Below, piece after piece: positions 1 through 64,000 of a DNA stretch of 64,000 nucleotides. A program made the translations under genes and the position numbers. The stretch covers positions 263,592 through 327,591 of the forward strand of contig CAVQCT010000002.1 in assembly GCA_963711085.1 (NCBI GenBank), in the 5' to 3' direction. Source of the stretch: an uncultured candidate division Zixibacteria bacterium (lineage in GTDB: Bacteria; Zixibacteria; MSB-5A5; GN15; FEB-12). The notes under the pieces are model-generated. The model worked only from the letters and a program-made list of their open reading frames with translations, was not told the origin of the DNA and searched no databases. Each line of letters starts with the position of its first letter. Position 1 is the first letter of the stretch.

Positions 1-230
1 CCTGTGCTGCTATTCTGCTCGGCTACCGCTATCTCAAGTTGCCGTTCTCGGCTGTAATGGGAATGATGTCGGGAATTCAAACTCAGCCGGCCTGTCTCGC
101 CTACTCCAATGAGCGGGCCAACAACGAAATGCCCAACACCTGGTACGCGACCGTGTATCCGGCGGCGATGATTGCGAAGATTATTCTGGCACAGGTGATA
201 GTCTCGGTGCTGCTCGCACTGATAATGTGA
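1..230 (+). CDS. AspT/YidE/YbjL-family transporter, C-terminal part (truncated by window edge)
   Basis: GMMSGIQTQPACLAY...YATVYPAAMIAKIILAQ matches the YidE/YbjL C-terminal signature. Confidence 0.8.
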   Translation, partial: CAAILLGYRYLKLPFSAVMGMMSGIQTQPACLAYSNERANNEMPNTWYATVYPAAMIAKIILAQVIVSVLLALIM

Positions 231-271
231 CAGTTGGCGATTATTGTATTATTTCCGGGAGGCGACAGGTT

Positions 272-892
272 TCAAAATCGATAGCACAGACGTACGGTTC
301 TGTCCGATGGGTCGACCCTCAGACTCAGCGCCGAAGGCCAGTTCTCCTTGTCCACCTCTCTCCACACATCTTCGTGATACAAGTAGCCTATGACGCTGCC
401 GACTGCTGCTCCGACTGAAACATATGCCGCCATACTCTTCAAGGGGAGCTTTCGCGGACTCGGAACGGAAGTCGTATCCAGAGCATCATCTCCGTATATG
501 GCAGCTAACCCGACAAAGAACGCGATGCCGGACCCGCATGCGGCACCGATTGCAGCGCCTTTCAAAATGGACCGTTTCTTTCTTTCGACGACATAGAGTT
601 TCATCTCATCATTCAATCGAGTGCTGTATAGGGCGTTCCCGCGGATGTCCGTATGTAATGTAATTGAGTCGGAGGTGACAGATACAACCGAGCCGATCAC
701 AACCATTGGGGCGTGAGGCGTCTTTCGGGCTATCGAAAGTGAATCACCTGTACGGCTCAATGAGTGAACGATCCGAACCTTTGTGCCAATTCGAATGTCC
801 TTCTTTGAGGACGCCTGTATTGAGACAGGATGCGCTGCTACAACTCCGAGAGCAGTCCAGAAAATTATCAGGAATCTTGCAGTTGCTGTCAT
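272..892 (-). CDS. Hypothetical secreted/membrane protein with glycine-zipper-like segments
   Basis: 206-aa ORF, signal-like N-terminus, GAAIGAACG and GAAVGSVIG segments. Confidence 0.6.
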   Translation of the reverse strand: MTATARFLIIFWTALGVVAAHPVSIQASSKKDIRIGTKVRIVHSLSRTGDSLSIARKTPHAPMVVIGSVVSVTSDSITLHTDIRGNALYSTRLNDEMKLYVVERKKRSILKGAAIGAACGSGIAFFVGLAAIYGDDALDTTSVPSPRKLPLKSMAAYVSVGAAVGSVIGYLYHEDVWREVDKENWPSALSLRVDPSDRTVRLCYRF

Positions 893-1100
893 GTCAATGC
901 GAATATGGCTGTGATTTGAAATTCGATTTCATTCGCAAAATAGACGTCCGAGTAGACAAAATCAAGCAAAGAAATTTCAGCGTTACCTGTTCGTTCTTGA
1001 CTTGTCCCGCAATGTGATTATTTTGAGATAGAAGATAACGATCGGGGCAGGGCAGGACCATCGACGTGGATCGGCCGGCCTCGTCAGCAGGGGATATCGA

Positions 1101-2918
1101 GTGAAACGCTGGTTGTGGATTATTCTCTTCTTGCTTGTCGGGGCTGTTGCATCAGCACGCGAACCCGACTTCAATTTCACGGAATCGATTACCTTCAAGA
1201 TCAAGCAGTCGCGAGAATCATTCAGCATATCCTCCCAGACGGAGATTCAAAGGATCAATCTGACAGAAAGATCACTTTCGGACAAAGAGTGGCTATTGGC
1301 CAGTCCGTCCTTTGCGCCGTTCACTCACGTGAAGCTCCGACACAACGGGAAGTCTCTCAGGAGGGCCACGTACGAACACCCGATGGAGCTGGGCCGGGAG
1401 TATCTCAACGATGATCGTGTTGTGGAGCTCATGCTTCCGGAGGACCTGGCAGTCGGCGACACCATATCGCTAAGTTACTCGCAGGATTACATAGACATTG
1501 CCTATCTTCACCTATTCACCGTCCCGAACATAAACGCCACCGGTTCTTACGAACTCCGGTTCGAACATCCCAATCAGATGTTGATAGAACCGGAATTCTA
1601 TTTTCCTCGAGATTCAGTACCATATCGAGTGGAGCGACCATCGGAGAAAGAAACGATAGTCGCCTTCGACTCCCTGACCTATTCACCGCCGCTGAAATAT
1701 TTCGCCTTCAACCAGGCATTGGCGAAGGTATTGATCAAGATCAAAATCAATGATCGATTGATCACGCCGTCGACGCCTCAATCATTTATGGATTGGTACG
1801 CGCGTCGGGCGCCAGTCGATGTAGAATTAGACAGTGCGTCGCGGGCGAAATGTGCGGGTCAGATTCGTACGACCGATGATACCGCCACGTTCGCAGATAT
1901 TAACGGTTACATTCACCGACGCATTCGCTATATCTCCGACGATCGTGAACTGCACGGAATCATACCACATACGCCGGATGAAACGATGGGGCGCGAATAC
2001 GGTGACTGTAAGGATCGGGCCTACCTGGCGACGTCGATGGCGCGAAGCTATGGAAAACAGGTATGGATGGCGTTAATTTCAACCGAAGCGCAACCCACCT
2101 TTACTGACATTAACTATGGGCTATGGGATCATGTGATTTGTGCTTACGAGGGAAGTGACGGGTATCGGTTCTTCGACCCGACCGACGAATTCGACGATTT
2201 CGGCGACATACCGTCATATCTCAGCGATCGCACGGCACTCATCATGAGGCCCGACAATCCACAACTGGTTTTCACGGGGCTACTGGACTCCGTGCCCAAT
2301 ATTACGTTTGATCTGCGCGGTCGAATCGATTCTCTGTCGTCGGTTCCCGCTCTCATTACTCTTCGCCATGGGATGGCGGCGACGGCTCGAGTTTTCCGCA
2401 GTGAGCAGCAATTCCTCACGTTTTCCCGGATGATGTCCCGTTACCTGAGCGGTCAGCTCTCGCAGATAGCCATTCGCTCGGTCGAGTGGCAGAATGACAC
2501 GGCGAATCAGGTGATCCTGAGCGCGGTAGCCGACCTGTCTCACTTTGCAGCGGTCTCACCCGATCGCATTTATCTCCCGCGTTCGCCATTCGTATTCCCC
2601 ACTCCTGACATTATGGAGCGAGAGTCCGATCAATATCCGCTCTATTTTGATACGGTACTTCACCTCGACTTCTCTCTTGCCCTGGCCGCGCCCGGAGCAA
2701 AGGTGAATCAGGATTCAACTAATCTGAAGGCTGTCCCCGGCGTGTTTTTCAGCAGTATGATGACTCAGGCCGGGCCTGACAGCATCGTTCTAAATTCCCG
2801 GGTAGCCCGATACCCGAAAACGGTTTCAGGTGAGAATCGTCGAAAGTTTATCGACTTCTGCCGGGCCTACTTTATCGCGAAGAAATCAATGTACACTATT
2901 GAGGCGGATAAACAATGA
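1101..2918 (+). CDS. DUF3857/transglutaminase-like secreted protein
   Basis: Signal peptide; GDCKD, DHVI and FDPT give a Cys-His-Asp triad. Confidence 0.85.
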   Translation: MKRWLWIILFLLVGAVASAREPDFNFTESITFKIKQSRESFSISSQTEIQRINLTERSLSDKEWLLASPSFAPFTHVKLRHNGKSLRRATYEHPMELGREYLNDDRVVELMLPEDLAVGDTISLSYSQDYIDIAYLHLFTVPNINATGSYELRFEHPNQMLIEPEFYFPRDSVPYRVERPSEKETIVAFDSLTYSPPLKYFAFNQALAKVLIKIKINDRLITPSTPQSFMDWYARRAPVDVELDSASRAKCAGQIRTTDDTATFADINGYIHRRIRYISDDRELHGIIPHTPDETMGREYGDCKDRAYLATSMARSYGKQVWMALISTEAQPTFTDINYGLWDHVICAYEGSDGYRFFDPTDEFDDFGDIPSYLSDRTALIMRPDNPQLVFTGLLDSVPNITFDLRGRIDSLSSVPALITLRHGMAATARVFRSEQQFLTFSRMMSRYLSGQLSQIAIRSVEWQNDTANQVILSAVADLSHFAAVSPDRIYLPRSPFVFPTPDIMERESDQYPLYFDTVLHLDFSLALAAPGAKVNQDSTNLKAVPGVFFSSMMTQAGPDSIVLNSRVARYPKTVSGENRRKFIDFCRAYFIAKKSMYTIEADKQ

Positions 2919-4912
2919 GGAAGATCCTTCCATTTGCAGCGGCAGCCGCGTTGTTGATAGGCTGCACGACGGCCACTCGAATCAGCGTGCTGGACATGCC
3001 GATCCCGACCGAGACACATGTTGCCCCGATCGATGTGACTCCGTATATGGAAAAATACGGCGACTACGACGGCGTATATCTGGATTATGAAACCACGGTC
3101 GAGCACTCGGGAGACAAAGATCAGACAAAGCAGCTTTTCTTCGGAGGTGCAGCGGGCGGCTGGGTCTACAGCTATCTGCACAAATCGAAGAAGCTGGTAA
3201 TCAACCCTGATGCGTCGTGGTTGACTACAGTCGAGCTTCCTTATTCCAAGCCGGACAAACTGTACATGCGTGTCATCGCACCCGACGGAAGTGTGCAGTA
3301 TTTCGATGCGAACGACCTAATTGAGTTCAAGGACAGCCAGGGACGCAAGCTGTATAAATTCATCTATCCGAATATTCAGAAGGGCTCGATTATTGACTAC
3401 GGGTACGACTACACTTTCACCAGTGGGGGATATCCACCGCCGCTGGATGAGTCGTTCGACCTGCAATTCAGCATCCCATGCGTGAAATTGGATGTTCAAT
3501 ATATTTATCCTAACTGGTGGGAAATTACAACCAAGCGGCTCAGCGAGAAAAAGGGTGTCCCGTTGCTCTTCATGCCTGATTCGGCGAATCACAAGACAAT
3601 TCTTGATTACCATGCGATCGATGTACCTGCCCTCAAACTTGAACCGTACTGCCCGAGCTTCATGGACCTGGCGATGTATCTCGATCTGCGCGTCACTCAT
3701 CTGGAAATGATGGGAGTGAAGTGGGATGCGCCGGCGAACTGGAACGCGGTCTCGGAGAATTTTCGCAAGTACATGATCAAGAAATCGGGAAAGGAAGGGG
3801 ACGACGTTCTGAATCTGGTAACGTCACTTACGGCTAAGTGCACGACCGATCTGGAGAAACTTGACGCCATCAATGACTATATCGTTACCAATATAAAGCG
3901 CGACGCTTACGCTGACTATGACGGCGATCCACACAAGATCCTTGTCCATCAGAAGGGAAATGCTTTCGAAATAACTTCTCTGGCGGAGCAAATGCTGGCC
4001 AAGGCAAACATTAAGAGCCAGTATCTCCTTGTGCACGATGCTACGGATGGGTTCTTCGACAAGCTGTATGTCGATCTCAGTCAGTTCAGTCTGCCGGCGC
4101 TTCGCGTCATGATTGACAGCGTCGACTATGTCCTTTTTCCGTACTATGAGAGACTCCCCATAAACGTCATTCCGCGATTTGCCCAGGGGCAGACCGCTCT
4201 GGTTACGCCGGAAGAGGGACCTACCAGTTTCTGGACCGTCCCGGTTGCCTCGAAAGAACACAATACCGAGGATCGAGTTTGCGACGTGACTGTCGATACC
4301 ACCGGCACGGTTTCAGTCCGGGAGGTGCGCACGCTCCGGGGGCTCGATGCCTATGACATGAGGGACGATATGAGAAACTACTCTCCCGAAGAACTTCGTG
4401 ACAGCCTCAGGGAGCTCGTTGCATATAAGGGAATGAGTGTGACGCTCGATTCGTTTACGGTGGATCATGAAAAGGAGTACCGGGAGCCACTGGCGGTTAC
4501 CATGTATTACTCACTGGAGAACACCATGGCGTTCGCCGGGGATGACGCCATTTTACAGACCGCCGGACTTCTCGCTCCTGTCGCGTACATTCCGCCGTAC
4601 GATGATATCTCCAAACGACAGAACCCGGTTTCTGTCAATTTCGACAGCTACCTGCATCGGACTCTCACGATCTCTTATCCGGAAGGTTGGAATATTGTGA
4701 CACCTCTTAGCGATATCGACTACAAGAATGAGTTCGGCGAGGTGAAAGGGAGTTATCTGACAACACCGGGCAAGCTTTCGGTCGAGCAGGAGCTGTCGCT
4801 GAATCGAGCCACCGGTTCGAAAGAGCAGATTGTCGATTTGGTCGCTTTGATCGGCACCACCCCCAAAACCTGGGTGCCATCTATCGTATTCCGCCAAGCG
4901 GTGGCGAACTGA
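2915..4912 (+). CDS. DUF3857/transglutaminase-like lipoprotein, probably catalytically inactive
   Basis: Lipobox LIGC; PNIQKGSIIDY DUF3857 motif; GNAFEI in place of GDCKD; ATGA overlap with upstream gene. Confidence 0.8.
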   Translation: MRKILPFAAAAALLIGCTTATRISVLDMPIPTETHVAPIDVTPYMEKYGDYDGVYLDYETTVEHSGDKDQTKQLFFGGAAGGWVYSYLHKSKKLVINPDASWLTTVELPYSKPDKLYMRVIAPDGSVQYFDANDLIEFKDSQGRKLYKFIYPNIQKGSIIDYGYDYTFTSGGYPPPLDESFDLQFSIPCVKLDVQYIYPNWWEITTKRLSEKKGVPLLFMPDSANHKTILDYHAIDVPALKLEPYCPSFMDLAMYLDLRVTHLEMMGVKWDAPANWNAVSENFRKYMIKKSGKEGDDVLNLVTSLTAKCTTDLEKLDAINDYIVTNIKRDAYADYDGDPHKILVHQKGNAFEITSLAEQMLAKANIKSQYLLVHDATDGFFDKLYVDLSQFSLPALRVMIDSVDYVLFPYYERLPINVIPRFAQGQTALVTPEEGPTSFWTVPVASKEHNTEDRVCDVTVDTTGTVSVREVRTLRGLDAYDMRDDMRNYSPEELRDSLRELVAYKGMSVTLDSFTVDHEKEYREPLAVTMYYSLENTMAFAGDDAILQTAGLLAPVAYIPPYDDISKRQNPVSVNFDSYLHRTLTISYPEGWNIVTPLSDIDYKNEFGEVKGSYLTTPGKLSVEQELSLNRATGSKEQIVDLVALIGTTPKTWVPSIVFRQAVAN

Positions 4913-4936
4913 CAACCGGGCCAGGCTGACCAGGCG

Positions 4937-5413
4937 TCAGCCGATATGATGGGAGTTTGACACGATAGCGAACAACACGCTCAGAAATGCACCCATCAGA
5001 AGCAGTATCCGCAGGTAGTTGCCTACTGCCCAGCCACGAGCGGCCAGCCTGAGTATCGATGGTTCCGTGGAACTGTCCGAGCGAAACATAATCTTGAGCC
5101 GCGGGTAGTGGAAAGTGAAAGTGATGACATCGGTGGTCGCGAGCGCCAGTACCGCTGCCAGCATCGCCCATCGAGCCGATGGTACGGGCCATGCCCCCCA
5201 CAAACCAGCCAGAAGCAAAAGGAGTGTGACCGGGGAGATAATGCGGAAGTAGTGGGCCGGGGTGGTGCGAACAAGAAACTGACGGGCAAGATTGAGTGAA
5301 TTCGGTATGTCCCGCTCGTAGTTCGGCGCCATCACGACCGATTCGTAGACCGAGGCACCGAGCAGAAGGGCCAGCCCGATGAGGGGCAAAATCAAACTTA
5401 CATCTTGAAACAT
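4937..5413 (-). CDS. DUF1772 (anthrone-oxygenase-like) membrane protein
   Basis: Four hydrophobic helices, TFTFHYPR and W..GNYLR motifs; ATG at 5413 with upstream GGAG. Confidence 0.7.
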   Translation of the reverse strand: MFQDVSLILPLIGLALLLGASVYESVVMAPNYERDIPNSLNLARQFLVRTTPAHYFRIISPVTLLLLLAGLWGAWPVPSARWAMLAAVLALATTDVITFTFHYPRLKIMFRSDSSTEPSILRLAARGWAVGNYLRILLLMGAFLSVLFAIVSNSHHIG

Positions 5414-5552
5414 AGTAACTCCCTTGAACTCAAAATGTATGCTGGTGATGGTACACTTTTGACTCACTGCGACCGGCGGCGCACCTTGCCCGGAAACCGG
5501 CCACAGGTGTTATACGGAAGAGTCCACTCATGAATTAGTGCAATTGCGATAG

Positions 5553-5846
5553 TTATCGCTCAATCAGCCAGCCGATACATAAACATGCGGCAAGGATTAA
5601 GCCGGAGAACGTCACGAGGATAGTAATGCGGAGGATAGAAAAGGGTTTAGGAGATATCTTGTACCCATCGACTTTTGAGAACAGCCAATCGAACACAAGC
5701 TCTCCGGCGCAGTACAACGGAGGAACGATCAATGTATAGAGAATCCAGCCGGAAACGGATTTTGGGAAGTTGGGCCATTGGCTAAGGCACCAAGGCAGCG
5801 GCACGGCGCCACTTCTTAATCTATTTCTAGTATCGTTTGAAGTCAC
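5553..5846 (-). CDS. Hypothetical small membrane protein
   Basis: ORF with two hydrophobic segments between two DUF1772 genes; start uncertain. Confidence 0.35.
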   Translation of the reverse strand: MTSNDTRNRLRSGAVPLPWCLSQWPNFPKSVSGWILYTLIVPPLYCAGELVFDWLFSKVDGYKISPKPFSILRITILVTFSGLILAACLCIGWLIER

Positions 5847-5894
5847 CTTGTACTTCAGTAGTCCGGCAAAAAGTTGTAGAGCGATGATCTTCCG

Positions 5895-6362
5895 TCACAC
5901 CATACTCACCACCAGCACCTCCAGAACGAAAACGACAACTGCAACGATTGCTCGCACAGTGTTGGCCGATTCCCACGGACCCCATACCTCCCGGTTGTTC
6001 GCAGGGGGATTCGAGGAATCCCAGGTCATCAGCTTTTTGTTGATCGGGACATTCACCGACAGGGTAATGCCAAGTACGACAACCGAACCGATTGCCGCGA
6101 TCAAGAGAAGAATGAATCTCGTTCCGCTCCATGAACCCCTGGCCAGGTAAACCCACAGAAAACTGCCGAAGATCGCGAGGATCTGAAGCACCGGCATGAC
6201 CTTCACGTAGACTCGGTGAATCGTCTGCTGGAACATAATGAACGATGAGTCCGGGATTCTGGGAAGAGCGATGCTTGTTCCGAGACGGTTGCCGGCAAAA
6301 ATACCGGCCTGAAGACCGGTGATGAGCAGGGCGATGAAACTCGCAACTGAGATGGATGTCAT
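5895..6362 (-). CDS. DUF1772 (anthrone-oxygenase-like) membrane protein
   Basis: VNVPINKKL..W and WESANTVR motifs; RBS GGAAGGA. Confidence 0.8.
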   Translation of the reverse strand: MTSISVASFIALLITGLQAGIFAGNRLGTSIALPRIPDSSFIMFQQTIHRVYVKVMPVLQILAIFGSFLWVYLARGSWSGTRFILLLIAAIGSVVVLGITLSVNVPINKKLMTWDSSNPPANNREVWGPWESANTVRAIVAVVVFVLEVLVVSMV

Positions 6363-6623
6363 AGATCCTTCCTGTACATCTAAGGTATTCTGTTTTGACC
6401 GACTCTGTTCGTGTCCGATATACTCTCGGTCGAATCGGAGTGCAGTCCTCCGCTTTTCTGGTCAATTGATGGAGTCACTACGAATGAGCGAGAGAGAAGT
6501 TACAAATTTCTTAAATTCGGAGTCCAGAGAGAAGCGCAGGAATTTCAACAGCCGGGCTGGGGTAAAATGCGAAAAGGCGCTACAGAGAACGCATTGTGTG
6601 ACAATGCATTAGGCGGCCGGCCG

Positions 6624-7379
6624 TTACTTGCCGGCGACTACAAAAATACGCCCGTACCCTTCCGGGTCGGCGAGGCTTGTGGCAAGATCCCTGGGGTGGG
6701 CAAAGTGTACATCTTTCCATCCCACTTGCTTCAACATCTCCCGTACGCGGCTCATGTCGAACACAGTGTTGTAGATGGTCTCGTCGAAACGGCTATACGC
6801 ACCCGATGAGAGTTTTGTAAACCCGGTTACTTTAATCCACGCCTTATCGGACTGTCCGTCGTAACTCCCTCGTGTAATGATAAAGGCATCTTCGCTGCTC
6901 TCGTCGATATGAGTCTGATTCCACCGGGCCAATCCGTTTTTCGTATTCAGATCAAAGATGAAGTAACCGTCACACACCTCATACACGTATCGAAAGCAGC
7001 GGAGCAGCGCCTCCTCATGCTCAAGATGATTCAGCGAATCGTATGTTGACACGACAAGGCCGAACTGACGATCCAGGCTGAACTCGCTCGCATCGGCCTT
7101 CAGGAAATCGGCCGCTCCTGATTCTACATATTTCTGATTGTTCTTCCTGGCATATTGAAGCATCGATTCGGAGAGATCGACACCGACAAGGTGATAGCCA
7201 TATTCGAGAAAATGCGCGGCAAGATGTCCGGCGCCGCAGCAAAGATCCAAAACGGCTCTGTTCGTTTGGCCGACCGGTGTGCTCTCGTAGAACGTACGAA
7301 TCATCGGAGCGACTTGATTCGCGAACGAGGCCCAGTGCGAATTGTAAATGCGAGCAAACTCCTCCGAGTACGCCTGCAT
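6624..7379 (-). CDS. Class I SAM-dependent methyltransferase
   Basis: VLDLCCGAG, GVDLSESML, DSLNHL, FIFDLNT. Confidence 0.9.
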   Translation of the reverse strand: MQAYSEEFARIYNSHWASFANQVAPMIRTFYESTPVGQTNRAVLDLCCGAGHLAAHFLEYGYHLVGVDLSESMLQYARKNNQKYVESGAADFLKADASEFSLDRQFGLVVSTYDSLNHLEHEEALLRCFRYVYEVCDGYFIFDLNTKNGLARWNQTHIDESSEDAFIITRGSYDGQSDKAWIKVTGFTKLSSGAYSRFDETIYNTVFDMSRVREMLKQVGWKDVHFAHPRDLATSLADPEGYGRIFVVAGK

Positions 7380-7453
7380 GGGTTCATTCTCCCTTCACCT
7401 GCTCAAGTCGCTCCGTGTGACACTCTATTTCTATTCGTCTGCGGGATATTGGC

Positions 7454-9318
7454 TCAGCCGAACAGATCCTTCAAGGTCAGCTCTTTCTTCATCGATTGGC
7501 CATCCCGGATCAGCTCGAAGGTGAATTTCGTGCCAATCGGCCCCTTGAGCAGTTCACGCAGCTGTACGATTCCGCCAATCTCCTCAAGGCTCTTGCCGTT
7601 GATCGAGACAATCTGATCATCCTTCTGGAATCCGGCCTGCTCAGCCGGAGTCCCGGGTGCGGCCAGCAGGACAGTCAGCTTCCTGTCTGGGTTGAAGATC
7701 AATTGAAGACCGCTGTGGTCGGTGGGGAAGACCTTGTCGAAATCGGCGCCTTTCTCGACAATTACTTTTTCCGTCTTGTAGTCGAGATACAGGGTGAAAT
7801 GCCGGAACAGATCGTTGCCGGCGTTACCGGTTAACTCTTTCACCGAAAATGCTCCCTTACCCTTGACCGAAGGAATCCCAACCTGAAGGCCAGGTACGGT
7901 GAATCCGGCGAATGTTACCTGCTTGAATTTGGCCATCGTCGTGATTTGTCCGCCTCCGGCGCCAAACGCCATCCGCTGCACGCCGGGATGATTCAACAGG
8001 CCGTGGGCCTCGGCATACGGATACAGGAAATCCAGTCCTGATGCGCCCAGGTCAAGATCCCATGAACCGGTGTACTGGCTGTCGATCGCTATCTGTAACT
8101 GGAACATGTTGTTTTTCGCAAGGGGAGCATCGAGAACGACTCCGTTACCGTTGTAAGAAAAACTGTCCGGATCGTAGAACGTAAGCATTTCGTTGGCGTA
8201 ATCGACTTTGGCCACCAGGCGCGAGAGAAAATCGAACCCGAGAATACCACCGACTTCTATCCCCATCGAGCGCTGGAAAATGTCATTAACCGCGATCGCC
8301 GCGACTCTCTGGGAATCGAACGCCAGGCCGTTCAGTTCGAACGGAGGGAGCATGGTAAAGGCAACATCGATTGTGTTCACCGTCCCCTGTCCGGTCAATT
8401 GACCTTCGAGCGGCAGGCCGATTTCATTCGCAAAGTCCTTCTCAATTACGGTCATCTCGGCGCCCGAGTCGAGTACCCAGAGGCGGGTCTTGCCGTTGAT
8501 CGTCAGCGGCAGATAGATATGCAATTCGGTAAACTTGAACGGAACGTCAACCGAACTCTTGCCCGCCAGGAAAGTGAAAATCGTGAACCTGTTCCGACGG
8601 CGGTTCGAACAGGTTCGGATCAATCGGTTGATTGACTTCGACCTTGGAGAACTTGACGGTTGTCGCCTGTTCGGTCGGATGCTCGATCTGGTGAATCTCG
8701 AACGGTATCATAAGGCCGTCAACCTTCCGAAAATCCCGGTTGATTGATTCGGACGAACCTTCAGGTTTAACAATAGTCGTTTTGATCGGAAGATAGTTGG
8801 TCGTGTCGTAGAAATCGTAGAAGACGAACGTGTTGATGGTATTGGTGGTCTTGATCACATAGCAGGTCGATCCATCGGCAGTGTCGATCCGATCGAAAGT
8901 GACGGTGAAGACTTTAGAACCTCGCTTCATATTCTCATGATTGGCCATCAATATGCTGAGTTGGCGTTCTTTCAGTGTCGTCGTGTCACGGGAGATCAGC
9001 AGTTTGCCGTTCTGGTCGACATGCCAGGCCACTTTGCCGTTGTCCCCCGAAACCTGCTTCAGTACTTTGATATCGAACTCTTGCCGGGATTTGTCCGGCA
9101 TCTCGTTCCAGGTTTCGAGCGTTCCCTGAAGTCCGGCACCTTCGATAACCAGCGAGCCTTGCATGTGGGTGGTCCTGGCCGAATCAATCTTCGCCCAGCC
9201 GCCCATTGCGGCCATGTCTTTGTCGAGAATTGCATAAGGGTCGATCGGCGCGGCCGTAACCATTCCGGCCAGGGCGATGAATCGCCAGTCCCATAAGTAT
9301 CTTGAGCGTTCTGCTCAT
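7454..9318 (-). CDS. Secreted aspartyl protease (retropepsin-like) with PDZ domain; split by frameshifts near 9275 and 8560
   Basis: LDSGA and GILGFDFL retropepsin motifs, second DLGA repeat, C-terminal PDZ (PAEQAGFQKDDQIVSING); ORFs 8547-9263 and 7454-8623 join. Confidence 0.8.
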
Positions 9319-9759
9319 AGTATATCTACTCCTCTCTGAAGTTACTTCAGGCCTGATTACTTTTGTGAAGCTACCTGCGAATAACCTGTTTCCCCGTTTA
9401 CATCGCCGGGTTGGTCTCAATTTGGTCATACGGATTTGCCACCGGATTGTTTTCGCAGCATGCTGAGAGAAATTAGCAGAATATCAGGCGAAGAAATCAA
9501 CTGAAATTCGATTTCGTGTCAGACAGGGAGGAAGTTTTCGGTTATGGCAAGACCGCTAATTCGGGTAAATTAATCCGGGTAAATATAGTCAGATATTGCG
9601 TTGGGTTGGCGAATCAAAGGCGCCCCTATATTCCAGTCCCCAGGCGAGAAAGCTTATGCTATGACCCTTGTGTTTTGAGTATTCCAAAAATTTCATCCCA
9701 GAATCGTTACAGGGGAGCTTATCAATTAGTCGAAAAGTCGGAAATCTGGTCAATATTCA

Positions 9760-9793
9760 AAGGCAGCGACTTCGCGCCAGAAGCCGCTGCCTT
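9760..9793 (-). terminator. Hairpin, likely terminator of the spondin gene
   Basis: aaggcagcgacttc-N6-gaagccgctgcctt, 30 bp after the stop codon. Confidence 0.6.
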
Positions 9794-9823
9794 ATCGTTG
9801 ACTTATCCGAAGCAGGAATTCGG

Positions 9824-10675
9824 TTATGAAGCGTCGGTCATCGGAGTGATGGTGACGCGGATAACCTGATTCGTGCGCGGATAGGTATACTGATCGTGCA
9901 CCGGCAGAATCCGCTTATGCTCGGACTGACCGGTATTCGGCGCGGCCTCACGGGGAGCCTGATCCGGACCGAGTCCCGGCTCCTGATTGACCTCGGTGCC
10001 GGCATCCCAGAGAATGAAATACCGGGTGACATCGCCGTTGATTGGACGCCAGCCGCGGAAGAGGGGTATGCCGAGCGTCCCCGGAGCATAGAACAGGTCA
10101 TTCGACTGACCGAACATCGAGGTAAGGGAGAGACGGTCCCCCGGTGAAGCGGTAACCGTGAATTCGAAGTACTTGCCGGGAGTAGCCGGGCCGGGCATCG
10201 CATCGCCAACAGGAATGCTGAACACACCGGTCGACTTTACATAACGATTGTTCGCCATGCTTGCGCCCAGTACCGCCGGATTGCCGTCTTCGGCCTGCTG
10301 CTCAAGCCCCTGACCGTCGTCGTAATGGCCCACTCTGAACAGCGGGTTGAACAGCCGCGTGATCGTCCAGACTCCGGGGGAATTCGGGGCCGGGGCAGTC
10401 TCGCCGTTCGAAAGGTGCAGAGTGGAACCGGTCGAGACATTTTCAATTCTCACCTTAAAGGTGACCGCTCCGTGGCCATACCCGCCACCGAAATGGTCAA
10501 GCCCGGCTACTGCGTCGTCGCCGGTATTGTCAGTGGTCGTCTGTCCGTTATCAGTTCCGTTGAGCGTGCTGTTGTCAGCCGAAGGATCGACATTCGGGGA
10601 TGTCGGCTGTTGGGTGGAACATCCCACTCCCAGCAGCATAATCGCGGCGATAGCAACTACAGATTTCGCCAGCAT
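9824..10675 (-). CDS. Spondin_N domain lipoprotein
   Basis: Lipobox GVGC; AEDG, SMFGQSND and WDAGTEVN spondin motifs. Confidence 0.85.
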   Translation of the reverse strand: MLAKSVVAIAAIMLLGVGCSTQQPTSPNVDPSADNSTLNGTDNGQTTTDNTGDDAVAGLDHFGGGYGHGAVTFKVRIENVSTGSTLHLSNGETAPAPNSPGVWTITRLFNPLFRVGHYDDGQGLEQQAEDGNPAVLGASMANNRYVKSTGVFSIPVGDAMPGPATPGKYFEFTVTASPGDRLSLTSMFGQSNDLFYAPGTLGIPLFRGWRPINGDVTRYFILWDAGTEVNQEPGLGPDQAPREAAPNTGQSEHKRILPVHDQYTYPRTNQVIRVTITPMTDAS

Positions 10676-10913
10676 CGTTTCCTCACTTTCTGCGTAGGTT
10701 GTTTGGTTTTAGGGTGCACATCTTGTTATCGTGTTTGATTCATCTTTTCGAACACACCTACTACAACCGCGCAGGTATCACAAAACTGTCACGAAAGAAT
10801 TAAGAATTCCTCACCACTGCCGCAGGCACGTCGGTCCAGGCCAATACCCGGAAAGCCGTTGCTTGAAATGGAGTTAGGTGGAGAGCTTTATGCCCGAAAG
10901 GGGTGGGCCTGGT

Positions 10914-12380
10914 TCAGGCGCGGGCGAGGTCGAAATAGAAAGTCGTTCCTTTGCCCTGCTCGGAGGCGACATGAATATCGCTGTTGTGAAGCTCAAGGAT
11001 TCTCTTGGTGATAGCAAGTCCAAGCCCGGTTCCCTGCGTTTCACGCGGCTGATTCTTCTTTCCACGATAATAGGGAAGAAAGATATAAGGAAGATCCTCA
11101 GATGCGATTCCCGGCCCGGAATCCGAGACTTTGATTCGAACATGACTCTCACTGAGGGTCAGTTCAACAGATACGCCGGCGTCTTCGGAGGCATACCGGA
11201 TGGCGTTGTCGAGCAGATTCGAAAGCGCCCGCTCGATCATGCCGATATCCCCGGTCACCAGGGGGATCTTCTGATCGAAATTGCAGGCGATCGAAACCGC
11301 TTTGTTCTCGGCCGATGACCGGAACTTGATGATAACATCCTGAATGAGCTCCGATATGGAAAAGGGCTCTTTCGACGGCTTGGCATGAATAGCGTTGAGT
11401 TTGGAGAGTTCGAACAGCTCGGACACCAGACGACTCAGGTAGCGGGTGTTCTGCAAACTGATCTCGAGAAACCGCTGGATCTCTTCGGGTGAAAGATCGG
11501 TTCCCTTCATCATGATCGTCTCCAGATACCCCTGAATCAGCACGAGCGGCGTGCGGAGATCATGTGAGATATTGGCGACCAGTTCGCGCCGAAGATCATC
11601 GGATCGTTTCAGATCGGCCATATTTCCGACGATCGTATCTGCCATGCCATTGAAGGCCCGAGCCAGCTTCCCGAAATCATCCCCGGATTTGTCATCGAGA
11701 CGGCTCTCAAAATCCCCATCCTTGAATCCGGTTACCACTTTTGTTACTCGACTGAGCCGCCGGGTCATCAGGAAGAAGAGAATCAAACCAACAACTGCTG
11801 TTGATACGAGCGCGACTATCAGGGATCGGGTGACGATGGAAGAGACGAACTGCTTCTTGATCGCGGCTGAGGCCTGATCGTATTGCTCACCGCCCAGAAT
11901 GACATAGACGTATCCTGCTTCACCGTTCTTGAGACTCACACGAGCAACCGAGAACGGTTTCTGGGCATTGACATTTCGCGGGTCATCCCCCTCGATTGTG
12001 CCGTCCGAACCTCCGGACAGGAACTGATCTATGGGCTGAGTAGACACGCTATTTCGTGCGAGCTTCTTGTTCTGATCGGCGAAAAAGGCGAGGATAGATC
12101 CGGTCGAGTCCAGAATGTAAATCTCCACGTGCGGGTTCATCACCATGAGATAGTGAAGCAGCTGGCCCATCTGTCCGGTGTGGATGCTGTCTTGCACGAG
12201 CGGTTTGACTTCTCCCGCGATCGATTCTGCCAGATGCATGTTCAACCGCTGGTCGGCCTGCTGGACAAAATTAATCGATGATCTCACGGAGATTATTACA
12301 TAGATAGTCCCGCTCACTATAAATAGCACCAGAAATAGCGCGGCCAGGCGGCTATAGAAACTGGAAAAAAGCCGGTTCAT
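10914..12380 (-). CDS. HAMP-domain sensor histidine kinase
   Basis: Two TM helices, HAMP, SHDLRTP H-box, NLLDNA, DSGPGI, GTGLGL. Confidence 0.95.
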   Translation of the reverse strand: MNRLFSSFYSRLAALFLVLFIVSGTIYVIISVRSSINFVQQADQRLNMHLAESIAGEVKPLVQDSIHTGQMGQLLHYLMVMNPHVEIYILDSTGSILAFFADQNKKLARNSVSTQPIDQFLSGGSDGTIEGDDPRNVNAQKPFSVARVSLKNGEAGYVYVILGGEQYDQASAAIKKQFVSSIVTRSLIVALVSTAVVGLILFFLMTRRLSRVTKVVTGFKDGDFESRLDDKSGDDFGKLARAFNGMADTIVGNMADLKRSDDLRRELVANISHDLRTPLVLIQGYLETIMMKGTDLSPEEIQRFLEISLQNTRYLSRLVSELFELSKLNAIHAKPSKEPFSISELIQDVIIKFRSSAENKAVSIACNFDQKIPLVTGDIGMIERALSNLLDNAIRYASEDAGVSVELTLSESHVRIKVSDSGPGIASEDLPYIFLPYYRGKKNQPRETQGTGLGLAITKRILELHNSDIHVASEQGKGTTFYFDLARA

Positions 12381-13115
12381 GATTCCAATTCCTCGGTTTC
12401 GGCAAAGCGGTAGCCATAGCCCCAGACCGTTTTGATGTATTTCGGATTGGAAGGATCAGATTCGATTTTGGCTCGAAGGCGGTTGATGTGTGAATTCACG
12501 GTGTGATCGTAGCCGTCGAATTGATACCCCCAGACCATACTGAGCAAAGTCTCGCGACTGTAGGTTCGCCCGGGGCTCGAAGAAAACAGCTTCAGCAGGT
12601 CGAATTCCTTGACCGTCAGTTCTATCGTTTGGCCGTTGAGAGATACTCTTCGTTTTTCGGTATCGATTTCAAGATCGCCAAAGCGCCTGCACCCGGTTGC
12701 CTCGCCATTGTGTAGCGTGCGAAGATCCGATTTCCACGCGGCGGAAGATAGCTTTGACCCGCGCGATCAATTCTCTGATGCTGAACGGTTTGGTCAGGTA
12801 ATCATCGGCGCCGAGTTCCAGTCCGAGCACCCGGTCGATTTCTTCGGACCGGGATGTCAGCATGAGGATCGGGATATAAGAGCCTTCGGCGCGGAGCTGC
12901 TTGCAGACCTCCAGCCCATTGAGCCCGGGAAGCATCAGGTCAAGGATGATCAGATCGAACGGTTCGGACATCGCCGTATCCAGCCCGAGCTGTCCGTTGT
13001 CGCATTGCACCGCTTCGTAATTCTGGTCGGTAAGATGGAGTTTCAGCAGATCGGAAATTTCCGGATCGTCTTCAACAATAAGTATTCGCCGGGATGGCTT
13101 TTCGCCCGAAGTCAC
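12377..13115 (-). CDS. OmpR-family response regulator; +1 frameshift near 12732
   Basis: ILIVEDD, LDLMLP, KPFS receiver motifs; winged helix (KEFDLL...TVNSHINRLR...TVWGYGYRF) continues in another frame; overlaps the kinase start. Confidence 0.9.
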
Positions 13116-13296
13116 CTGATCGACTCCCCGAGTTTGGCTTGAACTTGTTTGAATATTCTATTATGCGCGTCTGGCGCGACGCGCTTTCGGCTAACCAATT
13201 CTGAAACAAGCCACGTCGCGAATGGTTCCGGAACTCAAACCACAGGCAGAAAACCACCCGAAATCAGGGTCGACCACGGGGGAGTGGAAAAGAATT

Positions 13297-13325
13297 AACC
13301 CGGGCGCGGTCGCAACCCGGGTTGT
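13297..13325 (-). terminator. Hairpin after the 13362-13739 gene
   Basis: aacccggg...cccgggtt inverted repeat followed by an A/T-rich tail on the minus strand. Confidence 0.5.
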
Positions 13326-13361
13326 TGTGAAGTGCGTAATAAGCCTTGATATTGCCGCCGC

Positions 13362-13739
13362 TCACTGGCGGTGGCTGCCGGCAAGTTCATGGGCCGGCGT
13401 TTCGTCGAAATCGAGTATCTGCTCGTTGATCGGCATCGCTTTTGTGACGTCCAGACCGTGAGATTCAATCAGCACTTTCTCGCGGAACCACTTGTCGAAC
13501 GCATCATTCGAAGACGCCATGTACTCGAGCGCCTTCTGGGGATTGTCCCCTTTGAGCATGACGACGCACATGTCTCCTTTCGGCGTCTTCTGAAGAAACA
13601 CTTGTTCCTTTACGATACCCATTTTTTCGCGTGATCGCCGATGCTCGTCATGACGAGCGCCAGTCAGTTCCTTGACGTACTTCTTCCATGTTTCCGTCTT
13701 GCCCGGTGCGATCGGTACGGTGAAAAGATAGGTCTTCAT
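13362..13739 (-). CDS. Conserved hypothetical protein (dimeric alpha+beta-barrel-like)
   Basis: ATG at 13739 with AAGGAG RBS; PIAPGKTETW...EQVFLQ pattern. Confidence 0.7.
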   Translation of the reverse strand: MKTYLFTVPIAPGKTETWKKYVKELTGARHDEHRRSREKMGIVKEQVFLQKTPKGDMCVVMLKGDNPQKALEYMASSNDAFDKWFREKVLIESHGLDVTKAMPINEQILDFDETPAHELAGSHRQ

Positions 13740-13976
13740 GTGAGGCTCCTTCATTGTTTTGCCTGTTGCTGCGCCCGGATGAGAAACTTCGTTACTGTGA
13801 AGTAATGCATCAAACAAATTATCAGCCTGCATTGTTCCGAACCGTGCCTGGGTGGCAATAATAAGTGCCTTCGGACCACTGAAGACGTGAGGATCGCAAC
13901 TGAGACTAAGTTTGTCCACGACGGATATTTGCGACGTCTCCTGAGCGTGTATTCAGTCACTGAAATCAGGAATGTA

Positions 13977-14501
13977 TCACCGTGTATCCGAGGTCGACGA
14001 CGCCGTCACATGCAATTGCGCGAGCGCTGCCTTTCTCCCTTCGGCAATGGCCTTCAGACCGGCCGCCGAAAATCTCATGCTGCCGGTCAGGTTCAAATCA
14101 TATTGTGCCAGCGACGGATTCACCTGCTCGATATGCCTGACCGCTCCGCTTTGCTCCCGATCCGCAATGAATGAATGCACTGTATATCCAAGTACGAACA
14201 GGAGAATGGCGGCGGCCAGTCGGGTCAGGAGCGTGAAGACCCTGCTTGGAGCCGGCCTGCTCTTCGCGGTCGCGGCGAGCTGCCTGTAGATTGCACTCTC
14301 GAGTCGAAGTTTTTCAACCTCGGTAAGGCGGTCAGCGCGCGCATCTTCGTCGAGACAGGCGTAGATATTCTGAATCTGCTCAAGCTCAGCCCGGCAGGAG
14401 GAACATCCTTCAAGATGTTCTTCGAGCTGCTTGCGCTGGTCTTCCGAAAGCTCGCCGAGTACAAGTGCCGGAAGAAGCGAGCGATATTCGATGCAGTTCA
14501 T
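13977..14501 (-). CDS. zf-HC2 anti-sigma factor
   Basis: HLEGCSSC motif plus one TM helix; directly after the ECF sigma gene. Confidence 0.9.
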   Translation of the reverse strand: MNCIEYRSLLPALVLGELSEDQRKQLEEHLEGCSSCRAELEQIQNIYACLDEDARADRLTEVEKLRLESAIYRQLAATAKSRPAPSRVFTLLTRLAAAILLFVLGYTVHSFIADREQSGAVRHIEQVNPSLAQYDLNLTGSMRFSAAGLKAIAEGRKAALAQLHVTASSTSDTR

Positions 14502-14503
14502 AT

Positions 14504-15037
14504 TTATTTCTCCAGTTTCGATGTTTTCAGTAGTTCGCTCAGCCGGTTGAGCGCGCGAAATATGTGTGTCTTTACCGAACCGCTCGTGATGTTCATTGCG
14601 GCGGAGATTTCGTTGGTAGTCATATCGCCGTAGAAGCGAAATTCAAGCGCCTCACGCTGTTTGGCGGGCAACTGATTCAGGGCTTCGGTCAGTTGGAGTC
14701 GAATCTCACCCGCCTCGTTCGAATCTTCATCAGCAAGAAATACTGAAGTTCGGGACTCGGACTCTTCCTGTATACGCTCGTGAATTCTGGTCCGCCGCTT
14801 GCGATCGCGAAGCGAATTGAGTGCGGCGTGATAGGCCGACTTCATCGCGTAACTCTTCAGTTGAGCAGGATCGTCCGGTACCGGTCGGCGCAGTAGTTTC
14901 ACCAGGACATCCTGGGTGATATCCAGAGCCAACTCGCGGTCACGGACGACTCCCCGTATCAGCCGGAAGAGGCTGCCGGATAGTTCTTGTATGATTATTG
15001 ACGCATCTGCGCTCATAGATCCATCTCCGGACATCAA
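14504..15037 (-). CDS. ECF RNA polymerase sigma factor
   Basis: DITQDV region 2; LPAKQREAL...EIS...GSVKTHIFRA region 4. Confidence 0.92.
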   Translation of the reverse strand: MMSGDGSMSADASIIIQELSGSLFRLIRGVVRDRELALDITQDVLVKLLRRPVPDDPAQLKSYAMKSAYHAALNSLRDRKRRTRIHERIQEESESRTSVFLADEDSNEAGEIRLQLTEALNQLPAKQREALEFRFYGDMTTNEISAAMNITSGSVKTHIFRALNRLSELLKTSKLEK

Positions 15038-16066
15038 TGGCTTACCACGGAAACCGCATATAGCGGCAGGTCAGCATCATGGAACTTGGTCCCCTTGAAC
15101 GACCAGGAAACTTTGCCCGGATCTTTCGAGTCGAGCACACCGTTCGAGCTGATGATAGTACCGGGCATGGTCAGATCGATATCGTACTGGAAACCGTCGA
15201 GTTCCTGCGTGATCTTATATCCCCGCTGTGCCTTGTGGTACGTTGTTTTGTATTCGTCAATGGCGCCAGGTTTCGATTGGAGCACTGTAGATATCGTGCC
15301 GAGGAAATGATCATCGATGGCCGTCGTGAAACTGTCAAGGGCGGTCTGGATGTGCGGTTCGTCCCGCTTCATAATGGAAAGGACGAGATCAGGTGTAATA
15401 GCAGCTTCGACATAGTCTGCCGCACTGTCGACAAGTCCGGTGCATGGTAGTATCGGAAAGGGCGCCCGACTCCAGAAGCCCGGCAAGCGCTTCGTGGTAG
15501 AACCGCCAGTAGCGATAGCCATAGTCCGCACTAAGCTGCTCGAGATATTTCTGACGATCCTGTTCCGACACGTTGAGCAGCCCGCTGTCAAGTACTCTGG
15601 TTTCGAGATCGTGATCCCATAACGAAGGAATCTCGGAAAAATCGAATGCGGCAAACCGCCGTGCTTCGTACTTTCGCTGAAACGTGTAGTATGTCTTGTT
15701 CCCTTCGGTCCGCATAGTAAGCTGTCCCGGAAATTGCAGGCTGAGGTCGAAATCTGGCGACTTTGTGGTCACGAATGAAGGGGGAAAGGGGGAGCCGGGA
15801 CGAACGGTGGCGATGGCATGGATACTGAGCGACGGTTTGTCATTGGTCGTGTCCAGTTCACGCTCAATAATCTTCCAGTCAGGCTCGGCCGGCAGAAGGA
15901 CCGGGTCGCTCAATTGGTCAGGACTGCCGGAAATCTCAATGTCGATGGTCGTTGTTCCGTTCGGTGCAACGGAAATGGTCTCTTGCTGCTCAAGACAGCC
16001 GCTGAAAATCAGGAGTAGTATCGCCGCCGACAATATGAGCGGCAGTTTGGTCCGGGTCGCTTTCAT
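15034..16066 (-). CDS. Hypothetical lipoprotein (LppM-like C-terminus); frameshift near 15445
   Basis: Lipobox FSGC; C-terminal LTMPGTIISSNG...VSW; overlaps the sigma start. Confidence 0.65.
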
Positions 16067-16293
16067 GCTTACCTCCAATATACAGGTTTCTACAGGTAAG
16101 CACACCTCAACAGGGGAAAAGGTTGACAGGGGGATCGAAATCGTCTCAGTATCAGCTATCTCTCTGAATGCCAATTAGCTGGGGGAACTTAAGTTCAGTA
16201 TCTCTCGGGAGTCTTCAACTATTTGGGTTTCGATAGCTGATCTAGCACATGCACCGGCCGAAGAGAGTCAAACGACAGGAACGCTTCTCCAAT

Positions 16294-16689
16294 TCACTTC
16301 CGATATTGCTGGTCGCTGACTTTCTCCATCCAGTTCGTTACAACGTCATTCTGTCGTTCCTGAATCGCGATATGAGTAACCGCAGTAGTTGGTGTTGCTC
16401 CGTGCCAGTGCTTCTCGCCCGGGGGGATCCAGACGACATCGCCCGGATGAATCTCTTCCACCGGACCACCTTCACGCTGCACCCAGCCAGATCCTGAGGT
16501 AATAATTAGCGTTTGGCCCAACGGATGGGTATGCCAGGCGGTTCGTGCTCCCGGTTCAAACGTCACGCTGACCGCTTGCACGAGCGCCGGATCAGGCGCT
16601 TTGATCAATGGATCCATCCGCACAGATCCGGTGAACCATTCTGAAGGTCCCTGAGTGGACGGTTGTGATCCGGCTCGCTTAATTTCCAT
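16294..16689 (-). CDS. Cupin domain protein
   Basis: [21 protein letters not shown]. Confidence 0.92.
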
Positions 16690-16713
16690 GTTGTCCTCTT
16701 TTATACTGCCCGA

Positions 16714-17725
<1,012 letters not shown>

Positions 17726-17842
17726 CTATCGACGGTGAGTTTTGAGAACCGAACCAGGTTCGCCCAGGCAGTTCGGCTTTCCCATGCTTTCATACAATAA
17801 CGATGTTGAGATTGGGTTGGTGCCGCACCGATGCTAATTGGT

Positions 17843-18819
17843 CTAAGTTTGTGGCGAAGTCGGATTACTCTGGGAATACCAGCGGAGCACCCGCAGGGCG
17901 CGGAGCGTGTTCCAGCGGCTTGCCTTGCCCTGCCCGTCTTCCATGTCAAAGGGAACACGATCAGGGTGAACGATATTGAGCGGCCAGCGCCCGTTCTGGT
18001 GCTGCCTCCTCGCCACCAGCGCGATTGCTTCTTCGACCCGCTCGTCGGGCTCGACATCCGGCGCCGACCAGATAATCGAGTCCGCGAAGGACGATCATAA
18101 TGATAAGTGGGCGGAAAGGCGAAACGTGCCCAGTGAGGATCGATAACCTTTCCGGTCGAGGCTGACCGAAACATTCGACGTTCGAGCAGGTACTCTTGTC
18201 CCCGGTGACGGGCTTGGGTCACAGTTGTCGATGCTCCCTTTGCCTTCTCGTATTCAAGCAACCCCTCGAGCACATTGATAGTGCTGTGGAATGAGGATCG
18301 GTGACTGCCGGGAGCCTCGCAGTTCCAGCCTCCATCCGCAAGCTGTTCGCCGAGAAGGCGATCGACAAGTTTCTCGCTGGGTTCTCCAAAGTAGGCGCCG
18401 GCCGCGAGAATCCTTCCGTTGATGCACGGCTCGGTCTCGCCATCGAAGAACGGCTGATTATCGAGCGGCTTCCACCTGATCTGATCACACACTCGGTCAA
18501 TCGCCATTCGGGCAGCCTTGCTTTTCGGATCCAATCCCATATACTTGAGCATCACCAATGCAAAGATCGTCCCCTTCAACGGCCAGGGGTCTGTATCAGC
18601 CCACCAGTGGCCTTCGGTCGCCTGAAGCGCGAGCAGCCGGGCACCCCATCCTTCGGTAGCGATCCGGGCACGCTCGGCCGCATACAATTCTTCCGGTTCA
18701 GCGGTGAGATCCCGCATCACTTGCCAGCGGATCGATGGATCCCCCTTGAGAAGCCATGTTATGACCGCTTTCTTAGGCTCTACGTACGTTACTGCCAAAG
18801 CCTGGCTTTCCTTGTTCAT
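17843..18819 (-). CDS. Prenyltransferase/squalene-cyclase-repeat-like conserved protein; frameshift near 18070-18090
   Basis: WLL.GDPSIRWQV, ETEPCING, QLADGGWNC, SSFHSTI; C-terminal SRWNTLRALRVL in another frame. Confidence 0.8.
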
Positions 18820-19412
18820 TTGAGCGATGGTCCGTTCGTCGTCTTCCAAGTGATCGGACCATGGGTGAATCGTTTATACAATTGATGAAATGTATATTCG
18901 TTCCCCCGCTCGAATTTCTTGTACACCTCGTCCCATTGGTCTCCGTCACCCCATCCGAGCATGGATCCTTCGACCCGGGTCTGACCATTTCCGAGATCAT
19001 CGAGAAGAATGACATAGAACAAACTCCCGGCCTTTCGGGGTTCTTCCGGGAACTGTGCGGTCAGACCAATTCTGAAAGAGAACATCTTGTTGGGAATGAA
19101 CGACAGGACAGTATTGTGAATATTATCCGGATCGCCGAGTTTGCCCGCCGGATTATAACTCGTCTCGAGATCCCCACCTGTTTTCAGGTCTATTGAAGCT
19201 ATCGGAACCATCCACGAGGTCATCCCGCTGACCGTAGTAAACGCATACCAGACCGAATCGGGGGGGACCGGGACAACCATTTCCTGTCGCAAGACCCGCT
19301 GGCCGGAATCGGTTACGTACGAGCTGTTCTTCACCTCCTGCGACTTAACCGCAGAACCCATGCTGACCGTGACCAACAGTGTCGCTATAGCTGCCACTGA
19401 TTTCGTTCTCAT
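18816..19412 (-). CDS. Secreted SRPBCC/START domain protein
   Basis: Signal peptide; VWYAFTT..GMTSW pattern. Confidence 0.8.
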   Translation of the reverse strand: MRTKSVAAIATLLVTVSMGSAVKSQEVKNSSYVTDSGQRVLRQEMVVPVPPDSVWYAFTTVSGMTSWMVPIASIDLKTGGDLETSYNPAGKLGDPDNIHNTVLSFIPNKMFSFRIGLTAQFPEEPRKAGSLFYVILLDDLGNGQTRVEGSMLGWGDGDQWDEVYKKFERGNEYTFHQLYKRFTHGPITWKTTNGPSLK

Positions 19413-19504
19413 GATACAATTCTCCCGCATTTCAAGTTCATTGAGAATCAGGTCAGACACAGCTGTCCCGCACGGTCTCCCCGCCGGACAACTGCGTTCT
19501 TATC

Positions 19505-19924
19505 TCAATCGGTGCCGCGCTTGTAGCGCACCAGAAACTCCTGGGTGCCCGAATGGGTTTTGAACTCGGTCGGGCGGTCTCCGGTGCCCAGCTGGTAACA
19601 GACTACCAGTTCGTCGCCGTTAAGCTGGAAAATGGCAGGAATATCGCGACCGGCGTTCGGACCCTCGACACCATGAATGTCGAGCTTCGCAGGGGTATCC
19701 TTCGCCAGGATCGTGTAGGTTCCCTTGTCCCCTGCGAAATCGTAGCTGTCCGCCGCCAGGACGAGTGTTGCTCCGGCGAAATTGGATACATTGAAATTCA
19801 TCCCGCCCAGTTCGGCTGTCTGCGGGACCCACTCTCCTTCCAGGGATGACTCCTTCGATTGCTTGCCGGAGCAAGCCATAAACACGAGAGCCAGACAGAG
19901 ATACAACGGTGCGTAACGCTTCAT
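19505..19924 (-). CDS. TIGR03067-like lipoprotein
   Basis: LEGEW...GPNAG...AIFQLNGDELVVCY...RPTEF; lipobox FMAC. Confidence 0.8.
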   Translation of the reverse strand: MKRYAPLYLCLALVFMACSGKQSKESSLEGEWVPQTAELGGMNFNVSNFAGATLVLAADSYDFAGDKGTYTILAKDTPAKLDIHGVEGPNAGRDIPAIFQLNGDELVVCYQLGTGDRPTEFKTHSGTQEFLVRYKRGTD

Positions 19925-20091
19925 ACGACCTCCGATTAAATTAGGCTTAATTGGCCAATAATATATACGATCCTTGAAGAAGAAATTCCGACAGGAAGAT
20001 AGCAGCACGACCCCGTTACGTCAATCTCAATTCAGCCCCTCCGGCTCGGAAGAAAGACTGATCTGAAAGAAGGGAAGATGGTGCGCTAAGA

Positions 20092-21066
20092 TCACTCCGG
20101 GATAACCGTCACGATCACTTTTCCCCGGGCGTGCCCCGCCTCGACATATTTGATAGCTTCGGAAGTTTCGCCAAGCGAATACCGTCGGTCAATGATCGGA
20201 ACGATCTTTCCCGTCGCAAGCAGATCGGCCAGGAACTCAAGATCATCCTTCTTGATCTGTGCCATGAAGAAGCCAAGCTTTCTTCCACGTATCTTTCCTA
20301 TGAGGGGGTTGAGAAGCATCCCCGTCACGACGCTCCAGAAAGACGATGACCCGCCCACCAGGACATAATTCCCGTCCGGTTTGACTGCCCGTAACGCTTT
20401 GCTCATCGAATGAAAAGCCGCGCAGTCGATGATGAGGTCGTAAACCGTTCCACTTTCCCAGAAGTTTGCTTTTGTATAGTCGATCACGGAATCGGCGCCG
20501 ATCGATTTGACCATCTCAACATTCCGTCCGCTGCATACTCCCGTTACCGTAGCCCCGAGCGCTTTGGCAATCTGTACGGCGAATGTGCCGACTCCGCCGG
20601 AGGCCCCGTTGATCAGGACATGATATCCCGACTGAATCTTGCCTTGATCGCGAAGCGCCTGCAAAGCGGTGATGGCCGCGACCGGAATCGAAGCGGCTTG
20701 CTCGAAAGTTACCGCTGTGGACTTTGAGACCAAATGATCTTCCCGAAGGCAGGCGTACTCAGCGAATGTTCCCATCCCGGAACCGAAGACTTCGGCACCA
20801 ACTTTGAACCGGGTCACTTCTTCGCCGACAGCATCGACCGTTCCGGCTACATCGGCGCCAAGAATCTGATGTTTTGGCCTCAGGAGTCCGAATCCCATCA
20901 GGCGGACAAGAAAAGGATCGCCTCGAAGGACATGCCAGTCGAGCGGATTAACAGCCGCCGCATGTACTCTTACGACAACTTGATCTCCGGACGGAACCGG
21001 CTTGTCGACTTCGGCCAACCGAAGCACCTCGGGCGGACCATATTGTGTTCTGATAACCGCTTGCAT
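20092..21066 (-). CDS. NAD(P)-dependent alcohol dehydrogenase/quinone reductase (MDR family)
   Basis: YGPPEVL, VNPLD, VLINGASGGVG, GHARGK. Confidence 0.92.
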   Translation of the reverse strand: MQAVIRTQYGPPEVLRLAEVDKPVPSGDQVVVRVHAAAVNPLDWHVLRGDPFLVRLMGFGLLRPKHQILGADVAGTVDAVGEEVTRFKVGAEVFGSGMGTFAEYACLREDHLVSKSTAVTFEQAASIPVAAITALQALRDQGKIQSGYHVLINGASGGVGTFAVQIAKALGATVTGVCSGRNVEMVKSIGADSVIDYTKANFWESGTVYDLIIDCAAFHSMSKALRAVKPDGNYVLVGGSSSFWSVVTGMLLNPLIGKIRGRKLGFFMAQIKKDDLEFLADLLATGKIVPIIDRRYSLGETSEAIKYVEAGHARGKVIVTVIPE

Positions 21067-21177
21067 GTGAAACTCCTCCTCTATGATTGCACATCCGTCT
21101 GTCATTAGAGAAAGCGATAATTGGAGGGGATGTCAAGAGTCTTTCGACAAACATCAAAGCGGGTGCACCCGCTTGAC

Positions 21178-21756
21178 TCACCAGGTAGAAGTGGTCTGAG
21201 CGGTCTTTTGCAGGTCAAGAATCTGATGGTACACCGACTCGACATCGTCGATAGTATCGAGGCAGGGAACGGCATTTCTATTGCCACCGGGCCAGGAGGC
21301 ATTAGTCAGAGTTCTTGATGAAATTGCGAAATTCGAACCGAGCCAGATCGTTCCTTTCCCGTTACTTGATCTCGACAAACTCAGTTCCGGGAGAGTTCTG
21401 ACGTCGAATGATTTTAGCTCAAGTTTCGAGAATCCCGTGAGGATGAGAATACGGCGATCGGTCAGTCCGTAGTAAGTCCTGGAGCGGATATGGGAGTCTA
21501 CGAAAAATCTTCCAAACACTATGTACAGTCCCACGACAATGAACGGTAATCCCCAGATTTTCATCAGAAACGGGCCACCGCTCGAGATCACCTGATATTC
21601 CCAAAACAGTGCGAATCCGCACCAAAGAAGACTGAACGGGATCAAGAAGAGATCGCTGCCGACGAGTCTGAGCCCTTGTCTTGGCCGTCCGGTCCAGAGC
21701 AGGCGTTCGCCCGATGACAGCTGGGACTGGAGTTGTTGTTCTGCCTGAAAATCCAT
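21178..21756 (-). CDS. Membrane protein with bacterial PH-like domain
   Basis: GERLLWTGRP, two TM helices, YGLTDRRI. Confidence 0.75.
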   Translation of the reverse strand: MDFQAEQQLQSQLSSGERLLWTGRPRQGLRLVGSDLFLIPFSLLWCGFALFWEYQVISSGGPFLMKIWGLPFIVVGLYIVFGRFFVDSHIRSRTYYGLTDRRILILTGFSKLELKSFDVRTLPELSLSRSSNGKGTIWLGSNFAISSRTLTNASWPGGNRNAVPCLDTIDDVESVYHQILDLQKTAQTTSTW

Positions 21757-22000
21757 AAATTCCCTCCCATTTATTATCGGTGCGGAAACGCAATTTATGA
21801 GGATCAATTGCGTAATGCAACTCCTGACGCACGATGGACAGGGACGACAGTACAAGTCCCTGACCACTTTCTTGCAGGAAATCTCGATCACTTGACCCGT
21901 CGAGCTTTCTTAGTTTGGATGGGGTAAGTTTTGTTTGCGATAAGTAAGAGCCGGTTGTACCATTTTAAGTGATAGGGATCTAACTACGGAGGGATAGGGT

Positions 22001-23846
22001 GTGAGACTTCCATCGATTGCGCAAACCTGGACAGACTGCTGGAGAACGGCCGGTCGTTTTCCGCTTACCATGATCGCGGTGTCGTTTTCCACTGACCATG
22101 ATCGCGGCGGTAGTGGGAACCGTGGTTTCCATTATCTTAGCCGAACACGATTTTGCGAGCGAACCGTCGCCTCTTTACAGCCTGCTGCTGACCGCAGTTC
22201 TGGCCTGCCCTTTGCTGACCGCGCTTACGCTGGCTGATGAAAGATATAGATCCAATTCGAGGCGCGGATGGGTATATCAGGCGATCGGTGTCGTCTTGTT
22301 GGTTGTTTACGCTTTCTCCGTGCCCGCTGATCTTTTTCGCGAGCCAATTTATCATATATTCCGCTTCCAGGCCCTTGGAATTGCCGCTTGTCTGCTCTTG
22401 TCATTTTTGCCCTGCCTGAATCTGCGTCAAGGGAACGGATTCTGGCAGTTCAATCGGGTTGTCGTTTACCGAATCATACTCGCTGGCGCGTTCGCACTGG
22501 TACTTGTTCTCCGGACTCGGATTAGCGCTGGCCGCTCTTGAACACCTGTTCGGTATTGACATTCCGGGAAAGCGCTATCTTGATCTGTGGATTCTGATCA
22601 TGGGACTCTTTGTCGTTCCCTTCATACTTTCCGGCATTCCGGAGAATATTAAGGATCTGGACAGGGTGACCGACTACCCGCGTTCCATGAAGATCTTCGG
22701 ACAATACGTTCTCTCACCGCTTGTTTTGATCTATTTCGTAATACTCTACATTTATATCGCCAAGATAGTATCGTCGCCTGGAACTGGCCGCAGGGATGGG
22801 TGGGACGACTTATTCTCGGATTTTCAGGAGCCGGCATTCTGGCGCTCTTCGTGCTCGATCCAATCCGCGAGAAACTGGAAACCCAATGGATACGGAAAGT
22901 CGCTCGCTGGTATTATGTGATTCTCCTGCCGATGGTTGTTGTTCTGGTTCTGGCCTTGTGGCGGCGCATTTCGGAATACGGAGTCACTGAGGACCGGTAT
23001 ATCGGCGTCGCGATCGCTGCCTGGCTCGCCTTCATCGCTGTTTACTTCCTGTTCAGCCGAACAAAGAGTATCAGAATGATCCCCGCCTCGCTGTGCGTTT
23101 GGACCCTCTTAATCTCGCTCGGCCCCTGGGGGATGTTCTCGGTTTCTGAGCGAAGCCAGGTTGATAGGCTGAAGCAGATTCTTACGGCTGATTCGATATT
23201 AGTGGACGGGAAGGTGCAGACGGCGCCTTCGCCAGTACTTCAGGATGACAAAACGGAAATCTTATCGATACTCAATTATCTGCATCAAGTACACGGCTTC
23301 GCCGAGATACAACCTTGGTTCGACGAATCCCTGAGCCATGATTCTCTCAAAAACGGAACCCGGTTCAAGAGTCCAGGCGAGGTTGCAGAGCTCATGGGGT
23401 TAGACGTGGAGTACGCAGGAAGATTCTTCACCACCGCGACTGATCCAGCCAACCCAATCTCAATCTCCGGTTACGACTACTTTCTGCGAGCTCAGTACGG
23501 TGGACTCGATCCGAAACCGAAACTGGAGGGGTGCTGCGATTCGCTTCGCAATCTGGTTACGGCAACTGCTGACTCGGTTATCATTCAGTTTTCTGCCGAC
23601 AGCGCCCCGCCGACCTTGCTGGAGATACCGGTACACTCGTTTATTGCACAGGCTGTTCTGGCCGACACCTTGCATCGGAGAGGACATGCTCCAGTTGAGC
23701 AGGCGGTAACCGAGTATGAGACAGTGGATTTTCGAACCAGGCTGGTTCTGGTCGCTGCTTCGGTCCGCGTAGGGCCAAACGGAGTAGTCCGTCTACAGTC
23801 GTACGAACTCCTGATCCTCTATTCGCGAAAGGGGGAATCGAAGTAG
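22001..23846 (+). CDS. DUF4153 multi-pass membrane protein; several frameshifts (about 22085, 22505, 22770)
   Basis: RFPL N-terminus, RISEYGVTEDRY, GPWGMFSVSERSQ over consecutive ORF pieces. Confidence 0.8.
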
Positions 23847-24010
23847 AGGCTGCTTCAAAAACACGAGCACTGAACCGGAAAGTGCAAGTGTACTATTGTC
23901 TAAGATTTGGTCCGAAATTGAGTCGCAGGTTGTCGGACGCAATCGACCCCGTCAGGAGTCAGTATGATCCGACCGCGTCTTGTTGAAAGCGACTTCGCGC
24001 GGAGTACCAC

Positions 24011-26576
24011 TTACCGGAGCTTAACTCTTGCCGTCACGACGGTGAAGTCATCGGCCAGATGTATGGTGCCAATGAACTGCGCCACCACTTCTTCCAGAGT
24101 ATCAAGCAGAACTTGCGGTGGCTGATGCGAATTGGTTGAAAGGAATTGTTCGATTCTATGTTCCCCGAACATTTCATCAGAGCTGTTGGTCGCTTCACTT
24201 AAGCCGTCCGTGTACAGAAAGATTGTGTCCCCGGCCGACAGGTGCGTTCTTCCCAACAAATAGGGCATGTCCGTGACCGCTCCCAGAAGAACCCCTCCTT
24301 CGGCAAGAGCTTGAATCTGGCCGTCGTTGTTCACGACCAGGGGTTGATTGTGTCCGGCGTTGACATACTCGAGCTCGCCCGTCTTCGGGTCGAAGAGGGC
24401 GACAAAGAAGGTAATGAACTGATCGGGTTGGGAATTCCGGTACACTAATCGATTTATATTGGCTACGACTTCGTTCAATCTGATTTGGCTCGTTGGCCGT
24501 GGTCCCGCACTCTCACCAGCCGGCAGGTTTGCCCCAATCCCGATGGCCATCCGCAGAGAGGCCTGAACATTCGACATCAGCAAGGCCGCCCCGGCCCCCT
24601 TTCCGGAAACATCGCCGATTGCCAGCACTGTCCGGCCATCGCCGACCTCGATCACATCGTAATAATCTCCCGCCACTTCGGTACAGAACCGGCTCAAGGC
24701 GGCAACCTCCAGACCCGGAGTTTCCGGAATATCGTGCGGAAGCATTCCTTCCTGCACTTTGCGTGCGACCGACAACTCAGCCTCCATCCGTTTCTTTTGA
24801 ACGTTGTCTTCGACCAGCATTATGTTGTCGGCGGCGACTGCTATCTGATTGCCCAGCGACTGCAGAATCTCAAAATCGGCCGGCTCATAATCCCGACGTT
24901 CGGATTTCAATCCAATCCCGAGAAAGCCGATCAATTCCGATCGAGTAACCATCGGCAATATCAACGCCACCTGATTGGTGTCCAGCCAGTCCCGTTCACC
25001 GGCCGTGAACGATATCCTTCCGCCGGCCTCCAGCTCGTCTCGCATGACCGGCCGTCCTCCAACCCGGGAAATAGTAGTCATGAAGAGGCTGTTCTTTTCG
25101 AATGGTGTCGCCGGGCCGGTCCAGAGCTGAAATTGACTATTACCGGGCGCTCTCAGGACGGGATACACCTGCTCGACTTTGAGCGCCGTCTTCAATCGAT
25201 CCACCATCTCGGTCCAGAAGATCTTCCGATCGACGCTCGACATCGAGTGAAGCAAGAAATCCTGCAGCATTCCGTTCAACCGAAATCGCTCGGGATAGAT
25301 CCATCTGTCCAGAACGCTCAGGAGCCGCCGCTGGGCCGGCGTAAAGCCGATCGCCAGTATCAGCGCGATAATCAGGACCGGAGTCCGGCTTTCAATGCCA
25401 AGCACTTCGAGCATGAATTCGCTGGAGAAATAGATCAAGGTGTAGAAGACGGCCAGCAGAGCAAGGGCAGTCAGAAAATGTCGCGTACCCCTGCGAATCC
25501 GTCCCTGAACTTCAAGCAACCGATACTTGCCGAACGCATAGGCAAACGACAGCGGTGACAGGAGCAGAAGCAGGAATAACACGATGAATGACGCCGTGAG
25601 ATAAAGTTCGGGCAGGCGCTCCAATAGTCCCGGAGCCAGGATCACGATCAATACGAAGAGTCCATCAGCGATCAGTCCGGTACCTGTTCCCCATAACACC
25701 AGACTGGTTTGTCGCTTTTCAAGCGGCACGTGGGTTCGTCGATGATACCTGTTCAGCAGAATAAACCCCACACTTACCTGAATGACAATCAGCACGAACA
25801 GAGCTGTCGCAAGAGTTTTCTCGTGGTCGAACTTCAGGATCTGCATACAGGGCCGCGGGCGGCACATAGCATAGTGCGTACGCCCAAACCGGGTGCTTCT
25901 TGATGAACGCGCGGGGGGAGGGGAAGAGAAGCTGAAGATTCAGCCAGAATGCTCCGAAGTATACAGCCAGATAGCCCATAGCGTATCTCAAGGCGCTGAG
26001 GGCGGGAAGAGAAAGTGTCGCAAAGCTGTCGTTTATCATGGTCACCGAAGTCATAAAAAGACAGCTCATTGCATAACAGAAGAGAGTCAGGGATCGAACG
26101 GCGCCCGAGTCAGGACGTTTTGCAAATGCCCAGATACCGACTACCAGAAAGCAGACCGAAATCAGAAACCGGAGTGCCATAAGGATCGCCTCTAACACAA
26201 CCTGTCGGGTCGGTACCGGTCGCGTCCGCACGATGGTGCGTAGAGTGTCGCCTCTTGAGCGGAATGTGATGCTTACTTCATGTCCCGGTGGACGGGGATA
26301 TGAGAAGTTCTGAAAGATATTTGTCTGTGTTGCAGCGGTATCGTTGATTGTGAGAAGTTGATCTCCCGGATGGGGAAACGGTGGGGACACGAAATCCGCC
26401 GTGTCAACCCTTATCAGGGTGACCATACTGTCTGTGCTGGCAATTGAACTGCCGACTAATCCGGACCTGCTGAAGTTAATAAGTTTGACGGTGTCCTGCG
26501 TGTAATACAGTCCATAGAAGATCACCACGGCGACAGTGATGACCACAATGAATAGTTTAATGGCTTTCGAAATCAC
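24011..26576 (-). CDS. Membrane PDZ-GAF-SpoIIE (PP2C-type) phosphatase; frameshift near 25850
   Basis: GDYYD, GDVSGKG, NAGH, LYTDG, DDFT PP2C motifs; GAF-like region; N-terminal PDZ-like and TM segments. Confidence 0.88.
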
Positions 26577-26910
26577 AGGATTCCCCGGGTTATCTTCTCA
26601 CAGGAATTCATTCGATCTCCGGTAAGTATGCTGCCGGCAATCCGATCGGTCAACGTAAATTGTGAACGGACATCCGCTTGATTTCGACAGTTTTAAGGAA
26701 GGGAGCAAGGCTGGTTATCGTCTGCGTGGCACTGGTAGCCCCGGGTCCGCCGTTTCATACCCACTACCGCCAGGAAGTGACCGGGTGGGAAAATTATGGA
26801 GTGAATTCCCCCCTGCCCAGCAACCGACCCTTGCTTAAGGACTGATTTCCAGGTATATTTCAGGAAAGGGTTGGACGCACCGAAACGGTACTTCGCGGGA
26901 GAGCGACAAT

Positions 26911-27849
26911 ATGTCTCGCTTGCTTCGGACAGGAATTGTCTCAGCATTTCTTCTTATGATCCTGGCGACTGCCGCAGCGGCCGCGGAATTACGCATCCAA
27001 ACCGAGCCCCACTTTTCCTCGAACTGCTATGACTCTCAGGATTCTGCAACGATATCCCTCTCGGACCTTTCCGTTCCGATCAGCGGATTTCGCCTGGCCC
27101 TTGGAATCGAGGGAGCCAGCATCTTATCGCTCAAAGTCGAACCGGGGTCGTTCTTGCAGGATTGTCAATGGGAGTATCTCACCTGGCGTCTGACCCGACC
27201 GGAATCGATCGCCCAGCTGCCTCATCGGGGTAGCCACGTGACTGCTGTCCTGGAGATCACGGGCCTGGCCACCGTCTCGGTGTCACATGTCCCGGCGTGC
27301 AACACCGCCCCCGGGTCGCTCGATCTCGTGAACCTCACTTTCCTCCTGGCGACATCGGATCAGGAAAATCGATGTGCTTTCCTTCCGCTACGATTCTACT
27401 GGCGGGACTGTGGGGACAATGTACTCTATTCGGCAAGCAGTGATACGGTCTATGTGGCCGATCAGGTCCTCGACTTGTCTCTCACGCCCGGCGCACTTAC
27501 GGCACCCTTTCCCGGATTTGGCGCTCCGGCGGACCAGTGCGACTCATCGACCGGCAAGCCTCACGTTCCGATGTTCACAGCGGTCAACGGCGGGTTCGAT
27601 CTGGCCTGCATAGACTCCGGGTCCTGTGCCGGGGATTTGAATCTCGATGGTACTTCTTTCGGAGTGGATGATCTCATCATGTACGTCAACTACTTCAACG
27701 TTGGCGTCAGCGCCTTTGGCGTCCATATTGCCGCGAGTGTGGCCCAATCGGACATTAACGGCGATGGCCGGACTCTGACTCCGGACGATCTCATTCTGAT
27801 GGCACGAATTGTTTTCGGTGACTTTACGCCACCAATCAGTCTGCGGTAG
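26911..27849 (+). CDS. Secreted cohesin-like plus dockerin-like protein
   Basis: Signal peptide; beta-sandwich with WEYLTWR and LRFYWRDCGDN; GDLNLDG...DL and SDINGDG...DDL dockerin repeats. Confidence 0.7.
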   Translation: MSRLLRTGIVSAFLLMILATAAAAAELRIQTEPHFSSNCYDSQDSATISLSDLSVPISGFRLALGIEGASILSLKVEPGSFLQDCQWEYLTWRLTRPESIAQLPHRGSHVTAVLEITGLATVSVSHVPACNTAPGSLDLVNLTFLLATSDQENRCAFLPLRFYWRDCGDNVLYSASSDTVYVADQVLDLSLTPGALTAPFPGFGAPADQCDSSTGKPHVPMFTAVNGGFDLACIDSGSCAGDLNLDGTSFGVDDLIMYVNYFNVGVSAFGVHIAASVAQSDINGDGRTLTPDDLILMARIVFGDFTPPISLR

Positions 27850-27962
27850 GGTCAGGGACAACCCAATACATTTCGATAAGCCGGCTCGTAAGCAGAGTGG
27901 TCTTGACTCCGATCCTTCCTCTTCAGTCTTTGCACGGTGATCGAGATCGATCTTGAGATCAC

Positions 27963-28493
27963 CTAATAGACAAATGGAATGATCCTCTTGGTGCGTGACC
28001 TGTAGTCAGAATAATCCGGAAAGTGCTCAAGCAGGAGCCTTTCCTCGATCGCGATTCTGGAAATCGCGAAAACTGAGACTACGGCTCCAATCCCCAAATT
28101 TACAATCGACCAGTGCCCGGCGATGCTCACCCAGATCAGCAGCAGCGCGGCGGCGTACATGGGATGGCGGATCAGTCGGTAAGGTCCCCTGGTGATTAAT
28201 GTGCCACTGCCCGGATCGGCCGTTACTCGGAGTTGCTGTCCTCCGAACGCCAACCGCGCGGACACGACGAGGGCAAGAGCCAGCAGTTGTCCCACGATGA
28301 TCGGAATCGATCGGCTGAACAAGTCACCTTGAATCAGCAGACCAAGAAGGGCGAGAATCACCACAATCAGGGTGTATCTTCGGATAAACAAGCTTATCCC
28401 GATGTCGGCCAAGCAAGCACCTCCACTGTTGGATGTTTGAGTTGAATCTGGTAGTTGTACGCAAACCGACCGCAACTCTTGCAGGAAATCCAA
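27963..28493 (-). CDS. Isoprenylcysteine carboxyl methyltransferase family protein (start uncertain)
   Basis: LITRGPYRLIRHPMY, EERLL...Y..Y...TKRIIP. Confidence 0.85.
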   Translation of the reverse strand: MDFLQELRSVCVQLPDSTQTSNSGGACLADIGISLFIRRYTLIVVILALLGLLIQGDLFSRSIPIIVGQLLALALVVSARLAFGGQQLRVTADPGSGTLITRGPYRLIRHPMYAAALLLIWVSIAGHWSIVNLGIGAVVSVFAISRIAIEERLLLEHFPDYSDYRSRTKRIIPFVY

Positions 28494-28648
28494 AGGGATT
28501 TTTTCAATAGGCAGACTCCGTCAAACGACCGGGTAGGAGGCGAAGGAACAAACCTTATCAGCTCAATGTTTAAATCTGGATGCCGGGGTAAAATGACGTC
28601 ACGGGAAGTCTGCAACACTTGCTATCTGTTCCAAATGAAAGGAAGTTC

Positions 28649-29092
28649 ATGACAATCGGGACAAGTATTGAAGAAATCAAGATTGGGCAGGTTGTGGTCC
28701 GTTTCCTGCTTGAGGGAAAAGCATCAGGGGGTAATGTAGCCATCTTTGAGTTCGATATTCCGGCGGGGGCCAAAGTACCGGCAGCACACAGTCATGACGG
28801 TTACGAAGAATCTATCTATGGACTCGAAGGCGTCCTGACCTGGACCGTCGACGGAAAGAAAATCGATGTAGGACCGGGCCAGGTGCTGTGCATTCCCCGA
28901 GGAGCGGTGCACCGCTTTGACAATGAGTATTCCGATGATGCCAGGATGCTGGCTATCGTCACCCCAGGCGTGCTTGGCCCCGAATTTTTCCGTGCGTGTG
29001 CCGAGATAGTAAACGCGTCTGCCGGCGGTCCGCCCGATTTTGTCGCTCTTGGCGCGGTAATGAGAAAGTACGGTCTTACCCCCGCACCATAG
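28649..29092 (+). CDS. Cupin domain protein
   Basis: AHSHDGYEE...IPRGAVH. Confidence 0.88.
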   Translation: MTIGTSIEEIKIGQVVVRFLLEGKASGGNVAIFEFDIPAGAKVPAAHSHDGYEESIYGLEGVLTWTVDGKKIDVGPGQVLCIPRGAVHRFDNEYSDDARMLAIVTPGVLGPEFFRACAEIVNASAGGPPDFVALGAVMRKYGLTPAP

Positions 29093-29425
29093 CCCCCATC
29101 CCGTATCCTCTGCTCGCACAAGGCGGTCGGGCAGAGGCGTGAGTCCGGGAATTGACAAAGATGAAGGCGTTCGGTCCATTTTCCCGCCTTCGCGATCAAA
29201 TAAGGGCTTGACGGCTCCATGAAGTCTCATTATCTTCCAAGCTACTGGTGTAGCGCGGACGGCCGGTTGTCTTTTGGTCGGATTGCGCTCCAGGTCCACA
29301 AACGTCTCCGGTTTAGTGTCGGCTAATTAGAAGGATAAGCCTGTCAGCCGGACCGTCGGAAACGACGGATATCCATACAGTAACTCAGCACCCTCATAAC
29401 ACCCCTCTATCTCAAGGAGCGAAGA

Positions 29426-31858
29426 ATGCTTCGTATCAAGTTCGTGGCACTCATTCTTCTGGGCGTGGTTTGCGCGTTCGCATCCGTTGCCCTGTCTAGC
29501 CCAATGCTGTTCTCACATCAAGGTCGAATTCTCGACGGCACCGGGCAACCGCTTAACGGTGTGGTCCCGATCAAATTCTCCCTGTTTGACTCCTCCTCCG
29601 ATGGGGTGGAAGTCTGGACCGAGACGCATCAGGCCGTGACCGTCACCGACGGCCTGTATTCGGTGCTTCTTGGCTCCGTTACCCCGCTTTCTGCGGATCT
29701 GTTTGCCGCTCCCCCTTCCAGCGGAGCCGCTCAGCACGATTTATATTTGGAAATTGAAGTCAACGGGTCCGTCCTGTCGCCCCGCAGTCAGATTATATCG
29801 ACACCGTACTCCGCGGTATCCACCAGAGTGGACGGGGATTTGCAAACGGGGCCAGGTATGCTTCGGGTCGACTATCTCGATCCCGATGACGATGGAGACG
29901 GCCTCTTGTTCAACGACGACCTGGATAGCTCTGTCCTTGCACTGAGCGAGAAAGACGGCCTCGGGGGGAGCAACGCGCTTACCTATAAGTTTTACCAGCC
30001 GGGACAACCGCAATATGGCAATATCGTTTTTGAACACAGCAGTTCCGGACAGCCGCCTGACACGTCTTACCAATTTGATGTTCGAGCCGACGCCAGAATA
30101 GAGAAGTTCAACGTAAAGGAGAGTTTCGGTCCGTCGCATGGCACCAAGAGCTCGAGGCAGGGAGTGACGGACAGCGCAGGGTTTGTCGATGCCTCCTCAT
30201 CGGACGGAATGGACAGCAGCAGTGCAGTTATGAGCGCAGGCGTCGACCGGTCGGTTCTCAAGAATTATTTTGAAACCGGCGATGTCCCCACCGAATCACA
30301 GTTCGGGGTTATCTCGGACACCGCCGTCATCTCGCTTTCGCACAATACCGACGCCGGCAACATCGATTGCCGGGTGACTCCGGAAGTATCTTCGGTGGCC
30401 ATCAAGACTAAGGGAACGGGTGCCGATCCCAACCGGGTCGTCTCAATCTCGTCCAGCGCCAGTGATTCGGGCGTTATCGATCTGAGCCTGGATGACAACG
30501 GTAACGGGTCCGCCAAAGCTCGCGGGATAATTTCGGTTAAGGCTTCTACCGGTGTCGGAAGCGTCACGAGTCGGATGACTACGGATAATAACGAAAATGG
30601 CAACCCTGAGTCCGAGGCCCTGACCACGGTGACGGCCGACTCCATTCTCGACGTTCTTGAGAGCGACAGTGACGATGACGGCGTCGCAGAAGTGAGCGAC
30701 AAAAGAAAAATCATCGCAGGAACATTTTCCGGTGGCCCCGGAACAGTCAATCTGCGAGTTGTAGATATCGACGGTGACGGCGTCCCGGAAAGCTCCGATG
30801 AAACCCGGCTTCTGGCTCACGAAGTCACGCATACTGTTCAGCAAAAATCAGGCTCCGGTGTTGAACAACGGACAATGACTTCGGAGACTACCTCAGACAC
30901 GTCCGGCGTATCATCCGAGATGAGAGTCAACAAAGGTATCAATGAACAATTGCCATACGCAACCCTGAGAACCAGTGTCTCAACTCAGTCGCTCGTTTGC
31001 GCTGCCGGACTGGACATCGATCAGGATGGAAATACGGACGTGTCGGCGACAGAGAAGGTATTGCCATCCGGAGCTTCTCATTCGATCGTTTGGAACTCGT
31101 TAACGGACCCTGGCGTCAGTCACAAGCTGCGGCTCGAGGCTGATAGCGCAAAGTCGGAGCTCGTGAGCAGCATCGATCTGGATGGCGACGGCTTGTCGGA
31201 TGTGGCCACGAGCGAAACCTGTACCGCCGATTCGGCATCTCAGGAGACATCGTTCGATTATCCCAACGCCCAGACCCCGTCATCCACCTCCAGTGCCCGG
31301 GTGACTGCCAATCGGAAGAAATGCCTTACGAGTAATTTCCATTTGAGTCCCTTATCTCGAACCGAAGCTTCCAGCACCTGCGATTCCACAACCTCCAGCT
31401 CCTCCTGGACCGCGGATGATTTTAGCGGCGCTCTGGCCTCTCTCACGATTCAGGTCAGTACCGATACGACCCTCAATCCGATCCAGCATTCTTCGGGCGC
31501 GCATCTCACCCCCGGTGGGGATTGGACCAATGCTTCCGACGTGAATCGTAAAGAGAATTTCGAGCCGGTTGACGGTGATGATCTTCTCAAGAAAATCGAG
31601 TCACTCGATATCAGTGAATGGAATTACAAATCCGAGTCTGATGACGTCAAGCACATTGGTCCGACTGCCCAGGATTTCAAAAAGACTTTCGGCGTCGGTT
31701 CCGACGGCAAATCTATCTCGACGATAGATCCTGCCGGTATAGCCCTGGCCGCGATCAAGGCGCTTAACGAAAAGAGCAAGAAAGTAGATGAGCTTGAAGC
31801 AAAAGTGAATGAACTTACCGCTCTGGTTGATAAACTGGTGAGCGAGCAGAAAAAATAG
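29426..31858 (+). CDS. Secreted fibre-like protein with C-terminal peptidase S74 intramolecular chaperone domain
   Basis: Signal peptide; QGRILD...WTE...TPYS N-domain; SDVNRKENF...WNYK...HIGPTAQDF plus coiled coil; DxDxDG repeats. Confidence 0.88.
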   Translation: MLRIKFVALILLGVVCAFASVALSSPMLFSHQGRILDGTGQPLNGVVPIKFSLFDSSSDGVEVWTETHQAVTVTDGLYSVLLGSVTPLSADLFAAPPSSGAAQHDLYLEIEVNGSVLSPRSQIISTPYSAVSTRVDGDLQTGPGMLRVDYLDPDDDGDGLLFNDDLDSSVLALSEKDGLGGSNALTYKFYQPGQPQYGNIVFEHSSSGQPPDTSYQFDVRADARIEKFNVKESFGPSHGTKSSRQGVTDSAGFVDASSSDGMDSSSAVMSAGVDRSVLKNYFETGDVPTESQFGVISDTAVISLSHNTDAGNIDCRVTPEVSSVAIKTKGTGADPNRVVSISSSASDSGVIDLSLDDNGNGSAKARGIISVKASTGVGSVTSRMTTDNNENGNPESEALTTVTADSILDVLESDSDDDGVAEVSDKRKIIAGTFSGGPGTVNLRVVDIDGDGVPESSDETRLLAHEVTHTVQQKSGSGVEQRTMTSETTSDTSGVSSEMRVNKGINEQLPYATLRTSVSTQSLVCAAGLDIDQDGNTDVSATEKVLPSGASHSIVWNSLTDPGVSHKLRLEADSAKSELVSSIDLDGDGLSDVATSETCTADSASQETSFDYPNAQTPSSTSSARVTANRKKCLTSNFHLSPLSRTEASSTCDSTTSSSSWTADDFSGALASLTIQVSTDTTLNPIQHSSGAHLTPGGDWTNASDVNRKENFEPVDGDDLLKKIESLDISEWNYKSESDDVKHIGPTAQDFKKTFGVGSDGKSISTIDPAGIALAAIKALNEKSKKVDELEAKVNELTALVDKLVSEQKK

Positions 31859-31887
31859 GCCGCGACGCATCTGCAAGTCAATATACT

Positions 31888-31919
31888 GTAAGCCCCACTA
31901 AATCGGGGCTTACTATTTT
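31888..31919 (+). terminator. Rho-independent terminator
   Basis: gtaagcccc-N8-ggggcttac followed by tatttt. Confidence 0.7.
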
Positions 31920-32108
31920 GACGGAACCTGCTTGCGACATGATCCCTGACTGAACCGAACCTGAGAGCGCTGTGTTCAACAGCTATAGACCCCGGGATAA
32001 ACGGTATCCCTGTCTCAGGAAGCAAGGCAGACTCACAGGATTGCGCCATGCGTTTAATAGGAAGTATCTTCATTGACAGAAACAAAGTAATTAAGAAGGC
32101 ACGTCATT

Positions 32109-32978
32109 ATGGTCTCCGACATTCAAAAGGAAAAAGCCAAACGGTTCTTGAAACTTCATCACGACAAGGAAGTTCTCGTCCTGCTCAACTCCTGGGACAT
32201 CGGAAGTTCCAAACTGATCGAAGCCTGCGGCTACAAAGCGATCGCCACAACAAGCATGGGCGTCGCCGCCTCTTTAGGTTATCCTGACTGCCAGGTGATT
32301 CAGTTGTCGGAAATGATCGAAGTGATGACCGGAATTGCGAAAGTCGTGCAAGCTCCGGTGACGGTTGACATAGAAGCGGGGTACGGAAAAGATCTGGATC
32401 AGATAGTCGACTCCGTCAGGCAAATAATCGCAACAGGGATCGTCGGGATAAACATAGAAGACAGTATCGATTTGAGTCCAAAACTCGTCGACGAGATGGA
32501 GTTTTGCGAGAGAATATCAGCTATTCGGGCATTGTCAGAGTCGTTGGGCTTTCATCTGGTAATCAATGCAAGAACGGACTCGTTCTATACCTCCTCAGGT
32601 TCACCGCAAGAAAAGTTATCCGAGTCTATCAAGCGTGGCAACAAATACCGCGAAGCTGGGGCGGACTGCATATTTGTGCAACCGGTTACTGACAAAGAAA
32701 CGATTGCCACGTTGGTGAAGGAGATCAACGCACCAATTAATATTCTCGCAAACCCGACGAACGGCAAGGCGCTGCCTCCTTCGGTCGGCGAACTTCAAGA
32801 GTTGGGTGTTGCCCGACTGAGTCTTGGTTCGAGTGTGATGAAAGCGACTCTAGCTTTGATCAAAAGAGTTGCTGACGAACTGTCTGAAAAGGGAACTTAC
32901 GGGAATTTATCAGACGCGTTGACACCATTTCCTGAAGCCGCCCTGGCCTATAAGATGGCAATAGGGCAGAACAAATGA
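32109..32978 (+). CDS. Isocitrate lyase/PEP mutase family protein
   Basis: WDIGS, ATTS, VDIEAGYG, GINIED, INARTD, AGADCIF. Confidence 0.92.
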   Translation: MVSDIQKEKAKRFLKLHHDKEVLVLLNSWDIGSSKLIEACGYKAIATTSMGVAASLGYPDCQVIQLSEMIEVMTGIAKVVQAPVTVDIEAGYGKDLDQIVDSVRQIIATGIVGINIEDSIDLSPKLVDEMEFCERISAIRALSESLGFHLVINARTDSFYTSSGSPQEKLSESIKRGNKYREAGADCIFVQPVTDKETIATLVKEINAPINILANPTNGKALPPSVGELQELGVARLSLGSSVMKATLALIKRVADELSEKGTYGNLSDALTPFPEAALAYKMAIGQNK

Positions 32979-33046
32979 AGAATAATCGTTGAAGCGGGCC
33001 GGGTACAGGATGATGTACCGAGAATGCCGTTCACTCCGGCAGATCC

Positions 33047-33727
33047 TCAGCACTTCGCCAAAACCGACTCGACCAGCTTTCGGCGCCTCGGAGCGTACGG
33101 GCCCGAACTCTTTGATCGAGCAAGAAACTGCTCACAGAGACGCGCGGTGTATTTCATTTCATTCCGGGCCCCTGGCAAGTCGATTTCGCTGAGCGCGAGC
33201 AAGGTATAGAAGAAGGGGAAGCGGCGCCATTTGCCAGTGCCATCGCGATGCACCTTCAGCGTCTTCATTCCTCGATCAAGCCAATGTTCCGCCCCGGGAA
33301 GGCCGCCAGCGGTGATATGGCGCCAGAGCGATGGATCGCAGGTCCCGCAGCAATACATGTCTTTTCCTGCCTGTTCAGCCCGCTCAAGAGCCTCGAGCAT
33401 GCCATCGGTCGCCGATTTCAGAGCAACTTTCACGAGTTTCGATTTAGGTTTAAGCAGCAGCAAAGCCCGGCAAGCCTCCTCTCCGGAGACATGCCTGAGC
33501 GAAGCACTTGGCCCTAATCGTTCGCCAGTGAAGAGGCGAATTCCATTCTTGAGATCCGCGTCCGTGGGAGCGAACATGTTGGCATACGACTTCGGAAGCC
33601 CCTGACGTCCGGCGATCCAGAGGGCTGTTTCTTCACGCTCCCCGACCGATATCTTCTGATTGAGATAAAAAGCTTCGCTGACCGAATCGAGCGTCTTCGC
33701 GAGGCTGTTTTGATATACTCTTATCAT
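33047..33727 (-). CDS. Conserved hypothetical protein
   Basis: 226-aa ORF with GGAGG RBS; YCCGTC and WRRFPFFYTLLAL motifs. Confidence 0.7.
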   Translation of the reverse strand: MIRVYQNSLAKTLDSVSEAFYLNQKISVGEREETALWIAGRQGLPKSYANMFAPTDADLKNGIRLFTGERLGPSASLRHVSGEEACRALLLLKPKSKLVKVALKSATDGMLEALERAEQAGKDMYCCGTCDPSLWRHITAGGLPGAEHWLDRGMKTLKVHRDGTGKWRRFPFFYTLLALSEIDLPGARNEMKYTARLCEQFLARSKSSGPYAPRRRKLVESVLAKC

Positions 33728-34061
33728 ATTTCCTCCCGACTGGCGATATTAATATTCACGCCCTGCTATGCGTGTGCGAGATCAGCATCCGGGTCCGATT
33801 GCAGAAAATTTAATTCTCTTTACAAAATAATGACGCCATTCCTCATGGTCAATGGTATTCGGGCACGCTTCAAGAGGGCAAGTACTTTTTAGTCCCTTTC
33901 GCAGCGCCTACCAATCATGATTCTTCGGCGAGAAGGTCAAGCTTGGAGCCAGCCATTACCTTTCTGCACTATCGCTCTTGTGTGAATAAAGTATCCGGGT
34001 TACTATTCTAAAAGGGAAGATAGTGCACCTTTAATAGAAGTTGGCAACGTTCGGTGGGATT

Positions 34062-34385
34062 ATGAAATCACGAATCATGTATATCGAAGATAAGTCAGCC
34101 GGCTTATCGGGACCGGCCCGCATCGGTCGCGTTACACTCTCCAAAACGGGAAAAACATTGTACTATGAAGGTCTTGCCTTTGTTAGTCTCAAAGGTGGGT
34201 ACAAGGCAAACTACCGTGTGGAGGGTACGGATAACGAGTATTGGATCTCCGGACCAAGAAAAGATGGGCGGGACCGCCTGTACGGGGAGCGGGTGCCGGT
34301 CGAGATCGACGAAGATGTGCGCGAGGAATACTGGACAACCATCCGCAACCTTCCGGAGCGGGTCAAGGATTCGTCGTACTGGTAA
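34062..34385 (+). CDS. Conserved hypothetical protein
   Basis: IMYIE...ARIGRVT.SKTGKTLYY...YWISGP..DG.DRLY. Confidence 0.7.
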   Translation: MKSRIMYIEDKSAGLSGPARIGRVTLSKTGKTLYYEGLAFVSLKGGYKANYRVEGTDNEYWISGPRKDGRDRLYGERVPVEIDEDVREEYWTTIRNLPERVKDSSYW

Positions 34386-34469
34386 GTGTCGCGTCAATCT
34401 GCTCAGGGAAAATCCCTCTTGACTATCGCTGATGAGCCAGAAAGAATCCAGCCGCGGGCAGTTGCGCCA

Positions 34470-34492
34470 CCCATCCGCTTGCGGTGGGTTTC
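34470..34492 (+). repeat. REP-like repeat A, copy 1
   Basis: cccatccgcttgcggtgggtttc, internally palindromic; five copies in the window. Confidence 0.8.
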
Positions 34493-34548
34493 CTCTCTGA
34501 AGACCGCCGCGGGCTCGTCCTTCCCAGGACGTGGCAACTCGTCCGCTA

Positions 34549-34726
34549 TCACGAATTCTTAGGATACGCTCTGATGCGCTTCAAGGTCTCGATAATCTTC
34601 CGGCGGTTTTTCGGATTGGTATTGAGGTTCATGCGGCTGAGGTGGGGGCATCGGAAGATTCGAATGTGATCGTACCGCTCGCGCAGCACTTCTTCTCAAC
34701 TCTTCTGCGCCTTCGCGCCGACCAAT
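34549..34726 (-). pseudogene. Uracil-DNA-glycosylase-like gene, 3' fragment
   Basis: RYDHIRIFRCPHLSRMNLNTNPKNRRKII; clearly similar in DNA to 35623-35800. Confidence 0.75.
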
Positions 34727-34727
34727 C

Positions 34728-34765
34728 TTTCTTCCGTAGGGTGGAGCCGTCTTCGGACCCGCCGT
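34728..34765 (+). repeat. REP-like repeat B (GTAGGG type), copy 1
   Basis: tttcttccgtagggtggagccgtcttcggacccgccgt, similar to 35516-35553. Confidence 0.7.
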
Positions 34766-34766
34766 A

Positions 34767-35420
34767 TCAGGATTTCTCATCAGTCGATTTCGTACTACGA
34801 CTGGCCGCCTCAATACAAGGCCGCATCTCCTCATGGTATGCCTCCCAAGCAGACTCGTATTCTTCCTGGCTGAAGAAGTCAATCTCGATTTCCTCCGGAG
34901 ATATTTTCTTAAGGTCCAGAGTGTTTATCATCGCATGAACGAACTGTGTTTGCCTCGAGGGATTTCTATCCGCTTGAAACAACTCGCGGAGGCTGTGATG
35001 GCATTGTTCAGTAACCTGATATTTCTTCTCCTTGAACGTTATCAGCCTCATTGAGAGCAGGTCGATTGTAGCCCTCTCTAATTCCCGGATCGTAGGGATT
35101 TTCCGATCGATGTAGTCTGCGTTATGGAGTACGCTTTTCAGGTCGACCCTGCTTTTGTTGTTGCCGGCAGCAACACAAACAAGAAGCAATGCATCAAAAT
35201 ATGGATACTCTTCTTTGATTGTGATTTTCTTGACTTTATCGTCTGGCTTCGGACTAAGAAAGAGTATCACCACCACGGTGACAAATATAGATCCGTATAT
35301 AACCAGTGTGACACGGGTAAGATATGGGTATTTCCAGCCTTGAGTTACGAGGTAAAAAAAAGGCGTGAGCACCAAAATGGCAATCATGACATTTAACAAT
35401 GTTTCTTTGAATTCTTCCAC
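34767..35420 (-). CDS. Hypothetical membrane-anchored protein
   Basis: 217-aa AT-rich ORF with two N-terminal TM helices. Confidence 0.6.
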   Translation of the reverse strand: MEEFKETLLNVMIAILVLTPFFYLVTQGWKYPYLTRVTLVIYGSIFVTVVVILFLSPKPDDKVKKITIKEEYPYFDALLLVCVAAGNNKSRVDLKSVLHNADYIDRKIPTIRELERATIDLLSMRLITFKEKKYQVTEQCHHSLRELFQADRNPSRQTQFVHAMINTLDLKKISPEEIEIDFFSQEEYESAWEAYHEEMRPCIEAASRSTKSTDEKS

Positions 35421-35494
35421 CCTGCTAATTCCTCTCAGTCAACAATTTACCGGTTGGGGTGATTGCCCGCAAGCGACATCTTTTGCCGAAGGCC

Positions 35495-35553
35495 GGCCCA
35501 GCCGCTTGCGGTGGGTTTCTTCCGTAGGGCGGCCTCGTCTTCGAGCCCGCCGT
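35495..35553 (+). repeat. REP-like repeat A copy 2 fused to repeat B copy 2
   Basis: ggcccagccgcttgcggtgggtttcttccgtagggcggcctcgtcttcgagcccgccgt. Confidence 0.8.
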
Positions 35554-35622
35554 CACCGATCCCGCCGCAGGCGGGGTAGTATTAGCAGGGCATGTCCATC
35601 TTAGAACGTGCCAGGATGCCGG

Positions 35623-36143
35623 TTATTCCGAGTCTTCAAGAAACTTCCGTACCCGCTTCAACGTATCAGCGATCTTGCGGCGGTTTTTCGGATTGGTATT
35701 GAGATTAAGGGGGCTGGGGTGGGGGCATCGGAAGAATCCGTATGCGATCGTACCGCTCGCGTAACACTCGCTCAACCTTCTGCGCCTTCGTGCCGACCAA
35801 TACGATCGCCCGGAGGCGAGGGAGGAGATTGATCAAACGATACAGGTAGGTCAATCCCAATTCGATGTCCGCTTTCGTCGGTGGCTGCTTCTGCCCGTCT
35901 TTGCTGAGATCCCACGGAACGATATTCCAGGTGACCGTCAACTTTCTCGGAAGCTTCGCTACTTCGTTCGCCTCGAAGAAATTCTTCGCCGTCTCGTCAT
36001 TGTTATCGCGCGAGACGAAGCCCGATCCGACTCTGCCTCCCCGGCGAACGCCGGGGCCCATCTTCTTCGTCATTCGCCCGGGGGATTCGAGCACGAAGAG
36101 GCATTTTGCTCTGACGCCGCCATCGAGCGGATCGAAATAGGGG
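35623..36143 (-). pseudogene. Uracil-DNA-glycosylase-like gene, 5'-truncated, frameshift near 35737
   Basis: PYFDPLDGG...LESPG, SGFVSRDNNDETA, WNIVPW, VLVG, and CPHPSP after frame correction. Confidence 0.8.
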
Positions 36144-36192
36144 AGGCCATACGTTGAAATGCTTAACTATAGTTATGAAATCTGAATCTATT

Positions 36193-36223
36193 GAAGAAGA
36201 AACCCGCCGCAAGCGGTTAGACC
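36193..36223 (-). repeat. REP-like repeat A, copy 3 (inverted)
   Basis: gaagaagaaacccgccgcaagcggttagacc. Confidence 0.7.
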
Positions 36224-36240
36224 CCACGGGGACTTGAACC

Positions 36241-36978
36241 CTAAAGGTCTTTGGCGCAATATCTACAGACAATGGCCTCGGCCTTGATAATCTCCGCGCA
36301 GTACGGACATTTTTTCTCATTTGGCTTCAGCCTGACTTTGAATGTTTTCCGAAAGGAAATGAATTTGTCAAAGACTGCGGCCGATGAACGGACATTTTGG
36401 GCAAAACTGGGTGTCGATGTTTCGAATACTATTGTCACGCTATTGCCAGAGTCATCTCGCGTAAGCAGTTTCAAGAACATTTGATCGTGTTTCTCTGTCT
36501 TCTGCTGGGTGATTCCTAATGGGCCCATGACGACGAGTGCCCCCAAATCAAAGTTTTTTGTGAATTGACTATGATCCAGAATCTCAAAAGATTCAATTGA
36601 ATCTCTGGGCAATTCCATAAGTCGCGAGTAGTCCTTTTCCTTGTAGAAAATGTAACAGTCTGGCGTAACAATGTAACCAATCTGCCTGTCGTTGTCGTCG
36701 TAGTTGAGAAAGCCGGTTATATAGGTTGCAAACCATCTTTCTTCATACACACGGTCCGCAATCTTATCTAAGAGCTTTCGATTCTCGCCTATAAGTTCTT
36801 TAAGTTGGCGATTCTTCAACCACTTCTTTCTATCGCCAACAATCATGGGTATGATGATGGCGATCAGGACAGTGGCGATCAGAATCAAGACTCCACCGCT
36901 TTCTCCACGTGTGTAGGCATCTAGGCCGTTATACAAGAAGAACACAACGAATAATGACAGGAATACATACTTCATCAC
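36241..36978 (-). CDS. Membrane protein with C-terminal zinc ribbon (UPF0547-like)
   Basis: Two TM helices; KKCPYCAEIIKAEAIVCRYC. Confidence 0.8.
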   Translation of the reverse strand: MMKYVFLSLFVVFFLYNGLDAYTRGESGGVLILIATVLIAIIIPMIVGDRKKWLKNRQLKELIGENRKLLDKIADRVYEERWFATYITGFLNYDDNDRQIGYIVTPDCYIFYKEKDYSRLMELPRDSIESFEILDHSQFTKNFDLGALVVMGPLGITQQKTEKHDQMFLKLLTRDDSGNSVTIVFETSTPSFAQNVRSSAAVFDKFISFRKTFKVRLKPNEKKCPYCAEIIKAEAIVCRYCAKDL

Positions 36979-37107
36979 AAGCCTCCAAATGCATCCTATG
37001 TCTGAACGAATGCGCCATAAATCCCTCGCTTAACATAGGGGATAAACGTCTGCCTTGTCAACCGCCTGAATTCTGGAATAAATTCTTTTGCGAGGAGTTG
37101 GACACTC

Positions 37108-37276
37108 GATTGACGCCGCCATCGAGCGGACCGAAATAGGGGACATCGTCCCGCGCCTCTCCCGCCTGATCTTCCTGACGAACTCCGTCAGCGGCTCGAT
37201 ATGCCGCTCATTCAGCCGCTTCTTTCTGTGCGGCTATTTCCGATGGGTCTCTGAGGGATTTAGGCTGGTCTTTCAT
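37108..37276 (-). pseudogene. Uracil-DNA-glycosylase-like gene, 5' fragment
   Basis: GGAGGT RBS, MKDQPKSL...HIEPLTEFV...VPYFGPLDGGV; shares cccctatttcg.tccgctcgatggcggcgtca with the 36111-36143 segment. Confidence 0.7.
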
Positions 37277-37360
37277 GCACCTCCTGGTCAATGCGGCAAG
37301 GTACGACATCTAACCACAGAAATCAAATGGCATGCTTAGGCATTGGCCTTATAGATAAGG

Positions 37361-37392
37361 AAGGAGAAACCCGACGCAAGCGGCTGGACCAC
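37361..37392 (-). repeat. REP-like repeat A, copy 4 (inverted)
   Basis: aaggagaaacccgacgcaagcggctggaccac. Confidence 0.65.
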
Positions 37393-37521
37393 GCAGGCGC
37401 AACGAATCGCACTAGCTAGGCAACGTTTGCTAAAGTGTAGGTGAAAGAACCTTAATAATCAAGGTCTTTCAGTCGCGAGACCTTTTCGCCGCTAACCTTC
37501 GGAAGGCATCAATCGCTATTA

Positions 37522-38505
37522 TCACCCTAACCGATTTATCTCTCTTTCCAATTCGCGGACGGAATCCATTATCTCTTCCAGAGGAGGGGTGCTACCGAAT
37601 ATCATAATCCGCATGTCGCTATAATCCGTTTTAAGTTGTCGCTGAATGTGAGCAGGAGGGACCAACTTGATAGTCTTTGGAACAGCCAAATTATAGCGGG
37701 CCCACTTTTGATAGTAGAACTTCTTTTTAAACTCAACTACTTGTTTCAGCAACTCTAAGTCCTGCAGTGCTCTCTCCTTGATCTCTGACTTTGCCAACTT
37801 CATAATGTCATAGTAATGACGAGAGTGTCTTTCCTTCACCGATTGTGTCTTAGTTCGATGAGCTTCTACATGAAGAATTGTTACTTTCTCCCAAAAGGTC
37901 CTTTCCGCCTTAATTGCCCGAACACTTACTTGTGATGATTTGAACATTTCGGGAGCCGACTTGGCCGCGTACGGAGTTATTGTGTAGCTTCCATGAGGTT
38001 CCCATGCTGCCAAAGGTCCTGTCTCTAAAAGAACTTCGGGGCGAACATATGCTTCCTTAAATGCAGCAGGATACTTGACTATAATAGACAATGCTCGGTC
38101 GGTGTCGATTCTCGCCTCACAAATTGGCTTAATGCGCGAGTTAAGCAAGGGTACAAAGTGACTTTCCAAATATTTATTGGCTGCACTGTTGACCTTTTTA
38201 TTGAATCTAGTCTGCTGCGTGTTGGATCTAATTTCATATGGAGGCTCATGCACAAATTCAGACCAGTCGAGGATCAGGTCTATATCCTCAGAAAACCTTT
38301 CTATTACGTCAAATATCTTGGACAAAGTAGTCCCACCTTTAAACAGTATTTTCTTGTCAAGCTGTTTGGTAGTAAACAGCTTTTCCAAGGTCCAACAAAC
38401 CCAAAAGTCCTTTTCAACAAGTACTGCTGGTATACCACTCTTTGTTTCTGTAAGCTTGAAAAGATCTTTTCGATCATCTGGCGATACTGAGGCGATCTTG
38501 TCCAT
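37522..38505 (-). CDS. abiEii: AbiEii/AbiGii-family nucleotidyltransferase toxin (type IV TA)
   Basis: VEKDFWV, FKGGT.LSK, RFSEDIDL, ERTFWEK, RHYYD. Confidence 0.92.
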   Translation of the reverse strand: MDKIASVSPDDRKDLFKLTETKSGIPAVLVEKDFWVCWTLEKLFTTKQLDKKILFKGGTTLSKIFDVIERFSEDIDLILDWSEFVHEPPYEIRSNTQQTRFNKKVNSAANKYLESHFVPLLNSRIKPICEARIDTDRALSIIVKYPAAFKEAYVRPEVLLETGPLAAWEPHGSYTITPYAAKSAPEMFKSSQVSVRAIKAERTFWEKVTILHVEAHRTKTQSVKERHSRHYYDIMKLAKSEIKERALQDLELLKQVVEFKKKFYYQKWARYNLAVPKTIKLVPPAHIQRQLKTDYSDMRIMIFGSTPPLEEIMDSVRELEREINRLG

Positions 38506-39111
38506 CTAGTCCTCTCTGCAAATTTCTCGTATCGAATCGTAGATCCAACCCGAGACTGTGTTGGTGTCCTTCAAAATAAGTAATTTCAGCGAAGGATCTA
38601 GCCAGCGGCGAATTTTATTTAACTTCTCCTGAGAAATCCGTTCTTTCCCTAACGACTTCAGTGCCTGAACTATGATCGCACTCTCGTGATGCTTGAAGCC
38701 AATTTCCTTTGTAGTCGAATTCCGAAATACTAAGCTGACTTTTCCGATTTCATAGGTACGATCAGGTCCACTCGAACGATATAGATACTTTCCCACGACT
38801 TGTGTGGACAAGCCGATCGTATTCAAGGCAGCAGGACCACTCGGTTCGATTTCCCATTTGAATTTGCGAGCCAATGCTTGCGCGACTTGATCAACGTCTG
38901 GCCCCAATTGCTGATTCAAGGATTTACTGAATCCCGGATAGTCATAGATTCCACGAATAACTCTTCTAATTTCGCCCTTTTCACAGAGCGTGTGCAAAGC
39001 GACGTCGATGGAAGCACGGGTTCCAATAGTGGAAAAGTCTGTCCGAGAGAAAGCCCATCCCCTGCCCTTGCCGTATATTACCTGGCTTATTTTTCTTTTC
39101 ACGCTTCTCAT
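38506..39111 (-). CDS. abiEi: DUF6088/AbiEi-family antitoxin
   Basis: Winged helix (IRRVIRGIYDYP), GPAALN.IGLSTQV; abuts the toxin gene. Confidence 0.88.
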   Translation of the reverse strand: MRSVKRKISQVIYGKGRGWAFSRTDFSTIGTRASIDVALHTLCEKGEIRRVIRGIYDYPGFSKSLNQQLGPDVDQVAQALARKFKWEIEPSGPAALNTIGLSTQVVGKYLYRSSGPDRTYEIGKVSLVFRNSTTKEIGFKHHESAIIVQALKSLGKERISQEKLNKIRRWLDPSLKLLILKDTNTVSGWIYDSIREICRED

Positions 39112-39238
39112 TGATATGCTACTCTATTTCCTCAAGTATTGTGATGTTAGTGATTCAGAAATCACTCTATGTCTAATTTACAGCTAAATTGATGTAATCC
39201 TTTACATACGATATGATTATAAATCTATAAGTGAAATG

Positions 39239-39276
39239 ATTTTTTAAGAAAAAAAGGGGTATTTTTCTTAAAAAAT
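39239..39276. promoter_or_regulatory. Inverted repeat with 15-bp arms, candidate operator
   Basis: attttttaagaaaaa-N8-tttttcttaaaaaat upstream of the DUF6088 gene; low complexity. Confidence 0.5.
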
Positions 39277-39385
39277 TACACCAATTTTATTACCTGCAAA
39301 TTTAGATACAACTAATTCGGAAGAACCTCTACAGCCCCCATAACTTACTTGCTAGGAATGAATTATGCTGAGTGACAAAGGGGCA

Positions 39386-39429
39386 CTCACTAGGTTTATG
39401 TAGTATATATACTACATAAACCTAGTGAG
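39386..39429. repeat. Perfect 44-bp palindrome
   Basis: ctcactaggtttatgtagtata|tatactacataaacctagtgag. Confidence 0.95.
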
Positions 39430-39495
39430 CTCAAGACTTATCAAAACAAGCATATCAAGCCAAGAGACAGGGTCATGCTAGAAATCTATTGAAAC

Positions 39496-39531
39496 TCTCG
39501 TATATGAAGTATATATACTTCATATACGAGA
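39496..39531. repeat. Perfect 36-bp palindrome overlapping a putative promoter
   Basis: tctcgtatatgaagtata|tatacttcatatacgaga; TTGAAA at 39489, 17-bp spacer, TATATA. Confidence 0.95.
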
Positions 39532-39582
39532 ACGGCAAAGCCAATTCCGTAGGATCAGAATACACGATCTCACATCAGACCG

Positions 39583-40458
39583 ATGAAAACATCGAGCCTT
39601 CAATTAGCCAAAGGGCAAATAGAGAACTTTCTTAGAACAACTAAGGGACGGATCTACAAACGGAAGGACATTCTCCGAATCTTGGCAGAGAATCGAGAAG
39701 AGTGGAAACTCGCGGGCTCAACCAAAGCGGGAGAGTTCTTAAATTACCTGAAGCAGATCGGACTGATTACAAAACACGAATTGAAATTCCCTCAAAGAAA
39801 GGAAGTGCGTTTTGTACAAGGGGAAGTGTCGGAATATGAGCTAATCTTGTCCATCCGACCTGATGGCTATTTCAGTCATTATACCGCTCTTGTACTACAC
39901 AAGTTGGTAGACAAGAAGCCAGACGCAATATACTTCAACTGCGAACAGCGGCCAAAACACCGTAGTAATGCAGAACTTGTTCAGGATAGAATTGATTACG
40001 CCTTCCAAAGTAGGTGCCGACTATCCAAGAACTACGCGAAATTCAATGGCAAGAGGGTCTATTTACTAAACGGGAAATACACTGGAGGAGTGGGGGTAAC
40101 CTTGACGTCTGTGGGGCCGAAGAGCGAAGTGCGTGTCGCGAGTGTGGAGCGTACACTCATAGATTGTACAGTCAGACCCATTTACTCGGGTGGCGTCAGG
40201 TGTGTTTTAGAGGCGTTTAGAGCTGCCGTAGGTAGGATTGCGATCACGTCTCTTCTGGAGACGCTGAACGCTTTGGATTATCTCTATCCGTATCATCAGG
40301 CAATAGGATTCTATCTAGAGCGCTCCGGTGTGTACACGGATGACGACATTGCGAGTGTTGCCGAAAAGGAAAAGCGGTTTGATTTCTATTTGACCCATAA
40401 CATGAAGAATCCAAGGTATTCTAAGAAATGGAGGCTTTACTTCCCCAGAGGTTTCTGA
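39583..40458 (+). CDS. Orphan AbiEi-like antitoxin/transcriptional regulator
   Basis: GYFSHYTAL.LH.L and RVASVERTLIDC.VRP.YSGG AbiEi C-terminal motifs. Confidence 0.8.
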   Translation: MKTSSLQLAKGQIENFLRTTKGRIYKRKDILRILAENREEWKLAGSTKAGEFLNYLKQIGLITKHELKFPQRKEVRFVQGEVSEYELILSIRPDGYFSHYTALVLHKLVDKKPDAIYFNCEQRPKHRSNAELVQDRIDYAFQSRCRLSKNYAKFNGKRVYLLNGKYTGGVGVTLTSVGPKSEVRVASVERTLIDCTVRPIYSGGVRCVLEAFRAAVGRIAITSLLETLNALDYLYPYHQAIGFYLERSGVYTDDDIASVAEKEKRFDFYLTHNMKNPRYSKKWRLYFPRGF

Positions 40459-40479
40459 CGCTTAGCCAAGAAAGACGGC

Positions 40480-40512
40480 GTGGCCCATCCGCTTGCGGTG
40501 GGTTTCTTCTTC
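40480..40512 (+). repeat. REP-like repeat A, copy 5
   Basis: gtggcccatccgcttgcggtgggtttcttcttc. Confidence 0.8.
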
Positions 40513-40907
40513 GGCATATCTTAAATGAATTGATTCATTTAATTTCCCACTCTTCTGCCCATATCCGCCCACCGTATCCAATAAAAAGCGGGCCTTACGA
40601 GATGAGTTTCTAAACTCGATTGAAAAGGGCGAGTCCGTCATAGTGCTGAGGCGTTTGCTTCCACAAAGTGGAAGCGCCGGCTCTCAAGTCGACAGACTTA
40701 CGGTACTAAAATCGTTCAAGACTTTGTACCTCGGGCACTTGCCGAACTGACGGCTCTCCGAAGCAGACTAATTCACTTGAATGTGACGGAATCGACAAAT
40801 ATCAGTTTGTGGCTCTTTTCAAGCGACCACATTCCAATGACTTCTGATGCAGCATGCTTGGTAGGCATGCTTCGGAATAGGATAAATCGGATTAGCCAAC
40901 TCAGACT

Positions 40908-43900
40908 CTATTGACAAGGTACCGGAGCCGAACCGTTACTAAAGGAGTAATCAACGAGATAAATGAGGTCCGTAACGTCTATGGTCTTATCGCCGTTGAC
41001 GTCTCCTTCTTCTTCGCAAAGTGGCGCGGACCCACCAGAAAACGAATAGTCGACCAGATAGATCAAATCGGATATGTCCACGCTACCGTCACGATTAACA
41101 TCACCTCGTACGTCACAGCAACCCGGTTCCATCTCGTTGGGGAGATTTAGTGTGTCGTCCGGTTCACCAGACATGTCCGAATCAACTAGTATCATAATTG
41201 AATCTCCATGAGTACGCCAGTCCGGAACGATACTCTGTGAGCTGGTAGCTGCTATATTTATTCCGCTATGGTAGAAGACTGTGTCAATTGTGTTGTTGGT
41301 GATTTGCACGCGTAAAGAATAACTCGTCGTGGGGCCAAAATTGTCTACTTTGAATTCAGATCCAGTCGACAAAGAAAATCGAATTGAATCACCTGGGGCA
41401 GATGAGATATTCTGTGCCTCGCATACTATTTCCGAATCGGGATGAATGTCAATTATCTGCATAGAATAGCGACTTTCGCCTGAATTCTGATTGGAAACCG
41501 TAACCATGCTATCATTTCCCGGATAGGCGAGAGACACCACTCCACCTAGCGACATACTAGAATCAGTGTACTTCATCACAGTTGAATCAGTCACGAGTGT
41601 GAGAGTGAAAGACGTATCGCTTAAGTCTGTGGCATGGATAATCCAACGGTCATTCGGAAGGTAATATCCGATTGGAGGAGTTTCTTGTCCCGTGAGCGGA
41701 ATAATCGGCATACCATCCGCAAGATCGTCAAACAAGGAATCTCCTACGAGACCTATGTTGCCATTGGGAGATTCGAGGGCTAACGTGCCAGTCGTGGGCA
41801 GATAGATTTCAATATGTTCAGAGGCACTTCCATTCTTCTCATTTGACAAATGACCATGCGACGGATCAGTTTCCGATAGGATAGGGGACGATTCGTAGTC
41901 TGACACAGGACCCATCAAGAAAAGATGCTGGCTCCCACCCCAACCTGACAGTCTATCGTATGACCATGTATTACTGCTTGTATTTATGGCAATTCGGCAT
42001 GTAAAATCATTGGGATAGTTGTTGTCATATACATAAATGTAGTATATGTTGGAATTCGATTGATCTGGTTCACATCGGTATGGCACCACCGCATGGCCAC
42101 CTGAGCCATGGTTGTTATAGAGAACTAATACACGATCATCGCGCGGTGGGGCCGAGGACTGAAACATCTCCTGACAGTCAGCTAGAGTTTGACTTGAGGT
42201 TGAATAATTGTAACCCTCGTTTGAGTACTGCTGTTGTGTCTCTCCGAATTGGTAAATCCAGTACTTATTAATAGTTTTGCGGCTCTCATCGTTAATGGGA
42301 ACACCGTACAAATTCGACGCACCAGGGAACTCAGATGCTAACGACAGATATCCATCAAAGAACAAATCTGCTGCGACCGCGAATCCGAAGCATGATCCAC
42401 CCCAAGCGCCCTTAATTCCTAGCCATTTGGCAATAGCCGATGGTCTGTAAATAATTAGACCAGGTGGAGGGTCAAAGTAACACTGGCTGGCACCAAAGGC
42501 ATCGACAAACAAGGGCCAATCTGGAAAGTCCGATGGTGAACACACAAATCGCCAGCTTGCCGGATATTGGGAACTGGTATAGTCGAATTGCCCCCACCAC
42601 GACTGCGGCCACATGTTATTCAGGCAATTACAGAATTGCCAACCATCCGGGTTCGGTCTCGCGCCCAAGTCTCCACATGCTGTAGGTCCCGAATTCGGAT
42701 CGTAGATATGGTAAGTATGCGGGCCATCCCAACGAGGAAAGGCGTCTGGGCCCGTCCACTTCCAACGCCCCGTTGGTCGATAGAAACCAGAATCAAGAAT
42801 GATAGTCTTACCGTTATATTGAGAATCAATTGGGCCAATTGTAATTTTATATGCTACGGAGTCGAAGCCCGGGGGCAATCCCGTGCTCCCACCCGGCAGA
42901 TAACTTCCACCAAAGCCTACTGTATCCGAGTAGCAGCCGGGGCCGAACTTAGAGATTTGAAAGATAAGAGAGAACCACTGTTTCCAATTCAACGGCAGCG
43001 TATCTGCGACGGTTGAACCCCAGCAAGCGACATCAAGGTCAGGCCAATCATGGGAATGGATACGGAATCCATTTGTCATTCCATGATGGCTCATGCTATC
43101 ACTGATTAGCCGAATCCAAAAAGTGATCAATTGGCCGGTGGGGATGGTGTCAGGTGCGTAAAGTCCATCAACATGATCAAGAGAAATTGAAGGAAGCGCG
43201 ATGTCAAAATCTGCGGTCATGCCTATGCCTGGGGAGGAGATGTTGCCGATCGTAGTTCTGGTCGTTTCGCCAGCATAGCTTCTAGTGTTGGGGACTGTGC
43301 TGTCGGAGAATTCTGTTTGGGTAAAAGTAGACCAGACATCAGTACTATCTCCCAGATTTAGTCCTTCTTGGAGGTCTAATCGACCGTCGGCCTGCATGAC
43401 TCCGAGCAACGGGTGATTTTCGTCCGTATTGTCGTTGACACCTTCGTCGACATGGAAGATGAGCAGACCTGATCCTGGGATTCCAATATCATGGCCCACT
43501 TTCTGGCGGTTTTCGACCAAGAAGTACTCGTTGCCTGTAATTCCACGTCTCCAAAGCCTGTAAGCGACCGGATTGTGTATACTTGCTGGGATCGTAAGGC
43601 CCGGCGCGCCGGAGGAAATATTATTGGGAGTCAAGAAACCCAATTGCTTTTTACACCAAGCATCCAAAAACGCAGGATATCGCCCGGAATAGTTCCAGCT
43701 GCCGGAAGACATGAGTGACCAGTCGCCGATTCCTGACGACGAATAGTCAGGGTCATACAAATCGGGTAGGCCAAGAAAGTGTCCGTATTCATGACAAAAC
43801 ACACCGATGGTGATAAGACCCACACCCTGGAGTTCTTCTGGTTCTGTTGTATATCCTTGGATATCAACCCCATCCAAATGCATAGTATAACTGGTTGATC

Positions 43901-44600
43901 CGAAGTGTGACCAGATCATATCAGTTAGCCCTGTTTGTTCTGCACCAGGTCCGGCGTGTACAATAAAGATCCCGTCGCACCAGCCATTGCCGTCATTGTC
44001 AAACTGTGAAAAGTCAACTAACGGATCGGCGAGAGTTATTGCGTCTTCAACCATGCGTTGAGCATTGTGCGGGTAATTTCCAAGACCGTTATCATTGTTG
44101 ACATAGTATGCGTACGTCTGTGGTAGCCGGAGCCATCCGATAACTGTTCCATTGAGATGAAATCGATCGTAAGAATTATCGTCATAAAATTCGGTCATCG
44201 AGTATTGTCCGTCGGCGCTGTCATCCGAGAAAAGAAGATTCTGGAAGTCTGCCGGCTGACCGTATAAGTCACCAGCTGAAGCGGGGTTATCTGAAAAGTC
44301 GACCAGGAGGACCAACACATTGAAAGTATCGGGTGCCGTTCTTTGTGAAAGCGCTTCATTCGGCGCAACTTTCGAGTCATAATATGCCGGTGCTGCACGA
44401 TCTATCCCCTTGGCTCTTGCAGCCTTTAGTCGCTCGATCAGAGCGTTAAGCTTGCCAGAGGCTTTGAGTTTGAGAACAAGATCTGGTGATGGTGGCATAG
44501 CTTTAGCTGTCGAGTGACAAAACTGCAAACAGATCAGAATAGTCACCGCTAAGAGCTTCGACACTTGTTGATACCGAGGAGTTGAAACAGCATATCTCAT
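40908..44600 (-). CDS. M6 (immune inhibitor A) family metalloprotease with C-terminal dockerin
   Basis: Signal peptide, AMPP prodomain, HAG.GAE, HEYGHFLGLPDLYD, WSLMSSGSWN, EYFLVENR; GDVNRDG...DISDLIYLVDY twice. Confidence 0.93.
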   Translation of the reverse strand: MRYAVSTPRYQQVSKLLAVTILICLQFCHSTAKAMPPSPDLVLKLKASGKLNALIERLKAARAKGIDRAAPAYYDSKVAPNEALSQRTAPDTFNVLVLLVDFSDNPASAGDLYGQPADFQNLLFSDDSADGQYSMTEFYDDNSYDRFHLNGTVIGWLRLPQTYAYYVNNDNGLGNYPHNAQRMVEDAITLADPLVDFSQFDNDGNGWCDGIFIVHAGPGAEQTGLTDMIWSHFGSTSYTMHLDGVDIQGYTTEPEELQGVGLITIGVFCHEYGHFLGLPDLYDPDYSSSGIGDWSLMSSGSWNYSGRYPAFLDAWCKKQLGFLTPNNISSGAPGLTIPASIHNPVAYRLWRRGITGNEYFLVENRQKVGHDIGIPGSGLLIFHVDEGVNDNTDENHPLLGVMQADGRLDLQEGLNLGDSTDVWSTFTQTEFSDSTVPNTRSYAGETTRTTIGNISSPGIGMTADFDIALPSISLDHVDGLYAPDTIPTGQLITFWIRLISDSMSHHGMTNGFRIHSHDWPDLDVACWGSTVADTLPLNWKQWFSLIFQISKFGPGCYSDTVGFGGSYLPGGSTGLPPGFDSVAYKITIGPIDSQYNGKTIILDSGFYRPTGRWKWTGPDAFPRWDGPHTYHIYDPNSGPTACGDLGARPNPDGWQFCNCLNNMWPQSWWGQFDYTSSQYPASWRFVCSPSDFPDWPLFVDAFGASQCYFDPPPGLIIYRPSAIAKWLGIKGAWGGSCFGFAVAADLFFDGYLSLASEFPGASNLYGVPINDESRKTINKYWIYQFGETQQQYSNEGYNYSTSSQTLADCQEMFQSSAPPRDDRVLVLYNNHGSGGHAVVPYRCEPDQSNSNIYYIYVYDNNYPNDFTCRIAINTSSNTWSYDRLSGWGGSQHLFLMGPVSDYESSPILSETDPSHGHLSNEKNGSASEHIEIYLPTTGTLALESPNGNIGLVGDSLFDDLADGMPIIPLTGQETPPIGYYLPNDRWIIHATDLSDTSFTLTLVTDSTVMKYTDSSMSLGGVVSLAYPGNDSMVTVSNQNSGESRYSMQIIDIHPDSEIVCEAQNISSAPGDSIRFSLSTGSEFKVDNFGPTTSYSLRVQITNNTIDTVFYHSGINIAATSSQSIVPDWRTHGDSIMILVDSDMSGEPDDTLNLPNEMEPGCCDVRGDVNRDGSVDISDLIYLVDYSFSGGSAPLCEEEGDVNGDKTIDVTDLIYLVDYSFSNGSAPVPCQ

Positions 44601-44945
44601 ATATTCTCCCTGAATCCTAACACATGAACTTTGTCTGTCCTCGTCCTCTCAGAAGGAATATGTACAAATCATCGAGAATCTCAGATGACCGGCAGCTTGC
44701 CGCATACTAAGGACAGAAATCTCCTTTGACAGAGATTTCTCTTTCGCACAAGTCCCTCGTGCGTTGCCGGATAGTTTTATTCCCGGTTGTGCCCGTATTG
44801 GTGGTCATGGATAATCAAAAGAGTGATCTTTAGTCAACTCTCCTTCACTCACTTTTGCATCACGTTCTTTCTTGAATATCTTGACCTCTACGCTGTTCCC
44901 ACGCAGTATGCCGATCATCATCGAAGCAGCCCCAACTCTTTGATG

Positions 44946-47291
44946 TTAGAGGTGATCACATGGTGATGGTCCATCTCCGAACATGTATGTAACCATATAG
45001 ATTAGATCTGATACGTCGACGCCTCCGTCGCAATTTACATCCGCCGCTTCAGTAATTGGAATTGGACCAGGACCGCCGTTAAACTGGTAATCCACAAGAT
45101 AAACGAGATCCGAAACATCGCTCACTCCGTCGGCATTGACATCACCTGGGACGAGGATAGCACCAGGCAGCACGTTGTAACTTTCTGAACCAACGGCCAA
45201 AACACCAGTCGAGTTGTCAAGATGCCCACGAATCTGGCTCCTACCTCTGATTGGGCTTGATTCTGGGTAAAGATCATTGATAATGAGTGTCTGAACCGTC
45301 AAATCTACCATACCAGTAGAGATACTATACGATCCGAAATTGGTCGCCGAAACTGAGGTGTCAAGCGAGATGTGATTCGGCCCCGTCTCAATTGATCCAA
45401 GCTCTACCGAAGGACAATCAAATGAATAATCACTTAGCACGATGTTTAGAGTATCAGGGTTTGATGACACCGACGCCTCAGCGGTAAAGGCTCCTGTGAA
45501 GCCCGATACATAAAGTCGGTATCCCCCGAGAATATCGGGAAGATCGTACCATGCCGATCGAGGTAGAGTGTCGATCAGACTGAAGTTAATCTGTGCTGGA
45601 GCAGTAGGAAGAGGTACAGAAGTTTGGAAGAACAGTGTTGGATCGGCCTTACCTTTCTTCTGAGGACTATCGCAGCTAGAAAACGTGCCGCAATCAAACC
45701 AGTCGCCTACATATACCGTTCCGCCGTCAGCCAAGCAAGTTGTCGAGGGATAATCCTCTGTGATTTCACGACAATCGGAACTACCAAGACAACAGATCGC
45801 ATCACCAGTTATTGATAGAGGATGATTCATCAATTGCATGTCGAAGTTCTCGAGGCTCGTCCAGTCGGAGACGTGTGCTGCGATCACGTTCTCCTGTCCG
45901 GTGTGCAAATAGCTTGTGATATCAATGTCGGGGACAGAGTAGTTTGGATTACAAGGCGGATCGCCGTTAACACACCCCGCCTGATGACATCCGGTTCCCC
46001 ACGCGCCTATTTGAATGCCGTTTATCCAAACTGAAATTGCATCGTCACTCTTGAAATGAATAGATACTCCGTCCCCCGATTCCGAGCCGCCATAGCTATA
46101 TGTTAGTCGGTAAAATCTGTCGCAATAGTCGCATCCCCAGCCTGTATTTGGAAGTAATACCGGCGCCCACTGACCAGGAGTCACAACAAAATCTGGCTGA
46201 TACCAATTGTGAGAAGAATCGTCAGATGGCCCAACGCAGTCACCCATTGGAGTTGTAGAAAACCAAGTGCCCGTTCGGATATCAAGCTGGAAGTGCATGC
46301 CACCCCAATCTCGAAGCAGGCCACCGGATGAGTGGTTTGGGCGGAAATACGCGGACACCACACCAGTATCATTCTGGCCGGAGACTTGGCCCACAAAAAC
46401 AAAAGTTGCTGTGTCACCCGGATCTACTACTGCTTCTTGCATGGTGCATGGTGATTCCAAATTAATCCAAGAGTGATAATGAAGGGGGCTGCTTCCATCA
46501 GACAATACGTTGCCTTCTGAGTCACAAGCTTTCAACTCAACATAATCATTGTGATGTGCTTCTGGATCGTTGAACCAGGGCGTCCGCCCATTGTTTACAA
46601 ACTTCACGGTGAACTGAATGGGTTGATCGGAGGGAATAGCAGCCACCCCCGATGGCATTTGGGAGCCGTACGAGCATGCATAGAACTTATAGTCAGGATC
46701 ACGCAGCCAACCTTGTACCTCATACCCTGAACCGAATGTACCGACCATGTAAGGTGCTTCGGAAGAGAGTGAGAGCCGACATGGATCATTATTAGCATCA
46801 GTGGTTCTATTCTGGTCGATCATCAAGAGATAATCATCACCGATTTCCATGACGATTCCGACGTGGCCCACGTTTGAGTGTCCCGGCGCCGGGCCAAAGC
46901 ACAGAATGTCCCCTGGTTGAGGTTTTGCTTCATTGCCCTGAGCAAACCTTACGAGGTTATTGTTGTCTCCCACACCTCCATCTGCTAGTCCAAAAGCGTT
47001 CTTGGCATCTCCCCAGGAAGTTACAATTGGGTCCCCTACCTCATCTCCGTAGAATCGCTTTACGAACTCAACGCACTGATATCTATAGCCATAATCACTG
47101 GTTCCGTCGCAGCAGTCTACGTCCGATCCATTCGAGTAGGCTACGATATTCCTGAACGAGTTTAATTCGGTTCCCCAGTTTCCGGGACAATCTCCCGCGC
47201 ACTGCGCCTGTGGAGATTTGATACTAGGCATCAGGCCAATAGACAACACAAGCAACCAGCGCAACATCCTCATGACTTCCTCCTTAATCAC
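44946..47291 (-). CDS. Secreted CHAP-domain protein with Ig-like, jelly-roll and dockerin domains
   Basis: QCVEFVKR...GDA...PGDI...GHVGIV CHAP Cys/His; GDVNADG...DLVYLVDY dockerin. Confidence 0.85.
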   Translation of the reverse strand: MIKEEVMRMLRWLLVLSIGLMPSIKSPQAQCAGDCPGNWGTELNSFRNIVAYSNGSDVDCCDGTSDYGYRYQCVEFVKRFYGDEVGDPIVTSWGDAKNAFGLADGGVGDNNNLVRFAQGNEAKPQPGDILCFGPAPGHSNVGHVGIVMEIGDDYLLMIDQNRTTDANNDPCRLSLSSEAPYMVGTFGSGYEVQGWLRDPDYKFYACSYGSQMPSGVAAIPSDQPIQFTVKFVNNGRTPWFNDPEAHHNDYVELKACDSEGNVLSDGSSPLHYHSWINLESPCTMQEAVVDPGDTATFVFVGQVSGQNDTGVVSAYFRPNHSSGGLLRDWGGMHFQLDIRTGTWFSTTPMGDCVGPSDDSSHNWYQPDFVVTPGQWAPVLLPNTGWGCDYCDRFYRLTYSYGGSESGDGVSIHFKSDDAISVWINGIQIGAWGTGCHQAGCVNGDPPCNPNYSVPDIDITSYLHTGQENVIAAHVSDWTSLENFDMQLMNHPLSITGDAICCLGSSDCREITEDYPSTTCLADGGTVYVGDWFDCGTFSSCDSPQKKGKADPTLFFQTSVPLPTAPAQINFSLIDTLPRSAWYDLPDILGGYRLYVSGFTGAFTAEASVSSNPDTLNIVLSDYSFDCPSVELGSIETGPNHISLDTSVSATNFGSYSISTGMVDLTVQTLIINDLYPESSPIRGRSQIRGHLDNSTGVLAVGSESYNVLPGAILVPGDVNADGVSDVSDLVYLVDYQFNGGPGPIPITEAADVNCDGGVDVSDLIYMVTYMFGDGPSPCDHL

Positions 47292-47487
47292 TGAACTTTG
47301 CCCCGAAGGATTACCCTCCTAAAAGTCGGACGTGACAACGTAGAAGCACAGCACGAAAGGCATTCCTACGAATAGTCAATTTAATATTGTAAGCTAGCTC
47401 ACGGCCCGACGCTTGGCAAGGTCTTTTGTCGCGAGACGTCGCACGCCTGATGCCCCCAGATGGGTATTGAGCGCATGAGAGCTTAGC

Positions 47488-47670
47488 TCAGCGATATTTC
47501 TTCAACCAATTATCCAGTGTCTGATAATCGGATAGCCCTAGCGGCCTGGCGGCTTTGGTCTTTACGCCATGCGATTCGGTCATGGCTTTGGTAACGTAAT
47601 GACGCATGACTTCAGACATGACCTCATGGAAATTGCACCCGGCGCCCAGTGGACGGTCAAGTACATTGTC
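47488..47670 (-). pseudogene. C-terminal Fis-type HTH remnant of a sigma-54-type regulator
   Basis: RHYV.KAM..S.GVKTKAAR.LGL..YQTL.NWLKKY. Confidence 0.55.
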
Positions 47671-47679
47671 TGGCGGCTG

Positions 47680-48105
47680 GAATAAATGAAGCACGTCATC
47701 GGCAGTCAGCTGCCGACTGACCCAGATAACAAGGCACTCCCGGGTGTATCCATCGACAACATTCAGGATACGTAACGGCCAGTTGTCGTGGGTCCGGTCA
47801 AGAACAAAGTCATATGACCAGAGATGATTCGGGTATTCCGCCCGCCGTCTCACACAGGAGCCAGCGTTGAACCACAACCGACCTCGTTTCGGCTGTTTCT
47901 TCGGAACCTTCAGCCCCTCCTGCCGCCAGATCCACCCCCTTGTGATTCACCCGGAAACCCTCCGCTCTCAGTAACGCCGTAATCCGCCGATACCAATAAA
48001 GTCCGTACTCACGGGCCAACACCGTGATCCATTGTCTCAGCCGCAGCTCCATGAACATTGTCTGCGGCTCATGCAGCTGCGTCGAACGAGGCTGTTTCAA
48101 CACCC
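47680..48105 (-). mobile_element. IS3-family transposase remnant (degraded)
   Basis: YRRITALLRAEGFRVNHK, PNHLWSYDFV.DRT, LNVVDGYTRECL; frameshifted and truncated. Confidence 0.85.
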
Positions 48106-48179
48106 CAAACCGGATACCGGTCTAGTCCTCTACCCTGCTTGGATCGGGCGGCCCATAAGCCACGAGCATGTCAGAAAAC

Positions 48180-48347
48180 TCAGAATCTTCTGGTCATCTT
48201 GTCGACGCATTCTGAAGGTGCACCACTGTCAGGGTGGAATCCTTGAGGCCTTTTCTTCATATCGCAGTTTGCTTTGTTCCGGTCTGAGCTCCACAATTTG
48301 CAGTGGACACAATCTTGGCATCGATCTCCCGATTTGATTTTCGTCAT
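48180..48347 (-). CDS. Putative small Cys-rich protein (55 aa)
   Basis: GAGGG RBS, ATG, CQDCVHC...C...C. Confidence 0.4.
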   Translation of the reverse strand: MTKIKSGDRCQDCVHCKLWSSDRNKANCDMKKRPQGFHPDSGAPSECVDKMTRRF

Positions 48348-48511
48348 AACCCTCATCCCGTCTTGAATCGTTTCAATATCAGGTCCTATGTTCAATTCAC
48401 AAAAGAAGTTAACGCACGCGATTTTCGAAATGTTGGAGAATATTCTAGTGTGACAATTCTCCGGCCGCAAGTACATTTTGCTAAATACTTGAAGGATTGT
48501 CTTACGCGGGC

Positions 48512-48541
48512 TTGACAAACATGGTGGTAAGTATATATATT
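48512..48541 (+). promoter_or_regulatory. Putative sigma70 promoter of the Hsp70 operon
   Basis: TTGACA with TATATA or TATATT at 16 or 18 bp spacing. Confidence 0.5.
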
Positions 48542-48664
48542 CTCGTTGCTTAGGAGGTGCTAAGCGCAGGGCTTCAGCTAGCTTTTCAACTATGTACTCT
48601 GTTCGCTTCCACAAACTTTTCTGACAACAAAAGAGCTGGATGGCAGCAAGTGGACCACGCAGGT

Positions 48665-48922
48665 ATGACCGAATCAATGCTGATTTCCTTGGTGATTTTC
48701 TTAGGAATACTCTTTCTGATGTTGAAGATGTTTCTTGGAAAAAGAGGGTTTGAAGAGTTTAAGGCCAGATGGGTGTTCGAGATAAGCTGGATTATCATAA
48801 CATCTCCTTTCAAGTTGATTGGCTATGTTTGTAATCTTGTGCTTGAGTCATTTGTAAGATACAGGGCCGCCAACGTACCTCCAGGAAGAAGGCTCTTTCA
48901 ATTCATAAAGAAACTATTTTGA
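48665..48922 (+). CDS. Hypothetical small membrane protein
   Basis: Two hydrophobic segments; first gene of the co-oriented cluster. Confidence 0.5.
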   Translation: MTESMLISLVIFLGILFLMLKMFLGKRGFEEFKARWVFEISWIIITSPFKLIGYVCNLVLESFVRYRAANVPPGRRLFQFIKKLF

Positions 48923-48954
48923 AGTGACCTCTTGCAAGGGCGAGGCAAGAAGAC

Positions 48955-49626
48955 ATGGAACCAGAAGAGCAGGGTCCATCTAGTACCCATAAGATCGGAA
49001 AAGAAACAGAAATCAAGAACGCAACATCGGTTAATCATCAGAACACTAACAGCGACGGCGGCAAAGTCCCGCATGACGACTGGCAAAATGGGATCCTACA
49101 GAGTGGAGACAAAATGACTGCGCTTCTGGAGCAAAATGAATTGATTCTGTCAAAACTGGATGACATATACAAGAGTTTGGAGGATAGCACTGAAAAGGGG
49201 CGTTTGATTGAAAGCCTCTTCCGCAAGAACAAAGAATATGAGGAGGACTTCTTCTTTAACAAGATTATCAAAAGACTATTTCTGGATGTGATTAAAGTCT
49301 TCGAAAGAGTGGACCGAATCTACCTGGGTGAACTTGATGCCTATCATCAAGAAACTGAGACGTCTAAGAAATTCTTAAGCCTTCGCCGCGAAATGTTGCA
49401 GCTGCTCAGACGAAACGACATTGAGTTGAAAGACACAACTGGAGCTGCTTTTGACGAGTCAATCTGTGAGGCTATAGACATCAAGGCTGTTGATACACCG
49501 GAGGACGACATGAAGATAGTAGAGGTCATCTCTCCGGCATTTTACTATTTGAACAAACTGCTGAAACCTGCCATGGTCGTGGTGGGAAAATATACCAGCA
49601 ATAGTAAGGAATACCGACATGAGTAA
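48955..49626 (+). CDS. GrpE-like nucleotide exchange factor
   Basis: Coiled coil followed by GAAFDESICEAI...IVEVISPAFYYLNKLLKPAMVVV; overlaps the Hsp70 start. Confidence 0.85.
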   Translation: MEPEEQGPSSTHKIGKETEIKNATSVNHQNTNSDGGKVPHDDWQNGILQSGDKMTALLEQNELILSKLDDIYKSLEDSTEKGRLIESLFRKNKEYEEDFFFNKIIKRLFLDVIKVFERVDRIYLGELDAYHQETETSKKFLSLRREMLQLLRRNDIELKDTTGAAFDESICEAIDIKAVDTPEDDMKIVEVISPAFYYLNKLLKPAMVVVGKYTSNSKEYRHE

Positions 49627-51157
49627 AGTTCTAGGTATCGATCTTGGAACAACCAATTCCTGTATGTCAGTAATTGACGAAAATGGGCGACCGAAGATAA
49701 TCCCTAACTCTGAAGGCGAAAATACAACACCATCGGTGATCCTCTTTAGGGACGGAGAACGAATTGTTGGTAGAAGAGCAAAGCGATCTGCTGTCGCTCA
49801 GCACAAAAATGTCGCTATGTTGATGAAGACAACAATGATAGCCGAAGACAGTACTCCTTTTGTTGACGCACAAGGGAATGAGTATAGCTTCGAAGAACTG
49901 TCGGCGACCGTATTGAGAAAGCTGAAACTTGATGCTGAGAGAGCTCTTGGTTATGGAATAACTCAGGCGATAATAACAGTTCCCGCGTATTTTCAGAACT
50001 ACGAAAGAAACCGAACAAAAGCTGCGGGTGAGGTAGCTGGTTTTGAGGTGTTGCGTATCATAAACGAACCGACTGCCGCTGCCCTATCTTACGGACTGGA
50101 TCAAGGACACAAGAGCCAAACGGTGCTAGTTTTCGATCTCGGTGGGGGCACCTTTGATGTGACCATTATCAGGGTCGAAGGAAACGATATCCGAGTCCTC
50201 AGCACTGACGGCAATAAATCTCTCGGGGGTTCTAACTTTGACGGTGAGCTTGTAGATTTTTTCTACGAGCAATTCAAGGAACAGACAGGCGTCGATTTAA
50301 GCGAAGAGGACAATGAAAGGAGAATTCTGCAGGATTTTACTGACAGGGCTGAGTCGGCCAAGATAGACTTGTCGGCGGATACTGTCGTATATGTTGCCCT
50401 ATCTGCCGCAGGCAAAACTGTTGATATTGAGCTCACCCGCGAGAAATTCGAATCACTGATTGCTTCATATATTGAGGAAACGCGAGAGACTACAAACAGT
50501 TGTCTCCAGGCCGCGTCGCTTGAATGGACTGACATTGACAAGGTACTTTTAGTTGGTGGATCAACGAGAATACCGGCTATAAGCAAGATGCTCGAAGAAC
50601 TTTCCAACAAGAAAGCGGAAATGGGTATAAATCCAGATGAAGTTGTTGCCATGGGGGCGGCGATAATTGGTGCCACGGAAGTCGGTCAAACTGTCGTTGA
50701 CAAAACCGGTGGCAAAGTTGCTAAGATTTCAATTACTGATGTAACAGGACATTCTCTGGGTATTATCGCGCTAGATGCGACGAAAGGCAAGGACTGCAAT
50801 TCTATTATCATACCGGCGCAAACGCCTATCCCAGCAGAAAACACAGAACCTTTTGTTACGGTTGAAGATAACCAAACATCAATTAGGATAACAGTTCTTC
50901 AAGGCGAGGATGAAGATCCGGAATCGTGTCGCAAAATTGGTGAGGGATTCCTGATTAAGGGCCTTCCCCCAAAACCTAGAGGACAAGTAAAAATCCATGT
51001 CACTCTAGGCTACGATCGGGAAGGAATAATTCATGTAAGAGCGGTCGAACCCACCTCAGGTGCCGAGGTTGCCGGTGAACTTAAAGACCCTACTCGTGTG
51101 ACCGGAGCGCAAATTTCAGACATGAGGGACAAAGTATCAAAGGTTGATATTAGGTAG
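49619..51157 (+). CDS. Specialised Hsp70-family protein lacking the helical lid
   Basis: GIDLGTTNS, TVPAYF, INEPTAAAL, DLGGGTFD, VGGSTRIP; 512 aa, ends just after the beta substrate-binding domain. Confidence 0.95.
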   Translation: MSKVLGIDLGTTNSCMSVIDENGRPKIIPNSEGENTTPSVILFRDGERIVGRRAKRSAVAQHKNVAMLMKTTMIAEDSTPFVDAQGNEYSFEELSATVLRKLKLDAERALGYGITQAIITVPAYFQNYERNRTKAAGEVAGFEVLRIINEPTAAALSYGLDQGHKSQTVLVFDLGGGTFDVTIIRVEGNDIRVLSTDGNKSLGGSNFDGELVDFFYEQFKEQTGVDLSEEDNERRILQDFTDRAESAKIDLSADTVVYVALSAAGKTVDIELTREKFESLIASYIEETRETTNSCLQAASLEWTDIDKVLLVGGSTRIPAISKMLEELSNKKAEMGINPDEVVAMGAAIIGATEVGQTVVDKTGGKVAKISITDVTGHSLGIIALDATKGKDCNSIIIPAQTPIPAENTEPFVTVEDNQTSIRITVLQGEDEDPESCRKIGEGFLIKGLPPKPRGQVKIHVTLGYDREGIIHVRAVEPTSGAEVAGELKDPTRVTGAQISDMRDKVSKVDIR

Positions 51158-51164
51158 AGCGATC

Positions 51165-52009
51165 ATGCTTGATAACTATTATGAATTGCTCGGATTGGAT
51201 GCTGGTGCGACCTTTGAAGAGATAAGAAAAATCATTAACGCCAAAATTCGCGAGATTCAGGGCGATCGCTACAGTACGGACAGAAAGAGATCGGAAGAGG
51301 CAACGTTGAAGCTTAGGCAGCTGCAGCAAATCAAGAAGACGTTGTTGGATACTGGACAAAGAAACGAATATGATCAGCAGGTAGGTCTTGAAAACAGTGC
51401 CGCTTCTGAAGACCGAATACAGATCAAACTTACCCTAGAAAATCTCCTTGGAGAACCGACATCCTCATCCGTGAGCAATGCTCAACCTATGCTATAGCGC
51501 TTGTCATCGACACCTCTGGCAGCATGTGCGGCCAGAGTATCCTTGACGCTAAAGACGCCATGCATAGTTTTTTGGATGATCTGAAGGATATTCGCTGTCG
51601 GGTAGCCCTGGTGAGTTTCGGCGACCGGACTGGTTTGATTTGTCCTCTGACAGAAAATCACGGAACCGTGAGACGAGGTATTGATTCTCTCGTAGTTTCG
51701 AATGGGACTCCACTATTGGCCGCCATGACAACTGCAAACGAAACGCTTTTTGATGAGATCAACAACGTATCGCTGTGCGTTATCGCAACTGACGGCCACC
51801 CCGACGAAAGCCAAGATACCATTCTCGGCTACGCCTGCAAAATGAAGGGCAGAGGTATTAGGATTGTAGTTATCGGTATCGGATCCGGCATACCAGAGGA
51901 TTTCCTCAGGCAGCTCGCCTCATCCGAAGATGACTATTTCTTCGCCAAGGCCAGTGTTGAGTTGAAGAAGATCTACAGAAAAATCTCAGATGGTTTAACG
52001 AGAATGTAG
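51165..52009 (+). CDS. Degenerate J-domain plus vWA fusion; 1-bp frameshift near 51490
   Basis: NYYELLGL...A...EIRK...LLD...R.EYD with no HPD; IALVIDTSGSM MIDAS, GTPL, ATDG. Confidence 0.8.
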
Positions 52010-52023
52010 GCAGTTGATTTAGA

Positions 52024-54033
52024 TTGGAAGAAAACTACAAGAATTTTTACGAATTGATTCCGGGGCTTATTGACAGCGATGCTGCCAGAGATAGCAACTT
52101 GCAGTTTCTGGAGGAGGCACGGAAGAGGCTAAAGAATAAAAGAAACATCGAAGGTGAAGCGCAGCATTTTCTGGTGCGACATGCCATAACAGTATTCAGA
52201 GACAACGAAAAGTACAAGGAATTCAGACTTGAACACGGAAGAAGACACCTCGTCGGACTTGTAGAAGCTTCGCTATTTGGAGATGACGTGGTATCTCAAT
52301 CAGAATTGGGGGAAATAATTAGAGAGGGCGAGAAATATGGTTTAACAGAATCCGCGACGAGGAGATTCGTTGAAAATGAAGTTGTCAAGCGTCATGGGCA
52401 AATCGAAACTCCTTCCGGACGGAAAACGCCGACTGAACCTGATCCGCCTAGACCCAATCCACCGAAGCAAGACGAACTCTCGCCCGTCGTCAGTGCGAAC
52501 ATAGCAACGGGCATAGCAGCCTCACTAGCAGTTATCTATATTATTCTTGAGAGAGGGGGATTATATGTCGGAGGGTGGTTCGGTTGGTTAGAGATGATCC
52601 TCTTTGTCGCCCCCGCCATTGTCTCAATCTCAAACGCTTCGCACGGCGCCAAAAGGCATGGCTGGAGTTTGGTGGCAGCTTTTATACTGTATTTCGAGAA
52701 TTATCATACTCTCCTGATCCTGCTCCCGGTTTTCGCACTCTGGCACTGGTCACCTTTTGTGTTTTCCCGGGTGCAGAGAAAACCTAACTTAGTCTGGATA
52801 TTGCCACTAGTACTTTGTGTACTAGTATATGGTTCGGTCGGGGCCGTGCAGCGAATCCCAAAACAAAAGTCATTTATAGGGCCGGCTCCGGAGCACAACG
52901 GGAATGAGGCCAACAAGCGGGAAGAGCAGGAGACTTATCTGAATGCTAAGCGTGACCTAAGGCCCGTCGATTATCTAACGCGTTATCCGAGAGGACCGCA
53001 CGCCGCTGAGATGAGATCAATGGCCGACAGTATTCAGTCTGCGCTCGCAATGGCGAACGACAAACGTATGAAAGAGGAGCAAGCACTCAAGACGAAGCAT
53101 GAGGAACAACAACGGCAGCTGGTGCAGCAACAAACACATCCACAGCCAGCGCAGCAAGCGGCTCAGACCAATATGGCCGAAACCGGTGAGACCACACTTT
53201 CTTACACTTTCACGCGGGATAGCTTGGCTCTTGATATCTTTGCCACTGAGCCTAGCAAAAACACAGGCGTGGAGGTTGGGAAAGGAGACAGTTTAGACCT
53301 AGCGGTGACCTCGTCGACTGAAATTGTCTGGCAAGACGGACAAGCTCCGGTCGGTCCTACCGGAACTCCATTTCTGGCAGATTCACTCATTGATGGCTAT
53401 GCCTTTCTATGTCCTGAAGCTCCCTGTGGCGCTATAGTCGCGAAGATTAGCGATACGGGAAAATGGTTTTACGTAGGCAAGAGGTATGTCGGACAGTCAA
53501 ATCTCGACGGGCAACTATATGTCGCGGTGAATGACAGGCAAGGTCAATTCGCCGACAATTTTGGTGTGTTTACCGTTCAATTGATTCATGTCACGAGGAC
53601 GGCCATTGATGAAAGGCACACCGACCCAAAGACTATGAGCTCCAATAATGAAGAGCGTTCAATTTCTCAACCTCCTAAGAGCGTACTTGTGGGCCCGGGG
53701 CGGATTTTTGCGGAGATCTCAAATATTGATGATCGGGCCAAAATTTACCTAGCGGAGAAGACGATTGCCGAAGGCCAGTATGGCAAGGGCCCGGGTGGCA
53801 TCGCTGTCGGAAATAGGCCAGGGCACACAGAGAAAATAGATATTGGTAATTATTTACATCGTGGGCAAAACAGCCTCAGGTTTGAGGTCTGGAACAAGAG
53901 CGTGTGCTGTGGTGTAAGTGGCACTTTCAGAATATACGATGGAAACCAATTATTGATTGAAAAGAAGTTTAGTCGAAAGGATTCATCAGAAGGCGTAAAA
54001 TACAATGAGACCGTCACAATTCGTGTAAACTGA
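52024..54033 (+). CDS. Multi-pass membrane protein: J-like/TerB-like N-terminus, LecA/PA-IL-like and jelly-roll C-terminal domains
   Basis: NFYEL start; DDVVSQSE...GEKYGL; about five TM helices; NTGVEV..GD...GAIVAKI...GQLY.AVND...DN.G. Confidence 0.7.
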   Translation: MEENYKNFYELIPGLIDSDAARDSNLQFLEEARKRLKNKRNIEGEAQHFLVRHAITVFRDNEKYKEFRLEHGRRHLVGLVEASLFGDDVVSQSELGEIIREGEKYGLTESATRRFVENEVVKRHGQIETPSGRKTPTEPDPPRPNPPKQDELSPVVSANIATGIAASLAVIYIILERGGLYVGGWFGWLEMILFVAPAIVSISNASHGAKRHGWSLVAAFILYFENYHTLLILLPVFALWHWSPFVFSRVQRKPNLVWILPLVLCVLVYGSVGAVQRIPKQKSFIGPAPEHNGNEANKREEQETYLNAKRDLRPVDYLTRYPRGPHAAEMRSMADSIQSALAMANDKRMKEEQALKTKHEEQQRQLVQQQTHPQPAQQAAQTNMAETGETTLSYTFTRDSLALDIFATEPSKNTGVEVGKGDSLDLAVTSSTEIVWQDGQAPVGPTGTPFLADSLIDGYAFLCPEAPCGAIVAKISDTGKWFYVGKRYVGQSNLDGQLYVAVNDRQGQFADNFGVFTVQLIHVTRTAIDERHTDPKTMSSNNEERSISQPPKSVLVGPGRIFAEISNIDDRAKIYLAEKTIAEGQYGKGPGGIAVGNRPGHTEKIDIGNYLHRGQNSLRFEVWNKSVCCGVSGTFRIYDGNQLLIEKKFSRKDSSEGVKYNETVTIRVN

Positions 54034-54150
54034 TGCCGAAGTGTTCTGTTCAGTCTCTATGTCCTAAGGACGGAAATAGGCTGTGATGTCCTAATCTGAC
54101 GAGAAAGAGCCACGTATCCAATTAACTGCCTAGGAGGAGGAAATGGGAGT

Positions 54151-55347
54151 ATGAAAACTCTGTTGAAGACTTGCGCCGGATTGGTCGCCATCATCGTTGT
54201 TGGCTGCGGAGGATCAAGAGTCTTGCAGCAACCGATGACATATCAGAATAACAATCCATCAACTGTCGACCAAGTTGTTACAGATCTCGCAAACGATGCC
54301 TGTCAGCACTTGGCAGGTCAAAAAATCAAGGGACGTCTCGCTTTGTTGGACTGTTATGGGCCATCGGAGAATCCGACCTCTCTCGAGCAAGTTATTACCG
54401 ACGTCAGTCTGGCGAAACTCAGTCAGTGCTCTGTTTCAGAGATGAAAGATATCAAGCTATTGCAGCCTGACCTAATTAGGACAACCATGGCTGTGATGGA
54501 GTTATCCCCTCGGTCGTCAAATATTATGTCAAACGCCAAGCAGTGGGTTCGGCTCGGGGCCCGTATCGTCGGAACTTCTCACTGGGTGCAGTTGTCTGAA
54601 CAAAGTCTCAAAATAGTAATGGAGTTCTATGACGTTGGAGCAGGAGGTCAACAACTTTTTTCGGTGGAAAGAACAATGACTAAGGATGATGCCGTTCGAC
54701 GGTTAATGGGTGAGAGACTGCCTGGTCAGCTAGTAGTAGAGTCACCCTCAAATGGAGCAAAAGTATATGTTGATGGTGGCTACAAGGGAACCCTTGGCGG
54801 GAGTCCTCTGAGTTTTGAAGTCCCCTATGGTTCACACGGATTGCGAGTGGAAAAGGAGGGCTTCAAGGCGTTTTCAAAATCGGTATTTATCCAAGAACGA
54901 GGCTCCGAATCGGCGAAAGTCAAATTTACACAAGCACACACTGCTCCACTCAAAGGGATGTTTCTTAGTGCCGTCGCACCTGGTTCAGCCAGTCTAGTAT
55001 ACGAGAACCGGGTGGGTCTCAAGAATCCTGCTATTTCGGCCAATGGCGCACTTGCGGTCTTGTTCTATTGCGGAGCAATAGCATGGGTCATCGACGATCA
55101 AAGTAAGAATGATTTCCTTGTGGAGAAGGGACGACACGATTATGAGACGATCAGGAACATAGAGCTATATTCCACATTGGGTCTCTATCTAGGGAATGTA
55201 ATAACCGGGTGGCTTGTCGGCAATGAGTACCGCAAGGTAAGCAAGCGAGGAGTGGAATATACAGCAAATGATTCCAACCCTCACTTGTTTGTATATAGTG
55301 CATCGAATACACAAGCTACAATGCTAAAACTTGCGATCAGTTTCTGA
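54151..55347 (+). CDS. Lipoprotein with FlgO/CsgG-like and PEGA domains
   Basis: Lipobox VVGC; SNGAKVYVDG...G.H.LRVEKEGF PEGA motif; GGAGGAGG RBS. Confidence 0.75.
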   Translation: MKTLLKTCAGLVAIIVVGCGGSRVLQQPMTYQNNNPSTVDQVVTDLANDACQHLAGQKIKGRLALLDCYGPSENPTSLEQVITDVSLAKLSQCSVSEMKDIKLLQPDLIRTTMAVMELSPRSSNIMSNAKQWVRLGARIVGTSHWVQLSEQSLKIVMEFYDVGAGGQQLFSVERTMTKDDAVRRLMGERLPGQLVVESPSNGAKVYVDGGYKGTLGGSPLSFEVPYGSHGLRVEKEGFKAFSKSVFIQERGSESAKVKFTQAHTAPLKGMFLSAVAPGSASLVYENRVGLKNPAISANGALAVLFYCGAIAWVIDDQSKNDFLVEKGRHDYETIRNIELYSTLGLYLGNVITGWLVGNEYRKVSKRGVEYTANDSNPHLFVYSASNTQATMLKLAISF

Positions 55348-55363
55348 AGCGATGAGGTGTGTT

Positions 55364-55750
55364 ATGAATAGAAATCTGATAACGTTTGGTCTTCTGATAG
55401 TTGCAATTCCCATGATGATTGGATGCGCATCGATCCTTTCGAAGGACGCCGAGGTAACAGGTAAGGTGAAGTTAGCAGATAACCCACCAAATGGCTTCGG
55501 TGGCGTGTTAGTGAGCAATGGCTATTCGGCAACACATTCAAATTTTGATGGCAGCTTTTCGCTCTCAGGCAAAATATTGGGCGATGCGAACTTTGACGTC
55601 GTCTTCTCCAAAGAAGGATATGTTAGTAAGTCGGTTCACGTAAGCCTAGATTATGGTTCAAACGCTAGCCCAACCGGCTCCAGCAGAGATATCTCAGTCA
55701 ACGTTGGAACAATAACATTGTCTAGAGTGACAAGGAAACCTTCACCTTAG
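55364..55750 (+). CDS. Lipoprotein with carboxypeptidase-regulatory-like Ig fold
   Basis: Lipobox MIGC; VTGKV...DGSFSL...FSKEGY. Confidence 0.7.
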   Translation: MNRNLITFGLLIVAIPMMIGCASILSKDAEVTGKVKLADNPPNGFGGVLVSNGYSATHSNFDGSFSLSGKILGDANFDVVFSKEGYVSKSVHVSLDYGSNASPTGSSRDISVNVGTITLSRVTRKPSP

Positions 55751-56689
55751 GTGCTCAGAAACACCCATACATTTCAATATCCAGTCTGCTGATCCGTTCT
55801 GTCCAATATCCAACGTTATTGTGACAATCGTTACTGCGCCAACCGTTTTCGGCAAAGAGATCACTCCGAATCACTTACACAGCAGACTAGCCAAAAGGCA
55901 CCTATCAGACCTCATTCTGACTTTCAGTGTTGAGGTATGCGTCTTTCAGACTCCAGACAATTCGTCGGTGGAGACAACGTAGAACTCATACGAAGCAGTT
56001 TTCTTGACTTCTAATTCAGATACTCGCATAGGTGATCTTGGCCTACTTCAGAACCTCCTTCCTTCGTGACAATCGGTTCAGTAAGCATTTGAGGATTCAT
56101 CCGTCACTTGCTCAAGCGACATGCTTTTGAATTGATTCTGCGCCAAGACTTTGTTTTGGGCCATCCTGACAAGTTTACAATGCTGATAATGTCGCACATT
56201 CCGTGAGACTATGTCAGAACAGCATTTCTCAAATTGACATGGCCCCCAGTAGTACGAATCTCATAGTCCCTCCGTAACACGCTTTATGACGGGGACTTTC
56301 AAGGACTGATAGCTTCCCAATTAGATGAATTCAGTAAGTTCTGTGCCAGTGATGAATGTCAGTACACGATAGAGCAACTTACGCTGATGCAAGATGTTGC
56401 AGGTGAGTAGACGTCTGCCGAGATGCTGAAACAACGAGTTGATCACGCGTTTTCATTCACATTCGTCTAGCGGATTGGTGATTACCATTTAGGGCTCGAT
56501 TGTTTTAACGGCTATCTCATTCCGCATGTGGAGTAGTTTGAAACCGAATAATCCTGGAAATAAGTGGAGATTTTGAGGATTCTCGCACTGGGGATTGTCG
56601 TCGATCATTGGGCAACAACTAGATTTCTCGGAACAGCTAGCAATGAAGCCACACCAGCATGATAGTATTGGCTTTCTAGTTCGGTTATC

Positions 56690-59600
56690 TCATGAAAAGT
56701 TTGTCTCCAAAACTTTCAGAATGTCTTTGCCGTGTTTCGTCACGATCTTGTTCTTACAATCCTCAGCAAAGTTATCAAAGTCATCGATTACCGAACCTCG
56801 TTGATTGTATATGTGTAGTTGTATGTAGCGATCTAGGACATCAATATCTTTGGCAACTTTGGCGTTGTATGACGTCCCTTTGCTGAAATCAGCTATCCGT
56901 TTTCCGATCATTCGAAGCCCACCGCAATCTGGATAAGTGCCAAGCATCTCAATATAGGAAATCGCTTCAGCCTCCTCTTTAGCACTTTTTGCATTCACTT
57001 CATTAGGAAGAATATCGCCAGTATATGCTTCCGCCAAATCGTGCGCGAGAACGAGATTCACTATTTCGTCCTTGCTGTAGCCTGCCTCAGTTGAGGTGTG
57101 TGGTAGCAACGCTACCGCAAGCAAATACGCCCCGTAGACGTGAGCACCGACAGTCTCTACTGGGTCAATTTTGCGCACCTTCCAGCCACTTCGTGGCAGT
57201 AGCTTAATCTTAGATAATGTGTCAATAATAGTCCGAATTGAAAAACCGTCAGTAGTAAAGTTCTTTGACACCATGCGGAGATAGCTTCGTAATCCTTCAT
57301 TGCTTAGGATATCCCCAAGGAGCAGTTGCTGCGCCAGATTGAAGAGTTCATCTGCCAATTCCTTTGATAATTTACCGCATACATGTCTATGTTGAGCAAG
57401 TGAAAACAAGGTATGAACTTCTATTTCGAATAGGTTGTCGTCTCCATTACCATCCCTGACTCGCGATAGAAGGAAATAATAGGTATTGGGAAAGTCATCC
57501 AGTGGGTCCTCGTGCAGAAGTGGTTCAGTGGGTATGAAGGGCACATCGCCATAATATTCAAGATGAAAGCCTCTATTCAAAGCATCCCATCTAGAATCGC
57601 TAAGCAGAAGATCTACATACTTTTCACTCGACGCACGATCACCAAGCAAACTCAAGCTAATATAAGTTGTTCTTAACAAACGCATCAACGATAGTACTTG
57701 ATCTTCAGTTTTTGAATCAGAAAGTCTTTCATGCCAAAGTAACTTGGTGCCTATGAGCAACTCTTTAGCCATGCTTTTGTACTGAGGAAGCGTAACGCGA
57801 CCGACTAAGTAGCTGAGATTTGCCAAGATTGTTGAATCGACGATTCTGTTTCTACTTGACGGTTTCAGAACATCCTTGAATATGTTCTCAATTGCCTTGA
57901 AGACCACCGACTGTACTTTCTCATCATCACTTAGCATTTCCTTAAGGAAGGCATATACTCGGTTGTGATAAATGGCTGACAGTGCGCTGAGAGATTTTTT
58001 GTTCCTCTTCTTGTGGTAACTAGTCAAGCTTCGAACGACCTGCTTTGCGACGAGAAAATGCCTTATGATTGGATTGATATGCAGGAGGGTCCAACCGGGA
58101 TGGTCTCTAAGGTCTTTAGATGCAACCTCCTCTTCAGGATGAATCTCCCATTTGAAAGCGAGTTCGCTGATCTCCACTAGCGTTGTCTCTGGGGTAGAGC
58201 GTTCTTTTGCTACTGAAGTCAGATACTCCAAACAGTAATCCTGAAGACAACGATTGAGGCTTACGCCACCTCTAGGATCATTCTTCTTGATCTGTTCAAG
58301 CATGATCGCGGCCGTGAACAGGTCGATTGCGCTAAGGTGACTTTGCGCAACGACACGCTTAAACCGCGTAAGGAGTTCCGAATCATGATTCTGATTGACA
58401 AAACTAAGAAATAGATTGCAAAACTTTTCGATGTCTTCCTTGGTATTGATTGCAAATGGGTGAAATGAGAAGACATTGGGAGTACGAAATTCTGTCGGAA
58501 GTTCTCTTTCGTATTCAATATCGCGTTTAGATTCCCTTCTGAATCTTGCCGCAATAATCTTTTTGTGTTTAGCCTTCTTGAGAATATCATTTAGCGACTT
58601 AAGCAGTTGGAGAGCAAATCGTGATTCATCCGCGAAACCGTCGATCAGAACCAAAAGCGGAATCGAGGAGTCGAGTTTGATAAGTTCTATAAGTGGTGCA
58701 AAGTCAGATTTTATGCACTCAGCAACCTGAGACTGTATTCTTGCACCTCCCTCAGTATCGTAAATGATCGAATTGTATCGAGTAAGACTAACAAATACTG
58801 GCAACAATTTGCTTGTCTTCTTTATGTACTTGTAGTAAGCATAAGAGTAGAGCATACCCAAGAACCCTGACTTTCCCGTACCGGGCAATCCACTCAATGT
58901 CAATGTTACTTCGTCTTCTGATTGCTCGATATGCTGTATTACTTGTTCGAAGAGGTGACCGTCCTCACTAAGAAAAAAGTTGTGCTTACTAATGTTCTCA
59001 AACATCGCGGAGACATGCTGCATATTTTCATCATCGAGGGCATGCGCTTGAGTTAGATAGGATGGTAGGTGCTCTCTTTCGATCATCGAGGTAAGAAGAC
59101 TTACAAGCTCGGCAAACTTCTTCTCTTTCTGGTAACCGGCTGTTCCCTCTTGATTCGTAGTAATAGAAGTGTCCATATGATCTAGACACATTCGTAGCGC
59201 CCAAAGTGCATTGTGCATGGCAATTCTTCTAAGAGCACCTCGATACTTTTTCTCGATCTCTTTCTTCGATTCGTCCGCAGGATCTGAAATGCCTCTGATC
59301 ACTGTGGCACGCATACTTCCGTCATTACGGAACCGAGCTTTCAACATTCCATGTGACTCTTGATCCATGGCAAAAAAATTGCGATTCAGATCACTTGTCA
59401 GCCACTTTTTGAACTTCCACGTAGCTCCCACAAAAGGCCCAGTGGCAATGTCCTCAACGAATAACCCAACCTGAAGACTAATCAAACGTTTCTCGCGAAG
59501 TGATTGACTCTCTTCAGACGTAAGCGATTGATTTGCGAATGCCTGGCAACTTGATTGCCATCGATTCCATAGCAAAGGATCCCGAAATTTCATCTGACGA

Positions 59601-60058
59601 AAAAGAGTTTGAATTGTGGAACTCGTATTGATAGGGTCTTGACTAGGTAGGATGTCGTCAAAACTTAAAACCTGATCATTTGGCTCCGTTCCTGACACTA
59701 TTTTTGGTCTATGTAAGTAATGATAGACCGTTCGGCCAACTACCACATCTCCAAGATGGACATCATCAGACACTTTGCCAGCCATACCAACCAGACATAA
59801 TAGCCTCGGTTCGAATTTCTGAAGCATTATTGTTGTTCGGTTGTCGCACTCTGCATCACTTGCCTCGCCGATGTAGGTCGCGACTCCGCGGAGCGGTGCG
59901 CCAACCTGTCGACTATACTCGAAGTCGTAGTATGGCAGGTCCGAATCCCCTTGACTTTGCAGCTTTGTATCCAAGACATCATCTACAAGTTCAAATTCCT
60001 CTTGAAGGGCAATGACTAGCAATACATCGACGGGCTGCTTACGGGTTAACTGGTTCAT
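56690..60058 (-). CDS. PNP/MTA-nucleosidase + P-loop NTPase + HD (YfbR-like) fusion protein
   Basis: IALQEE, VGMAG...LGDVVV, IRGISD; Walker A GLPGTGKS, Walker B LVLIDG; PRSGW...ETVGAH...HDLAEAYTGD...DIDVLD. Confidence 0.88.
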   Translation of the reverse strand: MNQLTRKQPVDVLLVIALQEEFELVDDVLDTKLQSQGDSDLPYYDFEYSRQVGAPLRGVATYIGEASDAECDNRTTIMLQKFEPRLLCLVGMAGKVSDDVHLGDVVVGRTVYHYLHRPKIVSGTEPNDQVLSFDDILPSQDPINTSSTIQTLFRQMKFRDPLLWNRWQSSCQAFANQSLTSEESQSLREKRLISLQVGLFVEDIATGPFVGATWKFKKWLTSDLNRNFFAMDQESHGMLKARFRNDGSMRATVIRGISDPADESKKEIEKKYRGALRRIAMHNALWALRMCLDHMDTSITTNQEGTAGYQKEKKFAELVSLLTSMIEREHLPSYLTQAHALDDENMQHVSAMFENISKHNFFLSEDGHLFEQVIQHIEQSEDEVTLTLSGLPGTGKSGFLGMLYSYAYYKYIKKTSKLLPVFVSLTRYNSIIYDTEGGARIQSQVAECIKSDFAPLIELIKLDSSIPLLVLIDGFADESRFALQLLKSLNDILKKAKHKKIIAARFRRESKRDIEYERELPTEFRTPNVFSFHPFAINTKEDIEKFCNLFLSFVNQNHDSELLTRFKRVVAQSHLSAIDLFTAAIMLEQIKKNDPRGGVSLNRCLQDYCLEYLTSVAKERSTPETTLVEISELAFKWEIHPEEEVASKDLRDHPGWTLLHINPIIRHFLVAKQVVRSLTSYHKKRNKKSLSALSAIYHNRVYAFLKEMLSDDEKVQSVVFKAIENIFKDVLKPSSRNRIVDSTILANLSYLVGRVTLPQYKSMAKELLIGTKLLWHERLSDSKTEDQVLSLMRLLRTTYISLSLLGDRASSEKYVDLLLSDSRWDALNRGFHLEYYGDVPFIPTEPLLHEDPLDDFPNTYYFLLSRVRDGNGDDNLFEIEVHTLFSLAQHRHVCGKLSKELADELFNLAQQLLLGDILSNEGLRSYLRMVSKNFTTDGFSIRTIIDTLSKIKLLPRSGWKVRKIDPVETVGAHVYGAYLLAVALLPHTSTEAGYSKDEIVNLVLAHDLAEAYTGDILPNEVNAKSAKEEAEAISYIEMLGTYPDCGGLRMIGKRIADFSKGTSYNAKVAKDIDVLDRYIQLHIYNQRGSVIDDFDNFAEDCKNKIVTKHGKDILKVLETNFS

Positions 60059-60188
60059 CGTACTCCTTTGTCTCTCAGCGATAGGGATACTAACATAACT
60101 TCATGTTTCGGCCGCGTGTGATTTCAATCGGCCCGTTTATACAATGTCAAGTGCGACTTCAGCAGTTTTTAACTTTTGCGTTTGGATA

Positions 60189-61310
60189 TTAGTATATTTG
60201 CTTCATCGCCGCGAGGAAATGCTCCACCTTGAAAAACCACCTATTCCAACGGTGACCAGCAACACAAGTTACTCGAGATAATGCGTCCTTGGAGGGGTTT
60301 ATTACCATTAGTCTGTTATGAGCCTGACGGGCTGCACCGGCAAAGAGAATCTCCGAGTGATAGTCAGTAACTGGAAGCGAATATCCCCAAACTATCACCA
60401 ACGTAGCATTTTGGAGTTCCCGTTTTGCTTCAGTCCACATTTTCGAAATATCATCGTGAATCCTCTGCCCTTTCTCGTAGACCGGAGGCACCAAGAGAGG
60501 GTAGATTTTCATCCTGCTTCTTCCCAGAGTGAACTGCCGCCTCTGCCAAGCAGCGGCCTGCCTATTCGATGCAGGCTTTGGTAGGTATATCGCTGCCTTC
60601 GGATCATAGGCTGCTGAGCGGTTCCAACTGGGTTTGGACACATACCAGTTCATTGACCCGTGCATCTTGTAAAGCATAATCCCGCTCTTGGTCTTTGGAG
60701 TGGGATGGTTGTTTGGCCTGAATCCATATCCATCTTTATGAGACCAATTCCAAAATTTTCGATCGTTTCCTATTCTGAGTGCTCTATCACACAGAACATC
60801 GTAATTGAAGCTCACGATCGAAACTTTGTTGCTGTTCTTAGATAGGAGACTTAGTAGTCTTATGTGTTGCTCGGGTACCGCCAGATTTGTCGTCAGTAGA
60901 AGTGTGTCCCGAAGAGTCCAGATTAATTCATCCATCAATCTTCTACGCACTTGGCCGGAGTGGGATGACCCTTTACTGTGAAGTACCTCGTAATAGGTGG
61001 AGGCGAATAGTTGCTCCATTCGCTGGTATTTCATTGGATATGGTGCTGATTGCTTCCAAATCTCGCCAAAGAGGTCTCCCATGGTCTCGTACCTCTCTGG
61101 GCAATGATCCTTAGCCTTCGCCAGAAAATCAGCATCCGTAGGTGGAAGTTTTAGGGGATTAGTCACTCCATTGCTTTGCATCTCACTTATGGATGCACCT
61201 GCACCGATAACGAGCACTACTCGATCCTCTTTTGAGAGAAGCGGAAATGCTAACCTCTGGTCACTATTTGACTTTTCGGATGAAACGGCCAAAATCTCCC
61301 CGCATGGCAC
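60189..61310 (-). CDS. SIR2-like (SIR2_2) protein
   Basis: IGAGAS, SFNYD, KMHGSMNW, LVPP, GYSLP..D. Confidence 0.88.
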   Translation of the reverse strand: MPCGEILAVSSEKSNSDQRLAFPLLSKEDRVVLVIGAGASISEMQSNGVTNPLKLPPTDADFLAKAKDHCPERYETMGDLFGEIWKQSAPYPMKYQRMEQLFASTYYEVLHSKGSSHSGQVRRRLMDELIWTLRDTLLLTTNLAVPEQHIRLLSLLSKNSNKVSIVSFNYDVLCDRALRIGNDRKFWNWSHKDGYGFRPNNHPTPKTKSGIMLYKMHGSMNWYVSKPSWNRSAAYDPKAAIYLPKPASNRQAAAWQRRQFTLGRSRMKIYPLLVPPVYEKGQRIHDDISKMWTEAKRELQNATLVIVWGYSLPVTDYHSEILFAGAARQAHNRLMVINPSKDALSRVTCVAGHRWNRWFFKVEHFLAAMKQIY

Positions 61311-61717
61311 CTAACCTCACAACCCTTTGAAAAAGAAAACACTTGAGACGGTTACAGTCAAGTCGAATGTGCTCGGAGTTGCGTTCGGCTCAAGGCGATG
61401 ATAGGGACGCTCTTGGACTTGTTGAAAATTGCCCCTCTTCAAGTTCTGGAATGCCTTCACGAAAATTCGGTGGCACATATAGATCACCCTTCACCCCATA
61501 CATTACATACCCCGCGCTGAGATCATGTCGCACAAGCCGTGAGACTAAGTGATTCGAGTATTTCTCAGGTGACTGTAATCAAACTTTTCCTGACGACGCA
61601 GGCAATTTTAAGTTCCACTTATACAGCAGCTTATGAGAATTCGGCGTACTCAAAGCCATATCGTGATGGGGAAAAGTATAAAAAATACTTGCAAAAAATG
61701 AAACATTTTCCAGAAGT

Positions 61718-62350
61718 TTGCGTTATAATTTATATGAAAGTATACCGCATACCATTTATGATGTGCTGTTGAAAGCAAAGCTCGGAGATATAGTCGATAT
61801 CCGGGTAGGGTACCAGCCGAAGGGCAAAGTTGAACCGGACGAGAACAGTCCCTACCGGATCATACAGATTAAGGATTTCGACGACGACCAGAATTTGCTT
61901 GAGGATGACATTACTCTTTTCAGGCCAGATCGTAACCCTGCTCCTTATTTTCTTGAGGTCGGCGACATACTAACTTTATCCCGGGGACAACGCAACTGGT
62001 CAGTGTCATTAGATAAGAACATCGATAATACGGTCGCGGTTGCATTCTTCTTTGTCTTGCGGCCTTACAAAAATGACCTGGTCTCTTCATACCTTGCGTG
62101 GTATCTTAATCAGGTTCCGGCTCAAAGCTATCTGACTCAGATAGCGCGTCGGGGGTCACATATGCAGGTAATCACAAAGGCGACATTTTTGAATCTTCCG
62201 GTTGAAATACCGTCGATTCGGACTCAAAAGAACATAGCGGAACTTGATCGGTTGGTTCGCATGGAGCGGACACTGATGTGCCGGATCGGTGACAAACGTG
62301 ACGAGCTCATCCGGGCAATTTCATTGAGAAATATCGAAGACGAAAGATAA
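61718..62350 (+). CDS. Half-size type I R-M specificity subunit (single TRD); likely start near 61769
   Basis: KLGDI..I..G, YLAWYLN, L.VEIPSI..QK.I. Confidence 0.8.
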   Translation: MRYNLYESIPHTIYDVLLKAKLGDIVDIRVGYQPKGKVEPDENSPYRIIQIKDFDDDQNLLEDDITLFRPDRNPAPYFLEVGDILTLSRGQRNWSVSLDKNIDNTVAVAFFFVLRPYKNDLVSSYLAWYLNQVPAQSYLTQIARRGSHMQVITKATFLNLPVEIPSIRTQKNIAELDRLVRMERTLMCRIGDKRDELIRAISLRNIEDER

Positions 62351-62361
62351 AGGACGCCTAA

Positions 62362-63858
62362 ATGGCAGAGAGAATCAATCAACAAGAAATCAACAATATC
62401 GTGTGGTCGGCGTGTGATACCTTTCGCGGGGCCATCGACCCGGCTCAGTACAAGGACTACATCCTGACCATGCTCTTCATCAAGTATGTCAGTGACTGGT
62501 GGAAAGATAAGCGGGATGAGTACGAGAAGAAGTACAAAGGAGTCGAGGAACGGGTCGATCGTGCTCTTAGTCGAGAAAGGTTCTTCGTCCCAAAGTCGTG
62601 TGATTTTGACTCGCTATACGAGAAGCGAAACGCGCCGAACCTCGGTGAGGAGATCGACAAGGCACTTGAGGCTATCGAAGATGCCAACAAGTCTAAGCTC
62701 GAAAACGTCTTTCGGAATATCAGTTTCAACAGCGAAGCCGCGTTGGGTGATACGAAAGAGCGCAATCGCCGGCTGAAGCAGCTTCTCGATGATTTCGGAG
62801 ACAAACGACTGGATCTGCGACCGAGTGTGATCGGCGATAATGATATCATTGGAGACGTTTATGAATACCTGATTGAGAAGTTCGCCGCCGGTGCTGGCAA
62901 AAAGGCCGGTGAATTCTACACACCCAAAGAAGTGTCAAGGTTGCTGGCGAAGCTCGTGGCACCGAAACCGGGGGCGAGAATACTCGATCCGGCATGCGGA
63001 TCGGGTTCCCTGCTGATCCGAGTGGCTAATGAGATAAGTAGTGACGATTACTCGTTGGCCGGTCAGGAAGTCAATGGGTCAACCTGGGCGTTGTGCAGAA
63101 TGAATATGTTCCTTCACAACAAAGACGGTGCTCGGATTGAATGGTGCAACACGCTGACATCACCGAAGCTGATAGAAGAAAATCGGCTGATGAAGTTCGA
63201 CATCGTGGTGGCCAATCCCCCGTTCTCTCTTGACAAGTGGGGATACGATCAGGCACAAGCAGATATCTACAACCGATTCCATCGCGGACTTCCACCCAAG
63301 AGCAAGGCTGACTATGCCTTCATCACGCACATGATCGAGTCGGCCGTTGAAGGTTCTGGTCGGGTGGGAGTGATAGTCCCACACGGAGTGCTGTTCAGAG
63401 GCGGTGCCGAGGGGCGTATTCGGCAGAAGTTAATCGATGAGAATTTGCTGGACGCGGTGATTGGATTACCCGCTCAGCTCTTCTACGGTACTGGAATCCC
63501 TACTGCCATCCTTGTTTTTGACAAAGGTCGAGGGAAAAAGACCGACGTGTTGTTTATCGACGCAAGCCGGGAATTTGAAGACGGGAAACGTCAGAATCAT
63601 CTTCGGGACGAGGATATCGACAAAATCGTGAAGTCTTATAGTATGTACGAAACGATTGAGAAATATTCCTATCGAGCGACAATCGATGAAATCAAGGAGG
63701 CCGAGTACAACTTGAATATACCACGCTACGTCGACACGTTCGAAACGGAAAGGGAGATCGATCTTGAAGGTGTCCTGCGTGAGATCAAGCAGCTTGAGGA
63801 TAGTTTGTCCAAGACACGCGGCGAGATGAATAAATACCTAAAGGAGCTCGGATTTTGA
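62362..63858 (+). CDS. hsdM: Type I R-M methyltransferase subunit
   Basis: GEFYTP, DPACGSG, ANPPF, PHGVLFRG, YNLNIPRYV. Confidence 0.97.
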   Translation: MAERINQQEINNIVWSACDTFRGAIDPAQYKDYILTMLFIKYVSDWWKDKRDEYEKKYKGVEERVDRALSRERFFVPKSCDFDSLYEKRNAPNLGEEIDKALEAIEDANKSKLENVFRNISFNSEAALGDTKERNRRLKQLLDDFGDKRLDLRPSVIGDNDIIGDVYEYLIEKFAAGAGKKAGEFYTPKEVSRLLAKLVAPKPGARILDPACGSGSLLIRVANEISSDDYSLAGQEVNGSTWALCRMNMFLHNKDGARIEWCNTLTSPKLIEENRLMKFDIVVANPPFSLDKWGYDQAQADIYNRFHRGLPPKSKADYAFITHMIESAVEGSGRVGVIVPHGVLFRGGAEGRIRQKLIDENLLDAVIGLPAQLFYGTGIPTAILVFDKGRGKKTDVLFIDASREFEDGKRQNHLRDEDIDKIVKSYSMYETIEKYSYRATIDEIKEAEYNLNIPRYVDTFETEREIDLEGVLREIKQLEDSLSKTRGEMNKYLKELGF

Positions 63859-64000
63859 TGGCAAGCATACAGAATAATCTTCCCCGTAAATACTCTCCGA
63901 TCAGTTCTGCCTTCGATACCGGGTTGCCGAGTGGGTGGCGGATCGTTTCGCTGAAAAAATTGATTCAAAGCGGTCGAAATATCCGTTACGGTATCGTGCA
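63858..64000 (+). CDS. hsdS: Type I R-M specificity subunit, N-terminus (truncated by window edge)
   Basis: TGATG overlap with hsdM; LPSGWRIVSLKKL...IRYGIV. Confidence 0.8.
   Translation, partial: MASIQNNLPRKYSPISSAFDTGLPSGWRIVSLKKLIQSGRNIRYGIV

Follow-up and report, generated by a model that had tools for sequence, protein, structure and literature searches.

A secreted S74 fibre protein of a Zixibacteria bacterium with a stalk of short peptide cassettes that include fragments of other protein families

Introduction

S74 fibres, MAT-type adhesins and the shuffling of domains in fibres are already known. Members of the S74 subgroup of the MAT fibres of Bdellovibrio bacteriovorus have, in the available part of their description (PMC10769870), a signal peptide, an S74 domain with the SDxxxK motif as defined there, a variable middle region and a chromosomal, non-phage gene. 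Among phage receptor-binding proteins, unrelated proteins share fragments, most strongly in tail fibres and spikes, according to the available text of PMC10684548. The tail fibres of contractile injection systems (eCIS) carry N-terminal baseplate-anchor domains, eBAP1-5, and eBAP2, which is ~50 aa long and occurs in Bacteroidota, is also found together with S74 (PMC12923769, in the portion available).

Here we analyse a gene of an uncultured candidate division Zixibacteria bacterium, located in a 64,000-nucleotide stretch of DNA (the window; GCA_963711085.1 CAVQCT010000002.1:263592-327591). The original prediction, made from the sequence of the window, took its product for a secreted S74 fibre bearing seven isolated peptides, several of them captured from injection-system proteins. 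In the literature searched, we found no description of a fibre stalk whose sub-domain cassettes come from one common vocabulary, of such cassettes corresponding to conserved stretches of 17-26 residues from tube, Hcp, DUF4157, pseudopilin and kinase proteins, or of fragments of this kind in genomes where our searches gave no above-cut-off match to the source families.

Results

Architecture of the fibre and its relation to described systems

The open reading frame encodes a protein of 810 residues, P0001, with the following parts.

29426..31858, + strand: whole open reading frame, 810 aa and stop codon; S74-chaperoned secreted fibre
29426..29497, + strand: predicted Sec signal peptide, ~aa 1-24, recognised by inspection from its basic start and hydrophobic core; helix at residues 2-23 in the AF2 model
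29498..29830, + strand: beta-rich, MAT_N-like N-domain, ~aa 25-135; NF053851 match below cut-off, pLDDT 80-91
29846..31222, + strand: modular stalk, aa 141-599, DxDxDG loops alternating with peptide cassettes
31223..31534, + strand: conserved C-terminal stem, aa 600-703, ending in ...GGDWTNA; invariant residues and predicted beta-hairpins
31535..31858, + strand: S74 intramolecular chaperone/autoprotease (PF13884), aa 704-810, with S704 and K709, followed by a coiled coil

Both the reading frame and the predicted order of parts, an N-domain, a Ser/Thr/Asp-rich scaffold with DxDxDG turns and a terminal S74 domain, proved correct, and all seven quoted peptides lie at exactly the positions originally given for them. 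P0001 has 57 strong homologues of 499-922 aa and belongs to a fibre family of at least 96 proteins, the majority from Zixibacteria MAGs; cassette maps were built over the 57 and later over the 96 proteins, and 30 homologues were aligned. The PF13884 (Peptidase_S74) match covers aa 704-755 (E 2.9e-11, 43.9 bits against a cut-off of 22), and the SDxxxK motif reads S704-D-V-N-R-K709, with S704, D705 and K709 invariant in the 30 aligned sequences. In the stem, G691, A692, G697, W700 and N702 are invariant in the same alignment.

The N-domain, kept in 30/30 aligned homologues, scores 27.1 bits (E 3e-6) with NF053851 (Bdello_MAT_N) over aa 15-88, where 60 bits are required, and the match is confined to profile positions 3-78 of 162, that is, to the first half of the profile. 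Twelve frames of the genome contain this domain (17-40 bits), and 0/14 control genomes match. Middle regions differ between these paralogues; the genome encodes three S74 proteins, and no S74 match was found in the further N-domain frames. The genome holds a multi-gene repertoire like that of MAT fibres, with variable middles and with or without S74, in which a MAT_N-like N-domain of ~130 aa is shared by 12 frames as against 21 in B. bacteriovorus (PMC10769870, available part). P0001 differs from the MAT fibres in that its N-domain reaches 27 bits against the 60 required and over the first half only, and in that its host is a Zixibacteria-type organism that is not a known predator. Its stalk consists of DxDxDG modules and cassettes, whereas that of MAT fibres is a beta-helix with tip domains, and sub-domain fragments of tube, pilin and DUF4157 proteins are not described in the available part of the same source (PMC10769870).

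With phage S74 tail fibres and spikes of the endosialidase type, P0001 has in common an above-cut-off S74 domain, the catalytic Ser and Lys, a coiled-coil tail and PHROG tail-fibre matches (phrog_1980, aa 475-805, E 2.2e-16). In contrast to these proteins it is encoded outside any phage or eCIS locus, has a Sec signal peptide and lacks an N-terminal baseplate anchor. The neighbouring genes encode a cupin, PEP mutase, ICMT and a SpoIIE-type phosphatase, a chromosomal, non-phage setting, with no recombinase, reverse transcriptase or mobile-element genes among them. As had been predicted, the window contains no eCIS locus, and the genome (97% complete) likewise has no eCIS and no PF06841 protein, its only eCIS_core match above cut-off being the P0001 gene itself. 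P0001 does not qualify as an eCIS or phage tail fibre: its genome has no tube gene, it is not encoded in a contractile-tail locus and its anchor motif is internal.

Calcium-type loops and predicted structure of the stalk

Residues 141-690 are rich in Ser (16.5%), Asp (10.2%) and Thr (9.5%), and DxDxDG-type loops occur at aa 152/154, 356, 387, 414, 447, 530 and 584. Such loops match FG-GAP, FG-GAP_3, TSP3_bac and EF-hand profiles; in P0001, FG-GAP reaches 24.1 bits against a cut-off of 22.1, and FG-GAP_3 14.2 against 26.9. The loops are like those of FG-GAP, TSP3 and EF-hand proteins, but no propeller fold was recovered for the stalk. In the AF2 monomer model, aa 130-510 fall below pLDDT 50 and the beta-hairpins of the stem have pLDDT 70-85. 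For the paralogue on contig C6, the stalk is predicted as 7 modules of 4 beta-strands each (pLDDT 70-85), with an R-type cassette as a predicted helix. Foldseek comparison of the P0001 monomer model with the PDB returned nothing at E <= 1e-3 and only beta-barrel look-alikes of TM <= 0.19; the paralogue model gave no propeller and matched beta-ribbons of teneurin, ApoB and LptD (TM 0.04-0.24), which say nothing of quaternary structure. Homotrimer prediction with three copies of aa 440-703 gave 0.00, 0.89 and 0.00 in its runs, a result that speaks neither for a trimer nor against it.

A family-wide vocabulary of cassettes

The cassettes and quoted peptides of the P0001 stalk are as follows.

aa 149-159, + strand: DYLDPDDDGDG, one of the calcium-type loops
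29984..30034, + strand: cassette D2, YKFYQPGQPQYGNIVFE, with the PG..YGNI motif, aa 187-203; same type in 7/96 family proteins
30098..30133, + strand: cassette Q, IEKFNVKESFGP; aligns with the P0171 tail and is present in P0002 too
30248..30304, + strand: cassette E, RSVLKNYFETGDVPTESQF, with LKxYFETGD, a fibre/tailspike N-terminal repeat motif, aa 275-293; AF2 helix at 275-284
30389..30439, + strand: cassette A, SSVAIKTKGTGADPNRV, with AIKTKGTGA, aa 322-338; standard repeat of the family
30521..30562, + strand: cassette L, RGIISVKASTGVGS; 16 copies across 10/96 family proteins
30776..30853, + strand: cassette O, aa 451-476, fragment of DUF4157/eCIS_core (PF13699), including LLAHEVTHTVQQ
30806..30844, + strand: quoted peptide RLLAHEVTHTVQQ, aa 461-473, the HExxH piece
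aa 502-510, + strand: NKGINEQLP; aligns with a degenerate copy of another family cassette
30920..30973, + strand: degenerate cassette R, MRVNKGINEQLPYATLRT; aligns with the RLNELENKLINIGLLRT cassette of P0052
31067..31102, + strand: degenerate cassette A, SGASHSIVWNSL, aa 548-559; in register with TTSSVAIKTKGTGA of homologues at alignment columns ~1215-1235

Throughout the family, DxDxDG loops alternate with short cassettes from a common vocabulary of at least 19 types. The commonest, cassette A, is present in 261 copies in 83/96 proteins, seven of them in the paralogue on contig C6, and counts are lower for E (17/96), D2 and the R type (7/96 each) and O (3/96). Cassette O of P0001, also found in L010 and L021, takes the slot that cassette A holds in P0010 and P0027. 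The Q region (aa 212-241) is 42% identical over 31 aa to the tail of P0171 (E 2e-5), which there stands after two LKxYFxTGD motifs, and the D2 cassette of P0001 adjoins pieces of the fibre-anchor repeat.

The seven quoted motifs are thus family-wide cassettes in module slots and not private insertions, and between paralogues and between orthologues the cassettes have changed places, multiplied and decayed. This speaks against the proposal that P0001 had captured snippets of its own: SSVAIKTKGTGADPNRV is the standard repeat, NKGINEQLP and SGASHSIVWNSL align with degenerate copies of two other family cassettes, and DYLDPDDDGDG is a calcium-type loop.

Fragments of other protein families

Judged by sequence comparison, some cassettes are true fragments of other families, 17-26 aa long (15-25 by another of our estimates), and these foreign fragments of ~17-26 aa sit in defined slots beside DxDxDG loops. 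By contrast, the units shared between phage proteins are domain-sized in the available part of PMC10684548, whereas here they span 17-26 residues and come in part from proteins other than fibres (tube, Hcp, pseudopilin, kinase and DUF4157). Most cassettes, the dominant one included, have no detectable outside relative.

Within P0001, cassette O matches PF13699 above the Pfam cut-off, at 24.6 bits in the whole protein and, when 55 aa were searched alone, at 29.9 bits with E 6.5e-7. The LLAHExTHxVQQ core is therefore present above the gathering threshold, with its HExxH as H465-E-V-T-H469 inside LLAHEVTHTVQQ, and, as originally claimed, it comes without the rest of the domain: the match is limited to profile positions 52/53-78 of 79, so that only 26-27 of the 79 positions are there and P0001 has no complete DUF4157 domain. 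In the phylum sample, 17 other genomes have full-length domains that start at profile positions 1-12 and run to 76-78, whereas the match of P0001 is a partial one in an 824-aa frame. Against PDB sequences, the HExxH piece returned only weak C2H2 zinc-finger repeats with each stretch under 5 bits, and these were set aside.

Cassette E, searched as a piece among 1.84 billion representatives, found 43 proteins at E <= 1e-3. Its LKxYFETGD motif, which had been likened to the N terminus of fibre-type proteins, is a true motif and is N-terminal in P0196, a tailspike-like beta-helix protein, as well as in P0198 and P0201; the motif also stands at the N terminus of small proteins and in tandem arrays in Rhs C-termini. 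P0163 has seven tandem copies. In P0001 the motif is internal (aa 275-293), in contrast to P0196.

The PG..YGNI peptide of P0001 had been identified as a gp19-like tube motif, an assignment that the searches did not support; it belongs to a cassette type present in 7/96 relatives. Neither the piece (aa 174-223) nor the whole protein matched PF06841 at E <= 10, and a domain search with the tube HMM that included P0001, P0017 and P0010 gave, of these three, reportable domains in P0017 and P0010 only. Short queries placed the HExxH and LKxYFETGD pieces beyond chance, but PG..YGNI, AIKTKGTGA, NKGINEQLP and SGASHSIVWNSL each had no Pfam family at E <= 10.

P0001 itself shows no recognisable part of a gp19-type tube; its homologues do contain tube fragments. 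Cassette D1 is identical at 17/17 positions to P0162 (PF06841, gp19 tube), its sole outside match among 34 candidates. Cassette I aligns with tube HMM positions 76-99 as a second tube fragment and is identical at 14/18 positions to a Zixibacteria tube; it had first been likened to an Rhs YD repeat, a reading that was dropped. Among 2008 real stalk windows scored with the tube HMM, at least 22 outscore the best of 10,040 shuffled windows. When the 2008 windows were compared by blastp-short with 692 frames of six Zixibacteria eCIS-containing regions, 10 windows matched the tube better than any shuffled window did, and no other frame, sheath and baseplate included, rose above that maximum.

Further fragments in homologues come from other sources. 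In a database of 5.8e9 proteins the F cassette has 104 matches, with E between 3e-5 and 1.6e-2; they include 72 PF07963/PF07596 pseudopilins (DUF1559), of which 55 are 92-100% identical over 24 aa, reaching 24/24, and the other 17 are at 63-89%. A kinase-loop cassette matches the tyrosine-kinase catalytic loop in Pfam (E 9.1e-5), and its top matches among PDB sequences are all receptor tyrosine kinases (E 1.8e-4); an Hcp motif is present in L036 (E 4.8e-4). In homologues the injection-system pieces are thus beyond doubt for the gp19 tube (17/17), the second tube fragment and Hcp, and pseudopilin and kinase are sources too. When 355 stalk pieces other than A were taken from 34 relatives and scanned without bias, only 6 pieces of 4 proteins matched foreign families (eCIS_core 2, kinase 2, Hcp 2); the scan overlooked the pilin and tube cassettes and so has low sensitivity. 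When 56 homologues were compared in full length with Pfam at E <= 0.1, the tube, pilin and kinase fragments escaped notice, and the weak HATPase_c matches on DxDGDG-PE loops are regarded as spurious.

Other likenesses did not hold. Pfam, the genome itself and PDB sequences gave no match for cassettes H and M, which had been likened to HU and RRM motifs, and both likenesses were dropped; cassette A matched histone H1 among PDB sequences at E 3, which was treated as chance, and cassette B found nothing there. Some of the same peptides were seen on unrelated proteins: P0149, an unrelated secreted scaffold, carries pilin and Hcp pieces, the pilin piece recurs in the SdrD_B-like proteins P0152 and P0153 (133 aa), and in P0179 DxDGDG loops alternate with the fibre motif, a piece that looks Hcp-like by eye and a tube piece of 23.9 bits (cut-off 28.2).

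Age of the cassettes

The fraction of identical codons at identical residues is 0.31-0.56 in cassettes and 0.42-0.45 in the S74 core and stem; synonymous sites are saturated, and the cassettes are as diverged as the S74 core. A synonymous divergence close to that of the S74 core means that the cassettes are old and selectively maintained, and saturation leaves no pointer to recent acquisition. Of 5 genomes bearing tube-type or related cassettes, none has a tube gene above cut-off, and across 201 genomes of the phylum, judged by the best six pilin loci, no pilin bearing the F peptide came to light. The P0001 gene has no repeat-spacer DNA structure, only a 21-nt direct-repeat pair encoding the loop and minor inverted repeats, and no sign of an acquisition mechanism was seen.

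Discussion

The account that we favour, and hold with some confidence, is that the gene product leaves the cell by the Sec route and forms a cell-surface fibre, probably a homotrimer, whose cassette stalk includes ancient foreign fragments that arose by illegitimate recombination. Trimer formation, surface display and adhesion are what we infer for such a protein, which would most likely be an adhesin or recognition fibre. The beta-rich N-terminal domain, common to ~12 paralogues, would presumably be the cell anchor, and the S74 domain presumably drives trimerisation and then self-cleaves at Ser704. The stalk consists of ~50-residue modules, each a DxDxDG calcium-type loop with short hairpin or helix cassettes, and a minority of cassette types are ancient sub-domain fragments of other proteins. 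P0001 has the DUF4157 HExxH helix and pieces of the fibre/tailspike N-terminal repeat; its relatives have two hairpins of the gp19 tube, the Hcp motif, a helix of DUF1559 pseudopilins and the catalytic loop of tyrosine kinases. Illegitimate recombination may have brought them in mostly while ancestral fibre genes sat in phage or eCIS tail loci, and they may then have been retained as structural or binding elements of the stalk. Against this account weigh the MAT_N match, which is below cut-off and confined to the first half of the profile, the low pLDDT of aa 130-510 and the absence of a detectable outside relative for most cassettes. An origin in tail loci also leaves the pseudopilin and kinase fragments unexplained, and exact identity of 17-24 residues across phyla seems to exceed what a structural filler needs.

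Alternatively, the fibres may display copies of interface or active-site peptides of other organisms' machines (hairpins of contractile tubes, the Hcp motif, the baseplate-anchor motif of fibres, the DUF4157 helix and the pseudopilin helix) and, as mimics or decoys, bind, block or dock with them, in defence against injection systems and phage tails or for attachment to the appendages of neighbours. Contractile-injection components make up 4/6 recognised sources (gp19 tube, Hcp, DUF4157 and the fibre N-terminal motif), cassettes match their source exactly or nearly so across 17-24 aa although synonymous sites are saturated, the source families have no above-cut-off match in the carrier genomes searched, and the same peptides are grafted onto unrelated secreted scaffolds (P0149, P0152, P0153 and P0179). 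Yet the catalytic loop of the kinase and the HExxH helix belong to active sites and not to interfaces, once tubes and pili are assembled little of the complementary surface is left free, most cassettes, the dominant one included, have no outside counterpart, and the D2, R and A-like cassettes of P0001 itself are degenerate; we regard such functional mimicry as unlikely. Somewhat less likely still is its bolder form, in which the widespread fibre family and some unrelated giant secreted proteins would be calcium-loop racks. They would bear exact copies of short, strongly conserved peptides taken from the tubes of contractile injection systems, from Hcp, fibre anchors and toxin-marker domains and from pseudopili of other organisms, and selection would keep these as mimics that jam or bind the machines in question.

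The diversity of sources, their lack of above-cut-off matches in the carrier genomes searched, and the narrow size of the fragments (~17-26 aa) in defined slots beside DxDxDG loops could also suggest a continuing capture, a kind of memory as in the original prediction, by which an active mechanism places pieces of foreign genes into fibre-gene slots. We give this very little credence: distant family members share cassettes whose synonymous divergence equals that of the S74 core, the 21-nt loop-encoding pair is the only notable direct repeat in a gene without repeat-spacer DNA, no recombinase, reverse transcriptase or mobile element adjoins it, and a single type dominates with 261 copies, unlike an array of unique spacers. 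Equally improbable as a general explanation is that the likenesses are accidents of a plain, diverged repeat protein, as the Pfam-negative PG..YGNI piece of P0001, the failed HU and RRM likenesses of H and M and the histone H1 match of AIKTKGTGA at E 3 might suggest. Identities of 24/24 and 17/17, a Pfam match above its gathering score, a kinase loop that finds tyrosine kinases only (E 1.8e-4) and real windows that outscore all 10,040 shuffled windows argue otherwise. At the level of sequence comparison, chance is refuted for cassettes O, E, F, D1 and I, the kinase loop and the Hcp motif, and stands only for cassettes that lack a positive test.

Whichever role the fragments have, the MAT-like fibre repertoires are extended to a non-predatory candidate phylum. 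If the fragments are structural only, they show how far below domain size protein mosaicism reaches, and they call for caution in annotation, as a graft of 20 residues may be all that lies behind a DUF4157, tube, Hcp or kinase match. As functional mimics, they would represent a new kind of inter-bacterial interaction, a peptide-mimicry layer of defence or attachment.

Domain Organization of the Fibre Protein

The protein under study, P0001, is encoded by the following reading frame.

29426-31858, + strand: open reading frame of P0001, an S74 fibre protein of 810 residues

Its N terminus resembles a Sec signal peptide by inspection, and its N-domain, modelled with confidence (pLDDT 80-91), matches the N-domain of the mosaic adhesive trimer (MAT) fibres of Bdellovibrio at residues 15-88 with 27.1 bits, under the 60-bit NCBIfam cut-off. 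Searching the whole protein against Pfam yielded Peptidase_S74 at residues 704-755 (E 2.9e-11), eCIS_core/DUF4157 at residues 451-476 (24.6 bits against a cut-off of 22, profile positions 53-78/79) and a marginal FG-GAP match, and a tail-fibre PHROGs family covers residues 475-805. The SDxxxK motif, the catalytic signature of S74 according to the MAT paper (PMC10769870), is formed by Ser-704, Asp-705 and Lys-709 and is invariant across 30 homologues. The original prediction described a Ser/Thr/Asp-rich scaffold with DxDxDG turns, a description that holds for residues 141-690 (Ser 16.5%, Asp 10.2%, Thr 9.5%) and for loops at residues 152/154, 356, 387, 414, 447, 530 and 584; all seven peptides that it quoted were found where it had placed them. 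In the predicted model, residues 130-510 have a pLDDT below 50 and the C-terminal stem (residues 510-700) consists of β-hairpins at pLDDT 70-85.

A Family Built from Peptide Cassettes

Among 5.8 billion proteins searched, 57 proved to be strong homologues, 499-922 residues long, the few named ones being from Zixibacteria, and the titles of 74 fibre loci in the genome collection were mostly Zixibacteria/Zixiibacteriota with some Ignavibacteria(les). When the homologues are aligned, their ends are conserved and the middle consists of repeating units, in which a DxDxDG loop is followed by a peptide of ~15-25 residues, here called a cassette. Cassette types were set by simple patterns and mapped first in the 57 and later in 96 non-redundant family proteins.

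Occurrence of cassette types among the 96 proteins
A, AIKTKGTGA: 83 (261 copies)
C, IGSSGxDG: 31
E, LKxYFxTG: 17
B: 15
F, pilin-like: 12
J: 11
D1, I, L and N: 10 each
D2, G and R: 7 each
H and M: 6 each
O, HExxHxVQQ: 3 (P0001 and the fibres of loci L010 and L021)

Several of the quoted peptides belong to this common pattern. SSVAIKTKGTGADPNRV is the standard repeat of the family, cassette A, of which a paralogue on contig C6 of the same genome has seven copies; these are predicted by AF2 at pLDDT 70-85 as 7 x 4 β-strands, so that each module would comprise two hairpins and a loop. In the alignment, SGASHSIVWNSL lies in register with the standard repeat as a degenerate copy, RLLAHEVTHTVQQ fills a slot held by cassette A in P0010 and P0027, and NKGINEQLP sits within a degenerate R cassette; DYLDPDDDGDG is one of the DxDxDG loops. 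P0001 is a fairly degenerate member of its family. Whole-protein Pfam searches of the homologues also gave recurrent weak HATPase_c matches on DxDGDG-PE loops (E 1e-4 to 0.04); this likeness to the ATPase G1 box is probably spurious and could lead to mis-annotation.

Resemblances to Proteins outside the Family

Only some of the cassettes have a real resemblance to outside proteins. As originally predicted, the DUF4157 core occurs in P0001 without the rest of its domain: a 55-residue HExxH piece scored 29.9 bits (E 6.5e-7) over profile positions 52-78 only, and diverged versions are present in L010 (E 3.9e-4) and L021 (E 4.1e-3). Of 201 genomes sampled from the phylum, 19 contain DUF4157 matches at E <= 0.001, that of P0001 among them; the domain is full-length in 17 of the 18 others, and the match of the P0001 gene is partial. 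With a 44-residue LKxYFETGD piece of P0001 as query, a set of 1.84 billion representatives yielded 43 proteins at E <= 1e-3, including further S74 fibres and five proteins with Rhs repeats. Four of these five have the motif near the C terminus, and the fifth, P0163, contains it seven times from mid-protein to near the C terminus. Elsewhere it is N-terminal, for example in P0196, a protein with a β-helix body annotated by PHROGs as tail fibre or spike, in keeping with the original reading of it as a fibre N-terminal motif. In P0171, the segment after the motif is matched by residues 212-241 of P0001 (E 2e-5), with the order permuted, and residues 187-300 of P0001 therefore resemble parts of a single repeat module rather than the independent captures that had been proposed.

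The reading of PG..YGNI as a tube motif failed for P0001 itself, whose piece gave no PF06841 match at E <= 10. For the D1 variant of the homologues, PF06841 was the sole Pfam match (E 0.26), and in a large database the PF06841 protein P0162 was the only outside match among 34 candidates, with 17 consecutive residues identical. An HMM built from 30 Zixibacteria tube sequences placed D1 at tube positions 41-58 and cassette I at 76-99, in the order of the tube. Against this HMM the family's stalk beat the shuffled controls, at least 22 of 2008 real 50-residue windows exceeding the best of 10,040 shuffled ones (7.3 bits; top real score 16.7). In a comparison with 692 frames from six regions that contain an eCIS, cassette I was identical to a tube at 14 of 18 residues and was alone above the shuffled maximum, which D1 (33 bits) did not exceed; no eCIS protein other than the tube was matched by the stalk in these frames.

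Cassette F matched 104 proteins at E <= 10, fibres among them. The others included 72 pseudopilins with PF07963 and/or PF07596 (E 3e-5 to 1.6e-2), 55 of which are 92-100% identical over 24 residues (24/24 in P0076). The F peptide is also embedded in the unrelated scaffolds P0149, P0152 and P0153. P0149, a secreted protein of 1554 residues, combines the pilin 24-mer with an Hcp fragment (PF05638, 26.3 bits), and P0152 and P0153 (133 residues each) are small, SdrD_B-like and carry the pilin peptide as an insertion. In another unrelated secreted protein, P0179 (3453 residues), DxDGDG loops alternate with the fibre motif, with a piece that looks Hcp-like by eye and with a tube piece that scores 23.9 bits for PF06841, under the cut-off of 28.2. 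Two further kinds of peptide were located in S74 fibres of other bacterial loci.

L021 fibre, residues ~340-365, and L015:8223-8402: HRDLAARN-type tyrosine-kinase catalytic-loop peptides (Pfam E 9.1e-5 and 4.5e-3, respectively)
L036:3467-3745: 12-residue Hcp-motif peptide of TYDKASPxLAKR type, three tandem copies in the stalk (E 4.8e-4)

The best PDB-sequence matches of the L021 piece were all animal receptor tyrosine kinases (E 1.8e-4). An unbiased scan against Pfam, covering 355 non-A pieces of the stalks of 34 relatives at E <= 0.05 or E <= 0.02 depending on the run, assigned a foreign family to only six pieces in four proteins, an undercount because it did not recover the pilin and tube cassettes; the remaining pieces matched families of calcium loops or isolated weak ones, or had no match.

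Age of the Cassettes and Their Source Families

As a measure of age, we used the frequency of identical codons where two copies of a cassette share an amino acid. The fraction was 0.44 for I, 0.41 for O, 0.40 for E, 0.31 for D1, 0.56 for F (3 copies) and 0.53 for D2 (two of its three copies from near-identical proteins), resembling the S74 core (0.42) and stem (0.45). The cassettes are thus as old as the fibre core, with the peptide under selection, and have not been exchanged in recent times. The P0001 gene contains no repeat-spacer DNA structure.

No source family was found over cut-off in the carrier genomes searched, and none of five genomes with tube-type or related cassettes in their fibres (completeness not known) had a tube gene over cut-off. 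The genome of P0001 (97% complete) lacks a gp19-type tube gene, and its sole eCIS_core match over cut-off is the P0001 gene. Tubes occur in 19 of the 201 sampled phylum genomes and in none of three from the genus of P0001. In the 201 genomes, the only 71-89% matches to the pilin segment fall in frames of 810-869 residues, a length like that of these fibres; those native pilins of the phylum that were examined differ at this segment.

Genomic Setting

P0001 is flanked by ordinary chromosomal genes (cupin, PEP mutase, ICMT-like methyltransferase and SpoIIE-type phosphatase). Zixibacteria are not known to be predators. The genome has three S74 proteins (P0001, the C6 paralogue of 981 residues and a protein of 568 residues) and 12 frames with a MAT_N-like N-domain, every one under the NCBIfam cut-off; none of 14 control genomes gave a match.

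C2:234904-237042, C6:189958-190980, C6:71752-73395 and C2:595570-596727: examples of the MAT_N-like frames (about 12 on contigs C2, C5, C6 and C7)
L087:881-2587 (contig C2), ~129 kb upstream of the window: third S74 protein, 568 residues, same N-domain as P0001; middle of short NT-rich repeats, YadA-head-like by eye

Frames sharing this N-domain differ in their bodies. According to the MAT paper (PMC10769870), the MAT layout is a signal peptide, a conserved N-domain of ~130 residues, a trimeric fibre and S74 or other tips, and B. bacteriovorus has 21 paralogues, a gene set of which this fibre/adhesin repertoire is reminiscent. Other genes in the window are as follows.

26911-27849, + strand: secreted protein of 312 residues just upstream of the fibre region, C terminus dockerin-like by eye, no Pfam match at 1e-5
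37522-39111, - strand: AbiEii nucleotidyltransferase toxin (E 8e-36) and DUF6088 partner (E 3.8e-32), a type IV toxin-antitoxin/abortive-infection pair
40908-44600, - strand: M6 (immune inhibitor A-type) peptidase, 1230 residues, C-terminal dockerin

The AbiEii/DUF6088 pair lies in a GC dip (0.41-0.47, window 36-42 kb), which suggests an island.

Possible Origin and Role of the Cassettes

On balance, we favor the view that P0001 belongs to a MAT-like repertoire as a secreted S74 fibre whose modular stalk consists of inherited cassettes, some of them ancient pieces of other proteins, smaller than a domain, that were co-opted. Such fragments would have been gained by illegitimate recombination while ancestral fibre genes sat in contractile-injection loci, which supply four of the six recognized cassette sources; this origin leaves the pilin and kinase pieces unexplained. 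That the resemblances arose by chance is very improbable given the E values of the DUF4157 piece, the F cassette and the L021 kinase piece, the 17-residue identity of D1 with P0162 and the real stalk windows that exceed every shuffled one. Ongoing capture of peptides is hardly more credible, with codon divergence in the cassettes equal to that of the core, no recent exchange and a P0001 gene free of repeat-spacer DNA.

The displayed peptides might instead act in mimicry or as decoys, a putative role, judged from sequence, that we regard as unlikely. It would fit the exact matches to source peptides, the conservation of these peptides, the searches of carrier genomes that yielded no source family and the presence of the same peptides as grafts in the unrelated secreted proteins P0149, P0152/P0153 and P0179.

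Mosaicism at the level of domains is already described (PMC10684548), and catalogues of eCIS fibres, including eBAP anchors, exist (PMC12923769). The portions covered of the literature on MAT fibres, DUF4157/contractile injection, Zixibacteria tail fibres and mosaic tail-fibre motifs gave no description of a sub-domain cassette mosaic, a point on which full texts and supplements could bear. The interest of co-opted, inherited cassettes lies in the family-wide phenomenon that P0001 exposes, more than in P0001 itself.

Follow-up and report, generated by a model that had tools for sequence, protein, structure and literature searches.

The gene and its N-terminal and central domains

The window, which is the whole 64,000-nucleotide stretch of Zixibacteria DNA analysed here, carries on its minus strand an uninterrupted open reading frame (56690..60058, stop codon included) that encodes a protein of 1122 aa, P0001. 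A Shine-Dalgarno-like AAGGAG, read from the sequence (60063..60068, minus strand), lies 4 nt before the ATG at 60058, and no promoter or terminator signal above chance was found in the 130-bp gap between P0001 and the upstream gene. The gene is flanked by a stand-alone SIR2-like gene on one side and by a type I RM system on the other. The context in the window comprises this SIR2-like gene, the type I RM S and M subunits, AbiEii and an integrase fragment, and Hsp70/DnaJ/VWA genes are also among the neighbours. Partners of CBASS or Detocs (a CD-NTase; the DtcA histidine kinase and DtcB) were not among these neighbours.

P0001 combines four parts, beginning with an MTAN/PNP fold and a NACHT-type STAND NTPase, which are followed by a helical domain of TPR-like character and an HD domain of the YfbR/HDDC2 type. 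The three enzyme parts (PNP, NTPase and HD) have intact catalytic residues, and the full-length AF2 model reached a pLDDT of 91.8 and a pTM of 0.76. The original prediction had named the same PNP, NTPase, helical and HD parts, and Pfam, fold and motif evidence bears it out.

The PNP/MTAN-fold nucleosidase domain spans aa 8-295 (59174..60037, minus strand) and was recognised from Pfam, PADLOC, its fold and its residues. Pfam PNP_UDP_1 matches aa 15-277 (E 5.4e-6, 26.4 bits, cut-off 25.1). Performing fold comparisons, we find MTAN 4l0m_A at Z 27.3 (rmsd 2.5, 224 aligned), and a Foldseek search matched 4bmx_B (E 6e-11). E20/E21, E234 and S258-D259 are intact and are invariant in 25/25 aligned full-length homologues. 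E234 lies in the "DQES" pointed out previously, which we place at aa 232-235 and which is mostly DMES in those 25 homologues. From their position and the titles of PDB mutant entries, we infer that E20/E21 and the D259 region correspond to MTAN Glu12 and Asp197. In PADLOC, the PN-superfamily effector model covers aa 7-114 only (E 7e-7) and PDC-M60C matches the PNP part (E 4e-7). Among plasmid-borne relatives, a PNP-TIR protein comes closest (28.7% identity).

A helical linker (aa 307-356; 58991..59140, minus strand), delimited by DSSP of the AF2 model, precedes the NACHT-type STAND nucleotide-binding domain (aa 357-540; 58439..58990, minus strand), which was assigned from sequence, conservation and fold. 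Its Walker A motif GLPGTGKS (aa 390-397; 58868-58891, minus strand) satisfies the pattern GxxGxGK[ST], and its Walker B motif LLVLIDGFADE (aa 468-478; 58625-58657, minus strand) places the aspartate D473 after the hydrophobic LLVLI. Both lie within the segment (about 58500-58900) earlier marked as an NTPase. Among 94 sequences, G393 is invariant, and G390, G395, K396, D473 and G474 are each present in at least 90%. The following helical/winged-helix region (aa 541-744; 57827..58438, minus strand) was also defined by DSSP of the model; it is covered by the alignments to Avs4, NOD2 and Cdc6/Orc1, and the linker is included in those to Avs4 and NOD2 (model 309/314-755). The 314-755 part of the model matched Avs4 8dgf_A (Z 10.1, rmsd 5.9, 307 aligned), NOD2 5irm_A (Z 10.0, 370 aligned), ZAR1 6j5t_G (Z 9.5) and NAIP5 (Z 9.1), modest values obtained with the full-length model as the query. 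The modelled structure thus points to an NBD plus helical/winged-helix fold common to P0001 and solved STAND proteins.

The NACHT signature after Walker B is D[GAS]hDE (10.1101/2022.07.19.500537). The family consensus DGxDE fits it, while P0001 itself reads D473-G-F-A-D-E, one position off. Pfam NACHT (PF05729) gave no match to P0001 at E<=0.1. The homologues match at or below the cut-off (26.7 bits for P0015 against a cut-off of 26.7, and 17-22 bits for the others), and PF05729 was precomputed for 7 of the 54 homologue matches.

The C-terminal helical and HD_3 module

The C-terminal HD domain (aa 939-1122; 56693..57244, minus strand) is of the YfbR/HDDC2/YGK1 type, as judged by Pfam, PDB sequence matches, fold and residues. 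Pfam HD_3 covers aa 950-1089 (E 1.5e-17, 64.4 bits, gathering score 22.5), the PDB sequence matches include YGK1 (4e-11) and HDDC2 (4e-10), and the fold resembles HDDC2 (Z 21.2) and YfbR (Z 17.3). H973, H1006-D1007 and D1073 align with the YGK1 metal ligands H61, H89-D90 and D159, whose roles are described in PMC8177086. Across 142 sequences, H973 and H1006 are present in 142, D1007 in 139 (with E in the other 3) and D1073 in 141; E1010 (142) and D1015 (141) are similarly conserved. An R956-x-G-W959 motif is common to P0001, YGK1 and HDDC2 in sequence alignments. In YfbR, R18, W19 and D77 are the substrate residues that give dNMP specificity; by sequence alignment only, R956 (142/142), W959 (139/142) and D1015 (141/142) are candidate substrate residues in P0001. 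The HD domain is an apparently active 5′-nucleotidase, whose active site looks complete by its residues.

P0001 shares with YfbR, HDDC2 and YGK1 (PDB 2paq, 4dmb, 5yox) the fold and the H...HD...D metal ligands, and with YGK1 and HDDC2 the R-x-G-W motif. These are stand-alone housekeeping enzymes of ~180-215 aa, YfbR being dimeric, and YfbR and YGK1 are dNMP-specific monophosphatases (PMC8177086). In contrast, the putative enzyme of P0001 follows a STAND NTPase in the same polypeptide and is in all cases preceded by an invariant helical domain.

That helical domain (aa 745-938; 57245..57826, minus strand), characterised by fold matches and conservation, matched no Pfam family. Its fold matches are only TPR-like, at Z <= 8.4, which lies within the background of the tool for helical models. 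It holds the most conserved motif of the family in the 142-sequence alignment, NRGFHLEYYGD (N828 to D838; 57545-57577, minus strand), and further conserved sites at D851 and T883-xxSLAQHR891. N828, F831, H832, Y835, D851 and T883 are found in 142/142 sequences, D838 in 141/142 and R891 in 140/142. NRGFHLEYYGD is thus an unannotated motif as invariant as the HD metal ligands. Of 181 family proteins, 180 have both the helical domain and HD_3, and the only one that does not is a fragment of 595 aa. Short forms of the module are rare; the two matches, on contigs of 1.6 and 5.6 kb, are probably cut at contig ends.

These features bear on a reading of P0001 as a protein-sensing Avs-like receptor, in which the helical/TPR-like region would recognise a phage protein, as in Avs1-21, and the HD domain would be an accessory enzyme with a task such as maintaining the resting state, resetting the switch, or eliminating a nucleotide that is made by the phage or serves counter-defence. 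In every characterised Avs family, it is a helical/TPR sensor that detects a phage protein (PMC13581612), aa 745-938 gives TPR-like fold matches, and the N-terminal effector swapping described below is the same as in Avs families. However, sensor surfaces for proteins usually vary, whereas this domain of only ~190 aa holds the most invariant residues of P0001, six of them without exception, and its TPR-like matches are weak, staying within the background. We consider this reading rather unlikely.

N-terminal exchange in the family and its genomic setting

Searching 1.84 billion representatives, we obtained 2542 matches at E<=1e-3 and 288 clusters at E<=1e-30; the best homologue is 34% identical to P0001. 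P0001 thus belongs to a large and unnamed family. The automatic names given to homologues in JGI are metabolic, as in [quoted passage not shown].

We collected 181 family proteins for a census, seeded with a PNP-bearing query, which inflates the share of PNP forms. The PNP-NACHT-helical-HD_3 architecture recurs in 91 of the 181 and is therefore not a product of chance. Other N-termini were Trypsin_2 (9 proteins), PRTase-CE (5), Metallophos (4), EAD1 (2), and CHAT, SIR2_2 and Metallophos-PNP (1 each). Forty proteins had unclassified N-termini, and one of these forms carries HD-CE at the N-terminus and HD_3 at the C-terminus. The remainder were PNP-helical-HD_3 proteins without a P-loop (20), helical-HD_3 proteins (6) and a PNP-NACHT fragment (1). 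Eight recognised N-terminal types, namely PNP, trypsin, PRTase-CE, metallophosphatase, EAD1, CHAT, SIR2 and HD-CE, are thus found on one chassis. The NACHT, helical and HD_3 part is constant across the family and the N-terminus is exchanged; the HD_3 domain itself is swapped in no member. Since it is the N-terminal part that is swapped, the PNP domain is presumably the effector, and the constant C-terminal part puts the HD module in the sensor position.

The original prediction preferred two nucleotide drains, one at each end of the protein, that act one after the other. Here, one STAND switch would control two effectors: HD would dephosphorylate dNMPs, PNP would cleave (deoxy)nucleotides or nucleosides, and the pools used by the phage would be drained. 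The part of this claim that stands is that both active sites are intact and conserved. Destroying dNMPs in two steps, by a 5′-nucleotidase and then a nucleosidase, also makes chemical sense, PNP is the partner seen most often (112/181 in a sample biased towards PNP), and the forms without an NTPase retain PNP and HD_3 together. The part that does not fit the family is the pairing, for the HD module stays constant while the N-terminus changes. It is unaltered beside trypsin, CHAT, SIR2, PRTase-CE, metallophosphatase, HD-CE or the adaptor EAD1, so it is not tied to PNP chemistry, and it is never the part that is exchanged. Moreover, YfbR-type enzymes are slow monophosphatases (kcat/KM ~2.6e4 M-1 s-1 for dAMP; PMC8177086), which would make HD a weak weapon for draining pools. 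We regard two effectors as improbable. The alternative offered in the same prediction, that HD senses or removes a nucleotide signal, fares better on the domain pattern, because NLR-type proteins have their effector at the variable N-terminus and receive their input through the constant C-terminus.

Is the protein part of immunity at all? The gene was found in 1/285 genomes of the phylum and in 1/41 relatives, in both cases the genome of the window itself, and it was not found in the two same-genus genomes searched. Checking 2-5 genes per locus at 10 homologue loci, we noticed an adjacent PADLOC defence match at five: DndB/DpdB, a type III MTase (3e-155), AriA (2e-32), a caspase (7e-102) and a DrmD/BrxL-like protein. 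A sixth locus adjoins an integrase, and the other four have only housekeeping or unknown neighbours. The distribution of the family is thus patchy and beside defence genes. It had been stated that housekeeping contexts of the homologues would speak against a defence role; this applies to four of the loci, and defence or mobile genes adjoin the other six. P0001 might instead be a regulated enzyme of nucleotide salvage or homeostasis that combines a nucleotidase, a nucleosidase and an NTP-sensing switch, as the purely metabolic automatic names and those four loci would allow. The single find among the 285 phylum genomes and none in the two same-genus genomes searched, the low identity of the best homologue, and the defence or mobile genes adjacent in the window and at six loci all argue against it, as do the swaps to proteases, SIR2, EAD1, PRTase-CE and HD-CE, which are hallmarks of conflict systems. 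We find a non-immune role very improbable; the earlier proposal of a candidate anti-phage STAND protein is plausible.

Relation to known systems and a possible nucleotide input

It had also been claimed that P0001 matches no named system, and PADLOC 2.0.0 agrees in matching the PNP part only. With this library, which lacks families named after 2023, the NTPase/sensor part was unmatched by named STAND systems, no CBASS or Detocs model matched beyond the PNP part, and the output consisted of the PNP-part matches and one 14-bit PDC-M13C match (E 0.013). In the main texts of the literature searched, we found no description of the C-terminal helical plus HD_3 module.

The PNP-bearing Avs/NLR-like proteins likewise carry an N-terminal PNP_UDP_1 effector on a STAND NTPase, and this N-terminal PNP is an ATP nucleosidase effector (10.1101/2023.01.24.525353). 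The forms named in the main text of that report have TPR or FGE-sulfatase C-terminal sensors, whereas the C-terminus of P0001 is a short helical domain and a catalytically intact HD_3. NACHT proteins are tripartite, with effector, switch and sensor, the variable N-terminus being the effector and the constant C-terminus the input (10.1101/2022.07.19.500537; for the variable N-terminus also 10.1101/2023.01.24.525353). The bNACHT proteins of Kibby et al. resemble P0001 in having a variable effector at the N-terminus, with PNPase among those listed, NACHT in the centre and the input at the C-terminus. P0001 differs from them by one position in its DGFADE and in giving no Pfam NACHT match at E<=0.1, and an HD domain is absent from the list in the Figure 2 legend and from the main text of 10.1101/2022.07.19.500537. 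Avs7-Avs21 and ~90 antiviral STAND families are also single proteins with exchangeable N-terminal effectors and a conserved sensor that spreads horizontally; their sensors differ in wrapping phage proteins, and the term "HD domain" was not found in the main text (PMC13581612). HD-domain defences that deplete nucleotides, namely dGTPase and the CloA of Clover, likewise involve an enzyme of the HD superfamily, its state being set by nucleotide ligands (PMC12265719). CloA, however, is a SAMHD1/Dgt-like dNTP triphosphohydrolase that forms octamers and is itself the effector (PMC12265719), whereas P0001 has an HD like that of the YfbR monophosphatases, placed where an NLR-like protein carries its sensor.

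We tentatively propose, with confidence a little short of even, that P0001 is a single-protein NLR-like (STAND/NACHT) switch for anti-phage abortive infection, in which the HD module serves as a nucleotide input. The PNP/MTAN-fold effector, once on, would attack ATP/dATP or a related adenine nucleotide at the N-glycosidic bond, an activity suggested by analogy with Cap17, DtcC and the PNP-bearing NLR-like proteins. The NACHT NTPase would act as a nucleotide-dependent oligomerisation switch that draws the PNP domains together. The constant TPR-like plus HD_3 module would be the input, with its complete and strongly conserved nucleotidase pocket binding, and probably turning over, a 5′-(deoxy)nucleoside monophosphate or a phage-made variant. 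Infection would raise the occupancy of this pocket, for instance by a surge of dNMPs from host-DNA breakdown or by modified dNMPs, and so release autoinhibition. In T5 infection, host DNA is converted to dNMPs (10.1101/2024.12.20.629578). The invariant NRGFHLEYYGD region may complete the ligand pocket or couple it to the NTPase.

Several observations weigh against the nucleotide-input reading. Known Avs sensors bind phage proteins (PMC13581612), and the TPR-like part could do likewise, which would leave some other role to HD. A sensor has no obvious need of full catalytic competence, and the strict conservation of HD equally fits an enzyme whose product matters. P0001 falls short of Pfam NACHT, with its Walker B tail departing from the signature, and four of the 10 homologue loci lack defence or mobile neighbours. 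The 20 proteins without an NTPase cannot work by an oligomerisation switch. The further claim that this is the first bacterial NLR family with a live-enzyme receptor, in which a helical-capped nucleotidase reads a small-molecule signal and NACHT activates interchangeable effectors, is possible but on the doubtful side.

In the papers covered here, the characterised prokaryotic STAND/Avs receptors all sense a phage protein, and PMC13581612 states non-protein ligands for STANDs as an open question. P0001 may detect infection through a small nucleotide instead, and its family makes the question directly testable: it offers a large and diverse sequence set, a confidently modelled protein, a nucleotidase with a fully conserved active site in the sensor position and, next to this nucleotidase, an invariant motif outside any known family. 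Should the HD pocket be the input, surveillance of nucleotide pools would be linked to bacterial NLR-type signalling, and this would explain why phages that control dNMPs, such as T5 via Dmp (10.1101/2024.12.20.629578), might escape. Even if it is not, what the family adds is a sensor module, conserved and unannotated, that recurs with eight or more effector types.

Domain architecture and predicted fold of P0001

The gene of P0001, the protein under study, is a single unbroken ORF (56690-60058, minus strand, 1122 aa) with AAGGAG four bases upstream of its ATG. Performing Pfam searches, we found PNP_UDP_1 (aa 15-277), which passed the cut-off only barely (E 5.4e-6), and HD_3 (aa 950-1089; E 1.5e-17); YfbR-like also matched, less strongly. 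The central region carries a Walker A motif, GLPGTGKS (aa 390-397), and a Walker B motif, LLVLIDGFADE (aa 468-478). All three coordinate ranges of the original prediction, for the PNP, NTPase and HD domains, proved right. The 'DQES' that it had read in the PNP domain is present at aa 232-235; most homologues have DMES at the same place.

The full-length AF2 model, built with 94 sequences, was confident (pLDDT 91.8, pTM 0.76), and the C-terminal 378 residues modelled alone gave pLDDT 96.1 and pTM 0.92. In the model, the N-terminus has an MTAN fold (4l0m_A, Z 27.3, rmsd 2.5, 224 aligned; Foldseek match 4bmx_B, E 6e-11). The C-terminus has a YfbR/HDDC2 fold (HDDC2 4dmb_A, Z 21.2; PH0347, 19.4; YfbR 2paq_A, 17.3), with weaker matches to OxsA (Z 15.4), YGK1 (15.3) and phage DatZ (14.0). 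Residues 314-755 of the model matched Avs4 (Z 10.1, 307 aligned), NOD2 (10.0), ZAR1 (9.5) and NAIP5 (9.1). The scores of these central matches are modest, but every one of the matched proteins is a STAND protein.

A helical domain (aa 745-938), to which Pfam assigned no family, separates the NTPase region from the HD domain. Its fold searches gave TPR-like or designed-repeat matches only, at Z <= 8.4, the background for helical models, and a search of the ESM Atlas with aa 745-940 returned no usable match.

Architectures and conserved residues of the family

Among 1.84 billion representatives searched, 2542 proteins matched at E <= 1e-3, and the stricter limit of E <= 1e-30 left 288; the closest homologue of P0001 is only 34% identical. 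We classified 181 family proteins with profiles built for this analysis, and Pfam bore out the architecture exemplars. The PNP-NACHT-helical-HD_3 arrangement of P0001 was found in 91 of the 181. PNP forms are over-represented in this sample, since the query that seeded it carried a PNP domain. Another 40 have the NACHT-helical-HD_3 chassis with an unclassified N-terminus, and 20 are PNP-helical-HD_3 proteins (about 820-886 aa) without a P-loop. Other N-termini were Trypsin_2 (9/181), PRTase-CE (5/181), Metallophos (4/181), EAD1 (2/181), and CHAT, SIR2_2 and Metallophos-PNP (1/181 each); one further protein was a PNP-NACHT fragment. When eight unclassified members were run against Pfam, one showed an HD-CE N-terminus and seven had no N-terminal family. 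The family member P0095 has an HD-CE domain N-terminally and HD_3 C-terminally on the same NACHT chassis. In P0022 (1900 aa), the entire PNP-NACHT-HD_3 unit is followed by TPR repeats and more NTPase-type Pfam matches.

The helical domain and HD_3 co-occur in 180 of the 181 proteins. Helical-HD_3 proteins standing alone numbered six of 181 in the census and two in a dedicated search; such short forms are probably truncated at contig ends, the two from the dedicated search lying on 1.6- and 5.6-kb contigs, and no conclusion here draws on them.

The exchange of N-terminal effectors bears on the main idea of the original prediction, a dual drain in which the HD and PNP domains both deplete nucleotides. 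These swaps speak against it, and we consider it unlikely. The NTPase-less forms show that PNP can be coupled to the helical and HD_3 module with no switch in between, which is compatible with direct allosteric control as well as with a two-enzyme pathway. The NTPase-less members are P0040-P0050, P0117, P0125, P0129, P0136, P0139, P0152, P0155, P0164, P0178 and P0179. P0050 (675 aa) is shorter than the other NTPase-less PNP-helical-HD_3 members, and the sole GxxxxGKT in the group, in P0042, looks like a chance occurrence.

We counted conserved residues of the HD and helical parts in 142 aligned sequences. The HD site is essentially invariant among them: H973, H1006 and E1010 are kept in all 142, D1015 and D1073 in 141, and D1007 in 139, with Glu in the other three. 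In a printed alignment, H973, H1006-D1007 and D1073 fall onto the metal ligands H61, H89-D90 and D159 of yeast YGK1, whose residue roles are described in PMC8177086. The same source describes YfbR as dNMP-specific, with W19 excluding ribonucleotides and R18 and D77 holding the deoxyribose. The counterparts of R18, W19 and D77 in P0001 are likely the R-x-G-W motif (R956 kept in 142/142, W959 in 139/142) and D1015.

In the helical domain, N828, F831, H832, Y835 and D851 are present in 142/142 sequences, and R829 and D838 in 141. Further kept residues there are T883 (142), R891 (140) and S886 (139). By these counts, the helical motif is as invariant as the HD site, and it is without annotation wherever we looked it up. 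At the other end of the protein, E20/E21, E234 and S258-D259 of the PNP domain are invariant in all 25 full-length members, and the Walker A and B residues are retained in at least 90% of 94 sequences.

Distribution and genomic surroundings

The P0001 gene was present in one of 41 related genomes and one of 285 phylum genomes, in both cases the window's own genome, and two same-genus genomes (98-100% complete) gave no match. The gene is accessory. P0001 could also be read as a metabolic enzyme, a reading which the patchy distribution and the conflict-type N-termini of the family make very improbable.

Scanning genome contigs with the P0001 sequence alone, we found no relative; scanning with the family alignment gave 286 confirmed stretches. 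Among the best 80 of these, only 10 loci reach past the HD domain, and the remaining stretches are plain HD_3 genes, largely archaeal. The true family members at the 10 loci belong to Chthoniobacterales, Roseivirga, Microcystis, Cellvibrionales, Hoeflea, Sphingobium and four Clostridia-type MAGs or isolates. A small, qualitative survey of 2-5 neighbouring genes per locus placed five of the 10 next to a PADLOC defence model (DndB/DpdB; type III MTase, 3e-155; AriA, 2e-32; caspase, 7e-102; DrmD/BrxL-like). One locus adjoins an integrase, and the neighbours at four are housekeeping genes or have no assigned role.

A search of a phage collection with P0001 gave no match, and plasmid matches covered the PNP part only. 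One such plasmid locus, L082 (Klebsiella quasipneumoniae plasmid NZ_CP080102.1, 5007-6902), encodes a 631-aa 'TIR domain-containing protein' whose N-terminal part is 28.7% identical to the P0001 PNP domain (PNP-TIR). IS elements flank this gene, which 15 Klebsiella or Raoultella plasmids carry.

In the window, a gene for a SIR2-like protein, P0002 (60189-61310, minus strand, 373 aa), lies directly upstream of the P0001 gene on the same strand, across a 130 bp gap. P0002 matched PADLOC Aga_SIR2 (3.5e-10), with Pfam SIR2_2 under its cut-off. We rejected it as a partner of P0001 (no tblastn match at the 10 homologue loci was better than E 2.1) and as kin of the SIR2_2 domain fused in the family member P0055 (E 4.1). 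Its distribution is independent, with relatives in 19 of 285 phylum genomes versus one of 285 for P0001. P0002 belongs to a separate family of stand-alone proteins (about 340-390 aa, up to 64% identity). Although the collection calls a shorter gene (297 aa), homologues span 92-97% of the 373-aa frame. Most likely, P0002 is a defence candidate in its own right, made up of a single gene.

Beyond P0002, and divergent from both genes, come a half-size type I RM S subunit (210 aa) and then HsdM (498 aa; PADLOC MTase_I, 6e-142) at 61718-63858 (plus strand); the window stops before any HsdR could appear. On the other side, an AbiEii-type nucleotidyltransferase toxin gene (37522-39111, minus strand; Pfam 8e-36), with a 201-aa ORF directly upstream, and a 129-aa integrase-core (rve) and HTH_8 remnant (47488-47877, minus strand) fit a variable region rich in mobile elements. 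Two dockerin-bearing proteins, an M6 (immune inhibitor A-like) peptidase (1230 aa) and a CHAP-domain protein (781 aa), are encoded at 40908-47291 (minus strand).

A co-directional cluster at 48955-55750 (plus strand) encodes a GrpE-like protein (223 aa), a short Hsp70 (512 aa; weak PADLOC PDC-M61B match, 3e-8), a J-domain protein (117 aa), a VWA protein (161 aa), a PA-IL-like lectin-domain protein (669 aa), a PEGA lipoprotein-like protein and a 139-aa protein. The cluster resembles an additional, specialised chaperone/VWA system, not the housekeeping dnaK operon. Downstream of the P0001 gene, a stretch of about 940 bp (55751-56689) holds no ORF of at least 80 aa, no tRNA and no Rfam match; it may mark the border of an inserted segment. 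The whole window gave no tRNA and no Rfam family. Scans for promoters (10 seen, 9.6 expected) and terminators (5 seen, 4.9 expected) were at chance.

Novelty and proposed mechanism

PNP-bearing NLR-like proteins, bNACHT proteins and YfbR-type HD enzymes as housekeeping nucleotidases are already known. Our literature search found no description of a NACHT/STAND protein with a YfbR-type HD C-terminus and an invariant helical cap, although supplementary tables may list one. Likewise, term searches in PMC13581612, 10.1101/2022.07.19.500537 and PMC7159879 did not return the architecture, which their supplements may include. The first of these (2026) surveys about 90 antiviral STAND families, and its supplements or Kibby Table S1 may cover it. 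The helical and HD_3 module is not covered by any PADLOC 2.0.0 model. Within this scope, no named system matched the architecture.

In bacterial NACHT proteins, as described, the effector at the N-terminus varies, the NTPase in the centre is the switch, and the input at the C-terminus stays constant (Kibby preprint, 10.1101/2022.07.19.500537), a logic shared by Avs/NLR-like proteins (Rousset preprint, 10.1101/2023.01.24.525353). The family fits this NLR logic, and therefore PNP would be the effector and the constant helical and HD_3 module the input. By analogy with Cap17, DtcC and PNP-NLRs, the PNP effector would act as an adenine-nucleotide N-glycosidase.

As for what the input reads, the helical part might bind a phage protein as in Avs1-21, leaving the HD domain accessory; we hold this to be possible but doubtful. 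We favour a 5'-(deoxy)nucleotide whose level or identity shifts upon infection as the ligand of the helical and HD_3 module, because its nucleotidase pocket is under the tightest conservation in the protein, is kept whatever the effector and is of the dNMP-specific YfbR type. In T5 infection, host DNA is reported to be turned into dNMPs, which the T5 5'-deoxynucleotidase Dmp then removes (10.1101/2024.12.20.629578). In the favoured nucleotide reading, the HD module would bind the nucleotide, the invariant helical motif would complete the HD pocket, and occupancy by the ligand would turn on the NACHT switch. What makes the family of interest is the possibility of an NLR-like receptor that uses an enzyme domain to read a small nucleotide.
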